Shown here: one piece after another, positions 1 through 64,000 of the stretch
Layout of the letters: every line of letters begins with the position of its first letter
Numbering within the stretch: the stretch's first letter is position 1
Source: Anaerolineales bacterium
Lineage (GTDB): Bacteria > Chloroflexota > Anaerolineae > Anaerolineales > UBA4823
DNA length: 64,000 bases
Direction: 5' to 3'
Assembly (NCBI GenBank): GCA_034430155.1
Contig: DAOUET010000048.1
Location: 8,953 to 72,952 of the forward strand
The notes under the pieces: generated by a model
The model's input: the letters and a program-made list of their open reading frames with translations, nothing else
Database searches by the model: none
Told to the model about the DNA's origin: nothing
Made by a program: the position numbers and the translations under genes

Positions 1-368
1 AGCTGCTGGCGCGCGTACAAGCGGTGTTAAGACGCGCCCATTGGATCGAGCAACCCACTCGCCAGGGACGCCTGGTGCGCGGCGAAATTGTGGTAGACCT
101 GGAACGTCATCAAGTAAACGTACGTGGAGAATTGATTGAACTTACCCCAACTGAGTTCAATCTGCTCGTGTACCTGATCGAGAACACTGGCAAAGTGTTA
201 CCTCACCATACTATTTTGAGAAATGTGTGGGGACCGGAATATGGCCGTGAAGCCGAGTACTTGCGGGTTTACATTGGGCGCCTGCGCCAAAAAATCGAGC
301 AAGACCCCAGCGAGCCAAAATACATTTTCACCGAGCGAGGCGTGGGTTATTTTTTTGAAACGCCTTGA
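1..368 (+). CDS. OmpR/PhoB-family response regulator, C-terminal winged-helix DNA-binding domain (5' partial, KdpE-like)
   Basis: The frame is open from the window edge. LTPTEFNLLVYL...LRVYIGRLRQKIE...YIFTERGVGYFF is the Trans_reg_C signature. Stop at 366-368. Confidence 0.8.
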   Translation, partial: LLARVQAVLRRAHWIEQPTRQGRLVRGEIVVDLERHQVNVRGELIELTPTEFNLLVYLIENTGKVLPHHTILRNVWGPEYGREAEYLRVYIGRLRQKIEQDPSEPKYIFTERGVGYFFETP

Positions 369-420
369 TACTCTGGTAGGCATGGAGGCGTAGCAAACAA
401 ACCTTAATATCCAAATGTAA

Positions 421-479
421 AGCCCTTTCCAAATTAAATCTCGGGGAGATTTCTGGGGAAAGGGCTGTTCTCGTTTTTA
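421..479 (+). terminator. Candidate intrinsic terminator after the response regulator gene
   Basis: AGCCCTTTCC (421-430) pairs with GGAAAGGGCT (457-466). The loop holds a nested AAATCTC/GAGATTT pairing. Followed by GTTCTCGTTTTT. Confidence 0.5.
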
Positions 480-618
480 TAAGATATTTACAAAGTTTCT
501 CCCCCTTTTTAGCAATTTTTTGTACTGGTTGGCTAAAATTTATCATGAGAGCTAGGCCATTCGTCTGGTCTTGCAGTTTTCTTATCCAATCTTAATAAGG
601 AGAAAAGGAGAAACGCAA

Positions 619-1947
619 ATGAAACAATTCAGACTTCTTATCATAGCAGTTCTACTTATCGCCAGCCTGGTACTGGGCAGCTGTGCCCAACAGCCAGCTG
701 CTACTCAAGCTCCTGAGCAACCAGCAGCCACCGGAGCACCCCAGTCTGAAGAGCCCATGACCACAAATGAGGTCACCCTCACCATTGGCTTCTCATCCTC
801 AAATACCGGCTCAATGGAGGTGTCATCGAAGCGCCAGGTGAACGGTTTGACTCTTTGGATGGACCAGGTCAATGGAGCCGGAGGTGTCCCATTAAGCGAT
901 GGGACGGCTGTCAAATTTGCTGCTGTGACCTACGACGATGAATCCAATAAGGAGCGCGTCCAGGAACTCTACACCCGTCTGATCACCGAAGACAATGCCG
1001 ATTTCATGATCAGTCCCTATTCCTCAGGTTTAACTGCAGCCGCATCTGTGATCGCTGAGCAGTACGGCAAGGTCATGATCACCGCCGGGGCGGCGGAGGA
1101 TGATGCTTATAAAACCGGTAACACCAGCCTGTTCCAACTGTACACACCCGGTAGCCTGTACCTGATCAGCACCGTGGATATGCTTAAGCAGTTGGACCCC
1201 CAAGCCAAGGTCGCGGTTGTGAACGAAAATGATAAATTCTCTACCAGTGTGATGGGTGGCTTAAAACCATACCTGTCATCGGAAGGTTTCGAGATCGTGC
1301 TGGAAGAAGGGTACGCTTCCGACACAACCGATTTCGGGCCGATAATCAATAAAATAGAAGCATCGGGCGCAACGGTCTTGCTGGGTGGCGGTCACTATCC
1401 TGACGGCAGCACCTTCGCTCGGCAACTTTATGAGCGTCAGGTCGGCTTAAAGTTCATCTCGTTGCTGGTAGCCCCGGCTGACTCGAAATTCCCCGAATTG
1501 GGCGACGCGGCGCTGGGCGTGGCCACCTCCAGCCAATGGGAACTCAAGGCCACACACACTGAGCAGGAAGCTAGCGGCCTCGGCATCGAATGGTTCGGTC
1601 CCAGCGGGGATGATTTTGCAGCCGCCTACGAGGCCGCCTATGGTGATAGCCCCACTTACCATGTTGCCGGTGGATATGCAGCCGGTCTGGTACTACAAAA
1701 GGCGATCATAGATGCCGACTCAGTGGATCCCGAAAAGGTGAAAGCAGCCCTGAACGCCATGAACATCTTCACTTTCTACGGGGGTATCCAGTTCGATACC
1801 ACCCCTGAATCGCACGGCCTGCAGATCAGTCACAAAATGGTCGTGGCCCAGTGGCAGAAGAACGCGGCTGGCGAATTTGTACGCGAGGTGATCTGGCCAT
1901 CCGACGTCGCCACTGCAAACCCACTCTACCCAATTCAAACCCCGTAA
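619..1947 (+). CDS. ABC transporter substrate-binding lipoprotein, branched-chain amino acid (LivJ/K, Peripla_BP_6) type
   Basis: ATG at 619 is preceded by AGGAGAAAAGGAGAA. Lipoprotein signal LLIASLVLGSC. It sits upstream of LivHMGF-type genes. The 571 TTG extension is unlikely. Confidence 0.85.
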   Translation: MKQFRLLIIAVLLIASLVLGSCAQQPAATQAPEQPAATGAPQSEEPMTTNEVTLTIGFSSSNTGSMEVSSKRQVNGLTLWMDQVNGAGGVPLSDGTAVKFAAVTYDDESNKERVQELYTRLITEDNADFMISPYSSGLTAAASVIAEQYGKVMITAGAAEDDAYKTGNTSLFQLYTPGSLYLISTVDMLKQLDPQAKVAVVNENDKFSTSVMGGLKPYLSSEGFEIVLEEGYASDTTDFGPIINKIEASGATVLLGGGHYPDGSTFARQLYERQVGLKFISLLVAPADSKFPELGDAALGVATSSQWELKATHTEQEASGLGIEWFGPSGDDFAAAYEAAYGDSPTYHVAGGYAAGLVLQKAIIDADSVDPEKVKAALNAMNIFTFYGGIQFDTTPESHGLQISHKMVVAQWQKNAAGEFVREVIWPSDVATANPLYPIQTP

Positions 1948-2026
1948 CCAATCAACCTCAGAATGTATCCCCTCGGAAGCGTTTACCCAAGGGGATACAT
2001 TCGATCTTCGATTCTGGGAATTGCAT

Positions 2027-2893
2027 ATGCAACAAATCAACCTACTCCTAGCCTCGCTTCCAGACGGTATCCTTCTGGGATTTGTGTATGGACTGGCGGC
2101 TATGGGATTGACTCTCATCTGGGGTGTGATGAACGTCATCAATCTGTCACACGGCCCCATTATCGCGCTGGGGATGTTTGGAACGTACTTCCTGTTCATC
2201 AGAGCGGGCATCAACCCCTATCTTGGCCTGTTCCTGATCGCAGCACTCGGCTTATTGTTGGGCATACTGATCTATGTCGTAGCTGTACATCGCGTGATCA
2301 ACGCCCCGCACTTGTCATCATTGTTGGCAACCTTCTCTGTCAATATGATCATCATTGGTCTTGGAACTGCCATTTTGACCACCTCGCCATACAACGTAGA
2401 TTTCTCGCTAGGGAGTCTCAAAATTGGATCAACGACTTTATTGGGCACGCGTCTGGTGGCAGCGCTGGTAGCGATACTCTACTCAGCTGCACTATACCTT
2501 TTCCTGTACAGGACCCGCCCGGGAAAATACATCCGCGCGGTTGCAAATAATCGTGCCGCCGCGGAATTGATGGGGATCCCTTCTTCACGTATTCTAGCCC
2601 TCAGCTTCGGCCTCGGTACGATGCTGGCCGCCGTTTCCGGCGCGCTGATTGCCACGTTTTTCCCTTTCAACATCCTATCTGGCGGGAGCTATGAACTGAA
2701 AAGTTTCGTCATCAGCGTTCTGGGCGGATTGGGAAATCCAATTGGCGCGCTGTTCGGCGGGTTGATTCTAGGTACCCTGGAGGGGATAATCCCAGCCTTC
2801 CTCGAGACAACCTGGGTGCCAGTAATCGAATTTGCCCTGTTCGTGTTGATCCTTCTGATACGCCCTAGTGGGTTGTTTGGAGCAGAGGAATGA
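2027..2893 (+). CDS. livH: Branched-chain amino acid ABC transporter permease (LivH type)
   Basis: Polytopic membrane protein with typical LivH N-terminus (LLASLPDGILLGFVYGLAAMGLTLIWGV). ATGA overlap with the next gene. Confidence 0.9.
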   Translation: MQQINLLLASLPDGILLGFVYGLAAMGLTLIWGVMNVINLSHGPIIALGMFGTYFLFIRAGINPYLGLFLIAALGLLLGILIYVVAVHRVINAPHLSSLLATFSVNMIIIGLGTAILTTSPYNVDFSLGSLKIGSTTLLGTRLVAALVAILYSAALYLFLYRTRPGKYIRAVANNRAAAELMGIPSSRILALSFGLGTMLAAVSGALIATFFPFNILSGGSYELKSFVISVLGGLGNPIGALFGGLILGTLEGIIPAFLETTWVPVIEFALFVLILLIRPSGLFGAEE

Positions 2894-3918
2894 GCACGCC
2901 AGGAAATGAAACCACAGCTGTGTCAACCCAGCCAGCCCGCAGGAGATCATTGGGAGCTTGGCGCAACCCTGGTATCTGGTTAACACTTGTTACCGTCTTG
3001 CTTGTCAGCGCCTGGCCTGTTCTCACCCAAAAAGCTTCTACACGTGAGGTCATCTTCACCATGTTGCTGTCGGTCGTATTGGCCTCCAGCTTGAATATTA
3101 TCTTGGGATACACCGGCTACGTTAGTTTTGGTCACGTAGTTTTTTTCGGAATAGGCGGCTATCTGGGTCTTTATTTAATGAGCACTTTCGGGAGCTCTCT
3201 CTGGATCGCCATCATTGCAGGTGGGATTGCGGCCGGATTGCTGGCATTTTTATTGGGAAAGGCGATCCTGAGGCTGAGGGGGGCTTACTTCGCGCTCGCA
3301 ACGATCGGCGTAAACGAAGCCATGCGAGCCTTTATCAATAATTTCAAACCCTTCGGTGGGCCGATTGGGTTATCCTTGAACTTTCAAGTTTATCAAGACT
3401 ACGGGGGGGCAGCGAAGGCGCTTTGGCTGTCTTATTATCTGCTCGTCAGCATAACTGTGGGAAGTATATTGCTCAGTTACTTAGTCAAGTCGAGCAAATT
3501 TGGTCTAGGCTTAGTAGCAATAAGAGAGGACGAGGATGCTGCTGAGGTTATGGGGGTTATTACGCCGAATGCAAAAACCTGGGCTTATGTACTCTCCGCC
3601 ATCCTGCCAGGCATGGTTGGCGTGCTGTTCTTTTTCAAGAACGGCAATATCGAACCCACCGATGCTTTCCGCTTGCATTTTTCGATCGAACTGCTGGTGA
3701 TGGTGATGTTGGGGGGTTTCGGTACGGTGCTCGGCCCTATAATCGGAGCGGCAGGCTACCAGCGTCTGCGCGGCTTTTTACTCACCAGTCAACTATTTAA
3801 AGACATCCAGCTCTCGGTCGCGGGCGTACTCCTTCTAGTGATCATCTTATTCATCCCCGCAGGTGCAGTAGGTTGGCTACGCCACCGTTTCCCGGCGTTA
3901 CGGAGGGTATTGCCATGA
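2890..3918 (+). CDS. livM: Branched-chain amino acid ABC transporter permease (LivM type)
   Basis: Polytopic. GYTGYVSFGHVVFFGIGGY motif is typical of LivM. ATGA overlaps occur at both ends (2890-2893, 3915-3918). Confidence 0.9.
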   Translation: MSTPGNETTAVSTQPARRRSLGAWRNPGIWLTLVTVLLVSAWPVLTQKASTREVIFTMLLSVVLASSLNIILGYTGYVSFGHVVFFGIGGYLGLYLMSTFGSSLWIAIIAGGIAAGLLAFLLGKAILRLRGAYFALATIGVNEAMRAFINNFKPFGGPIGLSLNFQVYQDYGGAAKALWLSYYLLVSITVGSILLSYLVKSSKFGLGLVAIREDEDAAEVMGVITPNAKTWAYVLSAILPGMVGVLFFFKNGNIEPTDAFRLHFSIELLVMVMLGGFGTVLGPIIGAAGYQRLRGFLLTSQLFKDIQLSVAGVLLLVIILFIPAGAVGWLRHRFPALRRVLP

Positions 3919-4682
3919 TCTTGCAGGTGGAAGGCATATCAAAACGTTTCGGTGGCTTGCAAGCGCTTTCCAGCGTAACTTTCGACCTGCCCGAAGGACA
4001 GATCTTGGGGTTGATCGGTCCAAACGGAGCTGGTAAAACCACCCTATTTAACGTAATAAACGGGATCTACCCTCCGGATGGAGGGCGGGTGATATTCCGG
4101 GAGAAGGATGTAACTAAATTTAAACCGTATCACATGGCCCGTTTAGGATTAGCCCGCACTCACCAAATTGTGCGTCCGCTAAATGAACTCAGTGTTCGTG
4201 AAAACGTGATGGTTGGGTCTTGTTTCGGGCGAGAAAGCCATGGACTTGGAGCTGCAACCAGGATCGCGGATGAAGTGCTTAAATTTGTGGGTCTAGACAT
4301 CCGGGCGGACCAACTGGCAAACAGCCTCAATGTCGCTCAAAAGAAGCGCTTGGAAATGGCGCGGGCGTTAGCCTCCAGACCCTACCTGTTACTTTTAGAC
4401 GAGGTGCTCGCCGGTCTTAACCCGTCTGAGATCACCGCCATATTAGAGACAATTCGAGCAATCCGAGACCAAGGCATCACAATCATCATGATTGAGCATG
4501 TGATGCACGCCATTATGAATATTTCTGAACGCATCATTGTGCTGGATTACGGGGAACAAATCGCGGAAGGAACCCCAGACCAAATTGCCAATAACCAGAA
4601 AGTTATCGAGGCCTATCTAGGAGACCCGAAATTGGCTGAACGTCTTATGGAGCAAAACAATGGCGATACTCGAGATTCGTGA
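3915..4682 (+). CDS. livG: Branched-chain amino acid ABC transporter ATP-binding protein (LivG type)
   Basis: Walker A GPNGAGKTT, LSVAQKKRLEMARAL signature region, Walker B LLLLDE. Start chosen at the ATG overlapping the livM stop. Confidence 0.9.
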   Translation: MILQVEGISKRFGGLQALSSVTFDLPEGQILGLIGPNGAGKTTLFNVINGIYPPDGGRVIFREKDVTKFKPYHMARLGLARTHQIVRPLNELSVRENVMVGSCFGRESHGLGAATRIADEVLKFVGLDIRADQLANSLNVAQKKRLEMARALASRPYLLLLDEVLAGLNPSEITAILETIRAIRDQGITIIMIEHVMHAIMNISERIIVLDYGEQIAEGTPDQIANNQKVIEAYLGDPKLAERLMEQNNGDTRDS

Positions 4683-5370
4683 TCTAACTTCTGGCTATGG
4701 CGAAGTGCAGATCCTCTGGGGAGCAAACCTTGCCTCACGGGAAGGAAAATTAACCTCTCTAGTGGGAACTAATGGGGCTGGAAAAACTACCATGTTACGG
4801 ACCATCATGGGTCTCACACGTCCCTGGAGTGGCTCGGTTTGGTTTGAGGGTCAGGATGTAAGCAATCTACCCGCATATACAAAAGCAGAAATGGGATTGG
4901 TGCTGGTTCCTGAAGGACGGCAATTATTCACAGATATGAGCGTGGTGGAAAACCTCGAAATGGGTGCCTCACCCCAGCGAGCCCGCTCCCACTTCAAGCG
5001 CAACCTCGACCAGGTTTACAATATGCTCCCCCGGCTAAAAGAGCGCCAAAATCAGAAGTCAGGTACGCTCAGCGGTGGAGAGCAGCAAATGCTGGCGGTG
5101 GCGCGCGGCATCATGGCTGAACCGAAAGTACTGATGATAGATGAACTTTCCTTAGGCCTGGCTCCAGTTCTGGTATTGCAGCTCTTCGAAACCCTCAACC
5201 AACTGAGATCATTAGGGATCACCATACTACTGGTAGAGCAGAATGTGCAGATGGCCTTAGCGGTGAGCGATTATGGCTATGTTCTCTCCCAAGGCAAAAT
5301 TGAGCTAGAAGGGCCAAGCCGGGAGCTGGCAAAAAACGAGCACGTAAGAGCTGCATATTTGGGAATGTGA
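4660..5370 (+). CDS. livF: Branched-chain amino acid ABC transporter ATP-binding protein (LivF type)
   Basis: Walker A GTNGAGKTT, LSGGEQQMLAVARG signature, Walker B LMIDE. 23-nt overlap with livG. Confidence 0.9.
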   Translation: MAILEIRDLTSGYGEVQILWGANLASREGKLTSLVGTNGAGKTTMLRTIMGLTRPWSGSVWFEGQDVSNLPAYTKAEMGLVLVPEGRQLFTDMSVVENLEMGASPQRARSHFKRNLDQVYNMLPRLKERQNQKSGTLSGGEQQMLAVARGIMAEPKVLMIDELSLGLAPVLVLQLFETLNQLRSLGITILLVEQNVQMALAVSDYGYVLSQGKIELEGPSRELAKNEHVRAAYLGM

Positions 5371-5563
5371 CCCGGCGTCTGAATCCAGGTCTCATACCCT
5401 CATCGGAATAATTCCACTATTTGAGCCCCAGAGAAAACGATATTCTGAAAAAAGCTCTCATCCCAGTCGAAGCATAGGGACCTCCAAAAGTGTCTATCAA
5501 AATTGATACTTGAACCCTCAAATGAAATTGTAGTAAAGAACCCATTCCCTTCAGGAGGATGTT

Positions 5564-6205
5564 ATGTTTGTTGGCGAACGCATGTCACGTCCGGTCATTG
5601 CAGTCCCTCCAGATACACCCATTATCGACGTACTCAATTTAATGAGGCGTGAACGCATCCGGCGCACACCCGTGGTCAAAGAGGGTAAGATGATCGGCAT
5701 CATTTCTGATAAAGATCTGCTGAACGCTTCTCCATCCCAGGCCACCTCGTTGAGCATATGGGAGATGAATTATTTACTGAGCAAGATTAAGGTGAAGGAC
5801 ATAATGACCAAAGAGGTTCTGACTGTCCAGGAAGACACACCCATCGAAGAAGCCGCCCGCATCATGGCAGACAATAAGATTGGAGGCCTACCGGTGATGC
5901 GTGACGGGCATGTAGTTGGGATCATCACGGAAACAGATCTGTTTAAAATATTTTTAGAGTTGATGGGGGCACGTGAATTGGGCGTTCGGGTAACTGTACT
6001 CGTGCCTGATAAACCCGGGCAATTAGCCAATTTGACTCAAGTTATCGCCACCCTGGGTGGAAATATCATTGCATTTGGCCAGTTCACGGGTGAAGATCCA
6101 TCTAACCGGCTGGTGACATTCAAAGTTGCCGGATTGGATGAAGCTAAGGTAGAAAAAGAAATCGGACCCATCGTTGAAAAGCTCATCGACGTGCGGTCCT
6201 GCTGA
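5564..6205 (+). CDS. CBS-pair plus ACT domain protein (AcuB-like)
   Basis: Two CBS repeats (VKEGKMIGIISDKDL; VMRDGHVVGIITETDL). The C-terminal VTVLVPDKPGQLANLTQVIATLGGNI is ACT-like. RBS AGGAGGA lies upstream. Confidence 0.8.
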   Translation: MFVGERMSRPVIAVPPDTPIIDVLNLMRRERIRRTPVVKEGKMIGIISDKDLLNASPSQATSLSIWEMNYLLSKIKVKDIMTKEVLTVQEDTPIEEAARIMADNKIGGLPVMRDGHVVGIITETDLFKIFLELMGARELGVRVTVLVPDKPGQLANLTQVIATLGGNIIAFGQFTGEDPSNRLVTFKVAGLDEAKVEKEIGPIVEKLIDVRSC

Positions 6206-6228
6206 TACTATCAGGCTGACAACGGCTA

Positions 6229-6273
6229 GGTGCGAAATGGAAAAGGCCAGCCGTTTCGCACCATTTTATTTTT
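6229..6273. terminator. Hairpin terminator between convergent genes
   Basis: GGTGCGAAA (6229-6237) pairs with TTTCGCACC (6254-6262), followed by ATTTTATTTTT. It lies between the CBS-ACT stop and the DUF4129 gene stop. Confidence 0.6.
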
Positions 6274-7765
6274 GGATATTTAAGAGTTCTTGACCGCGGG
6301 CATGAACTTGAGCCCAAGCAGCTTCCACTTCGTCGACTTCTTTGCGAGTTTCGGGTAATTCGCCATAGCGAACGCGCAAGTAAGCCTGTGTGATGGTTCG
6401 CAAATCACTTTCAAATCCCGGAAACAAGTCCATCAAAGTTGGCAAGAATTCCAAAGGCGTCAGTGCAGCTGGTCGCGATTTTCCCAGATCACCACACAGT
6501 TCCATAAGTTGAACGTAAATACGACGAATCCGGGCGGCGGCCAGTAAACGCTGACTATGCTTAATGCGCAGCAGTCCAGCCAAATCCTCACCCAATTTGC
6601 TCAACTGCTTGCGAACAGCTGCGCGCATCAAACGCCAGATCTCGCCGCCGCTCACCAAAGATTGACGGTCATCCACTCGTTTGCCCTGGGTCCGCATGAA
6701 CCATAAAGACAGGGTTGCCATAACAATCAGAGCGACAGCGATGGTTATGCTCCAAAAGAGGATTGGTTTCAAGTTTGGCAACCACGCAAGATGTCCTCCG
6801 AATTCTAAGGCCTTTGAACCCAGAAACGTTCGTAACCCATCAAGGGTATTCATCAACTGAACGATTGATGCCGGAACCCCAGGAGCTTTCTGGATGAGGG
6901 TAATGAGCAGGTAAAGCAGCGGGCTTATCAGCAGGATAATGGCGATTGCCAGCACTCGAAAGATCAATTCCCCTACCAACACAAGGAAATCAAGTTGCCC
7001 GCTTGAAACCCTTGCAACCAAAGCAGCCAACCCAACTACGCCAAAAGCCGTTGACAACATTCCAAGAAACCACCGGCGATCGAATGGGCTTCTTCCACCT
7101 CCCCGCAAAAATCCCAACACAGAAATGCGAGCAGCGACCATGGCGATTAACGCTGCAAAGAAAAATATGTAAATAAAAGCCCCGGGAGTCTCCCCAGTGA
7201 CGATCGTATTTAAGAACATATATCCCAGGAACATGAAAATCCCGAATTGAAAATTACGAATGATTGCCAGCGGCCCAATCAAGGCCTGCGCCAATGAAAT
7301 CCCCCGCCAGCAGGCAAAAAGAGTGACCAAGCCCACCAAGAACTCATCGGGAATCAAGCTGCTTAAATCACTAAAAGCTCGGATTGGTCGACTCACCAAC
7401 TCAGATAATGAAATCGCTTGATTTGTGTAGAGTAACGCTTTCAATCCAAAAAAAACGCAAATTAACAGCATAACTGCCAAAATCCAGCGGCGTAGATCTA
7501 GCCGGAGGTGTAAGTAATTCATAAACCTTACAACCAGGTGCACAGAAAGAATAATGCTGCCAAATACCAAGAAAACCCAACCAGAGCGAGCCGCATAAGT
7601 GGCGGGAGTCAACGAACGGTACCAGGGCACCAACCAACAAAGCTCCATTACCATTAGAGAGAATAAAGCCAGTTCTCTCCAGGGACGCCAATCAGGTCGT
7701 CTCATGCCGGTCAAACCTATTCGGCTCAAAGGGAATCCTCCAGAAAAATCCTCTTCATCTTTCAT
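6266..7765 (-). CDS. Polytopic membrane protein with C-terminal DUF4129-like domain (MoxR-operon component, paralog A)
   Basis: About 10 TM segments, a GGGRSPFDRRW motif and the C-terminus ARIRRIYVQL...RPAALTPLEFLP...DLRTITQAYLRVRYGEL. No Cys-His-Asp transglutaminase core recognised. Confidence 0.7.
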   Translation of the reverse strand: MKDEEDFSGGFPLSRIGLTGMRRPDWRPWRELALFSLMVMELCWLVPWYRSLTPATYAARSGWVFLVFGSIILSVHLVVRFMNYLHLRLDLRRWILAVMLLICVFFGLKALLYTNQAISLSELVSRPIRAFSDLSSLIPDEFLVGLVTLFACWRGISLAQALIGPLAIIRNFQFGIFMFLGYMFLNTIVTGETPGAFIYIFFFAALIAMVAARISVLGFLRGGGRSPFDRRWFLGMLSTAFGVVGLAALVARVSSGQLDFLVLVGELIFRVLAIAIILLISPLLYLLITLIQKAPGVPASIVQLMNTLDGLRTFLGSKALEFGGHLAWLPNLKPILFWSITIAVALIVMATLSLWFMRTQGKRVDDRQSLVSGGEIWRLMRAAVRKQLSKLGEDLAGLLRIKHSQRLLAAARIRRIYVQLMELCGDLGKSRPAALTPLEFLPTLMDLFPGFESDLRTITQAYLRVRYGELPETRKEVDEVEAAWAQVHARGQELLNIQK

Positions 7766-7783
7766 ATCAATTCTAAAAGGAAC

Positions 7784-9280
7784 TCAGTGTGGAACGCCCG
7801 ACTGGAAGACCGCTTTTTTTCCTTTCAGCGCTCTTTTGCTGGTTACCCCACTCGCCCTGACCCGCAACCAGGCATGCTCTACCTGGTCGATATCAAGTTC
7901 TTTATCGGATAACTCGCCATAACGACAACCCTGGTAAGCCTCCGTTATGGTGCGCAGATCAACTCCCAATCCGGGGTATAAATGTTCCAGAATAGGAAGG
8001 AACTCTAAGGGCGTCTGCGATGGCGGGCGAGAACAGCCCAATTCCTCACTTACTCGCAACAATTGAGTATAAATCCTCCTGATACGGGCTTCGACGAATA
8101 ACCTTTCACCCCGTTTTAGACGATTTGAGACCTTACCGCTGATCTTTCGGGCTTCTCCCAAGAAAGCTTCTCGCAACAAATTTCCTATATTCCCCAGCCC
8201 ACCCAAGGATAGTAAATCTTCTTCCGTCTCATCGCTCCATTCTCTCATAAGCGCCAGCGACCTTCGTAATAGGGACAAAAAGAGAATGACAGCCAACACA
8301 ACTAAACCCCACTTGAGGACAAACTCAAAGGCTGGAACCAGGTCAAGCGGGTTTTTCTCGATCACGGATATGAGCGGGCCTTGGGTAGTTTCAGAAGGTT
8401 CAACCAGCGGAGTTGGCATCACCAGTGGGGGTGGGAGGGTGGGAGCTGCCAGAATCAAAGCTCCCAACAGTTTGGAGAGGAGAGAAGCCAGAAGAATGAA
8501 GGGGCTTAATACTACCAACCCCAAGTAAAAAATGGCATCATACAACCAGCCAGCCAGAAGATTAATTTGATTTGTCAGTAGAGCTGCTACTCCGCTGGCG
8601 ATGCCCAAGGTCAACAAAGTTGCAGCCACCACCCCACCCAGCCAGCGCCGGTCGAAGGGACTACGTTTACCTCCTTTCAAGACCGCGATAACGGCAACCC
8701 GCCCAGCAGATAAGGCCAACAAACCGGCGAATAAGAACAAGAGGTAGAGCCATGTCAATGGCATTTCTTGGGCTAAGCGTGTATAAAAGACACCATAAAT
8801 CAATAACGAGAGAATACCGATACGAAACTCTCGCAAAACCAAATAAGGACCGATTTGAACGCGAGAGATGGTTACGCCTCGCCACCATAGGACCATTACG
8901 ACCAGGCCAATCAAGAATTCCATTGGAATAACGGTGATGACTTCCCCCCAACCCTGAATGGCGCTTTTATTGATGGCCTGACCAATCCCAACCAGGGATT
9001 GGGGGGTCTTCAAGAGCTGCAAGCCAGACCAGTAACTCCCCAGAATTAGAACTATCCCCAGGAATAATTGAAGGTTTCTTTTTAAACGCAGCGATTGGGT
9101 TACTCGCCCAAATAAATAAGCCACCAACAGCATGCCTGCAAGCGTGGCAAAAACCCGGGAAAGGGGCACAGCCAAAGTGTCACGTGTAAAAGTATGATAC
9201 CAAGAAGTCATCCAGGTAAGATTCATCAAGATCACGCCGAAGGCAGCCAATTCTCGCCAAAGATTTAATTTACGGGCCAT
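7784..9280 (-). CDS. Polytopic membrane protein with C-terminal DUF4129-like domain (paralog B)
   Basis: Same layout as 6266-7765 (GGKRSPFDRRW; ARIRRIYTQL...SQTPLEFLP...DLRTITEAYQGCRYGEL). Start taken at ATG 9280, giving an 11-nt overlap (ATGGCCCGTAA) with the DUF58 gene; the ORF itself extends to 9349. Confidence 0.7.
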   Translation of the reverse strand: MARKLNLWRELAAFGVILMNLTWMTSWYHTFTRDTLAVPLSRVFATLAGMLLVAYLFGRVTQSLRLKRNLQLFLGIVLILGSYWSGLQLLKTPQSLVGIGQAINKSAIQGWGEVITVIPMEFLIGLVVMVLWWRGVTISRVQIGPYLVLREFRIGILSLLIYGVFYTRLAQEMPLTWLYLLFLFAGLLALSAGRVAVIAVLKGGKRSPFDRRWLGGVVAATLLTLGIASGVAALLTNQINLLAGWLYDAIFYLGLVVLSPFILLASLLSKLLGALILAAPTLPPPLVMPTPLVEPSETTQGPLISVIEKNPLDLVPAFEFVLKWGLVVLAVILFLSLLRRSLALMREWSDETEEDLLSLGGLGNIGNLLREAFLGEARKISGKVSNRLKRGERLFVEARIRRIYTQLLRVSEELGCSRPPSQTPLEFLPILEHLYPGLGVDLRTITEAYQGCRYGELSDKELDIDQVEHAWLRVRASGVTSKRALKGKKAVFQSGVPH

Positions 9281-10508
9281 TGCTATCTTCCTTGAAAGGG
9301 GCGTGCAAGATGTGAATGCCCTGTATGTCTCTTGGAGGTTGTCCGGCAAAAGATAACAGCGTGAGATGGCGTCCGTGATGTTTCAGAAGAACGAGCGCTT
9401 CATCCAGCTCCGGAGTAGTGACACCGGTAACAATTACCAGAGTGGCACCGTAAGGGAGGCGTGGGACTTCTTTGATCAGGAATCTTTCGAAAGGTGCCGT
9501 TACTACCGGCGTAACACCTGCCAGTGCTTCGAGTAGTTTCGAGAGCTGTTTGGGCGAACGTCCGGGAGGAATGCGGAAAGGTTGGTCCGCATGTGCCAGG
9601 CAACCATTTGAAATTAACCCCACGCGGTAACCATCATGGAAGCCCTTATGCACCAAAGTAGCGGCAACTTTCACCAGGTATTCCAAAAGTTGTGGATTGG
9701 TCCCTTCCCAGTGCCGCGAAAAAGTCGAAACGTTCAAACAAACAATCAACACATTGGCGGATGTCGGTCGGTACACTTTTACCTGCATCTCACCAGTGTG
9801 GGCCGTGGCCGGCCAGTGTACACGGCGAAAGCTGTCTTCGGGATGGTAGTCACGCACACCGATGGGTTGGTTGGGGTCTTCGTACAACCGGCGGCGCGAA
9901 CGACGATCACCGAAAGGGTCTTCGGCCGGTAGATTCAGATCAGCGAACGATACAAGGCTGGGGAACACCGTAAAATATTCAACGAGACCTGCTTCTTTGG
10001 TGTGTTCATACAAGCCAAAGAAATCGCCTGATTCCAAACGAGCTGGTCCCACGGGATAAATCCCCCGCCGCCGGAAAAGCAATGTGTAGGTACGCCGGGC
10101 ACGCTCATACCAACGTAGACTGAAAACGTTGGTCAATAGCCCTTCGGTGGGAATGTGGGTGGGTGCCAATACCTGCTCATCCTGCGGCCCGATGGCTTTT
10201 GGCCAAGGATCCTGCACCCGCAACCAGGAAATCGGCAGTATTTTACGATTTTCAACCTCCAACCCTAACTCGACTTCTTCACCAGGAAAGGACCGTCGGT
10301 AATGTGGCTTCCTTCGATAGGTTACCCCATCTAAAGAATGCCGCTGCCACCATGATGCCAGACCTAACACGACCATCAACATACTGGTAAATGCGGTGAG
10401 AACCGGTAAACGAAACAAGATCCCGAAACCGATCAAGATTATTAATATGGGAAACCAATAGCGAGGTGACACCTTAACCTTCCACCGGTACTGGAACAGC
10501 ATCGACAA
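9270..10508 (-). CDS. DUF58 (vWA-like) protein, MoxR partner
   Basis: N-terminal TM pair, then VRDYHPEDSFRRVHWPATAHTGEMQVKVY, the DUF58 hallmark. Overlaps the MoxR gene stop. Confidence 0.85.
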   Translation of the reverse strand: MSMLFQYRWKVKVSPRYWFPILIILIGFGILFRLPVLTAFTSMLMVVLGLASWWQRHSLDGVTYRRKPHYRRSFPGEEVELGLEVENRKILPISWLRVQDPWPKAIGPQDEQVLAPTHIPTEGLLTNVFSLRWYERARRTYTLLFRRRGIYPVGPARLESGDFFGLYEHTKEAGLVEYFTVFPSLVSFADLNLPAEDPFGDRRSRRRLYEDPNQPIGVRDYHPEDSFRRVHWPATAHTGEMQVKVYRPTSANVLIVCLNVSTFSRHWEGTNPQLLEYLVKVAATLVHKGFHDGYRVGLISNGCLAHADQPFRIPPGRSPKQLSKLLEALAGVTPVVTAPFERFLIKEVPRLPYGATLVIVTGVTTPELDEALVLLKHHGRHLTLLSFAGQPPRDIQGIHILHAPFKEDSNGP

Positions 10509-11424
10509 TATCTTCGACCAGTTCTTGGGGCAAACGACCTCGCAGTTGAGCCTGAGGTGAGATCATCAAGCGGTGAGTGAGAACGTGAGGCGCCATGAAT
10601 TTGACATCATCAGGGAGGACAAACTCCCTATCCTGGATAGCTGCCCAGGCTTGAGAGGTCCAATAGAGCGCTAAAGTAGCTCGAGGGCTAGCCCCTAATT
10701 CGATTTCCGGGTGAGTGCGGGTGGCGCGTGCCACCCGCACGATATAATCGCGCACCGAATCTTCCACACGTATTTGCTTACGTTCTTCCTGAAGCTGCAT
10801 GATCTCATCAGGCGTGATAACTGCCCCTAAAGTATCCAGAGGATCTTGGGTACGGAATCGCTCCAGGATGGCGTTCTCGCCGGCTTGGGAGGGATAACCC
10901 AGAGCGACCCGCAGCATGAAGCGGTCGATTTGTGCTTCTGGTAGAGGGAAGGTACCTTCCAATTCTACCGGGTTTTGAGTAGCCAAAACCAGAAAGGGTC
11001 TGGGTAAAGCACGGGTAACACCATCGATGGTAATCTGCCGTTCCTGCATCGCTTCCAGCAAAGCGGATTGAGTGCGAGGGGTTGCCCGATTGATTTCGTC
11101 CGCCAGCACAACCTGGCTCATAATTGGTCCAGCACGAAATTCAAAGACTTGTTCTTTCTGGTTGAACCAGTTAAGACCGGTGACATCCGAAGGTAATAGA
11201 TCCGGGGTAAATTGTATACGCCGGAAGGTACAACCCAAAGATGTAGCCAGGGAGCGCGCCAGGGTGGTTTTCCCGATCCCAGGTACATCTTCCAGCAACA
11301 GGTGGCCCTCGCAAAGCACAGCGGCCAGGGTCAAATTGATCATTTCATCATCACCTATGATGACTTTTTGGATATTATCCCGAATACGACTAGCAGCCTC
11401 ACTGATCATGGAATCCTCGCTCAT
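10474..11424 (-). CDS. MoxR-family AAA+ ATPase
   Basis: Walker A EDVPGIGKTTLARSLA, Walker B VVLADEINRATPRTQSALLEAMQE, and LATQNP...EAQIDRF, typical of MoxR/AAA_3. Confidence 0.9.
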   Translation of the reverse strand: MSEDSMISEAASRIRDNIQKVIIGDDEMINLTLAAVLCEGHLLLEDVPGIGKTTLARSLATSLGCTFRRIQFTPDLLPSDVTGLNWFNQKEQVFEFRAGPIMSQVVLADEINRATPRTQSALLEAMQERQITIDGVTRALPRPFLVLATQNPVELEGTFPLPEAQIDRFMLRVALGYPSQAGENAILERFRTQDPLDTLGAVITPDEIMQLQEERKQIRVEDSVRDYIVRVARATRTHPEIELGASPRATLALYWTSQAWAAIQDREFVLPDDVKFMAPHVLTHRLMISPQAQLRGRLPQELVEDIVDAVPVPVEG

Positions 11425-11574
11425 TAATTAATCTTGTAACATAAGTTTACCAAACCAATCGTCCTTTTACTCAGGTTTATTTCTCTCGTTCTGCTACTAG
11501 ATTTACCACATAAATTGAAGTTGGGTTCAGCCAGATATAATCCAGATGGAGGCAAGAACCCTTCAAATGCTGAA

Positions 11575-11583
11575 TGGTATAAT
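11575..11583 (+). promoter_or_regulatory. Extended -10 box TGGTATAAT, 6 nt upstream of the dinG ATG (leaderless arrangement)
   Basis: TGGTATAAT at 11575-11583, GTCGCC spacer, ATG at 11590. No Shine-Dalgarno is possible in that spacing. Confidence 0.4.
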
Positions 11584-11589
11584 GTCGCC

Positions 11590-14388
11590 ATGCCGACATT
11601 CGTCGCCCTGGATATTGAAACCACCGGCCTCGATCCTCAAAGAGATGCCATCCTGGAGATCGGGGCAGTGCGTTTTAACGGACGACGTGTCGAACATGAA
11701 TGGTCTAACCTGCTCAATCCGGGCCGACCAGTCCCCCCCTTCATCACCCAGCTGACCGGTATTACCAATGACATGGTTGCCCAGGCGCCGCCAATACAGG
11801 CAGTGATTGCAGATTTGGTTGATTTTGTAGGAAATGCACCTATTCTAGGACACAACATCTCTTTCGACCTATCATTCCTCCGTCGTTATGGGGTCCTGGA
11901 ACTCAACGAAGTTATCGACACTTACGAGATGGCCTCGGTCTTGTTGCCTGGTGCAGGGAGATACAATCTGGGTGCCTTGGCGCAATTTCTGGCCGTGCCT
12001 CTGCCCGCAACCCATCGAGCATTGGATGACGCCTTGGCAACCCACGGTTTATATCTACGCCTGCACGACCTGGCTCTTGATCTCCCCATCGAATTGTTGG
12101 CCGAAATCGTCCGCCTGGGTGAGAGCCTGGAATGGAATGGCCACAAAGGATTTTCCGAAGCCCTGCGGGCGCGCTCACGCGAGACCATAAAAGCCCGGCG
12201 AGTACCTCAGAGTTATCAAGGACCACTTTTCACCAACCCATCCAGAGGGGTACTTCCACCGTTACAAGCAAATGGTGAATTCCAGGCACTCGACGTTGAT
12301 GAAGTAGCAGCAGTTTTGGAGCACGCCGGGGCGTTCTCACATCATTTCCCTCAATACGAATATCGCCCGCAACAGGTGGAGATGTTACGAGCTGTCACCG
12401 AAGCACTATCCAAGGGCAGGCATCTAATGGTAGAAGCCAGCACCGGCGTAGGTAAATCGATCGCATATGTGATCCCGGCAGCTTTATGGGCGATTCAGAA
12501 CAACACCCGGGTAGTTATTTCAACCAACACCATCAATCTACAAGATCAGCTCATCAATAAAGATATCCCCGAAGTGCGCGCGGCGCTTGGGTTGGATCTC
12601 CGCGCCACGGTGCTTAAAGGCCGCTCGAACTACCTATGCCCTCGTCGCTTAGAGACTTTACGACGGCGTGGCCCCCAAACTGCAGAGGAGATGCGGGTAC
12701 TGGGGAAGGTGATGGTCTGGCTGCTCAACTCGACCTCAGGCGACCGCACTGAAGTGAATCTGAATGGCCCGCTCGAGCGGGAGATATGGATGACCATCTC
12801 GGCTGAAGATGAAGGCTGCACAACCGAAACCTGCCTGCAACGCACAGGAGGAGCCTGCCCATTCTTCCAGGCTCGCCAGGCGGCCCTAAGCGCCCATCTG
12901 CTCATCGTTAACCATGCCTTGCTCTTGGCAGATGTCGCCACCGGCAACCGGGTACTGCCCGAATACGATTATCTCATCGTTGACGAAGCTCATCATTTGG
13001 AAGAGGCGACCACAAATGCGTTGAGCTTTCGGGTCTCACAATTCGATATCCAAGGTATATTGCGGGTTCTGGGCGGGCCCAAAGCGGGCGTGTTGGGGTG
13101 GAGCTTAGCAACCGTAGAAAACCTGCTCAGCCCATCAGATTTCGCTTCCTTCAACCAGCTAGTTCAACGTGCTACCGACTTATCTTTTCAGTTTGAAAAC
13201 CAGGCCCGCCAATTCTTCATAACTGTAGATCACTTTCTTTTCGAACAGCGTGATGGAAAACCGGTTGGGCCTTACGCACATCAAGAACGCATTCTGCCGG
13301 CAACCCGCGCCCAACCGGCCTGGGGCGAGGTGGAGATAGCCTGGGATGAGGCGCAGCACACGCTCCAGGCGCTCCTTGAAATCCTTACCCAGCTGGCCCG
13401 CGCCTTAGCCGAACTGATCGAGGCGTTACCAGAAGAAGGTATGGATATCTACAGCCAATTCACGGATCTTTACCGCCGCATGTATGAGCTGCAAGACAAT
13501 CTCAATAGCCTGGTTTTTGAATCCCAACCAGATCGCATCTATTGGGCTGAGGTACAACCCGATGGTCGCAGGTTGTCATTACACGCCGCGCCTCTTCATA
13601 TAGGCCCTTTGATGGAGCGCTACCTATGGCATGAGAAAGCCAGTGTAATCCTGACTTCGGCCACATTGACGGCAGCGGGTGAATTTGACTACCTGCGGGG
13701 TCGATTATTCGCCGAGGATGCCTACGAGTTGGCTTTAGGCTCCCCCTTCGATTTTGAGAACGCCGCCTTACTCTACATCGCCAATGATATCCCTGAGCCA
13801 AACGACCGGCGTAGTTACCAGCGCGCCTTAGAACACGCTTTGATCCGATTGTGTCAGGCCACCGCGGGACGGACGCTAGTGTTGTTCACATCCTACACGC
13901 AACTCCGCCAAACCTCCCAGGCAATAGCCCCGCTGCTGGCAGAAAAAGATATCATGGTTTACGAACAGGGTGAAGGCGCTTCGCCTCATGCATTGTTGGA
14001 AAACTTTCGAACTACCGAGAGAGCAGTGCTGCTAGGCACACGCGCCTTTTGGGAAGGCGTCGATGTGCCCGGCGAAGCGCTATCCGTATTGGTAATCGTC
14101 AAGCTGCCTTTTGATGTGCCTTCCGATCCCATCGTTGCATCGCGGGCGGAAACCTTCGAGGACCCCTTCAGCCAATACACCCTTCCAGAGGCGATCCTGC
14201 GATTCAGGCAGGGATTCGGCCGGCTGATTCGCACGCAATACGACCGGGGAGTGGTTGCAGTTCTCGACCGGCGCTTGTTGACAAAACGGTATGGGAGAGC
14301 TTTTACAGAATCGCTACCTCCGTGTAGCCTGCGGGTTGGTCCATTGGCCAATTTACCTCAAACAGCAGCCCAATGGCTGAACTTATGA
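11590..14388 (+). CDS. dinG: DnaQ-like 3'-5' exonuclease fused to a DinG/XPD-family helicase
   Basis: N-terminus FVALDIETTGL...HNISFDLSFL...HRALDDA (Exo I-III). Helicase motifs EASTGVGKS and DEAH (IVDEAHHLEE). Cys cluster LCPRR...GCTTETCLQRTGGAC resembles an Fe-S domain. Confidence 0.9.
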   Translation: MPTFVALDIETTGLDPQRDAILEIGAVRFNGRRVEHEWSNLLNPGRPVPPFITQLTGITNDMVAQAPPIQAVIADLVDFVGNAPILGHNISFDLSFLRRYGVLELNEVIDTYEMASVLLPGAGRYNLGALAQFLAVPLPATHRALDDALATHGLYLRLHDLALDLPIELLAEIVRLGESLEWNGHKGFSEALRARSRETIKARRVPQSYQGPLFTNPSRGVLPPLQANGEFQALDVDEVAAVLEHAGAFSHHFPQYEYRPQQVEMLRAVTEALSKGRHLMVEASTGVGKSIAYVIPAALWAIQNNTRVVISTNTINLQDQLINKDIPEVRAALGLDLRATVLKGRSNYLCPRRLETLRRRGPQTAEEMRVLGKVMVWLLNSTSGDRTEVNLNGPLEREIWMTISAEDEGCTTETCLQRTGGACPFFQARQAALSAHLLIVNHALLLADVATGNRVLPEYDYLIVDEAHHLEEATTNALSFRVSQFDIQGILRVLGGPKAGVLGWSLATVENLLSPSDFASFNQLVQRATDLSFQFENQARQFFITVDHFLFEQRDGKPVGPYAHQERILPATRAQPAWGEVEIAWDEAQHTLQALLEILTQLARALAELIEALPEEGMDIYSQFTDLYRRMYELQDNLNSLVFESQPDRIYWAEVQPDGRRLSLHAAPLHIGPLMERYLWHEKASVILTSATLTAAGEFDYLRGRLFAEDAYELALGSPFDFENAALLYIANDIPEPNDRRSYQRALEHALIRLCQATAGRTLVLFTSYTQLRQTSQAIAPLLAEKDIMVYEQGEGASPHALLENFRTTERAVLLGTRAFWEGVDVPGEALSVLVIVKLPFDVPSDPIVASRAETFEDPFSQYTLPEAILRFRQGFGRLIRTQYDRGVVAVLDRRLLTKRYGRAFTESLPPCSLRVGPLANLPQTAAQWLNL

Positions 14389-14473
14389 TAGCTGTGTTCA
14401 GGTTGAGGGCTGACTCACCACATCTTTCTTGCCGATCAGAGCCGTGATCCCGAACTGAAGACAGGACCTCAAC

Positions 14474-15553
14474 TTAATCTCCTGTCGCGTAACGGATCTG
14501 GATATTTCCGATGGCCTGGCTGGCTTCCAGATCGATCCGGGAAGCTGATGTGGCGTAGGCTGGGGAGGAGTAGAAGTCCCCTTCTTTAATAAAATCTTGG
14601 GGGACATTGATGTTCGCCAAGCCGGTATCCGCTTTGACCCTAAGAGCGGTGCCTGGCGGAACGATAACTTCGATCTGGCCGATGGCGCTATCGATCTTGC
14701 CCTGGAATCGCCCACCTTTCGGTAAGGTAAGGGTGGTTTTCCCAACACCCATATCCACCTGCAAAGCGCTAAGGTCCAAGGTGGTCAGATCAAGATCGAT
14801 ATTACCCGCCCCCATGGTTACCTTCAAATCAATGGGGATAGCTGCTGATAAGCCTAACTTCCAACCCCACTCACCAGCGGTCCCAAAAGGGTAACCAACA
14901 AATGAAGTCCCCGTTCTACGCAGCGTGTAGGTGCCCGTATTTCCAGTCACGGAATACGACTGACTCACCTGCCCTGCATTGCCAAGCCTTATATTCCCGC
15001 TAACCAGAAGATCCGGTCCTGAAAGGGTATCGATCAAAATAGAACCGACTGCGGGCTCGATCACCACCTTTGCATGGCTGGCAGCCTGCAAAGGTTGGCT
15101 GATTTGCTCGCTGGACAATGCCTGACCTCGATCTACCGTTATACCGTACGCCAACAAGGCTCCTGCCAGGAGAGCCAAAACCACGACCAAACCTACTAAA
15201 GACCACCAAGGCGAGCGGCGATGACCAATGGCGATATCAAGGCCGATGGCAACCAGCAGAATTGGCCATAACCTAATAATCGCAATCCACACATCCAAAG
15301 CCAGGTACCCCAGGTTACTCAATAAGAAGACAAACCCCACCCCGATCAACAAAGCCGGTCCAACGATGCCCTCTCTCCGGAAAACGGCATCTAACCCCCA
15401 AACGACCAGCAATAGCGGCCAAAACCTGGCGACCAAATCCCAGATATTACCAGTCAACACTCCAAAATTGTTCAGCAAAAAAAGCAACCCAAGGGCAATC
15501 AATAACAGCGGGAAGAATAAACTTCCCCGGTATCTGGGCTTTCTTGCGTTCAT
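14474..15553 (-). CDS. LiaF-like envelope-stress membrane protein (DUF5668-type TM repeats plus C-terminal toastrack/DUF2154-like beta domain)
   Basis: Repeated LLIALGLLFLLNNFG / LLIGVGFVFLLSNLG TM hairpins. C-terminus GAGNIDLDLTTLDLSALQVDMGVGKTTLTLP...GQIEVIVPPGTALRVKADTGLANINVP. Confidence 0.7.
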   Translation of the reverse strand: MNARKPRYRGSLFFPLLLIALGLLFLLNNFGVLTGNIWDLVARFWPLLLVVWGLDAVFRREGIVGPALLIGVGFVFLLSNLGYLALDVWIAIIRLWPILLVAIGLDIAIGHRRSPWWSLVGLVVVLALLAGALLAYGITVDRGQALSSEQISQPLQAASHAKVVIEPAVGSILIDTLSGPDLLVSGNIRLGNAGQVSQSYSVTGNTGTYTLRRTGTSFVGYPFGTAGEWGWKLGLSAAIPIDLKVTMGAGNIDLDLTTLDLSALQVDMGVGKTTLTLPKGGRFQGKIDSAIGQIEVIVPPGTALRVKADTGLANINVPQDFIKEGDFYSSPAYATSASRIDLEASQAIGNIQIRYATGD

Positions 15554-15674
15554 AATCTTTCTCCTCTCAATTTTCGCTTCCTTTCAAGCCAATCTACCCA
15601 CGATCAGTAGAAGCGGCTAAAGGATATCAAAATGCCCCTGCCACTTACCACTTACGCTAAAAGGACATAGCTTG

Positions 15675-16313
15675 TCACCGATGCAAAAGAAAGGTGCGGA
15701 AGATGAAATATAACCCGACAAGAATCAGGGCAACCGGCCAGATGTAATTAACCAACGATGTAAGCGCGGCCAGTAGTACCAAACCGATCAAGAACAATAC
15801 CCCCGCCGGGATAAATGCCCAACGCATTTCTCCACGGGGGCCTGGCAATATCGCCACGAGCCCAAAGGTCAATCCCAGGCCCAGGAAGAAGATACCCCCT
15901 GTCTCAAAGCCCGCAAAGAATTGATCCAGGAAGGATACTACAGCCAGCGTAACCATCACTCCAGCCGGGATTATCGCCCACCAGTTCTCTCGATTTGTAG
16001 CATAGACTGCCAAGAAAGCCAGACCGATGCCACCCAATACGATCACACCGCTCCAGATGTCAGCTAAGCTCGGGAACAAAGTTTCCAAGAAGATTGTTAC
16101 AGCCAGCACCAACAGGATGATCCCAGGGATCAAGGCCCACCAGTTTTGACGGTCAGCAAAGTAGACCGAGAGAAACCCAATTGCGCCGACGCCGAGCAAT
16201 ACTCCCCAGAAGACGTCGCCGATGGCAAGAACCCCCAGGTTTTGAAGTAAGAAGATGATTCCACCCACCATCAATAAAAACCCCCAAAGCGTGCGTGACC
16301 AGAGCCATTTCAT
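15675..16313 (-). CDS. Polytopic membrane protein made of DUF5668-like TM repeats, with no soluble domain
   Basis: Three internally repeated units, each with NWWALIPG / NWWAIIPAG / MRWAFIPAG. N-terminus GGIIFLLQNLGVL. Confidence 0.6.
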   Translation of the reverse strand: MKWLWSRTLWGFLLMVGGIIFLLQNLGVLAIGDVFWGVLLGVGAIGFLSVYFADRQNWWALIPGIILLVLAVTIFLETLFPSLADIWSGVIVLGGIGLAFLAVYATNRENWWAIIPAGVMVTLAVVSFLDQFFAGFETGGIFFLGLGLTFGLVAILPGPRGEMRWAFIPAGVLFLIGLVLLAALTSLVNYIWPVALILVGLYFIFRTFLLHR

Positions 16314-16415
16314 TTTTCCACTCTCCTCAATTCAGAAAAACTTTCCTTATTAATCTACGGAAATCACATAAATAAGTCGCAACCGAATGCCAAATGGGCA
16401 TGTCTCACAAAACTA

Positions 16416-17969
16416 TTAGCGACTGTGACCTAATGCGGTCCTGATCAATTCCTGTTTTAAATCCCAGAGCTGCTTGGTAAGGGAGACATGATAGATATGC
16501 GGATTCATCAGACGCCTGACACCGGCATCCAGCCTCTCAACGTCAGATCTTCTGCGGGCGCGCATTTCTTCGATGGTGGGGAGATCATAAACCAACCGGC
16601 CCTCAGCCAACACTTCCACCAGCAAAGGTTCTATTTCAGTAGCCTCATCTTGGGATAAATATCTCATCTTAGTCGGCTCCGAAGGATGGTGCAAGATTAT
16701 GACATCCATTTCATTGGGGTCCTCATCATCCAAACTCAGCAAATCTGCCGTGGCTTTACCTCTGCGATCGTAGATACGCCAGACGTGTTTATGGCCCGGG
16801 TTGGGAGTCTTGTCTGAGGATTCCGACACTTTTATAGCAGGCACCCATTGGCCTCCATCCTGCACAGCGACGAGCTTATAAACGCCCCCAAGGGCAGGCT
16901 CTCCCCAGGAAACGATCAAACGAGTGCCAACACCATATACCAGACGGTTAATGAGCTGATCGGGATCGACCTCATAACGCCGGGACTCTTGCTCTATTTG
17001 AGTCAGGATCTGCCATATAGTAAGCTCATCCAGGTTGTTGGATAGCACAATGGAAGCATCAGGGAAGCCAGCTTGGTCCAACATCTTAGCCGCCTGAATG
17101 CTGAGGTATGCCAAATCTCCTGAATCGAGCCGAATACCAACCGGATCATATCCCTTACGTCGCAGCTCTTCAAACACCTTGATGGCATTCGGCACGCCGC
17201 TCTTAAGGGTATCGATCGTGTCAACTAATAGCAGACAATTATCTGGATAAACATCTGCATAAGCACGAAAAGCATCTAACTCACTACCACCTAAAGCGAT
17301 AAAGACCTGCACCATACTGTGGGCATGGGTGCCTTTGGGCGGATAGCCGAGAAAGTGGGAAACACCCACATTCGAGCTGTAATCTGCCCCGCCTATAAGG
17401 GCGGCGCGCGTGCCGGCATTGGCACCTTTATCCTGACCACGGCGCAGGCCAAATTCCAACAAGAGCTTCCCTCGGCCGCTGTCGTGAATGCGGGCTGCCT
17501 TTGTGGCAATCAGGGTTTGGTAATTCAAATGGTTAAGCAAAGACGTTTCCAGAATCTGTGCCATCGCCAAAGGTCCTTGTATCACAGTCAAAGGCTCATT
17601 GGGATGGACTACCCGGCCCTCAGGGATAGCACGCATGGTTATCCCCTGAAAATTGCCATTTGCCCTCAGCCAATCGAGAAAGTCATCCGAGAATACCTGC
17701 TTGCCGCTACGATCTTTCTGGCTCTTTAATGCCTCGATATCATCCTGACGGCATTGAGCGGATTGGAGCCATGCCAGCAGCCATTCCAGACCCGCATTGA
17801 CACAATAGCCAGCTTTATGCAGCCCGTAATCAGGGTAATCACGGAAAAAATGATCAAACTGCACTGTTTTCTCGTGTAAACCCACCCGGAAATAGAGCTG
17901 CGCCATAGTGAGTTGATACTCATCGGTGAATAAAAAACCTTCGGTAATTTTCCAGTCACTCTTTTGCAT
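16416..17969 (-). CDS. pncB: Nicotinate phosphoribosyltransferase
   Basis: [15 protein letters not shown]-terminus, [27 protein letters not shown] motifs. 517 aa. Confidence 0.9.
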
Positions 17970-18041
17970 AAATCCTTCTCATCAACAAATACAGAAGCGC
18001 TAGAGGCCCGAAGCAGTGGATATCAAAGCATCAAGGCCTGA

Positions 18042-18848
18042 TCAGCGGATGTCGACTGAGCCGATCCCAGTTTCTACAAGCATTTCGATCTTATTGGATG
18101 CGGTATCATAATCCGCCGATCGATATTCGCCGCCGACACGAGGAAAGCGATTCTTATCAATGGTTGTCCCTGACAAGCCGCTCTTTACCCGAATATGAGC
18201 CGCCACGCCAGGGGGGATGCGGATCTTCAGAGCAGCCAAGCCCGATTCGATTTCAGCCCGGGTATGACCAGCTTTGGCAGGCACGGTCAGAGTAGTTGAG
18301 CTGGCGCCAGTTTGCAGTTTCAGATTGGTGACCTGCAACTCGGAGAGGTCTAAGCGCGTATCATTAGCCCCGACACTTATGTTAAGAGCGACTGGGATGT
18401 TGCGGTTCAACCCAACCGTCCAATCATATTGACCCGGGCTCCACGTCCAGGGAAAAACCATGAAATGATCCTTCGGACCACGCATATCAACTTCGAGGGT
18501 ATCGCCATCATGTTTAGTTTTGAAATCTAACCCAGCGCCAAAAGTACCTTGCATTAAGGTGCCTGATCCAGCACCGGCAGCAAGCCTAAATCGTCCGGCC
18601 CCGTGTTTGAGGCGAATCTGAGCTCGTGAGGCGCCTTCCAAGGGTATCTCGACTTCTTCGCTAGCGACCGAGCGCCTTGTGAACAGGGTACCCCACAAGA
18701 TCCACAAGCCAAGCAATATGATGATCGTCGGCCAGATCAAGTTCCAGATATTCACCCCCAAAGCGTTCAACAGACCGAGATTCTCCAGCAATAGAAAAAC
18801 ACCTACCAGCAACAGCACTGACCCCCAGAATAAGTCGCCTCTCCTCAT
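18042..18848 (-). CDS. LiaF-like membrane protein (one DUF5668 TM pair plus toastrack-like domain)
   Basis: GSVLLLVGVFLLLENLG TM. C-terminus GANDTRLDLSELQVTNLKLQTGASSTTLTVP...ALKIRIPPGVAAHIRVKSGLSGTTID parallels 14474-15553. Confidence 0.7.
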   Translation of the reverse strand: MRRGDLFWGSVLLLVGVFLLLENLGLLNALGVNIWNLIWPTIIILLGLWILWGTLFTRRSVASEEVEIPLEGASRAQIRLKHGAGRFRLAAGAGSGTLMQGTFGAGLDFKTKHDGDTLEVDMRGPKDHFMVFPWTWSPGQYDWTVGLNRNIPVALNISVGANDTRLDLSELQVTNLKLQTGASSTTLTVPAKAGHTRAEIESGLAALKIRIPPGVAAHIRVKSGLSGTTIDKNRFPRVGGEYRSADYDTASNKIEMLVETGIGSVDIR

Positions 18849-18902
18849 TTTTCCTACTCCTCTTTTGTGATATCGATTTTGATTTCTTCTTCATGATAGG
18901 AC

Positions 18903-18984
18903 TTACGCAGTTGGTGGGAGGATGGGGGTGTTTGGGCGGGCGTTGCCCGCCCAAACACCCCCGATTTTCCCCTGAACTGCGTAA
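18903..18984. repeat. 82-nt imperfect palindrome with a perfect 18-bp GC-rich core hairpin
   Basis: Core: GGGGGTGTTTGGGCGGGC (18924-18941), loop GTT, GCCCGCCCAAACACCCCC (18945-18962). Outer arms: TTACGCAGTT (18903-18912) pairs with AACTGCGTAA (18975-18984). The segments between pair with G-U only in the plus-strand RNA. Confidence 0.8.
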
Positions 18985-19417
18985 CTACTACATGATTTCA
19001 ACTTTATCACGACAGATTATAACCTGTGACTGATCCATTTCTCAATTTCAACTCCCCATAAGATTAGCGTGCTGGCAAGCAGGGTAATCGCTAATTCCTT
19101 GAAAAACTTCTAGCGTATACTTCATATTCAGAGTATGCTTAAACGGTGCTCACCCTTTGGAAAATCCGGTAAAATATTCGACTATCATCAATCCCAGGGA
19201 TTTACCTGCACCCCCACCGAATGACCATAGAATATTTAAAAATTATCATCGAACACAATGGCAAAGGTATCGAATTGGATAGCGAATGGGATACCGTAGT
19301 TGAAAAAAACCAAATTCGAAGTAATATTGAACAAGACAATATCCTAAAGAATAAGTCCAGACATGACCACATCACTTTTTAGATCTTACAACATCGAGCC
19401 CATGCTTCAACCGCTCA

Positions 19418-21196
19418 ATGATTGAAAGGCTTAGTTTAACCGTGACGATCCCAAACCCGAATCTCGCTTTTTCAGCAGCACAAGACTTCCAACGCGCCCG
19501 GAGAAAAGCTGCATTGAAAGAAATCATGGCGCGCCTGACTGGAAAATCGATCGGTCTGCTTTCTTACGAGGATGTCCGCAAGAAACTCAGAGCTCATCCA
19601 AGTGGAACCAGAGTTCTACAAGACATTCCCTTGGATGCGATTGCCGGCAGTGTTGGCCGTTATAACGATTTCACCCGCGATTTCCTGCCATTGAAGGATA
19701 TGAACCAGGATCGTTGGGTAAGGATAAAAAGCGCTATCAGCGATTTGAGAGGTGTTCCCCCGATTGAGGTCTATCAAATCGGCGAGGTATATTTCGTGAT
19801 GGACGGCAATCATCGCGTTTCCGTGGCGCGACAGATGGGGGTGCCCCAAATTCAGGCATATGTGACCGAACTGAAAACCAGAGTGCCGCTCAGCCCAGAG
19901 GTTAAACCAGAAGAATTGATCATCAAAGCCAGGTATGCGGAATTTTTAGAGCACACTCGTTTAGATGAACTTCGTCCAGGGGCGGACCTGAGCGTCACTC
20001 TCCCTGGGAAGTACAGGGTGCTCGAAGAGCATATTCGAACTCATCGTTACTTCATGGGGAATGAACAGAAAAGAGAAATCCCTTATGAACAAGCCGTCAG
20101 CCACTGGTATGACAATGTGTATATGCCTGTAGTCGAGGTCATCAGGGAACGTGGGCTATTGAAGGATTTTCCAGAGCGGACAGAAACCGATTTATATTTG
20201 TGGATCATGGAACACCGCGCTGCTCTTGAAGAAGAAATCGGATGGGAAGTCAAAACCTCAATGGCAGCCAGTGATTTATTAGAACAATATGGTAGTAATC
20301 ACGAGAATCTGGTCACCCGGTTGGGGGGAAAGATCCTGGAGGCGATCGTACCAGATGAGTTAGAACCCGGCCCTCCACCAGGCGAATGGCGCCGGATAAA
20401 ACAAACCGAAGAAACTTCAATTGAAATCGATGGCCAATTATTCAAGGACCTGCTGGTGCCAGTCAGCGGGGAAAAGCACAGCTGGCGAGCTTTAGATCAG
20501 GCATTAATCATTGCCCAACGTGAAAAAGCCCGTCTCTTGGGATTGCACGTGGTAAGCTCTAAAGATGATCTGGACGCGACTTATTTGGAGGCCATCCAGG
20601 AGCAATTCGAACTGCGCTGCCAGCAAGCCGGTGTTCCCGGCAAGCTATCCGTTGCAGCCGGCGCTGTTTCAAACCAGATCTGCCAGCGATCAAGATTTTC
20701 TGACCTAATCGTGGTCAGTTTGGATTATCCACCAGCAGCTCAACCGCTTTCCAGGCTGAGTTCAGGCTTTGGAAGCATCATCCGGCGTTGCCCGCGACCA
20801 ATTATGGCTGTTCCAGGAGAGCCCACTTCTCTCAACAGAGCATTGCTGGCATTCGACGGCAGCCCCAAGGCAGAAGAAGCCCTCTACCTGGCCACCTATC
20901 TGGCGGGAAAGTGGCGCATATCTTTGTCAGTGATAACCGTCTTGGATAACGGTAAAGTGACTCATAAGACCCTAAAGCGAGCTCAGAAATACATTGAAGC
21001 ACACGGAGTGCCTGCGAAATACCTAAAAAGCAAAGGTATTGTGGCGGAAGAGATAATGAAAGCTGCAGAAGCCCAGCAGATTGACTTGCTTATCATGGGG
21101 GGTTATGGAGCGGCTCCGGTCATGGAAGTTGTGCTGGGTAGTTCCGTAGACCAGGTACTGCGAGAATCACGCCGGCCGATATTGATTTGTCGCTAA
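19418..21196 (+). CDS. ParB/Srx-like N-terminal domain, one helical DUF4032-like module, and tandem universal stress protein (USP) domains
   Basis: PPIEVYQIGEVYFVMDGNHRVSVARQMG (DGNHR at 19802-19816). LPGKYRVLEEHIRTHRYFMGNEQ...PYEQAVSHWYDNVYMPVV...TETDLYLWIMEH. USP-like LLVPVSGEKHS... and LLIMGGYGAAPVMEVVLGSSVDQVLRESRRPILIC. Confidence 0.75.
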   Translation: MIERLSLTVTIPNPNLAFSAAQDFQRARRKAALKEIMARLTGKSIGLLSYEDVRKKLRAHPSGTRVLQDIPLDAIAGSVGRYNDFTRDFLPLKDMNQDRWVRIKSAISDLRGVPPIEVYQIGEVYFVMDGNHRVSVARQMGVPQIQAYVTELKTRVPLSPEVKPEELIIKARYAEFLEHTRLDELRPGADLSVTLPGKYRVLEEHIRTHRYFMGNEQKREIPYEQAVSHWYDNVYMPVVEVIRERGLLKDFPERTETDLYLWIMEHRAALEEEIGWEVKTSMAASDLLEQYGSNHENLVTRLGGKILEAIVPDELEPGPPPGEWRRIKQTEETSIEIDGQLFKDLLVPVSGEKHSWRALDQALIIAQREKARLLGLHVVSSKDDLDATYLEAIQEQFELRCQQAGVPGKLSVAAGAVSNQICQRSRFSDLIVVSLDYPPAAQPLSRLSSGFGSIIRRCPRPIMAVPGEPTSLNRALLAFDGSPKAEEALYLATYLAGKWRISLSVITVLDNGKVTHKTLKRAQKYIEAHGVPAKYLKSKGIVAEEIMKAAEAQQIDLLIMGGYGAAPVMEVVLGSSVDQVLRESRRPILICR

Positions 21197-21217
21197 CCCG
21201 ATTTAAGAGATCTCCCT

Positions 21218-22549
21218 TTATTCCTTCTTTTTGCCCTTCTTTTTCAAGACTTCTACCGCCTTTTTCACCGGATCCGGTGAAAAATCCTGCTTAAAGTGCT
21301 CGGCAGCCTGCTCAATGGGCACCTGAGCTCCAAAGATTTCTCGCAGTTCCTCCAGGTGTTCAATAATCCATAGATACAGGTCGCTCTCCGTCCTACCTGG
21401 AAATTCCTCGATTATGTCTTGGTCCCGAATGAGCCTTACCAGAGGAGAGTAAACATGGTCATACCAAGATGTAACTGCCTCCTGGTAGGGGACTTCAGTC
21501 TGCCTTTGTTCACCCAAGTACCAGCGATGGACGCTGATGTGCTCAAGGAGACGTTGGTAGAAACCCGGCATGGTCAGCTCAACATGCGCTTCTGGGCGGA
21601 GATCAATAAGACCGGTGCGTTTAAGGAAGTCGGTTTTTTCCTGCTCGAGGATCAGATAATCAACCCAAACAGCACGTTTTAACAGGTTGATCAATTTAGC
21701 TACTGGCCATTCCGCAAAATCTTCGATGAAATTCTTGGCAGCGTCATTAAAAGTGAAGTCTTCTTTATAGGCCTCCCTTAGGTACCACAAGTATTCGATT
21801 ATCCACAAATACAGGTCAGCGCAGGTTCTATTTGGAAATTGCTCAGGAAGACCTTGTTGCTTGATCTGTTGGACAACAGGTATATACACATTGTCGTACC
21901 ACGAGGCAACCGCCTCTTCATATGGAACTTCAGCCCGGCGCTGTTCTCCAAGATACCAGCGGTGTACGTTGATGTGTTCAAGAAGCCTGTCATATTCACC
22001 TGGCAGGGTGAGCTCAATTTGTGCTGAAGGGCGGATTTTTGGCAGGTTTGTCATTTCGATGAAGATAGCGTATTCGCGCTTTAAATCGAGATCGCCGATT
22101 TGGGTATCAACCGTCAGCGGCACCAGAATATCGATTTCGGTTACATGGGCATCCACAAATTCTTGGCCGCGCTCACGCGCTACCGAAACACGGTGGTTAC
22201 CGTCTTTAACAAAATAAACTTCCCCCATCTTATACAGCTCCACCGGCGGCAGAATAATATCCCGATGATGGGCTTTGTCGATGCTCACCCAGCGATCCTT
22301 GGTGTGTAGCTGGCGGGGAAGAAAAGCGCGGTCGAAATCGCGATAGCGCCCCAAGCTCCCAACAATCTGGTCAATTCGCACTTGCCTCAATCCGAGATCA
22401 TGCTGCCCTCGCAAAGGCAATCGATCCCGTACCTCATTAAAAGGCAACAATTCATTGTTTTTACCCGTCATCCAGGCCACAACTGTGCGCCAAATCGCTT
22501 TAAAGATAGCGCGTTCATAGTCCTGATTTGCTAAATTATCATTTGTCAT
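21218..22549 (-). CDS. ParB/Srx-like N-terminal domain plus two copies of the DUF4032-like helical module
   Basis: PPVELYKMGEVYFVKDGNHRVSVARERG. Two repeats of LPGxYxRLLEHIxVHRWYLGEQRxxEVPYxEAVxSWYDxVYxP...DLYLWIIE(Y/H). Lys-rich tail. Confidence 0.75.
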   Translation of the reverse strand: MTNDNLANQDYERAIFKAIWRTVVAWMTGKNNELLPFNEVRDRLPLRGQHDLGLRQVRIDQIVGSLGRYRDFDRAFLPRQLHTKDRWVSIDKAHHRDIILPPVELYKMGEVYFVKDGNHRVSVARERGQEFVDAHVTEIDILVPLTVDTQIGDLDLKREYAIFIEMTNLPKIRPSAQIELTLPGEYDRLLEHINVHRWYLGEQRRAEVPYEEAVASWYDNVYIPVVQQIKQQGLPEQFPNRTCADLYLWIIEYLWYLREAYKEDFTFNDAAKNFIEDFAEWPVAKLINLLKRAVWVDYLILEQEKTDFLKRTGLIDLRPEAHVELTMPGFYQRLLEHISVHRWYLGEQRQTEVPYQEAVTSWYDHVYSPLVRLIRDQDIIEEFPGRTESDLYLWIIEHLEELREIFGAQVPIEQAAEHFKQDFSPDPVKKAVEVLKKKGKKKE

Positions 22550-22588
22550 ACCAATGTAATCCTAACCCTTCGATCCTGAAGAGGTTTT

Positions 22589-23341
22589 TTATTTTAAGAT
22601 GAAATCCTTTTTCTTCCCTTTCCCTTCAATTGAACCGGTCTTGAAGAGCCATTCCTGCTCCGATCTTTTACCCCGATTTAACATACCAAGTGGCGCCCAT
22701 TCGCCTGAGGAAGGAAAGACACTCGTTTCCGCATATCCATAGGAATTGATCACGGTCGTGGTTTGAAATCGTGTTTTGGTTTCAGTATCCGGTCTATACA
22801 CGTGAATGTGACCGTGAAAGTGGTAGGAGGGTTTGAAGACCTTGAGCAACCATAAGAAGGCATCGATGCCCTGATGGGGCAAATCGGTTTTATCATGGAT
22901 TCCTTTTGGGGGTGCATGGCTGATAAAAATGTCCAGGTAACGCCCATAGACCGCTCGATTAATCAGCAGTTGAGGCACCAGGGTCAGGACGTTGAGCCAC
23001 ATATCCGCTTGGGAATATTGAAACGGTCCTTGGCTATAACGCAAACTGCCCTCGACTCCTGCCAGCAGCAGTCCCCGGTGTGAGACCACCTTGCGGTGTA
23101 AATCAACAGCTCCTCTCGGGCTGGTGCGGGGACCAGTCACGGTATGCTCCACCACGCTGGCGTGATTTCCGCGCACAAAGTAGAGAGGGACATTAAGGGT
23201 ACTGATAATATATTCAAGATAATAATAAGGCAAATCTCCACAGCCGATCACCAGATCAACATCGTTAAAGCGCGCATGAATCTGCGGGCTATAAATGAAA
23301 TTTAGGAGGGTATCACTGAGCGATAGAACTTTAATGGACAT
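22589..23341 (-). CDS. Calcineurin-like metallophosphoesterase
   Basis: Motifs VIGCGDLPYYY, VRGNHAS, FISHAPPKG and FHGHIHVY. 39 nt upstream of, and co-oriented with, 21218-22549. Confidence 0.85.
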   Translation of the reverse strand: MSIKVLSLSDTLLNFIYSPQIHARFNDVDLVIGCGDLPYYYLEYIISTLNVPLYFVRGNHASVVEHTVTGPRTSPRGAVDLHRKVVSHRGLLLAGVEGSLRYSQGPFQYSQADMWLNVLTLVPQLLINRAVYGRYLDIFISHAPPKGIHDKTDLPHQGIDAFLWLLKVFKPSYHFHGHIHVYRPDTETKTRFQTTTVINSYGYAETSVFPSSGEWAPLGMLNRGKRSEQEWLFKTGSIEGKGKKKDFILK

Positions 23342-23389
23342 AAGATATAACTTCGCAATCGTCGGTTAACACAGATAATACGGAACCAG

Positions 23390-23418
23390 CTTATACCCTC
23401 TTTGACTTTACCTGTCAA
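23390..23418 (-). promoter_or_regulatory. Sigma-70-like promoter for the metallophosphoesterase / ParB-like operon
   Basis: On the minus strand: TTGACA (23418-23413), 17-nt spacer, TATAAG (23395-23390). About 50 nt upstream of ATG 23341. Confidence 0.45.
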
Positions 23419-23765
23419 CAACTACAGGGCCCACGACATGAGACCTGGTTACAATTAGATGGATTTGGGTGCATGGGTGTGTTCTTAGTTCCCGCTAGAA
23501 CCTCCAGAGGTGACCTTGATCACAGGATTTCAAAAAGTCCAGATATCCCATATCTTCTCTCAAAAGGCCTTTTTGACAAGCCTAATTGGCTAAATTTTCA
23601 CCGCAGACCGCTATTGATGCTGGTCAAGGTGGGGGCGCTACCTTGAAACAAGACATGATTTCGCCAGTTTCTTCACTTTCACGACTCGCTGTTGATAGAA
23701 CCAAGCAACGCTATCTCAGGCAGCTACCAGGCAGAATCTATCATCCCCCAGGGTGTCACCTTCCC

Positions 23766-23972
23766 TTATCGCCGTACTTCTCCCTCAATTTCCATATGCA
23801 AACTTTCCTGCGGAGGCGAATCCCCGTAATCGGTCAAATCCTCAAGCGCCAATCTCAGGTGCAGCGGATGGTGACCGGGGAAGCGCTCGATATGAGCTGT
23901 AATCACCTCGTCGGCTAAAATGCCAAAGTTCTTTAGCAACTTGCGGATATCATTTCGAATGGTATCATCCAT
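23766..23972 (-). CDS. Small hypothetical protein (68 aa)
   Basis: Composition looks like a real protein (MDDTIRNDIRKLLKNFGILADEVITAHIERF...LEDLTDYGD). Preferred over the overlapping plus-strand ORF. No family recognised. Confidence 0.45.
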   Translation of the reverse strand: MDDTIRNDIRKLLKNFGILADEVITAHIERFPGHHPLHLRLALEDLTDYGDSPPQESLHMEIEGEVRR

Positions 23973-24008
23973 GATCGAATCCTCCGGACGAAATCAGATG
24001 GTTAAAAG

Positions 24009-25001
24009 ATGATGAACTATTTTCAAGATCAAAAACTTATTGACAAAGATAGCTCTTTATTGCCCCTATTGGAAGATGTCGATTTTGAACCCATTTTTAT
24101 TCTGGGAGATCATCGATCAGGGACAACTATATTGTATCAACTACTCACCTCTACCCAGTTCTTTAACTACACCAGTTTTTACAATATCACGAGATACGAG
24201 CAGATGCTCTATAATCGCGTCATTGGGGCGACCGAGGATGCTAAAGAAGAATTAGGACAATTGCTGATATCGTTAGGCGTGGAGGACCGTACTTTCGATA
24301 GGATAAAAGTCTATCCAGATCTTCCCGAAGAGTATGGATACATCCTGTGGCGGAACGCTCCATTCTGGTATCTTCCCCGCCTCAATAGAAGGAATTTGCC
24401 TAATCTTATCAACCTCAGCAAGAAAGTCCAGTTTACCCAGAGTCCAGCAAGACCCATGTTGCTTAAAGGTCCCTGGGATTTTCCTAACTTCAGGTTTGCC
24501 AAAGGCGCGATACCATCCGCTCGCTTTATTTTCATCCACCGGCAACCCCTGCGGGTCATTAATTCCAAACTCAAAGGCATGCGATCCGCCCTTGCCAAAA
24601 AGAACCCTTACACTGCGCTTCTGGCCCCCGGCTATGCGCGGCTATTTCGAAGACCTTTACAACTCTTTCTGGCCAGAATCTTGTTTTCCTCCCGTTTCGG
24701 TATCGGTCTACATTTGCTCACTCAACATAGCCTGCAGGCAATCAAATATTTCCTTGAGTACATCGGCTCTCTTTCCTATGAAGAACATATTTCCATAAGG
24801 TATGAAGATTTATGCCATGACCCGGAGATGACCATCAACAGGATACTTAAACACTTCGGATTACATGTAAAAAAGAATTTAGCTTACGACGCGTTGATCA
24901 GACCGCGCTCCCCCAACTTTTTGCCAGAAATTAAACAAAATTACAAACAGATACAAAAGCGGCTGGAACCCGTGCTCTCTCGTTACGGCTACAGCATGTA
25001 A
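24009..25001 (+). CDS. Sulfotransferase-family protein
   Basis: ILGDHRSGTTILYQLL resembles the 5'-PSB PAPS-binding loop. A later FIFIHRQPLRVINS segment resembles the 3'-PB region. Confidence 0.7.
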   Translation: MMNYFQDQKLIDKDSSLLPLLEDVDFEPIFILGDHRSGTTILYQLLTSTQFFNYTSFYNITRYEQMLYNRVIGATEDAKEELGQLLISLGVEDRTFDRIKVYPDLPEEYGYILWRNAPFWYLPRLNRRNLPNLINLSKKVQFTQSPARPMLLKGPWDFPNFRFAKGAIPSARFIFIHRQPLRVINSKLKGMRSALAKKNPYTALLAPGYARLFRRPLQLFLARILFSSRFGIGLHLLTQHSLQAIKYFLEYIGSLSYEEHISIRYEDLCHDPEMTINRILKHFGLHVKKNLAYDALIRPRSPNFLPEIKQNYKQIQKRLEPVLSRYGYSM

Positions 25002-25043
25002 GGTCGCCTTTACCCCAAGTTCCATAAGGATCAAGCCCAGTCG

Positions 25044-25074
25044 ATAAAAGCTGCACCAATGGAGCAGCTTTTAT
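25044..25074. terminator. Bidirectional hairpin terminator between the sulfotransferase and PPTase genes
   Basis: ATAAAAGCTGC (25044-25054), loop ACCAATGGA, GCAGCTTTTAT (25064-25074). A/T runs on both flanks. Confidence 0.6.
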
Positions 25075-25107
25075 TGCGGTATTGTTAAAAACCCCTAGAA
25101 CAAATCC

Positions 25108-25860
25108 CTATGCTTCAGCCCATTGCCAACAGTGCAAGGACAGATGACGGTCATTAATCGCCAGGGCTGCGACATAACCCGGCTCAGGATCCAAATGGAA
25201 TAAAGACCACTTCTTGGCTTCGGCCATATCTCCCTGGATCGCGAAAATTGCAGCCGGTTCTTGTTGGTTTAGGGTAACGTCAAATTGGTCCAGTGGGAGT
25301 GAAAGCCCCTGACCTCTCGCTTTGATAAAAGCCTCTTTGCGCGTCCAGCATGTAAAAAATGCACGTTCCCGCAGGCCATCTGGGACGGATTGCAGATCGG
25401 CGACTTCCCGTTTCGAAAAGAAACGCCTGGCGAGCTTTTCTCCTGCAACATTGGGACGGATCCTCTCCACATCTACTCCCACCAGGCGATCCCAGGTCAC
25501 CGCGATTAAGCCCAATTCATGGGAATGAGATAAATTGAAAGTCAAAGCCTCTTGACCATAACCAGAGACCAGTTCAGGTTTCCCATAGGAATTGTATTTA
25601 AAACGCAACTGGGACGGTGCCACGCCCAAATAACGAGCGAGGATATCCCTGAGGCAACCACGAGCCGCGATATAGCGCCTGCGGCCCTTTTGGAATTTGA
25701 AATTATCCGACCGTTCTAATTCATCTTTGGATAAACTGCGACGCAATCTCTCAATGCTTAAAGATCCCATTCCCAAGGATATCCGCCAGAGATGGATTTC
25801 ATCTTGTGCCAATTTTAGCCCTGTGGTGGGTGTTTTCCAATCAATCCCGGACGAGTCCAT
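25108..25860 (-). CDS. 4'-phosphopantetheinyl transferase, Sfp type
   Basis: GKPEL, FNLSHSHELGLIAV, VGVDVERIRP and WTRKEAFIKARGQGLS motifs. Confidence 0.9.
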   Translation of the reverse strand: MDSSGIDWKTPTTGLKLAQDEIHLWRISLGMGSLSIERLRRSLSKDELERSDNFKFQKGRRRYIAARGCLRDILARYLGVAPSQLRFKYNSYGKPELVSGYGQEALTFNLSHSHELGLIAVTWDRLVGVDVERIRPNVAGEKLARRFFSKREVADLQSVPDGLRERAFFTCWTRKEAFIKARGQGLSLPLDQFDVTLNQQEPAAIFAIQGDMAEAKKWSLFHLDPEPGYVAALAINDRHLSLHCWQWAEA

Positions 25861-25917
25861 AATTCTATTACATAAATTTGTGGTTTAAATTCCCCTGTAA
25901 GCGAATCAACAGACCTC

Positions 25918-26222
25918 TTAATTGAATGAGGGAGTGAAAAATTCCGAGATCCCAACTAGCGTGTCCCCGCCACACAACATTTTCAGGTTCCCAGGGGGGT
26001 GCCAGCCAGGGTCAAGCAGCATACCATCGCTGGCGGTCTCCTGGCTAGCTATCACTACTTTCGCTCCCAGGGTAAGTGGAAGGTAGAGCTTAAGTCCGGT
26101 GATATCAAAGGAAAGGGTCGTAACTGTTACCAGTATATCATTACCATGCATCCCTGATTCTTCCTGCATGGCATGCAAAATGTTGACAACCGCTGGCCTG
26201 CACCCGGTTTTTGTACCACTTT
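25918..26222 (-). pseudogene. Remnant of an NRPS/hybrid-PKS adenylation domain (A3-A5 region, with internal deletions)
   Basis: ESGTKTGCRPAVVNILHAMQEESGMHGNDILVTVTTLSFDITGLKLYLPLTLGAKVVIASQETASDG...GW..GNLKMLCGGDTL matches the SGSTGxPKG...VVN...TTLSFDISxLELxLPLxxGAxVV...LxCGGEAL pattern. Only about 100 aa remain, with gaps, and it is bounded by the IS fragment. Confidence 0.65.
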
Positions 26223-26830
26223 CTATATTAGTCCAGCCCGCTGAAATTGGGAAGGTTGCGACACGGTCGCAGCGGGTACTTGTGGACGATAGCCCAGTGC
26301 GCTCTGCGGCTTGACGGTGTTGTACTGCTGCCTCCACCTCTCGATCATAACCTGCGCCTCCTTCAGCGAACAGAAGATCTCTATTGCCAACAACTCGTTT
26401 CGCATCAATCCATTTAATGACTCAATGTAACCATTCTCCCAGGGGCTGACCGGTTCGATGAAGAGTACCTTGACGTCCAATCTCTTCAACCAAGCTCGCA
26501 CTCGTTTGGCGGTGAACTCCGAACCGTTGTCCGAACGTAGATGGGCGAGTACCCCCCGCGCACAGAACAGCTCAGTCAGCACTTCCAGTATATCCTGAGG
26601 TTTCAGGCTACGCACGACCCGCACGGCCAGACACTCACGAGTGTACTCGTCAATGACATACAGGATGCGAAATTTGGCGCCATTATCCGTGTGATCTTCC
26701 ATGAAATCATAACTCCAGACATGCTTGGGAAATTCAGGTCTCAAACGCACGATTGAGTCGTCATTGAGCCATAATCGTCCAAGTTTGGGCTGCGTTGCAG
26801 GCATGCTGAGACGTAAATGGGATGTAAGCT
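26223..26830 (-). mobile_element. IS3-family-like DDE (rve) transposase fragment (OrfB core only)
   Basis: KLGRLWLNDDSIVRLRPE..HVWSYDFMEDHT..GAKFRILYVIDEYTRECLAV...LRSDNGSEFTA...PWENGYIESLNG...YNTVKPQSALGYR. The N-terminal HTH/OrfA part is missing, with an in-frame stop about 45 nt upstream of the ATG. No terminal inverted repeats recognised. Confidence 0.75.
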
Positions 26831-27128
26831 GTTGGTTGGAATCCGATGCTCAACTCGTTAAGGTTACTGGCGCGCATAAAATATCCCGGATGTAACATGT
26901 AGCTTTAGGGAGCGAGGGGGGATCGCACAAATGATTTTCGACTACGGGGGGAGAAATCGCCGATATGCTACGCAGACATCCCGAAGTAATTGAGCAAGAC
27001 TGAGTTGAGGTAAATTGACAAAAGTGGGGGAATCCCAATAATCCCGGCCGGTGAATATCCATCCCAGATCGTGAGGTTAATATGCCGATAAATCACGGTG
27101 ATGCTTGATTCACCAAAAACGGTCTCAC

Positions 27129-27157
27129 TTGACAACGCACTTTTACTGTGCTATTCT
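27129..27157 (+). promoter_or_regulatory. Sigma-70-like promoter upstream of the S41 peptidase gene
   Basis: TTGACA (27129-27134), 17-nt spacer ending in TGC, TATTCT (27152-27157). A second TGCTACAAT box lies at 27249-27257. Confidence 0.5.
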
Positions 27158-27306
27158 CACGCCCATCCCTGAATAGCCGGAACCGATGGTTATCTCAAAG
27201 TTTTTCCTTTTCCCATTCATACCTCCTAACAAACTTCTCTCCCATTAATGCTACAATCATTATCTATATTTTTGCACTAAATTTATCAGCCTCACCCTAA
27301 AAAATT

Positions 27307-29352
27307 ATGAAGAATTCACATCCTTTCATTAAAGTAATCAGCCTATTCATATTTACCAGCCTGGCCTGCCAGTCGCTTACGGGCGTTCTTCAACCCACAG
27401 CCAGCCCCACCCTCACCCCCCCACCAACCTTTCCACCCACTTTCCAACCATCACCTACTACGATCCAACCGACCGAAGTTGGAGTAGATCCTAACGAACC
27501 GGTTTTCATAACCGGTGAAATACCCTACACCTCACCCTTCTTCCTCAATACCATCTCGGAACCCTTTGTATTGTTGGAGGACGAAGCAGGTTTCATCCAA
27601 CGCAACCAGGAATTCGAGTTTCCACTAGAGGGGCAGGTAATCGGGGCAGTAGCTGTGCATGAAGATAAAACCCTAACCTACAGATTATCGCTTCCTGCCT
27701 TGCCCCAGGGAACCCAGGTGGACGTCGATAACAATGGTAATAAAGACACGGGGGTACAGGTTTTCGCGATTGCATATTGGTCAAACACCTGGGGAGGTCC
27801 ATTCTTAGAACCCCGCGACGGTACCGGTTGGTCTACGGCGTACGTATCCACGATCACAGATCCGGACAGAGACAACGAAATAAGCGGGGGTATCTTGCTG
27901 GTTTGGGCGCCCGATGGTGAGCAAGGTTTCCCAACCGGTTTTGGCGATGACAAGAAATTATTCACTGCCGATGACCCGATAGCACCGATCCCTGCCGGGT
28001 ACAACATCGTTGATCTTAATCAAGAACCATTCAAGATCACCAAGGAAGCCAAACCTGATATTATGCTAAATGAAGGTGAGGTCGCCGTCACCGACCTCTC
28101 CAAATTGAGCTATAAAGATGCTTTCGAAGCCCTTTTTAATAAAGCCTCCCAAGAATACCCCTTCACCAAGGAAAAGGGAATAAACTGGAAAGCCCTGCAC
28201 GATGAATTCGCTCCTCGTATCGCCAGTGCACGAAATGCCGAAGACTTCTACCGGGCTATGCGTGATTTTACCTACGCCATTCCAGATGCGCATGTCGGCC
28301 TGTCATTCAACGCCGATGTCTTCTTTGAAGAAAGTGGGGGCAGTTTTGGGCTGGTATTGGCTGAATTGAGTGATGGCCGCGTTATCGTTACCAAGGTTAT
28401 ACCTGATACGCCAGCTTCACAAGAAGGGATCCAGACAGGAGCAGAAATCATCACCTGGGATGGATTGCCTGTGGGCGAGGCCATCAGCCAGGTCAATCCA
28501 TATTTCGGTCCATTCTCTAGCGAGCAACAAAAACGCTTAGAGCAGGTTATCTTCCTCACCCGCCTCCCCCCTGATACTAAAATCCCGATTGAATATAAAA
28601 ACCCAGGTGAACCCCAACCGAAAGAAGTTACTTTACAGGCTGCTGTCGAATATCCGTCACTCTTTGAAGCCTTGCCAGATTTTTCTATCGACCAACTCGC
28701 GCCGCCTGATGAGGGCAAGATTTTGGAAGATTCAGGGTTAGGGTATATTCGGATCACAACATTCTCTGAAGATTATAACCTAATGGCTCATCTGTGGGAT
28801 CGCTTTATCGGGGAGTTGGTCGACAACCAGATCCCCGGCCTGATCATCGATTTGCGGGTGAACTCCGGAGGCAGCGGTGGGCTGGCTTTGGATTTTGCCG
28901 GTTATTTCTTCGACAATGAGATAACCGTCTCCCGAAGTGCATACTATAACGAAGTCACCGGTAAATTTGAATACACGGATTATCCCGCGCGGATTAAACC
29001 AGGTCCCAAACTGTACAAAGGGCCTATAGCAGTGTTGGTCAGCCCTTATTGCATAAGTGCATGCGAGGGTTTCGCTAACGCCATAACACAAGAGGGTCGA
29101 TCCATGATAGTTGGCCATTACCCCACTGCTGGCGCTTATGGGGAGGTCGGGCGAGGCCAATATAAGCTACCGGGGGATTTATCCTTACAATTCCCGACCG
29201 GTCGTTCAGAAACGCCAGATGGAAAGCTCTTGATCGAGGGGAAGGGCGTGCCACTAGATATAACCGTCCCAGTGACAGAAGAAAGCGCCACAGGTAGGGT
29301 AGACACAGTCCTGCAAGCAGCCATCGAGGCCTTGGCTCAAAAGATTAAATAG
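27307..29352 (+). CDS. S41-family (C-terminal processing/tricorn-core-like) peptidase lipoprotein with PDZ domain
   Basis: Lipobox FTSLAC, P/T-rich linker, PDZ-like GIQTGAEIITWDGLPV, and LIIDLRVNSGGSGG with a downstream CISACEGF. Confidence 0.85.
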   Translation: MKNSHPFIKVISLFIFTSLACQSLTGVLQPTASPTLTPPPTFPPTFQPSPTTIQPTEVGVDPNEPVFITGEIPYTSPFFLNTISEPFVLLEDEAGFIQRNQEFEFPLEGQVIGAVAVHEDKTLTYRLSLPALPQGTQVDVDNNGNKDTGVQVFAIAYWSNTWGGPFLEPRDGTGWSTAYVSTITDPDRDNEISGGILLVWAPDGEQGFPTGFGDDKKLFTADDPIAPIPAGYNIVDLNQEPFKITKEAKPDIMLNEGEVAVTDLSKLSYKDAFEALFNKASQEYPFTKEKGINWKALHDEFAPRIASARNAEDFYRAMRDFTYAIPDAHVGLSFNADVFFEESGGSFGLVLAELSDGRVIVTKVIPDTPASQEGIQTGAEIITWDGLPVGEAISQVNPYFGPFSSEQQKRLEQVIFLTRLPPDTKIPIEYKNPGEPQPKEVTLQAAVEYPSLFEALPDFSIDQLAPPDEGKILEDSGLGYIRITTFSEDYNLMAHLWDRFIGELVDNQIPGLIIDLRVNSGGSGGLALDFAGYFFDNEITVSRSAYYNEVTGKFEYTDYPARIKPGPKLYKGPIAVLVSPYCISACEGFANAITQEGRSMIVGHYPTAGAYGEVGRGQYKLPGDLSLQFPTGRSETPDGKLLIEGKGVPLDITVPVTEESATGRVDTVLQAAIEALAQKIK

Positions 29353-29419
29353 CCCGAAAAGCCCGGCCGTATAACCTTCAGCAAAAAAACCGAAAAATTT
29401 TTAGAGAGTTTTGGGCACC

Positions 29420-30958
29420 TTACGGATTCCAGTCGATGTAAACGGGTGCCAATGTTATCGATATTTGTTGATCGGGGGATAAGGGTTCGCCTGCCATGTC
29501 AAAAACTGCATCAGGACGATCAGGCAGGCTGATCGAGTGCACCCTATCATCCAGTGCCCAAAGTAGCCAGGTCTGCACGCCGTCGTGGTTGAACGCATAG
29601 CCTTTTAAACTTGGGTATTCTGAGATCTCTCGCTCAAAGGCGGCACCATCCAAATGAGCTGCGCTGAATTGGAAAGCCTGGTAAGCGATATTGGGTTGAT
29701 ATTTTTTATTTACCAACCCAGACCCACGCCAACCTCGCAGGCTGTACCATATATTGGCACTTAACCCTTCTGCTAAGGCGGTCGCGTAGCTTTGAACGAG
29801 GTAAATGGCCTTGGTGTTGGTGAAATCCGCCTCGTTGCAGAATTGCTCACTTCCGGTTTTCCCACAAAGAAGCGCCACCTCCGTGTTCATCAGGTACTTC
29901 TCCTGATAGCCATAATCATCCAGAAGGTTATGGAGGTAGTTAATCTTGGCTACCACCACAGGCCCGCTAGTCTTCCAGCTAGCATCCCAATTTGTGTTGC
30001 CATAATGCCCGTATGTCTCGTAATAATAATCGTAAGCGTGAAAACTAACCCCATCGAAGTAATCTCCACCGTCATTCTTGAGGATGCCTTCCAGGAATTT
30101 GGACGATGTGCAATCACTAAAACTGCCAGATCCTGCCTGAGTTTCGGGCGGATTAAGGGGATCACAATTCAATAACAAACCACCGATCAACACCTGCGCA
30201 GCGGGATTGGACGTCTTAATCTGTGGATAGACCGATTTGAGCATCTCGGAATAATACTCTCCGCCATAATATGGATCAGCGGGTTCTCCCCAGCAACCAA
30301 ATACCATATCTGGGGGTACCAAGGCCGGATCCACATCCGGTTCATTACCCAATTCCCAATAACCCACGTTATAGGGAGGGGGACTGTATCGGGTTACTGC
30401 TTCAGCCATGAAATTGGTAAAAGCGCTCAATTTTTCGGGTGTGATCGGACCACAATATGAACCAGACACCTTTTGAGCCCAAGTGGGTGTCCCACGGACA
30501 ATGAGAATTACCCTCAGTCCCTGCTCTGAAGCGATCTTCAATTCGTCTTCCAGACTTGTTACCGCGCTCCAATCCCGGACCCCTTCCTGGCTTTCGACCT
30601 GGCTCCAAAGAAGCGCATTAATGCGTACCAATTGCGCTCCCGATTGAAATACCGGTTCGATATCATTGACATCGGCAATTTCGATACCAAAGGGCGAGAA
30701 AGGAAGCATTGGGGACGCAGGAGTATTGAGGGTTGCTGTGATCACAGGTTGTGAGGATGCAGGATTAGGAGTCAGCGTGATAGGGGATTGCGACGATGGG
30801 TTCTCACCAGACTCACTGGAGAGGGGTGATTGGTGCGTTCCCGAGCGGCAACCTTCCAAAACAAGCAATAGCAGCGCAAAGGCAAGTATAGATAGCCACC
30901 CTGACTTAGAAACAGATCGTTTACTCAATGGGTATTCCTTAGAGGAGATATTTTTCAT
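29420..30958 (-). CDS. Secreted lipoprotein, clan GH-A-like glycoside hydrolase
   Basis: Start at ATG 30958 (MKNISS...). Lipobox LVLEGC. YWELGNEPD matches the NEP acid/base motif of (beta/alpha)8 glycosidases. Family not resolved. Confidence 0.6.
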   Translation of the reverse strand: MKNISSKEYPLSKRSVSKSGWLSILAFALLLLVLEGCRSGTHQSPLSSESGENPSSQSPITLTPNPASSQPVITATLNTPASPMLPFSPFGIEIADVNDIEPVFQSGAQLVRINALLWSQVESQEGVRDWSAVTSLEDELKIASEQGLRVILIVRGTPTWAQKVSGSYCGPITPEKLSAFTNFMAEAVTRYSPPPYNVGYWELGNEPDVDPALVPPDMVFGCWGEPADPYYGGEYYSEMLKSVYPQIKTSNPAAQVLIGGLLLNCDPLNPPETQAGSGSFSDCTSSKFLEGILKNDGGDYFDGVSFHAYDYYYETYGHYGNTNWDASWKTSGPVVVAKINYLHNLLDDYGYQEKYLMNTEVALLCGKTGSEQFCNEADFTNTKAIYLVQSYATALAEGLSANIWYSLRGWRGSGLVNKKYQPNIAYQAFQFSAAHLDGAAFEREISEYPSLKGYAFNHDGVQTWLLWALDDRVHSISLPDRPDAVFDMAGEPLSPDQQISITLAPVYIDWNP

Positions 30959-31086
30959 CAATTCTCTATAGCGATTTTGACTCTCAAGAAGGGAGAACCT
31001 GAATCGGTTTTCCCGTAGAGCGTAAAAAAACCGATAGGGCACATCCCTTGCTGACAAGATTGCGCTTAACCTGAAATGACTTTATG

Positions 31087-33081
31087 TCAATAAATAGCTA
31101 AAAGGCTTACAACCGCATAAATATCAAGGGCCAGCCATAATACGCCATATACCGCGAATTGCATCCAAGCTGGTGATCGCAACCAGCCCGTTACCGTCTG
31201 TATAATTCCCAGCCATCCCAGATTCAGCAGCATCATGGTTGGGATGATAGATGGGAAAGCATATCTGGTACCCGGGATAAATATCCACCGAAAAAGGTAA
31301 ACTGAACCACGTATCCAGGTGACACCCCATATCCCCAGCATCACAAACCCAAGAAATGCCAGAACATCCCATGGCAGGGTACCTCTTTTGCGCCAAAAAA
31401 TCAGCAGCGCTCCAAGTACTCCCAAAAGGGTAACAGCTCCCACCACCCGGTAAGGTTTATGCCCTAAAAGGGGTACGTGACCCCAACCAAATTTTGCCCA
31501 AAACGTCCGCACCAAATTAAAGGCAGTTACCCGGTAATACCATCCCGCGGCCTTCAGGTCAACCAAGGAATAAAGGATATGCGAAAGCCTACCACTATCC
31601 GGGATAAATTTGGTCGCAAGATTATCCGCCCAAGGGCGCGCTCCTGGCCCTGGAGTTTCTGCAGAGCTATTACGCAATAAATTTAAGAAGCGCAGACCTC
31701 CCCAGACACCACTCTCCAGCGTGGCATCATCGTATTCAGGAGCTTCTTGAATCTGCAGCTCGCCCTCGGCTAAGACCAACCCGTCAAAATACAACCTGGT
31801 GCGAGTTTCAGCTTTCTTTGTCAGTGGAGCCAGGCTTACCCAGGCTCGATCCGTATAGATCGGTAACGTGGCGCGTACTGCGTAAAATGCGGGTTCAAGG
31901 CCAACCATCACACCGGAAGCCTCGGACCGGCTACCGGATGGATCAAATAGCTGGGGTGGGAGCACCTCCAGCGGTTGATCCGCCCACATCCAGGCCCCCA
32001 AGGTAACATTTTTGCCCGCCAACTTCCTGACCGTATCGGGGGGTATGATCTGACGAAGCTGGGTGGAAGCGGGAGAATCGCCAAGATTTATCTGTAATTC
32101 GAAAGCATGGTCACCAAACGGGGATTGGGAGTTTACCACTCTGGTAGAGGCATCTTGAAGGGTCGCCCGATACCATAAGGCAGCATCTCCCCAATCGAAG
32201 ACAGCTGCCGAACCCAGGACCACACCGATTAATAATAATCCCCAGGCCAATTTGCGCCAGGCTCCATGGCGTAGTACAGAAAGGAGAAAAGCCACTCCGA
32301 ATAGAGGGATCGCTAGATATACCGTGTTCTTCGTCCAATAAGTCAGTGCGGCTGTCGAGGCGGCCCAGATAAGGTTGACTAATGAGAATCTACTCCGGAT
32401 AAGTCTGACACCCCCCCAAAGGAACAAGGAAAATACCGCTACAGCGCCGACATCGCTATTGACCGAGGTCATAAGGTCGGTGAAGCCAGGCAGCATAGCC
32501 ATCGAGAACGGCACCAAAATTCTTAAGGGGTGACCGGCTGGCAGCAATTCTGCAGTTACACCCCAAGCGATAAAGATGGTGAACAAGAAGAGCAGCAGTG
32601 AAACCAGGCGGATGGCATAAAGTTGAGTGGTAACGTCTGAGAGAGCAAGGGTCCGCAGAGGAATTGAAGCGATCAAATGATATAGAGGCGGTTCGCCTAA
32701 TTGCTGGTACTGTCCAATCCAGATGGGATTTTCAGGCGACGAATCGAGATTTGGACGGAAATCCAGGTCCTGAAAAAAACCATGCTGTAACATCGAAATG
32801 GCCACTTCACGGCGCATGGCTTGGTCATAATCACCTGGTTGAGGCCAGCCGGGGCGGTTCGCTAATAGCCAGATGTATTCAAAGTGATTGGGCTCATCGT
32901 AGTGCTGCCAGGGGGGTACCAAAAAAACATATAGGAGGCCATGAAAGAAGGCCAAAATCAGAACCCCCAATAAGGCCAGACGCTCTTTTTCTCGACCCAT
33001 GGTCAGAGAGTGCAACCATCTGGAAAATCGCCTTGAGGAGGTGTATAAAGTCGTGAACGGAGGGTCTTGTTGAGGCTGCAT
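31087..33081 (-). CDS. Large polytopic GT-C-like membrane protein (DUF2142-like)
   Basis: PPWQHYDEPNHFEY motif after TM1, more than 12 TM segments and a roughly 200-aa extracytoplasmic insert. The start could instead be the internal MGREKE. Confidence 0.65.
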   Translation of the reverse strand: MQPQQDPPFTTLYTSSRRFSRWLHSLTMGREKERLALLGVLILAFFHGLLYVFLVPPWQHYDEPNHFEYIWLLANRPGWPQPGDYDQAMRREVAISMLQHGFFQDLDFRPNLDSSPENPIWIGQYQQLGEPPLYHLIASIPLRTLALSDVTTQLYAIRLVSLLLFLFTIFIAWGVTAELLPAGHPLRILVPFSMAMLPGFTDLMTSVNSDVGAVAVFSLFLWGGVRLIRSRFSLVNLIWAASTAALTYWTKNTVYLAIPLFGVAFLLSVLRHGAWRKLAWGLLLIGVVLGSAAVFDWGDAALWYRATLQDASTRVVNSQSPFGDHAFELQINLGDSPASTQLRQIIPPDTVRKLAGKNVTLGAWMWADQPLEVLPPQLFDPSGSRSEASGVMVGLEPAFYAVRATLPIYTDRAWVSLAPLTKKAETRTRLYFDGLVLAEGELQIQEAPEYDDATLESGVWGGLRFLNLLRNSSAETPGPGARPWADNLATKFIPDSGRLSHILYSLVDLKAAGWYYRVTAFNLVRTFWAKFGWGHVPLLGHKPYRVVGAVTLLGVLGALLIFWRKRGTLPWDVLAFLGFVMLGIWGVTWIRGSVYLFRWIFIPGTRYAFPSIIPTMMLLNLGWLGIIQTVTGWLRSPAWMQFAVYGVLWLALDIYAVVSLLAIY

Positions 33082-33233
33082 TATGAGTTATTGTTATCGA
33101 AACAAAAGTGTATAGGACCTAAACAACTGAGGGCTTGTGCGGGCTTCTGGGTCGGCAAAGCATTTCCAAAACCCTATGAGACTCGCTCGGGTAACTCCTA
33201 ATTCTATTCAATCGAAAAAGTCTTAGACAGCTA

Positions 33234-33707
33234 TTATGGTGAATGGTACCCAATCAGCCGCCGGATCTTTTGCAAGCCTTGTGTGAGCAAAGTTTCTATC
33301 TCACCAGATGTAACCGCGTATTCATTTTCGGATCGTCCGATTGGGTCATCTATATCGTAATCCTTTCCAACCATCTCGCTCAGCAGGTATACACGCTTGG
33401 CAACTGCAGGGAACTCCAGAATCAACGTCTCTTTGTGCCCCTTACTCATGGTTAGAATCAAATCAAAGTCTGCCAACATATCTTCAGTTATTCGGCGAGA
33501 ACGGTGATGGCTAATTTCCAATCCTCGTTGTTGCATAACAAGCTGAGCGTTCTCTGAGGCAGGCTGGCCATTATTCGCCCAGGTACCAGCTGATTCTATC
33601 CTCCATTTCTCTTTAGGAAAAGTCTCGCACACAATATTGCGGAAGAGGGCCTCCGCCATTGGCGAGCGACATATATTGGCAGTGCATACGAATAAAACTG
33701 AGGGCAT
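33234..33707 (-). CDS. Low-molecular-weight protein tyrosine phosphatase
   Basis: VLFVCTANICRSPMAE (CX5R P-loop) and DIDDPIG (catalytic Asp region). Confidence 0.9.
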   Translation of the reverse strand: MPSVLFVCTANICRSPMAEALFRNIVCETFPKEKWRIESAGTWANNGQPASENAQLVMQQRGLEISHHRSRRITEDMLADFDLILTMSKGHKETLILEFPAVAKRVYLLSEMVGKDYDIDDPIGRSENEYAVTSGEIETLLTQGLQKIRRLIGYHSP

Positions 33708-33726
33708 CTAGAAAATCCTTGGGAGG

Positions 33727-34497
33727 TTAACTTGTCAATCTTTGCCGGATCACACGCATTGCGAAGACAGGAATACCGACGAGATAACGCCTCCATTTGC
33801 CAACAGGGTCCATGAATAAACGCCACAGCCATTCCAAGGACAACGCATTCATCCAGGATGGGACGCTTGGTTCAAGACCGGCGATATTATCAAATAAAGC
33901 TCCTACAGCCCAAAAGATCTTTGCGGGGATGTCATCCCGGTGAGTCGAGATCCATTGCTCCTGAAGTGGGCTTCCCATGCCGATGAAGATCACATCCGGT
34001 CTCTCCCGGTGGAGATCGCTCAAAGTTTGAGTCTCATCTTTTTCAACAAAAAATCCATCACAAACACCGACAATCTTCAAATCCGGCCATCTCTTCATAA
34101 GACGTGCGCGGGCTCGCCCCGCGATGCCCGGGGATCCAGCGATGATATAAAATCTCAGATCCTGCTTTACCGACAGATCACAAAAATCATAAATCCACTC
34201 GCGCCCAGTGATCTTCTCTAATTTGCAACCGTTCAGGAAGCGGCTGGCCCAAACACCACCGATACCATCCGAGTAGACCAGGTCAGCCTGGTTGAGCAAG
34301 GATTGGAAAGAGGCCTGCCTATAAGCTAAATTCAGACAATGGGCGTTTACGTAAGTAATGGTGCGCTTCTTATTACCCTGAACCCAGACCGTTATTGTCT
34401 GGAGAAGCTTCTCTTTACTCATACAGTTTACGTTTACGCCCAGGATATTTACGCAACCCGAATCCATAGCTTCTCTTCCAACCAGGCTTGCCAACAT
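33727..34497 (-). CDS. WecB/TagA/CpsF-family (GT26) glycosyltransferase
   Basis: NAHCLNLA, LVYSDGIGGVWASR and IFIGMGSPLQEQWI motifs. Confidence 0.85.
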   Translation of the reverse strand: MLASLVGREAMDSGCVNILGVNVNCMSKEKLLQTITVWVQGNKKRTITYVNAHCLNLAYRQASFQSLLNQADLVYSDGIGGVWASRFLNGCKLEKITGREWIYDFCDLSVKQDLRFYIIAGSPGIAGRARARLMKRWPDLKIVGVCDGFFVEKDETQTLSDLHRERPDVIFIGMGSPLQEQWISTHRDDIPAKIFWAVGALFDNIAGLEPSVPSWMNALSLEWLWRLFMDPVGKWRRYLVGIPVFAMRVIRQRLTS

Positions 34498-34498
34498 A

Positions 34499-35542
34499 TT
34501 ATTTCTCAGATACCTGTTCGGACGTGGGCAGTTCCGCTGACAATGGTTTCAGATCTTTCATACCACCTGAAGCTCCCGATAATGAGAAAAATAACAATCC
34601 AAGCAAGGTAGTAGGCAACATGACGATACCATGAAGCAGGATGCCATAACTAAACCCGGTCGTTTGTTCGATGCCAAAAATCCCCAAGGCTAACACACAA
34701 ATGTATTCAAATACGCCAAACCGCCCCGGGACGGAGGGGATCGATATGCCCGCCTGAAGGGCGATCAAAATAAGGAGTGAGGCGGTCAGGGGAAGGCGAA
34801 TCCCGAGGGCCATTAAAGTAAGGTGGTTGTTCAAAACCGCGGTCCCCCATATTAAAGCTGACCAGAGAGCAAGTTTAAGCAAATCTTGCCGGCTCTGCAA
34901 TACATCTAAGCTTGCCAGTGCAGATAGAAATTTGTTGTTAGCGAAGGTCTTAATACGCTCTGGAAAATAAGCGATGATTGCTCCACCAATTCTGACAACC
35001 CAATCACGTTTAAAGGTGATGATAAAGGTGGCGATTGAGATCGCCAGGGCCAAACCAGCAAAGGTAAAGCCTGATTCGCTCACCCAGGCTGGTAGAGGGA
35101 TCAAAAATAAAAGGAAAACGAACAGAAATGCATACGAAAGCATGTCGAGGATCTTTTCAATCAGGACTGTGCCTAGAATAAAGACACGTCCAGGGCCAAA
35201 CCCACCGATGGTATAAGCCCGGCTAAGATCGCCGATCCTAGCAGGATAGATGGTATTCAACATTTGCCCTACCAAAAGTGCTGAAAAGGTTTTGGAAACT
35301 AGGATTTCCCTTCCACGCTTCCCCATTAGAACTTTCCACCGGATTGTCTTTCCTAAGGTGTTGATCCCCACGCTAAGTAACGCCAGCGCTACAAATTTGA
35401 TGTCTGCCAGGGAAAGCACTTGCCATACCTCCTGGAGCGAAACATCCCGAAGGGCGAGGTACAGGGAAAGAAGGCTGATCAAGACTGCAATCCCACCCCG
35501 GAAATAGCTAGATGAAATTAGTCTCTTTACCACTGATTTCAT
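34499..35542 (-). CDS. Flippase-like / lysyl-PG-synthase-TM (UPF0104) family membrane protein
   Basis: 8 or more TM segments and a GKTIRWKVLM motif. Start chosen at ATG 35542 to avoid overlap with the upstream gene. Confidence 0.65.
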   Translation of the reverse strand: MKSVVKRLISSSYFRGGIAVLISLLSLYLALRDVSLQEVWQVLSLADIKFVALALLSVGINTLGKTIRWKVLMGKRGREILVSKTFSALLVGQMLNTIYPARIGDLSRAYTIGGFGPGRVFILGTVLIEKILDMLSYAFLFVFLLFLIPLPAWVSESGFTFAGLALAISIATFIITFKRDWVVRIGGAIIAYFPERIKTFANNKFLSALASLDVLQSRQDLLKLALWSALIWGTAVLNNHLTLMALGIRLPLTASLLILIALQAGISIPSVPGRFGVFEYICVLALGIFGIEQTTGFSYGILLHGIVMLPTTLLGLLFFSLSGASGGMKDLKPLSAELPTSEQVSEK

Positions 35543-35553
35543 CTTAAATCTCT

Positions 35554-36795
35554 TCAGGTAACGTATATGGTCCAAGCGGCCATGGTCAATCCCCACAAAG
35601 CCCAAACAATGGGGGCCGGGCGCACCATCCCCCAGGTAACCGCATCCGTCAATCCGTGTACCAGTAGGGCTATTTGGCTACCCAGGAAACCTGTTCCAAC
35701 CCCCATGATCCATTTCTGATTTAGGGAGCGCCCCCTGTAGTAAATTTGCCAGGAGATCACTAGCACCAGGGCGGATATCGCCAGCCAGGACACCAATCCT
35801 GGAATGCCCATGTCAACCGCTACTTGTAGAAACAAATTATGAGCATGGGGTACACTGCCCGAAACAGTTAGAAAGAACGGGTAAAGGACACTTTCAATTT
35901 CCTTGTACAAACCCATGCCAATTCCAGTAAATGGAAAGTCTTGTATCATGTAGATTGCCCGGGACCATATTTCAGCGCGCCCCTGGATTCCACCGATTGC
36001 ATCGTTGGCGGTGACAATTTGGAGAAGTTGCTGCGGCCCAATCATGACAATCGCCACGACGACCAATAGCAGTGCCAATGACAAAGCCAGCCATCCCTGC
36101 CGCCATCGCAATAAAGCGAGCAAGGCAAGTGCAGCAGCAAACCCCATCCAGGCGCCCCGGGATTTTGTAAGGATCAGAACGCCAGTCATCGCCAGGATTG
36201 CCATCACAAGTAAAAGACGATCAATCCGTCCCAACTCCTGCCAAGCAAATATGATTAACGCTAACACAATCGGCAAGATTATCACCAGGCTTCCAGCCAT
36301 TACGTTGGGGTGAACGGTATCAGCGAGAAGCTGGGGTAAGCGTGAATATAAGGATTCAGGAACGAACGGCAGTTTGGCTTCAGATGGCCATTCGACACCG
36401 ACCGCCGCGATGAGAACCAGACCCAATCCGGCGGCGGCTAGGCCGAGAATCATGAGATGAAACCTGGGTGAGGTTGTTACCCAGTTGATGATGGCATAAT
36501 AAAGAGCTATGCCGGTAAGTAACCGGTAAACCTGGGGATAGGTTATATCTGGTAGGGAGGTAGCCCATAAAGTCACCAGAATCATCAATACAAGCAACCC
36601 GATAGCCCAATCAGCTGGAGTCCTCCGGCTTAACCGCCCATGCGCCACCCATCGTACCAACCAGAAAAACGCGGAAACGCCAACAGCTATGGGGAGTAAG
36701 CGGGTCATAACCAGGCTAGCACCAATTACAATGGCAACCAACCAGATTTCAACCGAGGTTAGAAACAAGGCATATTTCTTATACTGCAGCACCAT
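35554..36795 (-). CDS. O-antigen ligase/polymerase-like (Wzy_C) membrane protein
   Basis: Polytopic, with LTKSRGAWMGF plus a periplasmic-loop HAHNLFLQVAVDMG pattern typical of Wzy_C. Confidence 0.8.
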   Translation of the reverse strand: MVLQYKKYALFLTSVEIWLVAIVIGASLVMTRLLPIAVGVSAFFWLVRWVAHGRLSRRTPADWAIGLLVLMILVTLWATSLPDITYPQVYRLLTGIALYYAIINWVTTSPRFHLMILGLAAAGLGLVLIAAVGVEWPSEAKLPFVPESLYSRLPQLLADTVHPNVMAGSLVIILPIVLALIIFAWQELGRIDRLLLVMAILAMTGVLILTKSRGAWMGFAAALALLALLRWRQGWLALSLALLLVVVAIVMIGPQQLLQIVTANDAIGGIQGRAEIWSRAIYMIQDFPFTGIGMGLYKEIESVLYPFFLTVSGSVPHAHNLFLQVAVDMGIPGLVSWLAISALVLVISWQIYYRGRSLNQKWIMGVGTGFLGSQIALLVHGLTDAVTWGMVRPAPIVWALWGLTMAAWTIYVT

Positions 36796-37123
36796 TCAAT
36801 TACCCAAATCAGAAAGATCACTTATTTCCAGTAAACAGATTCCCAAACACCCGAACCAAACATATGACCAGCACCAGCTAACAATGCTAATGTCAGCATG
36901 GCGTTGGTCACCGGAGGATCGTTACTATTTCCGAAGTATCATGAGCTGCCATACTGACCAGACTTTAGAAGCACACAGGCACATGGGGATATCCTAGCAA
37001 CCAGAGGATATGTCCTCGACAAAGATTGTTAATCAGCTGACTTCCTGCGACACCTATCCCTTCGCGAGATACACTTATCTTAACGTAAATACCGATATGG
37101 CTGTCTCTTATCCTAAAGAACTG

Positions 37124-37636
37124 CTATGAATTCCTATTGCGCTCGATTTGCCCTGCTTGTAGCTCAATGGGTATATGTCGATCACTGAGCATTTTTATCA
37201 ACACTTTAACGCGCTCGCTCCCCGGCAGACGATGGTCAAAAATAGCTTCATAACCAGCGAAGGGACCCTCGCTGATCCTCACGTGATCTCCACGCTTTAA
37301 ACCGTCGAAAAGTTCTCCACCAGCTTCGGCGATCTGCTCTACGCGCTTGCGAATGGCATGGATTAAATTATCGGGAACAGGGGCGGGCTCACCATCGAAG
37401 TTTACTAAGCCAATGGCGTGTGGCATCCACTGGAATGTAGAGAGACCGGTTTCGTCCAGGTTCACTTGAACAAACATATAACCAGGAAAATATGGCTTTA
37501 ATTTTTTCGAACGAGGGTTAACGGGTTGCACACGCAAACGCGGAAAAAACACCTCAAACCCCTGAGCGGAGGCTTGCCGCCAGAGCACCTCTTCTTTACG
37601 TGGCTTGCTTCGTAGCGCGTACCACTGGGTTGTCAT
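37124..37636 (-). CDS. Specialised NusG paralog (RfaH/LoaP/UpxY-like antiterminator)
   Basis: NGN domain WYALRSKPRKEE...FFPRL...PYFPGYMFV. KOW motif GDHVRISEGPFAGYEAIF. It is the first gene of the minus-strand glycan locus. Confidence 0.8.
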   Translation of the reverse strand: MTTQWYALRSKPRKEEVLWRQASAQGFEVFFPRLRVQPVNPRSKKLKPYFPGYMFVQVNLDETGLSTFQWMPHAIGLVNFDGEPAPVPDNLIHAIRKRVEQIAEAGGELFDGLKRGDHVRISEGPFAGYEAIFDHRLPGSERVKVLIKMLSDRHIPIELQAGQIERNRNS

Positions 37637-37824
37637 TCATTCACTCCTTGAGAGTAGCGAGGATGCAAGAATTCGATATAAGGCAACCCCAGCGACATTC
37701 CCTTGTCGGGTAGAATTTACAAAAAATTCGCTTCGTGGGATTTTCCACCTCTCCGAAGAGAATTCGCTCGAGCAACTGGATAGCCATTGTAACACTTAAT
37801 CCATTCACCTATGTTTCGGCAACA

Positions 37825-37860
37825 CTTAAAATTTTACCCGGCTATAAAAGCGCTATAGCC
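37825..37860 (-). terminator. Weak candidate terminator after the M50-like gene
   Basis: Minus-strand RNA: GGCUAUA, 7-nt loop, UAUAGCC, then GGGUAAAAUUUU. The stem is AU-rich. Confidence 0.35.
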
Positions 37861-37875
37861 CGATAATCAACGATC

Positions 37876-38676
37876 TCAGACAACTTTCGTACTGATCACC
37901 CTCATTAAAAGGTTCCTGAAAGCCCAGAAGGGAATTAGAAGAATCAAATGAATACAGGCGCTTATCCCAAATACAAGGGTTAGAGAATGTAATATTTGGT
38001 TTATAGTCGGAGCCAACCGTGAAATAAGCCAAGGACCAGCACCGGCCAATGAAGCCAGGCCAATAATAATTCCTGCCATGATAGCTATAGGTAACCAAGA
38101 ACGCCGATCAGAAGCAGATGGAAGCATTGTGCTGCTCACAGCAAAAGTCAGGTAAAACCACAACCAAAAATCAGGCCGGTCTGGCAATTTCATGAGCATC
38201 TCCACCAGGGCAATCCAATCACTACGGGCAAAACCATCCCACAAAGTCATAAGCCCCAACGGAACCAAACTGGCGTATATTACGAAGCCGCTGCCCGTTA
38301 GAAGAGGAGCGCTTCCGATGATAGCATCGCGCAGCACGTCCACATTTGCTGTCTCAACGAAACCCAATCGTAAACGACCGTCTGGGAGAGCTTGGGGCAA
38401 TAGGGAAAATTTACCAGTTTGGACCCCCAATAAACGCGCCGTAATGAAATGCCCAATTTCATGCAGCAGCACACCTGGCAAGAGCAATAATGAAAAAAGC
38501 GCCAGAGCAACGTCTACCCGGCGAGTGACCAACAAGAGTAATGCCTGAGTCTCAAAGTGCAGACGCCTCTGTAATAAGGTGAGCACCACCAATAGAATGA
38601 TAAGCCATGCAAGAGCTATGAACCCATCCACGAAATCACTGACCAGCCAGGTACCCCTGAGCTGCAGCTTGAGCAA
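37876..38676 (-). CDS. M50-like membrane zinc metalloprotease
   Basis: LLPGVLLHEIGHFITARLLG (HExxH inside a TM segment), 6-7 TM segments. The TTG start overlaps tpiA by 41 nt; an alternative GTG lies at 38631. Confidence 0.65.
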   Translation of the reverse strand: MLKLQLRGTWLVSDFVDGFIALAWLIILLVVLTLLQRRLHFETQALLLLVTRRVDVALALFSLLLLPGVLLHEIGHFITARLLGVQTGKFSLLPQALPDGRLRLGFVETANVDVLRDAIIGSAPLLTGSGFVIYASLVPLGLMTLWDGFARSDWIALVEMLMKLPDRPDFWLWFYLTFAVSSTMLPSASDRRSWLPIAIMAGIIIGLASLAGAGPWLISRLAPTINQILHSLTLVFGISACIHLILLIPFWAFRNLLMRVISTKVV

Positions 38677-39412
38677 TTTTAATGAACTCAGCGGCCTTCA
38701 AACTGGCGCCGCCCACCAAGGCACCATCAATATCAGATTGGAGGAAGAAATCAGCAGCATTCTCCGCCTTGACCGAGCCTCCATATAAAATCCTTACTGC
38801 CTCAGCCACCTCCTGCCCATATAATTCAGCTATTGACGAGCGGACGACCCCACCAATGACAGTATTTGCCCCCTGTGCTGTAGCAGCACGACCAGTCCCA
38901 ATTGCCCAAATTGGCTCGTAAGCGATTACCAAGGTGCTGCCATCAGTAATATCTATCCTGGCAAGCCCTTCCTTGATCTGGCGGAGAATCACCTCCTCGG
39001 TAAGCCTCGCTTCATTCTCTTGTAACGTCTCACCCACACAGACGATAGGCACAATGCCATGGGAAAGCGCAGATTGCACTTTACGGTTGACCGTGGAATC
39101 CGTTTCACCAAAATAAGCGCGCCGTTCAGAATGCCCAATGATAACGTACTTACATAGCTCAGCCACCATCGATGGCGATACCTCGCCAGTAAAGGCGCCA
39201 GCAATCTCCCAATGCATATTCTGAGCGCCTAAGGCAATATCAGTTCCTGCCAAAAGGGCAGAAACCGCCAACAAGGTAGTGAAAGGAGGACAGAGCACCC
39301 GGTCTATGCCTGAGACAGCCTGCAAGCCAGGCACCATTTCAGAGACTAAGTGGCGAGCTTCTGCCACGGTTTTATGCATCTTCCAATTACCTGCCACGAA
39401 TGGTTTACGCAT
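38636..39412 (-). CDS. tpiA: Triosephosphate isomerase
   Basis: FVAGNWKMHK, IIGHSERR, AYEPIWAIGTG and ILYGGSVK. Confidence 0.95.
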   Translation of the reverse strand: MRKPFVAGNWKMHKTVAEARHLVSEMVPGLQAVSGIDRVLCPPFTTLLAVSALLAGTDIALGAQNMHWEIAGAFTGEVSPSMVAELCKYVIIGHSERRAYFGETDSTVNRKVQSALSHGIVPIVCVGETLQENEARLTEEVILRQIKEGLARIDITDGSTLVIAYEPIWAIGTGRAATAQGANTVIGGVVRSSIAELYGQEVAEAVRILYGGSVKAENAADFFLQSDIDGALVGGASLKAAEFIKIAQAAAQGYLAGQ

Positions 39413-39491
39413 TTTTTTACCTCAATGTTTGGATGTAAAATAACTTTGAGAAGAGGGTGCAATTATATTAAATTTTCGTTCTCAGGGAAAT

Positions 39492-39533
39492 ATGCGGGTT
39501 TTCGCATTAGCTATGAAAGGCGAAAACCCGCAT
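39492..39533 (-). other. Intercistronic stem-loop between pgk and tpiA
   Basis: Perfect 14-bp stem: ATGCGGGTTTTCGC (39492-39505) pairs with GCGAAAACCCGCAT (39520-39533), 14-nt loop. It starts 29 nt after the pgk stop. No clean U-tract. Confidence 0.5.
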
Positions 39534-39561
39534 TCCGATTCAATAAATTAGCCAGGTTGCA

Positions 39562-40740
39562 TTACGACTTGTCTTGCAAGGCAGCAAGCCCAGGGAGTTC
39601 TCTGCCTTCCAGCATCTCCAAAGAGGCGCCCCCTCCAGTTGAGATATGGGTAATCTTGTCTGCCACACCCGCTTTTTGTACCGCTGCGACCGAATCGCCG
39701 CCACCAACAATCGATGTGGCTTTTGAGCTTGCAACCGCTTTCGCCAGGTTAAAAGTGCCTTCTGCAAAGCGAGGAAATTCGAATACACCCATGGGTCCAT
39801 TCCAGACCACCGTGCCAGCATCGGCAATCACCTTACCGAACGATTTCACTGTCTCCGGCCCGATATCCAATATCCTCCAACCAACGGGGACGGGACCCAT
39901 GGCCATCGTCTTTTTCTCAGCATCCTCTGCAAATTTGTCCGCGATGACCACATCCACAGGCAATCGGAGATGGTTGCCGCCCTCTTTGAGTAGTTCTCGA
40001 GCAGTCTCCAAGGCGTCATCCTCCACGAGGGAATCCCCTACCGGGTAGCCCTGAGCTTTGAAGAAGGTGTTTGCCATACCTCCACCGATGAGGACTTGAT
40101 CGGCATTCTTCAGCAAATTCCGGATAACACCAATCTTGTCACTGACCTTGGCGCCTCCCAAGATGGCGACAAAGGGTCGTTCTGGGTCCGCAATAGCCTG
40201 ACCCAGGTAGCGAATCTCCTTCTCCATCAAAAATCCTGCCACCGATGGCAGATAATGAGTCACACCTTCGGTTGAGGCGTGGGCGCGATGTGCCGAACCA
40301 AAGGCATCGTCGACAAACACCTGTGCCAGTGAAGCCATCTGTTTTGCAAGTTCAGGATCATTCTTAGTCTCTCCCTCGTGGAAACGGGTATTTTCCAGCA
40401 CCAGGACCTGCCCCGGTTTGAGGGAGCTGGCAGATTTCTCTGCAACAGGACCGATACAATCCTCGGTAAAGGCAACTGGCTTCCCAAGCAGATCACTGAG
40501 GGGTTCAACAACCGGTCGAAGGGAAAATTCTGGCTTTGCTTGACCTTTTGGCCGTCCTAAATGGGAACAAAGGATCAAGCTGGCGCCCTGATCAAGCAGG
40601 TAATTAAGCGTTGGCAGGGCAGCCCGGATGCGAGAATCATCAGTCACCTTGCCGTCCTTAACGGGCACGTTGAAGTCAACCCGCACTAACACGCGTTTGT
40701 CTTTTACATCAATATCTTTAACCGTCTTCTTGTTAAACAT
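39562..40740 (-). CDS. pgk: Phosphoglycerate kinase
   Basis: [18 protein letters not shown] and GGGDS motifs. Start at ATG 40740 (MFNKKTV). Confidence 0.95.
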
Positions 40741-40808
40741 ACAGCCCTCCAGACCAAACATTGCCTAGGGTAAGGTGGAAGTACCGACTTCCCTTGTTTA
40801 CCCTAACC

Positions 40809-41879
<1,071 letters not shown>

Positions 41880-41937
41880 TTAATATCGGCAGCTGCCGAA
41901 TGATTTGCGAGAATACGCTATTCGCCCACTAAAGCAT

Positions 41938-43275
41938 TTATTCTATCAAAGGACCAGTCCTCTCATGCAGTAAATCGATCAAGGCCTTGGCAAGTTTTGC
42001 AGAATCATGGCGCCAGGGACTGGCATGATCCACCAGATCAGCCCGATAGACTGCATAATCTGCATCCAAATCAGTTTCGGTCGATACCCATTGGATCCCC
42101 TCTGGCAAATCGTCATAGATCTCGCGATTGGCGACCACCAGATCGAAAAGACCGCTACCAGCATGGTCTTCGATAGCCCGAATGTGATCCCCACATGTGT
42201 ACCCATCCGTCTCCCCCGGCTGTGCTGCCACATTACATACGTAAACCTTAAAAGCGCGGCTTGAGCGAATCGCGGCGCAGATATCGGGTACAAGCAAGTT
42301 GGTTAAAATGCTGGTATACAGGCTTCCGGGACCGATCACGAGCATGTCTGCCGCCAGAATAGCTTGAATGGCCTGTGGAAAGGCTTGTGGGGAATTGGGC
42401 TCCAGCCAAACACGGCGCACTTTACCGTTGCTCTTGGGGATCCGGCTTTCTCCTTCCACCCGCACTTCATTCAGGCGATAAGGCAACATTACATCGGCGA
42501 CCAGACGGACATCGTGTAAAGTGGCGGGCAGCACACGCCCACTCACCGACAGCACCCGCCCAGATTCAGCAATGGCTTCTTCGAAACTGCCGGTAATTTC
42601 TGCCAGCGCGGTGATAAATAAATTGCCAAAAGAATGGCCATCCAGCCCGATCGTTCCATTTGGAAAGCGGTACTGAAAAAGCTGCGCCAACATGGCCTCA
42701 TCATTGGAAAGCGCGGCCAGACAATTGCGAATATCGCCGGGTGGCAGAATGCCTATCGAACGTCGCAGACGCCCTGATGAGCCACCATCATCTGCCACCG
42801 TGACAATAGCCGTGATATTGTTACTATATTCCTTCAAACCGCGCAGCAATGTTGATAGGCCGTGACCCCCACCAATCGCCACAATTCGAGGGCCGCGCTC
42901 TTTACGGCGGTGCACCGCCAAGGCATCTACCACGTGACGCCCAGTAGGTAAGAACGGCGCCATCAAAGCACGATTCAAACCCCAAATGCCCCCTAAAATC
43001 AAAACTACCCCAATACCACCAAAAATCAGAACACGCACCATACGTGGCAAGAATCGCAGGGAGGCAGCTGAGACCAGCGGTAGCCACCAAGTTTCCGGGG
43101 CGGTGCGATAAAAATCTAATAATAAAAGTGCCAGTCCTACCCCAGTTAAAGTTATTCCAAACAGAAGTGCTCCCAGCCAGCGTTTCACCCCCAATCCTGG
43201 AATCAACCACCGGGAACTATGCGCAATACTTTCCTTTAATCGTTGGATCTTGGAGCTGGATACATTCTTCTCCAT
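41938..43275 (-). CDS. YvcK/CofD-family (UPF0052, gluconeogenesis factor) protein with an N-terminal membrane extension
   Basis: IVAIGGGHGLSTLLRGLK, VTVADDGGSSGRLR and IGPGSLYTSI. The first 110 aa or so carry 3 predicted TM segments. Confidence 0.85.
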   Translation of the reverse strand: MEKNVSSSKIQRLKESIAHSSRWLIPGLGVKRWLGALLFGITLTGVGLALLLLDFYRTAPETWWLPLVSAASLRFLPRMVRVLIFGGIGVVLILGGIWGLNRALMAPFLPTGRHVVDALAVHRRKERGPRIVAIGGGHGLSTLLRGLKEYSNNITAIVTVADDGGSSGRLRRSIGILPPGDIRNCLAALSNDEAMLAQLFQYRFPNGTIGLDGHSFGNLFITALAEITGSFEEAIAESGRVLSVSGRVLPATLHDVRLVADVMLPYRLNEVRVEGESRIPKSNGKVRRVWLEPNSPQAFPQAIQAILAADMLVIGPGSLYTSILTNLLVPDICAAIRSSRAFKVYVCNVAAQPGETDGYTCGDHIRAIEDHAGSGLFDLVVANREIYDDLPEGIQWVSTETDLDADYAVYRADLVDHASPWRHDSAKLAKALIDLLHERTGPLIE

Positions 43276-43494
43276 ACATGGTGATCATAGCAGCCTTTTG
43301 GAGAGTCGTCAACGGTTACACGCTGACAGCTGATTTTTGGGGAAAGGATTATCGTAAGGCTGCGTGCGATACTGGCTATGACCATAAAGATAAGAAGAGG
43401 TGCGGAAGTCTGCTATATGCATGGGGGCTAAACAAAGCAACACACCAAATCTCTTTGTGGCGAACCAGTGCGAAACCCGAACTCCTGTTAATTA

Positions 43495-43503
43495 TGCTAT
43501 ACT
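43495..43503 (+). promoter_or_regulatory. Extended -10 box TGCTATACT, 7 nt upstream of the glucokinase ATG
   Basis: TGCTATACT at 43495-43503, TCAATTT spacer, ATG at 43511. No SD. Confidence 0.35.
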
Positions 43504-43510
43504 TCAATTT

Positions 43511-44491
43511 ATGAGCGCCTTTATAGCTGTCGACATAGGTGGAACGCACATGCGCGCCGCCAGCTACCCAAAAGTTGGGCGCGATCCAATTAAAATTAAG
43601 CGGATTTCAACCAGGGCTCCCAACGCAACCCCCCTGGAGCAGTTAATTTCGCTGATAAACTCCATCTGGCCAAACGATCAAGAAGTCTCTGCGATTGGCG
43701 TAGCCGCCCCCGGACCCATCAATCCTTTTGAGGGGATCATATACACCGCGCCGAATATACCGGGTTGGCAAGACATGCGCCTGGTGAAAGAACTGGAGCG
43801 CGAATTCAAAGTACCGGTGTTCTTGGGAAACGACGCAAACCTGGCCGCAATGGGGGAATGGTGTTTTGGTGCGGGCCAGGGTCACCACCACCTTATCTAT
43901 ATGACAATCAGCACCGGAATTGGCACTGGCATCATCGTCAATGACAAGATGCTGTTGGGTTCACGCGGCCTGGCAGCAGAGCTTGGTCACGTAACCGTGA
44001 TGTCTGGTGGACCGGTCTGCGGTTGTGGAAAGACCGGTCACCTGGAAGCGGTTGCCTCCGGAACGGCTATCGCTCGTTGGACAAAAGAACAGCTGCAGCA
44101 AGGTGTTCCATCAAAGATATTATCTGAGGATGACCTCACTACCGAAAAAATCGCCGAGGCCGCAAGAAAGGGAGATGACCTGGCAATCTCTGCCTTCAAT
44201 CGCGCCGGTCAGTTTATTGGCCAGGCTGTAGCAGACTTTCTGCATATTTTCAACCCTTCTATCGTAATAATAGGAGGTGGCGTATCGAGCAGCGACGATT
44301 TAATCATGGACCCGATTAGAGCCACTTTAATTGAAAGAGTGATCTCTTCACATTACCTTGAAAACCTGACAGTGACTATCGCAGATCTGGGAGATGAAGT
44401 TGGACTGCTGGGAGCGCTAGTTCTAGCCCGTCAGAGTTGTCAACAAAAACCAGACGCATCCCAGCCTGCTCCTGTAGAATACGCCCTCTGA
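43511..44491 (+). CDS. ROK-family glucokinase
   Basis: IAVDIGGTHMR, GNDANLAAMGE and a CGCGKTGHLE zinc motif. Start at ATG 43511. Confidence 0.85.
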   Translation: MSAFIAVDIGGTHMRAASYPKVGRDPIKIKRISTRAPNATPLEQLISLINSIWPNDQEVSAIGVAAPGPINPFEGIIYTAPNIPGWQDMRLVKELEREFKVPVFLGNDANLAAMGEWCFGAGQGHHHLIYMTISTGIGTGIIVNDKMLLGSRGLAAELGHVTVMSGGPVCGCGKTGHLEAVASGTAIARWTKEQLQQGVPSKILSEDDLTTEKIAEAARKGDDLAISAFNRAGQFIGQAVADFLHIFNPSIVIIGGGVSSSDDLIMDPIRATLIERVISSHYLENLTVTIADLGDEVGLLGALVLARQSCQQKPDASQPAPVEYAL

Positions 44492-44531
44492 TAAGGCCTA
44501 TTGATTACATGCGACTACCCGAGTCTGATTT

Positions 44532-46253
44532 ATGCCGCAATTGAATAAACGCTGGAAGACTGCCCCGCGCTTACCCCCTGAAGTTGACAACTTATTACAC
44601 GGTTACCCCCCGATCTTGCGACAAATCCTTTTCAATCGGGGCTACCCTACTCCGGAAGCAGCAAGTCAATTTCTGGAAGCCAAACAACCACCGGGTACTA
44701 ACCCCTACAATATGTTGGGCATGTCTGAAGCTGTTGAGCGCCTGGAAAGAGCTATATTACACGGCGAAAAAGTAATTATTTACGGGGATTATGATGTCGA
44801 TGGCGTCACTGCCACGGCTCTATTGGTAGAAGCCCTTAAATTACTGGGAGCTCGGGTGGAAGGTTATATCCCTAATCGTTTCGATGAAGGCTATGGATTA
44901 AACATCGAAGCCCTCGAAAAACTCAAAGAAGAGGGGACCGACCTGATCGTCACAGTTGATTGCGGTTCCCGCTCGCTAGATGAGGCCGACCATGCTCGCC
45001 TAATTGGCCTTGACTTGATTATCAGCGATCACCATCATCCAGGAAAGGAATTGCCAACCGCCAGAGCAATAATCAACCCTCACCAACCCGGTGATGAGTA
45101 CCCTGAGAAAGAGTTGGCGGGGGTGGGTCTAGCCTACAAACTTACCAGCGCCTTGATCGACCATCTCTACGCCCAAGGAAATACCAGGGCGAACACCCTG
45201 AGCACTGAGCCCTTCTTAGACCTGGTCGCATTGGGAACGGTAGCTGATTTAGCCCCGTTGATCGGGGAAAACCGCGCTCTTGTGCGCACTGGCATCAAAA
45301 TTCTTCAAGAAACTCGCCGCCAGGGTATCCGCTCCCTGATCAGAGTCGCCGGACTACAGGAGAAGCAAATCAAAGCTTCGCACATCGGTTTTGTCTTGGG
45401 ACCACGCCTGAACGCGGCAGGACGTCTGGATACAGCCTTAGACGCTTTAGCTCTAGTCACAACCACAGACTTAGCTGAAGCCGGTTTATTGGCACAACGA
45501 TTGGAAGGACAAAACCGCGAACGCCAGCAGATCACCCACCAAACCCAAGAGCAGGCTGAACAACTCGCTCTCGCAGAGAATCCCAACCCATGGTTGCTTT
45601 TCGCGGCTCATCCGGAATTCAATCCCGGAGTTGTGGGGCTGGCTGCCTCACGGCTGACCGATTTGTATTATCGACCAGCCATCGTCGCCCAGATAGGTAA
45701 GGAATACACACGCGCATCTTGCCGGAGCATCCCTGAATTTCACATCACAGAGGCGCTGGACCAATGCGCTGGTCTACTGCTACATCACGGTGGTCATGCA
45801 GCTGCAGCAGGATTTACAGTCACAAACCACCACCTTGCTGAGCTGGTCAAACAGCTGCAAGCAATTGCCAGCGAGCAGCTCTCAAAAATTGACTTACGCC
45901 CGACGCTGATCGCCGACACTGAAATCCAGCTATCAGACCTTAAACCTGAACTAATCGACTATCTGGATTGGCTTCAACCAACCGGCTATGGCAACCGCCA
46001 GGCTCTATTTGTTTCGCGAGATCTCCAGGTGAAAAGTTCCCGCACCGTCGGTAGAGACCAGGCTCATTTGAAAATGTCTGTGACAGATGGGTGGACTACC
46101 TGGAACGCGATCGCCTTCCGCCAGGGTCATTGGCAAGAGCATCTCCCCCACAGGGTGGACCTAATGTACAATTTTGAATTGAATGAATTTAATGGTCGCA
46201 CCAGCCTACAGCTCAACGTGCGCGATCTGAAACCCACCAGCCAGACAAACTAG
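44532..46253 (+). CDS. recJ: Single-stranded-DNA-specific exonuclease RecJ
   Basis: IYGDYDVDGVT, TVDCGS, ISDHH (DHH) and GGHAAAAGF (DHHA1). Confidence 0.9.
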   Translation: MPQLNKRWKTAPRLPPEVDNLLHGYPPILRQILFNRGYPTPEAASQFLEAKQPPGTNPYNMLGMSEAVERLERAILHGEKVIIYGDYDVDGVTATALLVEALKLLGARVEGYIPNRFDEGYGLNIEALEKLKEEGTDLIVTVDCGSRSLDEADHARLIGLDLIISDHHHPGKELPTARAIINPHQPGDEYPEKELAGVGLAYKLTSALIDHLYAQGNTRANTLSTEPFLDLVALGTVADLAPLIGENRALVRTGIKILQETRRQGIRSLIRVAGLQEKQIKASHIGFVLGPRLNAAGRLDTALDALALVTTTDLAEAGLLAQRLEGQNRERQQITHQTQEQAEQLALAENPNPWLLFAAHPEFNPGVVGLAASRLTDLYYRPAIVAQIGKEYTRASCRSIPEFHITEALDQCAGLLLHHGGHAAAAGFTVTNHHLAELVKQLQAIASEQLSKIDLRPTLIADTEIQLSDLKPELIDYLDWLQPTGYGNRQALFVSRDLQVKSSRTVGRDQAHLKMSVTDGWTTWNAIAFRQGHWQEHLPHRVDLMYNFELNEFNGRTSLQLNVRDLKPTSQTN

Positions 46254-46265
46254 ACTTTCAGCCTA

Positions 46266-46949
46266 TCAATCCACCAATCGATATTTCCATAAAGTCCACA
46301 CCGCATGGAAGGCATCTTTGATAGTTATTTTTTTTCCTTCCACATAATCGCGGGGATTGAAAGTGATCGGAACTTCGAAAATGCGCACTTTGCGTTTAAG
46401 AATTTTAGCGGTAAATTCTGGTTCAAAATCGAAACGATCCGCTTTCAGGTTGATGCCCTCGACAACCTGGCGTCGAAATACTTTATATCCGGTTTCCATG
46501 TCAGTCAAAATGGTGTTAAATAGGACGTTTGTCATCAGGGTTAAGAATTTATTAGCCACCATATGCCAGAACATCGTCGGTCGTCGCGGACCACCGAGAA
46601 AACGGGAACCATAGACGACATCCGCCAGGCCCTCCTGGATGGGCTTTAATAATGTCGGGTAATCGCGAGGATCATATTCCAAATCCGCATCCTGGATAAT
46701 GAGGACCTCCCCGCGGGCGTTTTCAATTCCGGTTCGGATAGCTGCACCTTTGCCTTGATTGTGTTCATGGAAAAAAGGTCGTACGATCCCTTTCCCACCC
46801 ATGTCCTCCAACGCTTTGCGGGTACCGTCTGTCGAACCATCATCTATCACCAGGATTTCATCAGCAATATTAACGGCCTCGACTCGTCGCAGGATTTCCG
46901 GAATAGTCTTGATCTCATTGTAGGCAGGGATAATCACGGAGATTTTCAC
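46266..46949 (-). CDS. Family-2 glycosyltransferase (polyprenyl-phosphate sugar synthase-like)
   Basis: ISVIIPAYNE, VIDDGSTDGT and IQDADLEYDP. Confidence 0.85.
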   Translation of the reverse strand: MKISVIIPAYNEIKTIPEILRRVEAVNIADEILVIDDGSTDGTRKALEDMGGKGIVRPFFHEHNQGKGAAIRTGIENARGEVLIIQDADLEYDPRDYPTLLKPIQEGLADVVYGSRFLGGPRRPTMFWHMVANKFLTLMTNVLFNTILTDMETGYKVFRRQVVEGINLKADRFDFEPEFTAKILKRKVRIFEVPITFNPRDYVEGKKITIKDAFHAVWTLWKYRLVD

Positions 46950-46999
46950 GCCATGGATTATATCAGCCTCTCTTATTTAAAAGCTTTTGAGGTAAAAGC

Positions 47000-47027
47000 T
47001 TGCCAGTAACATGCAGCGTGCTATAAT
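47000..47027 (+). promoter_or_regulatory. Sigma-70-like promoter upstream of the AAA+ ATPase gene
   Basis: TTGCCA (47000-47005), 16-nt spacer ending in TGC, TATAAT (47022-47027). An AAGCTTTT/AAAAGCTT inverted repeat abuts the -35. Confidence 0.5.
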
Positions 47028-47135
47028 CTCCACAACACACAATAACGATATGATAAATGTTTTACCTGGAAATGATTTTCGGTAAATTCAAGAACAAATA
47101 GCATTAATAACGCCTTGGGATTTGGAGGACCTTAG

Positions 47136-48479
47136 ATGAACCCTAAACCATCCAGACCCGGATCAGCATCCATGACCGATGATACAGTTAATGGATTTTA
47201 TCCTCCCGCAATTAACCGGATAGAAGACACGGGGCTTTCTTCGCTTTGGTTACAGGACCTGGCCTTGAAAATCCTTTATTTTCAAGGTTATCTGACTGGA
47301 TTCAAGATCGCAGAAGAAATCTCATTGCCCTTCGCAGGGGTAATGGATCAGATTTTGGAAGCACTAAAGCGAGAGAAGTTCGTCGAAGTCAAATCGTCTC
47401 AAATAGGATTGGGGGAAGGTTCATATCAGTATGCCATCACAGGCGCAGGCATTGCGCGTGCCCGTGAGGCTTTAGAGCGTAGCCAATATGCTGGACCTGC
47501 ACCTGTCCCGCTTCAAGCTTATTACAGTTCAATCCTACGACAAAGCCGGGGGCGTACGACCGTCTCGCACAACGCTTTGCGGAAAACGCTCTCCCAGCTC
47601 GTACTTTCAGAGAAGACCTTCAACCAAATCGGTCCTGCCGTGAATTCTGGCACTTCGATCTTCCTGTATGGCCCACCCGGCAACGGCAAGACCAGCATCG
47701 CCCGCGCAATCGGTGGCATGCTCTTGAACGAAAGCATGTACATCCCATACGCTATCTACGTTGACGGGCAAGTTGTAAAAATCTATGATTCTGTCAACCA
47801 TAAACTAGCAACTGAAGGTGGAATCCTCAACGAAAGCACCGCAACCCTTCGTTTGGGAGCCAGACGGGACCCACGGTGGATACGAATACGCCGACCATTT
47901 ATCGTTACAGGCGGTGAACTCACCCTGGCAGGCTTGGACTTGGTATTCGACGATGTAAATAAATACTATGAAGCGCCATTTCAGGTCAAGGCCAATGGGG
48001 GCATCTTACTTATCGATGACTTCGGCAGGCAACTGGTACGGCCACGCGATTTGCTCAACCGTTGGATTGTACCCTTAGAAAATCGCATTGATTACCTAAC
48101 CTTACATACAGGTCGCAAAGTTGAAGTACCTTTCGATGTCCTGGTGATGTTTTCAACCAACCTACCGCCGAAGGACCTGGTTGATGAAGCCTTTCTACGC
48201 CGCCTGCGGCACAAAATCGAAGTCGGAGACCCCGACTATGATCATTTTCGAGAAATCTTCCGCCGTGTTTCGGAAGATAAAGGTGTCACCTTTACGAATG
48301 AAGGATTAGCTTATTTACTACAGGATTGGTATATCAAACCAGGCCGGAAGCTGCGCGCTTCCCACCCACGCGATCTTTGCGACCAGATCCTTGATATTGC
48401 TCATTATCTTACTGTGAAACCCGCCCTTACGATCGAATTAATCGACCTCGCCGCAGAATCCTACTTTGTAGAATTGTAA
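47136..48479 (+). CDS. AAA+ ATPase with N-terminal winged-helix-like domain (family unresolved)
   Basis: Walker A LYGPPGNGKTSIARAIG, Walker B GGILLIDDFGRQ and VMFSTNLPPKDLVDEAFLRRLRHKIEV. The N-terminus FKIAEEISLPFAGVMDQILEALKREKFVEV looks wHTH-like. Confidence 0.75.
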   Translation: MNPKPSRPGSASMTDDTVNGFYPPAINRIEDTGLSSLWLQDLALKILYFQGYLTGFKIAEEISLPFAGVMDQILEALKREKFVEVKSSQIGLGEGSYQYAITGAGIARAREALERSQYAGPAPVPLQAYYSSILRQSRGRTTVSHNALRKTLSQLVLSEKTFNQIGPAVNSGTSIFLYGPPGNGKTSIARAIGGMLLNESMYIPYAIYVDGQVVKIYDSVNHKLATEGGILNESTATLRLGARRDPRWIRIRRPFIVTGGELTLAGLDLVFDDVNKYYEAPFQVKANGGILLIDDFGRQLVRPRDLLNRWIVPLENRIDYLTLHTGRKVEVPFDVLVMFSTNLPPKDLVDEAFLRRLRHKIEVGDPDYDHFREIFRRVSEDKGVTFTNEGLAYLLQDWYIKPGRKLRASHPRDLCDQILDIAHYLTVKPALTIELIDLAAESYFVEL

Positions 48480-48548
48480 GGGAACGGATCACGCAATCGC
48501 CCTTTAACCTACCCACCGCCGAGATTGTTTTCCTCCGTCCGCCATTGC

Positions 48549-49307
48549 ATGTTCAATCAGTTGCCTAAGCCCGCGATTTTCGCACACCGGGGGGCCAGCA
48601 CGCACGCCCCGGAAAATACCATGGCAGCTTTTAACCTAGCTATTCAACAGAAAGCCGATGGTATAGAACTAGATGCTAAATTGAGCGCCGACGGATATGT
48701 TGTCGTTATCCACGATCAAGGCGTCGAGCGCACGACTACAAGCAATGGACGCGTAAAGGACTTGCCACTGGCAACATTGTTAGAAATGGACGCGGGCTCA
48801 CATTTCGACATCGAATTCAAGGGTGAGCCAATACCCTCTCTCAACAAAGTCTTCGAAGCCTTGGGAGGCCAAATATTTATTAATATTGAACTAACCAACT
48901 ACACCTCCCTGTTCGACCAGTTGCCTGAAAAGGTGGCCGATCTGGTGATACGCCATGACTTGGCGAAAAGCGTGATGTTTTCTTCTTTTAACCCGGTAGC
49001 CTTACGCCGAATCAAGCGCTTATTGCCTGGAGTGCCCTTAGGATTGCTGGCGCGCGGCCGCAACCAAGGAGCGATAGCCCGTAAACTGGGGAAGTACCTG
49101 GTTCCTTACCAGGTTCTGCAACCTGCCTGGTCAGACGCTACCCCAGAACTTATCAGACGAGTTCATCTTGCCGGGCGACAAATATTCGTCTACACTGTAA
49201 ACCAAGCTAAAGATATGCGCGAAATGTTACTTCTTGGAGTAGATGGCATTTACACAGATGACCCACTATTAGCGCGGCGTGTAATAGTAACCGCCAGCCC
49301 CGGGTAA
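48549..49307 (+). CDS. Glycerophosphodiester phosphodiesterase
   Basis: IFAHRGASTHAPENT, GIELDAKLSADG and VIHD. Start at ATG 48549. Confidence 0.85.
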   Translation: MFNQLPKPAIFAHRGASTHAPENTMAAFNLAIQQKADGIELDAKLSADGYVVVIHDQGVERTTTSNGRVKDLPLATLLEMDAGSHFDIEFKGEPIPSLNKVFEALGGQIFINIELTNYTSLFDQLPEKVADLVIRHDLAKSVMFSSFNPVALRRIKRLLPGVPLGLLARGRNQGAIARKLGKYLVPYQVLQPAWSDATPELIRRVHLAGRQIFVYTVNQAKDMREMLLLGVDGIYTDDPLLARRVIVTASPG

Positions 49308-49352
49308 ATATGAAAACAGATATTCTAATTAAATTGGTTTTATTAATGACCG

Positions 49353-50336
49353 ATGATCCCTTACACCTGGATTGAAGAAGCTGCCAATCGCATCGCACCC
49401 TACATCAATAAAACTCCTCTCACTTATGATCCTGATTACAGACTATATTTGAAGTGGGAGAATCATCAAATTACTGGTTCCTTCAAATCGCGGGGAGCGA
49501 TAAACAAAGTACTGACTCTTCAGCCGTATGAACTACAGAACGGGCTAGTAGCTGCCTCCGCGGGAAATCATGGTCAGGGTGTGGCACTGGCTGGCAAACT
49601 GGTTAGCGCTCCAGTGATCGTTTTCTGTTCCGACCATACTGTACCTGCCAAGGTGCAAGCCATGAATGCGTTGGGAGCCGAAGTACGCATGGTTCCAGGT
49701 GGATATAGCGAAGCGGAGAAAATTGGTAAAAGTTATGCGGAGCAACATAGAGCTGCCTGGATTTCTCCATATAACGATGGGCAAGTGATTGCCGGACAGG
49801 GAACAATAGGTCTTGAAATCTACCAGGAATTACCCGCTCTGAACCAATCTGACTGGTTCGTACCGGTTGGCGGTGGGGGATTAATCGCCGGGATCGGTAC
49901 GTCTCTCGAACGGTTCAACTCAAAGACAAAGCTGGTAGGAGTCCAATCCGAGGCCTCCTCTTTCTTCCACGGGATATTTTATCGGGGCACACAAGAGGGC
50001 ATCGTCGAATTACCAAGCCTGGCTGATGGGCTGGCCGGTGCAGTTGAAGAAAATTCTGTAACCATCGCGATGGTCCGACGTCTGGTGGATGAATTCATCC
50101 TGGTCAGCGAAGAGGATATCGGTCAGGCAATTGTATTCGCCTGGGAGCGCTACCAAGAACGCATCGAAGGTTCTGCCGCAGCTGCCCTTGCAGCGGTCCT
50201 ATCAGAAAAGATTAGATCATTTCCTGCAGTTGTGGTTCTTTCGGGTGGCAATATCCAACCAGAGGTGCACGCCAAAATACTTACCGGGCATTATCACACC
50301 CAACCAGTGGAATTGGATGATGGAAATCTCTCCTGA
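49353..50336 (+). CDS. PLP-dependent threonine/serine dehydratase-like enzyme (PALP fold)
   Basis: ENHQITGSFKSRGA (PLP lysine), SAGNHGQGVA and VPVGGGGLIAG. Confidence 0.8.
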   Translation: MIPYTWIEEAANRIAPYINKTPLTYDPDYRLYLKWENHQITGSFKSRGAINKVLTLQPYELQNGLVAASAGNHGQGVALAGKLVSAPVIVFCSDHTVPAKVQAMNALGAEVRMVPGGYSEAEKIGKSYAEQHRAAWISPYNDGQVIAGQGTIGLEIYQELPALNQSDWFVPVGGGGLIAGIGTSLERFNSKTKLVGVQSEASSFFHGIFYRGTQEGIVELPSLADGLAGAVEENSVTIAMVRRLVDEFILVSEEDIGQAIVFAWERYQERIEGSAAAALAAVLSEKIRSFPAVVVLSGGNIQPEVHAKILTGHYHTQPVELDDGNLS

Positions 50337-51174
50337 CGAATATATGGTAGTGTGCATGTCACGCCAGATTAAAGATGGCGAGCTTGTAGCACAGGGGTTA
50401 GCTACCCCACTGGTCGCTGCGGCGTATTTACTGGCCAGGCATACCCATGCCCCCAACCTTTATTTTGCCTCAGCGATTGGTCAGTCTATCTGTAGCCAGC
50501 CCGCTCCCTTGAGCCTTTTACAGGTGGAGAAGCTTTGGTTGGACCGAGCCTTAACCAATGTGGGTTTTGTGCGAGCCGTCGCGGATGTGCTACCACGTTT
50601 GCGTCCCAAGGAATTCTTCCGCCCAGCCCAGGTCGATCCCCACGGAAACTTTAACAATATCGCTTTTGGGAAAAACCATCAACGCCCCCGTCTAAGATTG
50701 CCGGGTACCGGGGGTATCCCGGATGTGACCACATTTATCAGCGATATCTATCTATATGTACCGCGACACTCGCGACTGACCTTCGTCTCCCACCTGGATT
50801 TTCTTTCTGGTTTAGGCCATCATCCCGCTCGTACCAAGGGTGCTGGGCCACGCTATCTGGTATCTGATCTCGGACAATTCGACTTCGTCGCCATTGCTAA
50901 CGGGAAGAAAAGCCCACAGAAGCGTATGCGCCTGGTGTCCTATCACCCCGGTGTCAAAATCGATCGAATCAAGGCCAAAACCGGTTTTGAGTTCGAGGTC
51001 GCTCCGGATATTCAGGAAACCGAACCCCCTTCGGAGGATGAGATTAGATTACTGCGTCATGAAATTGACCCTCTAGATATCAGGAAACTAGAATTAATGA
51101 GCGGAGCTGAACGCAGAGCACTGTTACACCGGATCTTCGCTCAGGAGAGATCAGTCTTTGAAAGCAAGAATTAA
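50317..51174 (+). CDS. CoA-transferase beta subunit-like protein (glutaconate CoA-transferase GctB type)
   Basis: MVVCMSRQIKDGELVAQGLATPLVAA... and PAQVDPHGNFNNIAFG...LRLPGTGGIPDV parallel GctB. Start at ATGATG 50317-50322, a 20-nt overlap with the upstream gene. Confidence 0.75.
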   Translation: MMEISPDEYMVVCMSRQIKDGELVAQGLATPLVAAAYLLARHTHAPNLYFASAIGQSICSQPAPLSLLQVEKLWLDRALTNVGFVRAVADVLPRLRPKEFFRPAQVDPHGNFNNIAFGKNHQRPRLRLPGTGGIPDVTTFISDIYLYVPRHSRLTFVSHLDFLSGLGHHPARTKGAGPRYLVSDLGQFDFVAIANGKKSPQKRMRLVSYHPGVKIDRIKAKTGFEFEVAPDIQETEPPSEDEIRLLRHEIDPLDIRKLELMSGAERRALLHRIFAQERSVFESKN

Positions 51175-51226
51175 TCCAGAGACTAGCCATCCTTACTCTC
51201 AAATAACTTTTCCCACAATCGTCAGG

Positions 51227-54004
51227 ATGATCGTGCTGATATCGCTGGTGGTTGCTATTTTGCCATCTTCAACTGGGCAGGCAATCGGCCTACAACAAGC
51301 GGGTGATTCTACAGAACGCGCCCAAGCTCTGCTGGAAACACTATCACCAGAAGAGCGCGTCGGGCAACTATTCATGGTGACGTTTACTGGCACCGACAGT
51401 GGGCCTGAATCAGCCATCTTCGACCTTATTGTTAACCATCATATCGGTGGGGTGGTATTACAGGCTGAAAATGACAACTTCGCTTCCCAACCCCAAACCT
51501 TGGGGGATGCACTCCATATGATCCGCCAGCTGCAAACTGATGAATGGTCCGCATCTCAATCCCTGCAGATAGATCCGGTAAGCAACCAAGAGTTCACCCC
51601 AGCCTTCATGCCACTTTTCATCGGTATATCCCAAGAAGGTGATGGCGCCCCTTATGACCAGATAATCAATGGTTTGACATCCTTACCAAGCCAGATGGCT
51701 TTGGGAGCCACCTGGCAAACAGACCTGGCGCAGCAGGTCGGCAAGGTACTTGGGGAAGAACTTTCAGCTCTGGGTATTAATCTCCTGCTGGGACCTTCTC
51801 TGGATGTCTTGGAAACACCCCATCCCCAGGGCACTGGTGATTTAGGAGTAAGAACTTTCGGAGGCGATCCTTATTGGGTGGGCGAAATGGGACGTGCATA
51901 CGTAAGCGGTATACACGAAGGCAGTGAAAACCGCATGGCAGTTGTTGGAGAGCACTTTCCAGGACACGGCAGTTCCGACCGGCTGCCCGAAGAGGAAGTC
52001 GCTACCATCCGCAAATCTCTAGAACAGCTCAAAGGCTTCGAACTACCACCTTTTTATGCCGTTACCGGCAATGCACCAACCCAGGCTGCTATGGTGGATG
52101 CACTGCTGGCCTCCCATATCCGTTACCAGGGTTTTCAAGGCAACATCCGCGAGACCACCCAACCTGTCAGCCTCGACCCACAGGCTTTCGACAAATTGAT
52201 GAATTTGCCGGCAATTACAAAGTGGCGCGCCAGCGGTGGCGTGATGATCAGTGATAACCTCGGCAGTCATGCCTTCCGCCGCTTCTCGGACCCAACCGGC
52301 CAGGACTTCAAAGCTCGATTGATTGCTCGAAACGCCTTTATCGCTGGTAACGATTTGCTTTTCCTGGGAAATGAATTCATCGATACGGCCGATCCGGATT
52401 ATTACACGACGATTCTAAACACCCTCTCCCTTTTCGCTAAAAAATACCGTGAAGATCCGGCTTTTGCGAACCGGGTTGATGAATCTGCCCTACGTATTCT
52501 CACCCTGAAATACCGAATTTACAACAACATCTTCACCCTCAACCAGATACTTCCCACTCAAAATAGTATCGCCGATGCAGGTAAATCGGACCAGATAACC
52601 TTCGAGGTAGCCCAAGAAGCAGCCACACTGATAAGCCCTTCTCAAGCGGACCTCGCGGATGCGCTTCCAGAACCTCCCAATCTAAATGATCATATTGTTT
52701 TCATTACCGATACTCGTACGGCGAAGCAATGCAGTGAGTGCTCTCCTCAACCTGTGCTGGCTGCCAACGCCCTTGAACAGGCGGTGGTCCATTTGTATGG
52801 ACCATTTGCTGGAGGGCAGGTGCTACAACGCAACCTGGAAACCTATACGTATGCAAATTTGCTGGAGTTCTTAGACCAAAGAGGGCAATACGAGGAGATT
52901 CCCAAGATAGAAGCCGACCTGAGAGGGGCAAATTGGATTGTTTTCGCCATGCTCAACGTGACCACCAATGTACCCGCCTCCCAAAGCCTGTCGCGCTTTC
53001 TTGCCGAAAGCCCTGACCTTTTTCGCCAGAAAAAAGTCGTCGTTTTCGCTTTTAATGCTCCATATTTTCTAGACCAAACGGAAGTCTCGAAAATTACTAC
53101 TTATTACGGCTTATATAGCAAGTCACCAAAATTTGTCGAAGTAGCTGCGCGCTTATTATTCGGTGAAATTCCCGCTCCCGGCAACCTGCCCGTATCCGTA
53201 CCGGGGGTTGGTTATGACTTGATTTCAGCCACCGCTCCAGACCCAGAGCAAGTTATCCCCTTGCACCTTGATATTCCGGAAGCGAACGGGCAACAAGGCA
53301 CTGAAACACCTGAACCAACACCCACTCCGATGTTCGAAGTCGGCGGGCTCATCCCCATCCGAACCGGAGTCATTTTGGACCATAATGGACATCCAGTCCC
53401 CGACGATACCTTAGTGGAATTCATCCTGAGCGGCGGCAATGAGATTTCGGCCATATCCCAAGTTGAGCCAACCCGGAATGGTATCGCCCGTACCACCTTT
53501 CTGGTAGATCGATCGGGAACCCTTGAAATTAGTGCTAAGAGCGATCCAGCCACAGAATCAACTGTGCTGCGATACGATGTCCCTCCTGAGACGATAGATG
53601 AGAACGCCATCACTCCCACATTAACGCCTACCGAAACCCCCACGGAGGCTCCATCACCCACCATTACAGTTAACCCAACAGCCATTGTGACGCCGATAGC
53701 CAACGACCACACCCATTTTGGTGATTGGCTCCTGGCTTTGCTGGTCACCAGCGCCTTAGGGGTTGCGGTCTTCTGGATGAGCTCATTATTCGGGGTGGTA
53801 GAATGGGGCCTGCGAAGAACCATGCTGGTATTGATTGGAGGTTTACTCGGATACACTTACTTGGCGTTGGGCATGCCGGGGAGCGAAGATCTAATACAAA
53901 ACTCTGGTATATGGGGAGTTTTATTGATCACCCTCCTGGGAGCGGTTGTAGGCTGGGCCACTGCCTGGGGATGGCAAATGATCCAGAACAACGGTAAGCT
54001 GTAA
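51227..54004 (+). CDS. Family-3 glycoside hydrolase (NagZ/BglX-like) with N-terminal anchor, P/T linker and C-terminal multi-TM region
   Basis: RVGQLFMV, GINLLLGPSLDV, RTFGGDP and EHFPGHGSSDRLPEEE. C-terminus TPTLTPTETPTEAPSPT followed by about 4 TM segments. Start is either ATG 51227 or TTG 51158. Confidence 0.85.
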   Translation: MIVLISLVVAILPSSTGQAIGLQQAGDSTERAQALLETLSPEERVGQLFMVTFTGTDSGPESAIFDLIVNHHIGGVVLQAENDNFASQPQTLGDALHMIRQLQTDEWSASQSLQIDPVSNQEFTPAFMPLFIGISQEGDGAPYDQIINGLTSLPSQMALGATWQTDLAQQVGKVLGEELSALGINLLLGPSLDVLETPHPQGTGDLGVRTFGGDPYWVGEMGRAYVSGIHEGSENRMAVVGEHFPGHGSSDRLPEEEVATIRKSLEQLKGFELPPFYAVTGNAPTQAAMVDALLASHIRYQGFQGNIRETTQPVSLDPQAFDKLMNLPAITKWRASGGVMISDNLGSHAFRRFSDPTGQDFKARLIARNAFIAGNDLLFLGNEFIDTADPDYYTTILNTLSLFAKKYREDPAFANRVDESALRILTLKYRIYNNIFTLNQILPTQNSIADAGKSDQITFEVAQEAATLISPSQADLADALPEPPNLNDHIVFITDTRTAKQCSECSPQPVLAANALEQAVVHLYGPFAGGQVLQRNLETYTYANLLEFLDQRGQYEEIPKIEADLRGANWIVFAMLNVTTNVPASQSLSRFLAESPDLFRQKKVVVFAFNAPYFLDQTEVSKITTYYGLYSKSPKFVEVAARLLFGEIPAPGNLPVSVPGVGYDLISATAPDPEQVIPLHLDIPEANGQQGTETPEPTPTPMFEVGGLIPIRTGVILDHNGHPVPDDTLVEFILSGGNEISAISQVEPTRNGIARTTFLVDRSGTLEISAKSDPATESTVLRYDVPPETIDENAITPTLTPTETPTEAPSPTITVNPTAIVTPIANDHTHFGDWLLALLVTSALGVAVFWMSSLFGVVEWGLRRTMLVLIGGLLGYTYLALGMPGSEDLIQNSGIWGVLLITLLGAVVGWATAWGWQMIQNNGKL

Positions 54005-54009
54005 TAGAA

Positions 54010-55005
54010 TTACCGCATTAAAGTGGCGAGCAAGCTTATGATCACCATACCAGCAGTAATGCCGGCAAGAATCCATTCGGTTGGCGAAGAAATCAGATCA
54101 CCCAACACCAGAGGAGGTAGTGGCTGGCGTTGTTGGGAGATGGGGTTCAAATTACCTGATAAGGCTTTGCGAAAAGTTTCTACATCCTGTGGTCGATCAT
54201 CCGGGTGCAGATTCATTGCCCACAGAACAGCTCGTTCAGTTCGCCAGGTGAGATCTGATCTGAGCTGTCTGGGTGGAACAAGGCTGTTTGGATGCAAGAA
54301 ACGCTCACGCGCTTCAACCGGAGCCTGGTTAGTGAGCAGATGGTACAAGGTGGCACCAAAAGCATAAATATCACTGCGAGCATCAGTATGTCCTGTGTCG
54401 CCGCCGTACTGCTCTAAGGGTGTATAAAGGGCAGTGCCGCGCCCTTGTAGAATAGTGATCGTCATTTCTTCAGAAGCAAGTATCTTGACCAAGCCAAAAT
54501 CAACAAGTTTAATTAAACCGCTAGGCGTTAGCTTCAAATTACTGGGCTTGATATCGCGATGCAGAATTGGCGGTTCTTGACTATGCATATAAATCAGTGC
54601 ATCGGCCAGCTGCATCGCCCAAGAGAGCACCTCTTTCTCAGCAAGATGAGATTTACGTTGTTGTGCTTCGGTCATTAATGTGCGTAAATCTTTGCCAGGA
54701 ACGAAGTCCATTACCAGGTAATCACGTTGTTTCTCAGAAAAAAAATCGGACACTTTGGGTAAATTCGGATGGTCAAGGCGCGCAAGGACGGTAGCCTCTC
54801 GCAGGAATTGATCGCGAGCCTGCTTGAGCATCTCTTCAGGCAGTGATCCATCATGCGCCACCTCCTTGAGCGCGCAATGACGGCCCTCTAATCGGAGATC
54901 ATCAGCCAGATAGATTGAACCCATCCCTCCTTGGCCAATAATCTGGCTGATTTTATAGCGTTCGCGCAGTACCTCTCCAGGTTTTAACGGCGTGGGCATG
55001 GTCAC
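54010..55005 (-). CDS. Hanks-type Ser/Thr protein kinase with C-terminal TM anchor
   Basis: GQGGMGSIYLA, CALKE, HRDIKPSNLKL, DFG and TPLEQ. C-terminal TM ILAGITAGMVIISLLATL. Confidence 0.9.
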   Translation of the reverse strand: MTMPTPLKPGEVLRERYKISQIIGQGGMGSIYLADDLRLEGRHCALKEVAHDGSLPEEMLKQARDQFLREATVLARLDHPNLPKVSDFFSEKQRDYLVMDFVPGKDLRTLMTEAQQRKSHLAEKEVLSWAMQLADALIYMHSQEPPILHRDIKPSNLKLTPSGLIKLVDFGLVKILASEEMTITILQGRGTALYTPLEQYGGDTGHTDARSDIYAFGATLYHLLTNQAPVEARERFLHPNSLVPPRQLRSDLTWRTERAVLWAMNLHPDDRPQDVETFRKALSGNLNPISQQRQPLPPLVLGDLISSPTEWILAGITAGMVIISLLATLMR

Positions 55006-55192
55006 AAAGGATAAGAAGGACTTAATATAAATTCGGTTGGTAGTGCTTTACTCGGCAGGGCAATCGGTACAATCCGACACCAAATTTTCAGCATGCCTTG
55101 ATCGGTAAAACAATGAGTTTTGATCGTAAATCACCAAAATAAACATCTAATTTTACAAGTTTAGCTGGTATTATACACTTGGAGGTCAGTAA

Positions 55193-55867
55193 ATGGAGCG
55201 AAACGGCGAGGATATCCCGGTTCTGGTCGGACAGGCAGGTCCACTAAACGGTCAGCGGTGGTTGCTCCGAGATGATATTGTGGTAGGTCGTGAGCATAGC
55301 TGCGATATTACAATTCCAAACCGTCAGGTTTCACGACAACATGCCCGGATCTTCTCTTCTCCGGGAGGGGTTTACCTGGAGGATTTAGGAAGCAAGAACG
55401 GCACACATCATAACGGTCAACTCGTAGAAAATGCAGCTTTGCTTAAGGACGGGGATATCATCCAGATCGCCCTGGCACAGCAATTTGTATTTCTCAGTTC
55501 AGACGCGACTCTCCCACTGGAATCACTGGATGAACTGGAAGCCTTAATATCCCCTCAAGGTCGGCTGCACCTGGACAAACGCTCCCGCAGGGTCTGGATT
55601 GGAGATGAAGAAGTACAACCGCCTCTATCAGCATCCCAGTTCCACTTACTGGAGATATTGTTTGAACACGAGGGACGGGTAGTGCCTCGAACAGATATCA
55701 TCTCCAGGATCTGGGGGGCAGAGAATGCTGTAGACGTCTCAGAGCAGGCTTTGGATGCTTTAGTCAGGCGCTTGCGTGATCGCTTAGCAGCAGTTGACGT
55801 TCATCACGCTTACATTGTCACCGTGCGGGGACACGGTTTACGGTTAGATAACCCACCACGAGTTTAA
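55193..55867 (+). CDS. FHA domain fused to an OmpR-type winged-helix DNA-binding domain
   Basis: FHA: VVGREHSCDITIPNRQVSRQHARI...LEDLGSKNGTHHNG. wHTH: LSASQFHLLEILFEHEGRVVPRTDIISRIWG...LDALVRRLRDRL...IVTVRGHGLRL. TGGTATTAT box and GGAGG lie upstream. Confidence 0.85.
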   Translation: MERNGEDIPVLVGQAGPLNGQRWLLRDDIVVGREHSCDITIPNRQVSRQHARIFSSPGGVYLEDLGSKNGTHHNGQLVENAALLKDGDIIQIALAQQFVFLSSDATLPLESLDELEALISPQGRLHLDKRSRRVWIGDEEVQPPLSASQFHLLEILFEHEGRVVPRTDIISRIWGAENAVDVSEQALDALVRRLRDRLAAVDVHHAYIVTVRGHGLRLDNPPRV

Positions 55868-56142
55868 CCTGGAAGTTGTTCGATTCTTATTGGATTTGTT
55901 CCCCAAATAGGCAATTATTTAACTACTCCCAGATTGACTTTTCTAGTCATATGCAGGTCATCCTGGCTTGATCCCTCCTCGGTCCTGTCCCTTATCGCCA
56001 TAGACATCATATTCATCCCTGAGTTCGTCGACGTCGACATAAATGAGAAAGACCGCACTGCTAACAGGTTCGTGGCTGAATCCTGCTGATAAATAATGGG
56101 CTTATAAACCCATTGAGCAGCAGTTGTGCTGGCGGTTAATTT

Positions 56143-57225
56143 CTAGAGAACCCCGATTTTCTTGACTATTCGCTCTGCAGCGCGCCCATCCCAAAGTGGG
56201 GGCATTTTCTTTGTAGAAATTTTATTGCTCAAACCTGATCGTATCGCGGCGATAAGAGCGCGCCGTTCGCCAGGAACGAGCCGGTTTGTTCCAGAGGTCA
56301 CTGTGATCGGACGCTCCGTATTTGGCCTGGCCGTAAGGCACGGCACACCCAGAAAAGTTGTCTCTTCCTGAATTCCCCCGGAATCCGTTAAAACCAGATC
56401 GGCATGCGCTTCCAGAGCAAGAAAATCCAAGTAACCAAATGGTTCTAATAAATGCAATCCTTCGGTTGCTGGTGGCTGTTCGAAATTAGAGATTTGCGCC
56501 CGGGTCCGTGGATGTACGGGGAAGAGCACGGGAGTCTCCCGGGAAATCTCCTCCAGGGCAATAATAAATTCTTTCAAGACCTTGATATCATCCACATTAA
56601 AATCACGGTGTAGAGTCACCAGTATGTAGCGTTCTAAATTGAAGCGATCACGCAAATTGGGCCAGTTTGCCTGGGCTTTCGGCATGAGCTGCACCAGCGT
56701 ATCAATCATGACATTACCGACGAAATGGATTTTTTCTGGAGGCAAACCCTCCCTGGCCAGGTTTTGATCAGCATCCTGCGATGGCGTAAAAAGCAGATCA
56801 GCGATTTGATCGGTAAGCACCCGGTTGATCTCCTCCGGCATGCTGCGATCGTAAGAACGCAATCCTGCTTCCACATGGGCTACTCGAACTCCCAATTTGT
56901 TGCATACCAATGCGCAGGCCAGCGTCGAATTAACATCTCCCACCACAATCACCCAATCAGGTCTAACCTCCAACACAATAGGCTCGAAGCGCAACATTAC
57001 CTGAGCTGTTTGCCATGCATGTGTGCCCGAACCCACGTCCAGATTGATATCCGGTCGGGGTAATTCCAGTTCATCAAAGAACACCTGGGACATGAATTTG
57101 TCGTAATGCTGACCAGTGTGAACCAGAATTTGGTCAAAGACCTCAGGAAATTTGTTCATCTCCCAAAGAATGGGAGCAACTTTCATGTAATTAGGGCGCG
57201 CCCCAACGACATGTAATATCTTCAA
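56143..57225 (-). CDS. wecB: UDP-N-acetylglucosamine 2-epimerase (non-hydrolysing)
   Basis: VVGARPNYMKVAP, HTGQHYD, VVGDVNSTLA, HVEAGLRS and TDSGGIQEE. Confidence 0.9.
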   Translation of the reverse strand: MKILHVVGARPNYMKVAPILWEMNKFPEVFDQILVHTGQHYDKFMSQVFFDELELPRPDINLDVGSGTHAWQTAQVMLRFEPIVLEVRPDWVIVVGDVNSTLACALVCNKLGVRVAHVEAGLRSYDRSMPEEINRVLTDQIADLLFTPSQDADQNLAREGLPPEKIHFVGNVMIDTLVQLMPKAQANWPNLRDRFNLERYILVTLHRDFNVDDIKVLKEFIIALEEISRETPVLFPVHPRTRAQISNFEQPPATEGLHLLEPFGYLDFLALEAHADLVLTDSGGIQEETTFLGVPCLTARPNTERPITVTSGTNRLVPGERRALIAAIRSGLSNKISTKKMPPLWDGRAAERIVKKIGVL

Positions 57226-57227
57226 GT

Positions 57228-58580
57228 TTACCCCCCGCTTAAGTTGGCTTTCATCGAGAAGCGGATCACCTGACGATTAATCGCTTTAAGGTGGTCTAAG
57301 AGCTCCTGGTCACCATTTGATTGCTGCACCTGAGCAACCAATCCAGACAACATCTCCAGAAATTGCGGAGTTATTTCTTCCTTATGTTCTTCCATCATCT
57401 GGCGGCGAGCGTCATCGTTGGGGGCTGCCAGCAAATCCTCGATCAAGGCGATTTCTGGTGGACCAGAACCAGCCTGGTTTAAAACCTCAACGATTTGTTG
57501 CAGCTTCTCCACTTTCACCTGGTCATTGCTTTGGCTGGCTGCCTCCATCTCGTCATTCAATAACTGCAAAAACATTTCGTCGATGGACGGTAAATTTTGC
57601 CTGGTCGCTTCAGCGACATCATCAGCCAGCAAAATGTTGTTTAACAATTGCTTCAGAGACTGCCTGCGAGCTGACATTTGGGCATCGTATTGATTGGTTA
57701 ATTCCAGCAACGTCTCGCGCAGCTCGATTAAACGTTGCCTACCTTTATCCCGGGCGCGGTCGATACGGTTGCTCAGCAATTGAAAAAACATATAATCCAT
57801 TCCGGGTCGAATTAAGCTAACCAAAGCCTTTAAGCGAGTATCAGAGGGCGCGTTCACCACGATATCGACCAATTTATCCCGGGTCAGTTCTTGCCCAGCT
57901 TCTTGTAAAGATTTTATTGCAGCCTGAACTTCCTCTGCCTGTTCTTTAATCTGATGGCCAAATTCTGTATTTTCAAATAAATCTGACTGTAAATCCTCCA
58001 GACGACCGCTCGAATCCTGGTCTTTGCCCAATCTAGAAGCTTCCAATAAACGGCTGAGCAGGTTGAAAAAATCAGCGTCAAGCAAATCTTCCTCTTGTTT
58101 GATCACATCCTTACGCGCGTCTTTATCGGTGATCGTAAGCAATCTTTGCAAGAGATTCAGCCTTTGTTGTTGCGCTTCAATCATCTCATGGGTGATGCCA
58201 TCAGCTTCTAAAATATGCTCCACCAAATTTTGCATGGTGAGATGAACTTTAGGTTGCAACAGATAACCCTTACGTTTTTCTTGTGAGAGATTCTCAATGA
58301 CTCTGTTGATCATACTCCCGATAATCCGCTCTTGTTCATTCCTAGCTAAGCCCACCTCTGGAGGAATGAAGGAAAGTAAGAGCTCCTTTTCCGGATCGTG
58401 GTAAACGATGGGTGTGGCCAGATTACCTTGGTAACCACAAAAAGGGCACTGGATAAGATTTACCACCCCCGATAAAAGTTTTTGTTTAGCGGATGGGTCA
58501 ACATTAACGTCAAATAGTTGTTCTACATCAGCCGTGATAGGCTGATGGCAATTCGGACAATTGATACGAGTCTTTGGCAT
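57228..58580 (-). CDS. CpXC zinc-ribbon domain protein with a long helical C-terminal region
   Basis: INCPNCHQ...CPFCGYQG (two CxxC pairs), then about 350 aa of acidic, helix-prone sequence. 2-nt gap to wecB. Confidence 0.7.
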   Translation of the reverse strand: MPKTRINCPNCHQPITADVEQLFDVNVDPSAKQKLLSGVVNLIQCPFCGYQGNLATPIVYHDPEKELLLSFIPPEVGLARNEQERIIGSMINRVIENLSQEKRKGYLLQPKVHLTMQNLVEHILEADGITHEMIEAQQQRLNLLQRLLTITDKDARKDVIKQEEDLLDADFFNLLSRLLEASRLGKDQDSSGRLEDLQSDLFENTEFGHQIKEQAEEVQAAIKSLQEAGQELTRDKLVDIVVNAPSDTRLKALVSLIRPGMDYMFFQLLSNRIDRARDKGRQRLIELRETLLELTNQYDAQMSARRQSLKQLLNNILLADDVAEATRQNLPSIDEMFLQLLNDEMEAASQSNDQVKVEKLQQIVEVLNQAGSGPPEIALIEDLLAAPNDDARRQMMEEHKEEITPQFLEMLSGLVAQVQQSNGDQELLDHLKAINRQVIRFSMKANLSGG

Positions 58581-58667
58581 AAAGTTCTCCTAAAAACGAG
58601 TTACCAGGCGTCAGAAAAAAAGAACACCACGGTCAAATAATAACTCAGAATGTATCGATAATTAATT

Positions 58668-60218
58668 TTATCGCGGAAGGGAAAAACAAATACGTGCTCC
58701 AACCCCAAACCCAGGGTCTACCCAGATACGTCCATCATGGGCTTCGACTACCGCCCGAGCCAAAAATAATCCCAAGCCCGCGCCTTTGGTCACCTTGCTG
58801 GCTTCAGAAGCGCGATAAAAGCGATCGAAAACGTGAGGAATATCGTTAGGGGCAATCCCTGGCCCTTGGTCACTAATGCATATAATAACATGTTCCGGGC
58901 GAACCTGGCCGCTTATGCGAATTTCACCACCCTTGTCGGCATACTTGATTGCATTCGAAAGCAAGTTCGACAATACCTGCTCAATCCTGGTTTCATCCGC
59001 TAAAATCACCGGAAAGTCATCCGGTAAATCCACGACAATCGTGTGCCGGCTGGTTTGAGTTCTAAAGCGGTCCGCCATACGGGTAGCTATGACCTTTAAA
59101 TCAACATCTGCCCGGCTAAGAGATAGACTACCGGCCTGCAAACGGGTGGCGTCCAATAAATTCTCGATCAACTCTGTCAAACGGTCAGCCTCTTCTTCGA
59201 TCACTGCCAAGCTGTCTTGAACAATGGCGCGATCCCAGGTAACGTCCTCCCGCCGCAATGTTCCTACATAACCCTTAATCAAGGCAACCGGTGTCTTCAA
59301 CTCATGGCTAATAATGGAGACAAAGGTGCTTTTAAGCTCTTCGGCTTCCCGGAAATGGGTGATATCCCGAACCGTGGCGATGATATTGATCAAAATACCT
59401 TCTACCGACATCAAGGGGGCATAGGTAATGCCTACCGGCAGAGGCGGCTTACCCGGACGCTGAAGATCCCCTTCGACGTATAAAGTCGCATTGGGTGTGA
59501 GGGGCCAACTTCCTGCCTCAGCTTGTTCCAGGGTTGGACCGTGTTTCACCTTCGCCCAAAATATTATGTCTTCGTGAACGCCCCCGATAATCTGTGTGAC
59601 AGGTTCCCCCAATAATCGGGCAAAAGCGGGATTGCAGCGTTCAATGCGATGGTCAGGTGACAAAATCAGGATACCATCGGGAGCCGAATCGAGCAGGGTA
59701 TCCATGCGCTGTTTTTCCCGCTTTATTTGGGTATATAGTTGGGCGTTACGCACAGCTATGGCTGCCTGGTCGGTGAAACTTTGCAGCAAAGCCTGGTCAT
59801 TGGACGAGAACCGGCCTGCATAGTTGCGAAAAATAAAAATCATGCCAATGACCTGGCCCCGCACCACCATGGGCAAACCCACACCACCTAATAAACCTAA
59901 ACTGGCAACCCGCGTCACCTGTTGTAAGAGACGATTAATTACAGGAAGTTCGAATTTGGCCGGGTCATCATAATCGGGTATTTCCGCAAGAAGAGGATCC
60001 AAATAATTCAAAAAAGCAGGGGGGATGCCGTGGGAAGCTGCCACGGTCCATCCCCCAGTTTCTCCTCTAAGACCGATTAATCCCGCCTGCCCCGCCAACA
60101 TTTCCGCTGAAATACGTAAAATCCTTGTTAATAGTTTATCCAGGTCTAATTCCTGGGTGATTGCCCGGCCTATTTCCAGCAAATAATCGCGCTGGCGAAC
60201 TCTAAAATCAGGCAGCAT
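58668..60218 (-). CDS. Cytoplasmic GAF-PAS sensor histidine kinase
   Basis: GAF-like N-terminus, PAS (APDGILILSPDHRIERCNPAF), HisKA FVSIISHELKTP, and HATPase N/G boxes (LSNAIKYA, DQGPGI, GAGLGL). Confidence 0.9.
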   Translation of the reverse strand: MLPDFRVRQRDYLLEIGRAITQELDLDKLLTRILRISAEMLAGQAGLIGLRGETGGWTVAASHGIPPAFLNYLDPLLAEIPDYDDPAKFELPVINRLLQQVTRVASLGLLGGVGLPMVVRGQVIGMIFIFRNYAGRFSSNDQALLQSFTDQAAIAVRNAQLYTQIKREKQRMDTLLDSAPDGILILSPDHRIERCNPAFARLLGEPVTQIIGGVHEDIIFWAKVKHGPTLEQAEAGSWPLTPNATLYVEGDLQRPGKPPLPVGITYAPLMSVEGILINIIATVRDITHFREAEELKSTFVSIISHELKTPVALIKGYVGTLRREDVTWDRAIVQDSLAVIEEEADRLTELIENLLDATRLQAGSLSLSRADVDLKVIATRMADRFRTQTSRHTIVVDLPDDFPVILADETRIEQVLSNLLSNAIKYADKGGEIRISGQVRPEHVIICISDQGPGIAPNDIPHVFDRFYRASEASKVTKGAGLGLFLARAVVEAHDGRIWVDPGFGVGARICFSLPR

Positions 60219-61545
60219 GTTTCACAAACACTTCCTTTTCCGCCAATGTGATCGCTTCTTCGAACAAAATCAAACCTTCATCTATTTCGCCGCGAGAAAT
60301 ACTGAGTGGAGGTGAAATGCGGATGGCGCTTTTACCAGCACCAAGTAACACCAAGCCACGTTCAAAAGCCAAATCCACAATGCGATTACGCAGATCTGAG
60401 GCTGGCTCTTTTGTCTCTCGATTTTTAACGAACTCAACCCCGATCATCAAGCCAATTCCTCTGATTTTACCAATGCTGGGGTGTCTGGACATTATCTCTT
60501 CCAGGGCATCAAGGGTATATTCCCCCACGTCGGCAGCGTTTTGCATATATTGGTCAGCAATCAGATCAATTGTAGCAAGGGCAGAAGCACAGGCGATCGG
60601 ATTGCCTCCATAAGTATTGCCATGAGAACCATATGGCCAGCTCATCACACTCTTCCTGGCAATTATCGCTCCCAGAGGAACGCCTGAAGCAATGCCTTTC
60701 CCGACACAGACAATATCCGGCTCAACGCCAAAATTTTCAATTGCCCACCATTTACCGGTCCGACCCATGCCCGATTGGACTTCATCGACGATCAGAAGGA
60801 CATCATAGCGATCGCATAGATCCCGCAAGGCCGGAAAAAATCCAGGCGATGGCACAATATAGCCACCTTCACCCTGGATGGTTTCAACCAGAATCCCGGC
60901 AAGATCTTCAGGAGGCACAAGCTTGGATAGGATTTGCTGCTCGATATAGCGGACAACGGTCTCACCATAATCTTCGCCAGGTTCTGACTGTAAAATAGGC
61001 CGGTAGGGGTCAGGGAAGGGGACGTGTACGACCCCACTCATTAAAGGATAAAATCCCTCTTTATAAATCGGCTTACTGGCCGTAAAGGTAAGTGAACCTA
61101 AAGTCCGTCCGTGAAACGCCCCCAAGAAACCAATGAATTGGGTACAACCATTATGGTAGCGAGCCAGTTTTATGGCAGCCTCTACACTCTCCGTACCCGA
61201 GTTAGTCATAAAGGAGACTGCGTCTTCTTTGAAAGGAGCAATCTGATCAAGTTTTTCACCCAGTTCTACCCAGGGTTCGTGGTAGAAATCAGCAGAAATA
61301 TGTACAAACTTCTCAGCTTGTTTCTGGATAGCACGGACTACTTTGGGATGGCTGTGACCAGTCGAGACCACAGCAATTCCCGCTGCAAAATCCAGGAAAC
61401 GATTATCATCTACATCCCAGACCTCACAACCCTTACCGTGATCCATCACGAAGGGTGAACTCCTGGGATAGGAGGGAGAGATAACAGCCTGATCTCGTTC
61501 GATCAGAGCCTTAGCCTTTGGCCCAGGTAATTTCATCGGTTGCAT
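60208..61545 (-). CDS. Class-III aminotransferase (GabT/ArgD-like)
   Basis: SGTESVEAAIKLAR, LIVDEVQSGMGRTGK and YGGNP. 11-nt overlap (ATGCTGCCTGA) with the kinase gene. Confidence 0.85.
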   Translation of the reverse strand: MQPMKLPGPKAKALIERDQAVISPSYPRSSPFVMDHGKGCEVWDVDDNRFLDFAAGIAVVSTGHSHPKVVRAIQKQAEKFVHISADFYHEPWVELGEKLDQIAPFKEDAVSFMTNSGTESVEAAIKLARYHNGCTQFIGFLGAFHGRTLGSLTFTASKPIYKEGFYPLMSGVVHVPFPDPYRPILQSEPGEDYGETVVRYIEQQILSKLVPPEDLAGILVETIQGEGGYIVPSPGFFPALRDLCDRYDVLLIVDEVQSGMGRTGKWWAIENFGVEPDIVCVGKGIASGVPLGAIIARKSVMSWPYGSHGNTYGGNPIACASALATIDLIADQYMQNAADVGEYTLDALEEIMSRHPSIGKIRGIGLMIGVEFVKNRETKEPASDLRNRIVDLAFERGLVLLGAGKSAIRISPPLSISRGEIDEGLILFEEAITLAEKEVFVKHAA

Positions 61546-61660
61546 AGCTTATTCTCCTTAATGAACGAAGATATATTAAGAAAATTAACTCGCTGGAATT
61601 ATATCATCGCAATTCATCCGCTCATGGCGCCTTCAAACAAACCGAGTATAATCAGGCTTC

Positions 61661-62779
61661 ATGAAAACAGCTGATTTCACCTTTCAACTCGAAGCGTGTC
61701 AGGGGCACGCCCGGGCTGGAATCTTTCGCACCCCTCATGGAGACATATTAACCCCGATTTTCGCCCCGGTCGGCACCCAGGCCAGCGTCAAAGCGGTCAC
61801 GCCTGCGCAGCTATCGGATTTGGGGGCAAGCTTGATATTGACGAACACCTATCATTTATACCTACGACCGGGTGATCAATTAATCGCCGAGATGGGTGGT
61901 TTGCACGATTTCATGGATTGGCCGGGGCCAATCCTGACCGATTCCGGGGGTTTCCAGGTGTTCTCCCTCGCAGAAAACAGAGAAGTCGATGAGGATGGTG
62001 TAACCTTTAAAAGCCACATCGATGGGTCAACCCACCGTCTCACGCCAGAAAAATCGATTTCCATTCAGGAAAACCTGGACGCTGATATCATCATGACGTT
62101 AGATGAGTGTGCGGACCCATACGATAGAGACTACAATCAGGGTGCAGTTAGGCGCACCCACAGCTGGGCTGAGCGTTGTCTTGAAGCTAAAACTCGCCCA
62201 GATCAAGCCCTTTTTGGCATTGTCCAAGGGGGTATTTTCCGCGATCTACGTATCCATTCGGCAGGTTTCATCGCATCTCTCGATCTACCGGGCAATGCGA
62301 TTGGTGGTCTTTCCGTAGGTGAAACCAAGGAAGAAATGCACGCCATACTGGAGGTGGTCGACGCCATCTTACCTGAAGATAAACCACGCTATTTGATGGG
62401 TGTAGGAACCCCTTCGGACTTGATCAACGGGGTTCTGCGAGGTATAGACATCTTTGATTGCGTTTTGCCGACTCGCCTAGCACGACATAATGCCGCCCTT
62501 ACCCGCTCGGGTCGCATGAACATGGCAAACGCGATGTACGCCAATGACCCACTACCGGTCGATGAATCCTGTACTTGTTATACCTGCCAACATTTCTCGC
62601 GCGCTTATCTCCGCCACCTGGTCAGTGTGAAAGAAATGCTGTCAGCTACTTTGCTCTCCATCCACAATTTACACACGCTGCTACAATTGGCTGGGGATAT
62701 CCGGCAAGCCATTCTTGCAGAGCGCTTCGATGTTTTTGCACAAGAATATCTTGCAACAGACCTGGTGGCAAATTCTTGA
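61661..62779 (+). CDS. tgt: Queuine tRNA-ribosyltransferase
   Basis: TPHGDILTPIFAPVGT, LTDSGGFQVFS, LDEC, GGLSVGE and the zinc motif CTCYTCQHFSRAYLRHL. Confidence 0.95.
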   Translation: MKTADFTFQLEACQGHARAGIFRTPHGDILTPIFAPVGTQASVKAVTPAQLSDLGASLILTNTYHLYLRPGDQLIAEMGGLHDFMDWPGPILTDSGGFQVFSLAENREVDEDGVTFKSHIDGSTHRLTPEKSISIQENLDADIIMTLDECADPYDRDYNQGAVRRTHSWAERCLEAKTRPDQALFGIVQGGIFRDLRIHSAGFIASLDLPGNAIGGLSVGETKEEMHAILEVVDAILPEDKPRYLMGVGTPSDLINGVLRGIDIFDCVLPTRLARHNAALTRSGRMNMANAMYANDPLPVDESCTCYTCQHFSRAYLRHLVSVKEMLSATLLSIHNLHTLLQLAGDIRQAILAERFDVFAQEYLATDLVANS

Positions 62780-62825
62780 ATAAAAACCCCAAATCTCACA
62801 AGGTTAAATAAGAAAAAATCTGAAT

Positions 62826-63650
62826 ATGACTATTTTTCAATCCCTGGTTCTTGGGATTATCCAAGGGATCACAGAATTTTTACCAATATCCAGCACGGGT
62901 CACCTGGTACTTACACCTTTCTTGCTGGGTTGGAATATCCCAGAAAACCAGGCCTTCGTTTTCGACGTATTGGTACAGGTGGCTACTCTGGTAGCTGTAA
63001 TTACATATTTTTGGCAAGATTTGTTGTCCATAGTCGAGGCGATGCTGGCCGGTATTTGGCAGAAAAAACCTTTTTCGGAACCTCAATCTAAACTTGGGTG
63101 GTATATTGTCATAGCTACTTTTCCGGCCGGACTGGCTGGCTTGGTGTTGAATGGTACCCTGGAGGATATCTTTGGAGACCCTCCAGTTACTGCAGTATTT
63201 CTATTATTAACTGCCCTACTTTTAATTATCGCTGAACGGCTTGGACACCGCCAGCGCTCCCTGGATAAACTAAATTGGAAAGATGCCCTCGTAATAGGAT
63301 TTTTCCAGATCTTTGCCCTTTTTCCGGGTGTATCCAGGTCCGGCGCGACCATCACCGGTGCTATGAGCAGGGACTTAGAACGTCCCACCGCGGCGCGTTT
63401 CTCCTTTCTAATGTCTGTCCCAATTTTATTGGCAGCCGGTTTATTGGCGACGCTCGACCTATTTAAGATACCAAATCTGTCCACCATTCTTCTGGCATTC
63501 ATTCCTGGCTTTCTGGCCTCAGCGCTTGTTGGTTACCTGTCTATACGCTGGTTGTTACGCTACCTGGTTAATCACTCGCTTTATGTATTTGCAATATACT
63601 GCACAGCCCTCAGTATAATTACTTTGGCATTTTATTTCACCGGACATTGA
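62826..63650 (+). CDS. uppP: Undecaprenyl-diphosphate phosphatase
   Basis: GITEFLPISSTGHL and PGVSRSGATI motifs, 8 TM segments. Confidence 0.95.
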   Translation: MTIFQSLVLGIIQGITEFLPISSTGHLVLTPFLLGWNIPENQAFVFDVLVQVATLVAVITYFWQDLLSIVEAMLAGIWQKKPFSEPQSKLGWYIVIATFPAGLAGLVLNGTLEDIFGDPPVTAVFLLLTALLLIIAERLGHRQRSLDKLNWKDALVIGFFQIFALFPGVSRSGATITGAMSRDLERPTAARFSFLMSVPILLAAGLLATLDLFKIPNLSTILLAFIPGFLASALVGYLSIRWLLRYLVNHSLYVFAIYCTALSIITLAFYFTGH

Positions 63651-63718
63651 CCTAACTTCAATAACGATCGCAATCTGGTATTCCAGATATTACTTCCTGA
63701 GCTAAGATCATTTAAATC

Positions 63719-64000
63719 ATGAATCCAGGTTATCCAAGATTCACCTTGCGGTCATTAATATTGATGCTTATCTTGTCTTTGCCCGCCTGCCTCCCCCAAC
63801 AAAACCCTATCACGCCAGCCAGCCTCCAACCGATAACGATCGCACTTACACCTTCCATGGAGCCGGTGTCGCTCGCTCTAAATACTTGTGCGGCTATTTT
63901 TCCCGAGATGGCATTACTGATCGAAGAAATTCCGGCCCCCTCACACCAAATGCGACCTTCAGATTTGAAGATCTGGTTAGGGCAACCACCTGACCCTGAA
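63719..64000 (+). CDS. Lipoprotein, 3' partial (function unknown)
   Basis: Hand translation: MNPGYPRFTLRSLILMLILSLPACLPQQ... is open for 94 codons to the window edge. Lipobox LSLPAC. Confidence 0.5.
   Translation, partial: MNPGYPRFTLRSLILMLILSLPACLPQQNPITPASLQPITIALTPSMEPVSLALNTCAAIFPEMALLIEEIPAPSHQMRPSDLKIWLGQPPDPE

Follow-up and report, generated by a model that had tools for sequence, protein, structure and literature searches.

A conserved metallophosphoesterase and ParB/Srx-DUF4032 gene unit of Chloroflexota, with an old USP-fused sister copy at one Anaerolineales locus

In Chloroflexota, a metallophosphoesterase (MPE) gene followed by a gene for a ParB/Srx-DUF4032 protein without USP domains constitutes the conserved unit, rather than the pair of convergent ParB/Srx-DUF4032 paralogs seen at the locus described here. 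We tentatively propose, at a probability of roughly 0.4, that this unit is a nucleotide-gated phosphodiesterase module, to which the USP-fused paralog would add ATP sensing.

Organisation of the locus

The locus lies in a window (the whole stretch of DNA analysed, 64,000 nucleotides) from an Anaerolineales bacterium. The MPE is the first gene of an MPE-ParB/Srx-DUF4032 operon, 5' of paralog B, with 39 nt between the MPE stop and the paralog B ATG; paralog A is convergent to paralog B, with 21 nt between the two stops (Table 1). The open reading frames, their strands, the spacing of the stops and the two peptides quoted in a first-pass annotation were all confirmed in the translations. That annotation also gave the MPE a promoter of its own: the TTGACA-17-TATAAG string is indeed present, as a match to the consensus and not as evidence of a promoter, and does not figure in the promoter scanner list because its second hexamer ends in G.

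Table 1. Features of the locus, with positions in the window.
Feature	Position	Strand	Basis
Paralog A, 592 aa: ParB/Srx-like N-domain, one DUF4032-type module, linker, two USP	19418..21196	+	ORF, Pfam
Paralog A N-domain, ParB/Srx-like, aa ~11-160	19448..19897	+	BLASTP to - gene N-domain
Paralog A DGNHR, aa 129-133	19802-19816	+	
Paralog A DUF4032-type helical module, aa ~165-295	19910..20302	+	Pfam PF13224, identity to paralog B module 2
Paralog A USP domain 1, aa ~342-465, without ATP-binding glycine motif	20441..20812	+	Pfam, motif
Paralog A USP domain 2, aa ~472-592, with G-x2-G-x9-G-S motif (GGYGAAPVMEVVLGS)	20831..21193	+	Pfam, motif
Paralog B, 443 aa: ParB/Srx-like N-domain, two DUF4032 modules, Lys-rich tail	21218..22549	-	ORF, Pfam, BLASTP, AF2
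Paralog B DUF4032 module 2, aa ~296-425, acidic, pI 4.73	21275..21664	-	Pfam, BLASTP, pI
Paralog B DUF4032 module 1, aa ~156-285, acidic, pI 4.85	21695..22084	-	Pfam, pI
Paralog B N-domain, aa 1-148	22106..22549	-	Foldseek, hhalign, conservation
Paralog B D116-G117-N118-H119-R120	22190-22204	-	
MPE, 250 aa, COG2129/Dbr1/MPPED2-like	22589..23341	-	Pfam, AF2, Foldseek, conserved position
Promoter-like TTGACA-17-TATAAG 5' of MPE, consensus match only	23390..23418	-	Sequence read
Sfp-type 4'-phosphopantetheinyl transferase (PPTase), 1.8 kb upstream of MPE	25108..25860	-	Pfam

Two paralogs of one protein family

The convergent genes are paralogs, as had been claimed, with 44% identity over 283 aa (BLASTP, E 2e-77); module 2 of paralog B and the single paralog A module are 42% identical over 128 aa (E 2e-33). 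Pfam identified the repeated module as DUF4032 (PF13224), the family previously suspected, and, together with BLASTP, bore out one copy in paralog A and two in paralog B: paralog B matches in three stretches with 51 bits (cut-off 23.8), as many of its relatives also pass the gathering threshold, and paralog A lies slightly under the cut-off (21.3 bits, aa 213-289). Within this family, model positions ~75-163 are matched alone, one to three times per protein, and the N-terminal half of PF13224 is never matched. No paper on this Pfam family was found in literature searches, and, since no structural relative is detectable, any role for the module is a guess.

In paralog A, two USP domains occupy the slot of paralog B's second DUF4032 module, giving the architecture NDUU (N-domain, DUF4032, USP, USP) by our own HMM. 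Pfam confirmed this tandem (two stretches, 74.3 bits), which had been read from the sequence before, and the glycine motif makes the second domain a predicted ATP binder; of 29 family members, 18 have the motif in their second USP, and none of the first USPs that were detected carries it. The C-terminal slot of the family holds either two USP domains or, in protein P0228, LOG/SLOG.

The exact sequence of paralog A was found, unnamed, in NCBI, JGI and Logan. The family is far beyond chance: it has at least 6436 homologs, and a search with just the N-domain hits 3527 representatives of clusters at 50% identity. Two JGI homologs are named "uncharacterized ParB-like nuclease family protein", and literature searches found no mention of the family, in agreement with the earlier statement that no function is assigned to the architecture. 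The N-domains fall into old subfamilies, one neighbour-joining clade holding 22/29 USP-fused members. Paralogs A and B are old sister versions of one uncharacterised Chloroflexota protein family, the convergent USP paralog belonging to a separate, old subfamily.

Gene neighbourhood and distribution

Neighbourhoods were counted in GTDB loci with one genome per species, 71 of which had enough upstream sequence. In 49 of these, the MPE gene is the immediate upstream neighbour and shares the strand, and in one more it is fused (50/71), 21/71 being without an upstream MPE; the gap is most often -4 nt, i.e., a 4-nt overlap. The phosphoesterase link is thereby confirmed beyond what the first-pass annotation could know. 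Look-ups starting from NDD proteins found the MPE in 4/4 cases, and those starting from the MPE found the ParB/Srx-DUF4032 partner in 2/2. There are also two independent MPE fusions (L022, MPE-N-D, and P0267, MPE-N-D-USP-USP). The association ranges over Anaerolineae, Chloroflexia, Herpetosiphon, Ktedonobacterales, Thermomicrobiales and Sphaerobacterales, every other neighbour family being limited to at most 16 of 80 loci, and adjacency within a single phylum can in part mirror vertical inheritance. The PPTase is possibly a clade-limited associate: in 15 Anaerolineaceae loci such a gene immediately precedes MPE-ND, and in L001, L003 and L006 one is found close by.

Adjacency of the USP paralog is limited to one Anaerolineae subclade: its convergent placement next to an NDD gene is confined to the window, L003-5 and 5/19 NDD loci of the GTDB set (L008-10, L012 and L013), and no USP paralog stands beside NDD in L001, L002 and L006. 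Of the co-location across Chloroflexota that had been raised, the part concerning the MPE and the non-USP paralog holds, and the part concerning the two paralogs does not extend past this subclade. We consider it close to an even bet that the convergent paralogs act separately, their adjacency being left over from a lineage-specific duplication or rearrangement, and that the MPE cooperates with the - gene alone. The patchy adjacency and the old subfamily split favour this, as do the USP-type genes standing alone in L070, L072 and L076, such genes being mostly without an MPE directly upstream. On the other side, P0267 joins all these domains in one protein, the 44% identity would permit heteromers, and in L082 and L085 an MPE is convergent to a USP-type gene, which links the USP subfamily to an MPE as well.

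The N-domain and the metallophosphoesterase

The ParB/Srx fold was assigned from an AlphaFold2 model searched with Foldseek, together with weak profile signals, including hhalign. In the paralog B model (pLDDT 79.3), two N-terminal helices are followed by a ParB/Srx core at aa ~46-141. Among the best 50 Foldseek matches in the PDB, 47 are named ParB, Noc, KorB, PadC, Spo0J, sulfiredoxin or SbnI, with probabilities up to 1.00 and a best E-value that is only modest (2.4e-3), and the BFVD matches mostly carry ParB/Sulfiredoxin annotation. The hhalign alignments place DGNHR on GGCHR of human Srx, in the register of the catalytic motif (P 6e-4), and on Box II GERR of Bacillus subtilis ParB (P 5e-4), where Box I QPR aligns with FLPR. 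These matches uphold the ParB/Srx-like N-domain proposed earlier, PF02195 itself not being matched: neither paralog hit this family (ParB_N) at E<=0.1, and HMM profile searches of PDB sequences returned no ParB or Srx at E<=10. Weak Pfam matches to ParBc_2 and ParB_N, mostly ParBc_2, were obtained for 8/100 relatives, and a close paralog A homolog bears a precomputed "ParB_N (weak)" match. Across 100 representatives (41-64% identity), D116, G117, H119, R120, S122, F72 and P78 are invariant, which points to a pocket under selection; the invariant positions of the N-domain also include G64, S65, R68, F76 and W87, and the position of the catalytic Srx cysteine is Asn, sometimes His. We regard the N-domain as a divergent ParB/Srx-fold domain that may bind nucleotides; the nucleotide-sensing idea of the first-pass annotation is plausible.

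By probability and rmsd, the best local structural matches are Srx and SbnI. Srx and the N-domain have the minimal ParB/Srx core in common (Arabidopsis thaliana Srx, probability 1.00, rmsd 3.7 Å over 92 columns), the Srx motifs VPPIDVL and (G)GCHR corresponding to LPPVELY and (D)GNHR in the same register. Unlike Srx, the N-domain begins with ~45 additional helical residues and contains an invariant insertion, GSxGRYxDF. It also differs in its fusion to DUF4032 and USP and in being encoded with an MPE, and no peroxiredoxin context was seen around the family. SbnI gave probability 0.99 and rmsd 3.1 Å over 87 columns (5uje), and 31% identity over 39 columns (5ujd); ParBc_2, the most frequent weak match of the N-domain relatives, is what we take to be the Pfam family of the SerK/SbnI free serine kinases. 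There is, however, no significant sequence match to SerK/SbnI, the C-terminal domains differ, and, unlike these kinases, the family has no serine, cysteine or siderophore genes in its neighbourhood.

The partner protein matches Metallophos (Pfam, 31.9 bits, cut-off 21.5), and its homologs are named "Icc-related predicted phosphoesterase" in JGI. No sequence-level match was found in the PDB; the AF2 model (pLDDT 82) has as best structural matches the COG2129 proteins aq_1956 (2yvt) and TT1561 (1uf3), Dbr1 and MPPED2 (E 1e-8 to 7e-7, TM about 0.55-0.60 by Foldseek). The MPE family conserves the motifs GD, GNH, H and GHxH, but, in comparison with these structures, its motif I has the Asp only and no His (D10-T-L). 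Its invariant GDLPYYY seems to put a Tyr at the site of the Fe(III)-ligating Tyr of purple acid phosphatases (GDxxY).

Both Srx and SerK pass on the gamma-phosphate of ATP, and the phosphatase of bacterial Pnkp is an MPE. By analogy, the ParB/Srx domain could be an ATP-dependent phosphotransferase (like sulfiredoxin, SerK and SbnI), with DUF4032 binding the substrate and the MPE acting as opposing or next-step phosphoesterase, the target of the pair being a small molecule, the side chain of a protein or the ends of a nucleic acid. The likeness to Srx, SbnI and ParBc_2 speaks for this, as do the resemblance of the MPE to the RNA- and nucleotide-acting Dbr1 and MPPED2, and the phage protein L089, which fuses a DGNHR-type domain to an ATP-dependent DNA ligase, although the similarity spans only ~41 residues. 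We nevertheless consider it unlikely, given the replaced catalytic Cys and the lack of a conserved substrate candidate in the neighbourhood, and a kinase co-encoded with its own phosphatase requires further explanation; the model does not tell catalysis and switching apart.

Improbable is a role as ParB-like DNA-binding or nuclease proteins on the chromosome, in partition, nucleoid organisation or DNA nicking, and the DNA-associated alternative offered by the first-pass annotation finds no support. The lowest Foldseek E-values do belong to Noc and ParB, which have the fold in common with the N-domain, the JGI naming points the same way, the paralog A N-domain is basic (pI 10.05), and Lys-rich C-terminal tails occur in many homologs. 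Yet these tails are not conserved, NHR replaces the GERR arginine pair, and, unlike the CTP-dependent clamps ParB, Noc and KorB (PF02195), the family is without HTH, ParB C-terminal dimerisation domain or conserved ParA neighbour: Pfam showed neither an HTH nor any other DNA-binding domain, hhalign detected no similarity to the ParB DNA-binding domain after the N-domain, and the DUF4032 modules that follow are acidic (pI 4.7-5.1).

Least probable is an anti-phage defence or toxin-antitoxin-like system with an MPE effector and a ParB-fold sensor, since, despite an MPE match to the PADLOC candidate model PDC-S10 (E 2.6e-12) and the ParB folds described from several defence systems and CDI toxins, neither ParB/Srx-DUF4032 protein matches a PADLOC model, the genes around the locus are housekeeping ones (NAPRTase, PPTase, RRF, UppS), synteny extends over a long range and there is no sign of a mobile-element or defence context, and the family is widespread and vertically distributed in Chloroflexota and essentially absent from viral contigs and plasmids.

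A possible nucleotide-gated phosphodiesterase module

In the nucleotide-gated module that we prefer, the core would be a small binuclear metallophosphodiesterase, co-transcribed and often translationally coupled with the ParB/Srx-DUF4032 protein, the latter being its putative NTP-binding regulatory or substrate-presenting subunit in a physical complex. A nucleotide held in the Box I/Box II-like pocket would switch the conformation or oligomeric state of this complex, and the switch would gate phosphoester hydrolysis, a presumed direction of regulation, probably on a nucleotide or nucleic acid as substrate. Some ParB folds bind ATP or GTP besides CTP (PMC12704722); the same PF02195-based survey does not mention DUF4032, USP, MPE or Chloroflexi.

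There is precedent for activation of a co-encoded enzyme by a ParB-fold protein that lacks a DNA-binding domain (PMC13229309): phage ParB176, without an obvious DNA-binding domain, adjoins the T-dioxygenase 5mYOX176 and is needed for its activity (PMC13229309), and DpdB is likewise reported to be a ParB-fold protein beside an enzyme, DpdA, whose activity needs it (PMC10164549). These pairs may serve as a working analogy for the MPE partnership, the common fold being the only homology seen; unlike them, the partner here is a metallophosphodiesterase, and the family is chromosomal and phylum-wide rather than of phages or defence islands.

The locus carries a Chloroflexota-specific two-protein module and, beside it, an old sister of one component, whose second USP domain, with its predicted ATP binding, would bring in the energy or stress state of the cell.

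Organization of the convergent gene pair

The three open reading frames of the first-pass annotation were recovered (coordinates are collected in the table below), together with the peptides it quoted and the distances it gave, 21 nt between the stops of the convergent + and - genes and 39 nt between the metallophosphoesterase (MPE) gene and the - gene. Paralogy of the + and - proteins is supported by 44% identity over 283 aa (BLASTP, E 2e-77). The assignment of the repeated helical module to DUF4032 (PF13224) was borne out by Pfam for the - protein (51 bits, three stretches, gathering threshold 23.8), whereas the + protein stays slightly below this threshold (21.3 bits), its single module being nonetheless 42% identical over 128 aa to module 2 of the - protein (BLASTP, E 2e-33). 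Pfam also agreed with the tandem USP domains proposed for the + protein (Usp, PF00582, 74.3 bits, two stretches) and with the calcineurin-like phosphoesterase (Metallophos, PF00149, 31.9 bits, cut-off 21.5). The string TTGACA-17-TATAAG, put forward as the promoter of the MPE gene, is present, but it is a mere consensus match and is absent from the list of the promoter scanner. In the 21 nt that separate the convergent stops, the search for an intrinsic terminator was negative. NCBIfam returned nothing useful; the window's proteins occur verbatim, without names, in NCBI, JGI and Logan assemblies.

Coordinates of the features discussed, in the window and in fetched genomic loci (L numbers; L088 and L089 are IMG/VR contigs)
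Locus	Position	Strand	Feature
Window	14474-15553, 15675-16313, 18042-18848	-	LiaF-like/toast-rack membrane proteins
Window	16416-17969		NAPRTase gene
Window	19418-21196	+	+ gene, 592 aa
Window	21218-22549	-	- gene, 443 aa
Window	22589-23341	-	MPE, 250 aa
Window	23418-23390	-	TTGACA-17-TATAAG
Window	23769-23972	-	68-aa ORF
Window	24009-25001		Sulfotransferase
Window	25108-25860	-	Sfp-type 4'-phosphopantetheinyl transferase (PPTase)
Window	23342-27300, especially 26223-26804 and 25918-26337	- (both)	Region with an rve-type integrase-core fragment (193 aa)
L008	8273-10013	-	Family gene in two parts, UU + ND
L093	4191-5494	+	Family gene in pieces of 55, 150 and 245 aa
L066 (Roseilinea)	2861-6883	+	Large zinc-ribbon/adenylate-guanylate cyclase/AAA_16/TPR protein
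L073 (Thermoflexales MAG)	2895-6944	+	Large zinc-ribbon/adenylate-guanylate cyclase/AAA_16/TPR protein
L021	5867-6286		PPTase directly upstream of MPE-ND, example of loci L021-L025, L029, L031, L033, L036, L038, L040, L042-L044, L050
L088	4659-5141, 5146-5769	+	Stand-alone 160-aa YFVxDGNHR phage protein; weak 2OG-Fe(II) oxygenase match beside it
L089	4797-6758	+	653-aa phage protein, YFVxDGNHR Srx-like domain and ATP-dependent DNA ligase (adenylation, OB domains)

Further features of the window were noted. The 68-aa ORF, without a Pfam match, lies between the sulfotransferase gene and the MPE promoter region, and genes of the same length, divergent from the sulfotransferase, occupy the same relative position in L001, L003, L095 and L096; the ORF possibly encodes a small conserved protein. 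In L003, from an 87%-identical relative, the sulfotransferase and the MPE are separated by radical-SAM, ketoacyl-synthase and TMEM260-like genes that are missing from the window, which carries an integrase-core fragment; this suggests an IS-associated rearrangement or deletion there. The three LiaF-like/toast-rack proteins flank the NAPRTase gene, a set that is syntenic in L003 and partly in L001.

The N-terminal domain as a divergent ParB/sulfiredoxin-like fold

The proposed ParB/sulfiredoxin (Srx) fold of the N-terminal domain (N) was supported by structure comparison and by profile alignment, but not by ParB_N (PF02195), for which Pfam gave no match at E<=0.1 in either paralog. Among the 50 best Foldseek PDB matches of the AF2 model of the - protein (pLDDT 79.3), 47 are ParB, Noc, KorB, PadC, Spo0J, sulfiredoxin or SbnI chains, with probabilities up to 1.00 and a modest best E-value of 2.4e-3; A. 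thaliana Srx aligns with an rmsd of 3.7 A over 92 columns and SbnI with 3.1 A over 87. Matches in the viral structure library BFVD are mostly annotated ParB/Sulfiredoxin. The top one for the whole - protein model, far stronger than the other viral or PDB matches (A0A8S5LUW4, Podoviridae sp. ctC2p8, 491 aa; E 1.3e-7, 296 columns), is annotated as a PnrA-like fragment; given the strength of this match, a DUF4032-like helical part may be present in it alongside the N-domain.

In hhalign comparisons, an N-domain profile of 42 sequences aligned LPPVELY...DGNHR with VPPIDVL...GGCHR of human Srx (P 6.4e-4) and FLPR...DGNHR with Box I (YQPR) and Box II (GERR) of B. subtilis ParB (P 5e-4), the human Srx and B. 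subtilis Spo0J sequences used being identical to deposited PDB chains. DGNHR falls in register with the phosphate-binding G-x-x-R motif (Box II / GCHR) at the strand-helix junction. The aligned motif residues are the most conserved positions of the family, in which F72, P78, W87, V114, D116, G117, H119, R120 and S122 (- protein numbering) are invariant among 100 representatives of 41-64% identity, and the N-domain pocket is under selection.

Sequence methods are weak on this fold. No ParB/Srx was found among PDB sequences at E<=10 with the - protein, the full-length profile A1 or the N-domain profile A5. Weak Pfam matches to ParBc_2 (five) and ParB_N (three, best E 0.056) are the third and fourth commonest among 100 diverse relatives, behind DUF4032 and Usp, and a close homolog of the + gene has a precomputed weak ParB_N match. 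The structure-based evidence is consistent and the profile comparison agrees with it; the N-domain is thus predicted to be a divergent ParB/Srx fold. Membership in Pfam ParB_N itself was rejected, both window proteins being below the gathering threshold. Nor is the domain a sulfiredoxin, since Asn118 (His in some relatives) replaces the catalytic Cys of (F/S)GGCHR, and a canonical ParB (ParABS), Noc or KorB was rejected because Pfam detects no HTH DNA-binding or C-terminal dimerisation domain and there is no conserved ParA-like neighbour. For ParB-CTPase folds, according to the available text of a survey from 2025, neither sequence nor AlphaFold3 is a reliable guide to which nucleotide is bound (PMC12704722).

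DUF4032 modules and USP domains

The DUF4032 modules are acidic (pI 4.7-5.1), and conservation across 195 of them lies mainly in aromatic residues and in H192, H196, T242 and D245. On sequence grounds, DUF4032 looks like a helical module that would bind a ligand, metal or protein rather than DNA. Alignment of the full-length profile with B. subtilis ParB (hhalign) gave no evidence for an origin from the ParB HTH domain, and the DUF4032 part of the - protein model had no match among the 50 Foldseek PDB matches listed. The ATP-binding USP motif G-x2-G-x9-G-(S/T) occurs in the second USP domain of the + protein only (GGYGAAPVMEVVLGS); family-wide, G-x2-G-x9-G-S is present in the second USP domain of 18 of 29 members and in none of the detected first ones. 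Pfam and the motif together assign the second USP domain of the + protein to the ATP-binding UspFG type, and ATP binding is predicted.

Distribution and domain architectures

A word-indexed database contains at least 6436 homologs of the - protein, the N-domain alone matched 3527 representatives of 50%-identity clusters (2187 at E<=1e-10), and the motif FVxDGNHR[VI]S was found in at least 600 stretches of a one-genome-per-species collection. Among the best 80 loci of the latter, 76 bear Chloroflexota-lineage names, including Anaerolineae, Chloroflexia, Thermoflexales, Ktedonobacterales, Thermomicrobiales and Sphaerobacterales, with Herpetosiphon aurantiacus DSM 785 and Bellilinea caldifistulae among them. 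The family is absent from plasmids (no tblastn match to two DUF4032 modules) and essentially absent from viral contigs, where five partial, motif-level matches were obtained. One phage pair (L088), the stand-alone DGNHR-type protein and its putative oxygenase neighbour, is reminiscent of published ParB-dependent T-dioxygenases.

We scored 150 representatives with HMMs built in this analysis (D, DUF4032; L, linker; U, USP; M, MPE) and found the architectures N only (70, many of them fragments), N-D (49), N-D-(L)-U-U (12), N-D-D (11), N-D-D-U-U (3), N-D-D-D (1) and M-N-D-L-U-U (1; P0267, its MPE fusion confirmed by Pfam). In P0228 (486 aa) a LOG/SLOG domain (Lysine_decarbox / LDcluster4) sits where the USP pair would be. 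Rare C-terminal fusions were seen in P0253 (328 aa; partial GHMP_kinases_C), which may well be a chimeric gene call, and in P0249 (656 aa; dienelactone-hydrolase-type alpha/beta hydrolase); the GHMP_kinases_C, PRK and DLH fusions, being isolated cases, were dropped as functional hints. The family genes that appear split in L008 and L093 reflect frameshifts or assembly errors, and are possibly pseudogenes.

In the neighbour-joining tree of N-domains 22 of the 29 USP-fused members form one clade, and the two genes of the window therefore represent an old subfamily split and not a recent duplication.

A conserved metallophosphoesterase partner

Co-occurrence of both paralogs and the phosphoesterase across Chloroflexota, which the first-pass annotation proposed as a check, was found widely for the MPE and the N-D/N-D-D gene, but not for the USP-type paralog. 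The latter is the convergent neighbour in L008-L010, L012 and L013 as well as in the window and the window's 87%-identical relative (L003-5), but not in L001, L002, L006 or most other loci. ORFs were called in all fetched loci and searched with profiles from the window's domains. Of the 71 loci with sufficient upstream sequence among the best 80 species loci, 49 have an MPE of the window MPE's subfamily immediately upstream of the N-D/N-D-D gene, on the same strand; in one more (L022) it is fused to that gene. The commonest spacing is a 4-nt overlap. The MPE was likewise directly upstream in all four N-D-D proteins looked up, and the partner downstream in both MPE-seeded look-ups. USP-type genes are linked to an MPE in P0267, by fusion, and in L082 and L085, where it is convergent.

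All-against-all clustering of neighbouring ORFs in the 80 loci yielded, MPE aside, no family in more than 16 of them except antisense shadow ORFs, of which a rejected 65-locus cluster consists; the pair thus persists amid changing surroundings in several classes. These surroundings are housekeeping genes. Where the MPE is lacking, the upstream genes vary (malic enzyme, adenylate cyclase-AAA-TPR, PRTase, MiaB-like, esterase) and no analogous replacement enzyme was found there; in L066 and L073 the cyclase/AAA_16/TPR gene stands directly upstream of the N-D gene, on the same strand. A PPTase adjoins MPE-ND upstream in 15 Anaerolineaceae species, with overlapping or near-abutting ends, while the window, L001, L003 and L006 have an Sfp-type PPTase on the same strand at an upstream distance of 1-5.5 kb; it is a possible, clade-limited third associate. 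PPTases and the window's sulfotransferase release 3',5'-ADP, which may or may not be related to the MPE substrate.

The calcineurin-like fold of the MPE was confirmed by comparison of its predicted structure (AF2, pLDDT 82), whose closest Foldseek matches (E 1e-8 to 7e-7) are the uncharacterised COG2129 proteins aq_1956 and TT1561, Dbr1, the RNA-lariat debranching enzyme, and MPPED2; homologs are named 'Icc-related predicted phosphoesterase' at JGI, and a search of PDB sequences gave spurious repeat-protein matches only. Measured against the five metal-binding motifs DxH, GD, GNH[D/E], H and GHxH, the protein has invariant GD, GNH, His142 and GHxH, motif I (DxH) being reduced to Asp10 without the His, and may be catalytically competent. 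Purple acid phosphatases bind Fe(III) through the Tyr of a GDxxY motif, and Tyr39, within the invariant GDLPYYY of the MPE, would occupy the place of this residue.

Functional interpretation

We hypothesize that the MPE would be the catalytic effector, that the ParB/Srx-DUF4032 protein would act as its nucleotide-binding regulatory or substrate-presenting subunit, and that the USP (or LOG) versions would contribute a nucleotide or energy-state input. To this reading we give a probability of about 40%. It fits the tight coupling, the fusions, the selected pocket, a sensor slot of variable occupancy and the absence of a DNA-binding domain, and it agrees with published examples of ParB-fold proteins that lack such a domain and activate an enzyme encoded with them (PMC13229309) and, in the available text of the fold survey, with the binding of ATP or GTP by ParB folds (PMC12704722).

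The main alternative, which we consider rather doubtful, casts the N-domain as an Srx/SerK-like phosphotransferase with the MPE as its counterpart phosphoesterase, as would be suggested by the local similarity to Srx and SbnI and by the phage protein in which a DGNHR-type domain is fused to DNA ligase (L089). A DNA-clamp or nuclease role is very unlikely, given the lack of a DNA-binding domain, the acidity of DUF4032 and the absence of ParB similarity past the N-domain (hhalign). Least probable is a defence role: although the MPE is hit by the model of the PADLOC candidate system PDC-S10 (E 2.6e-12), the ParB/Srx-DUF4032 proteins match no PADLOC model, and the setting is one of vertically inherited housekeeping genes.

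Beyond the effector and nucleotide-binding-subunit reading, it is conceivable, albeit unlikely, that these proteins form an unrecognised phylum-wide ParB/Srx class, an Srx-like NTP switch or phosphotransferase that does not bind DNA, in an obligate pair with a Dbr1/COG2129-type metallophosphodiesterase, serving core Chloroflexota physiology and tuned to nucleotide state by USP or LOG domains. A link of such a pair to 4'-phosphopantetheine / 3',5'-ADP metabolism is possible and is hinted at by the recurring PPTase genes.

Every domain here comes from a known superfamily; the divergent ParB/Srx clade, the domain architecture and the constant MPE partner are new. Literature searches (DUF4032, PF13224, ParB-like nuclease with Chloroflexi) returned nothing relevant and no paper naming DUF4032 or PF13224. 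The available text of the 2025 survey, for which PF02195 was the query, mentions neither DUF4032, USP, metallophosphoesterase nor Chloroflexi (PMC12704722), and a PF02195-based survey would miss the family, since PF02195 does not detect it. The ParB/Srx-DUF4032 proteins and their MPE are a well-defined, widespread and testable uncharacterised system, at a time when the view of the ParB/Srx (ParB-CTPase) fold is widening to that of a general NTP-binding module far beyond chromosome segregation. With thousands of members and a clear, testable partner enzyme, the family seems to belong to the core of a major, little-studied phylum. The bound nucleotide and the phosphodiesterase substrate, once shown, would give a function to DUF4032, to the COG2129 MPE subfamily and to a new ParB/Srx clade, and could reveal a Chloroflexota-specific regulatory or repair pathway.
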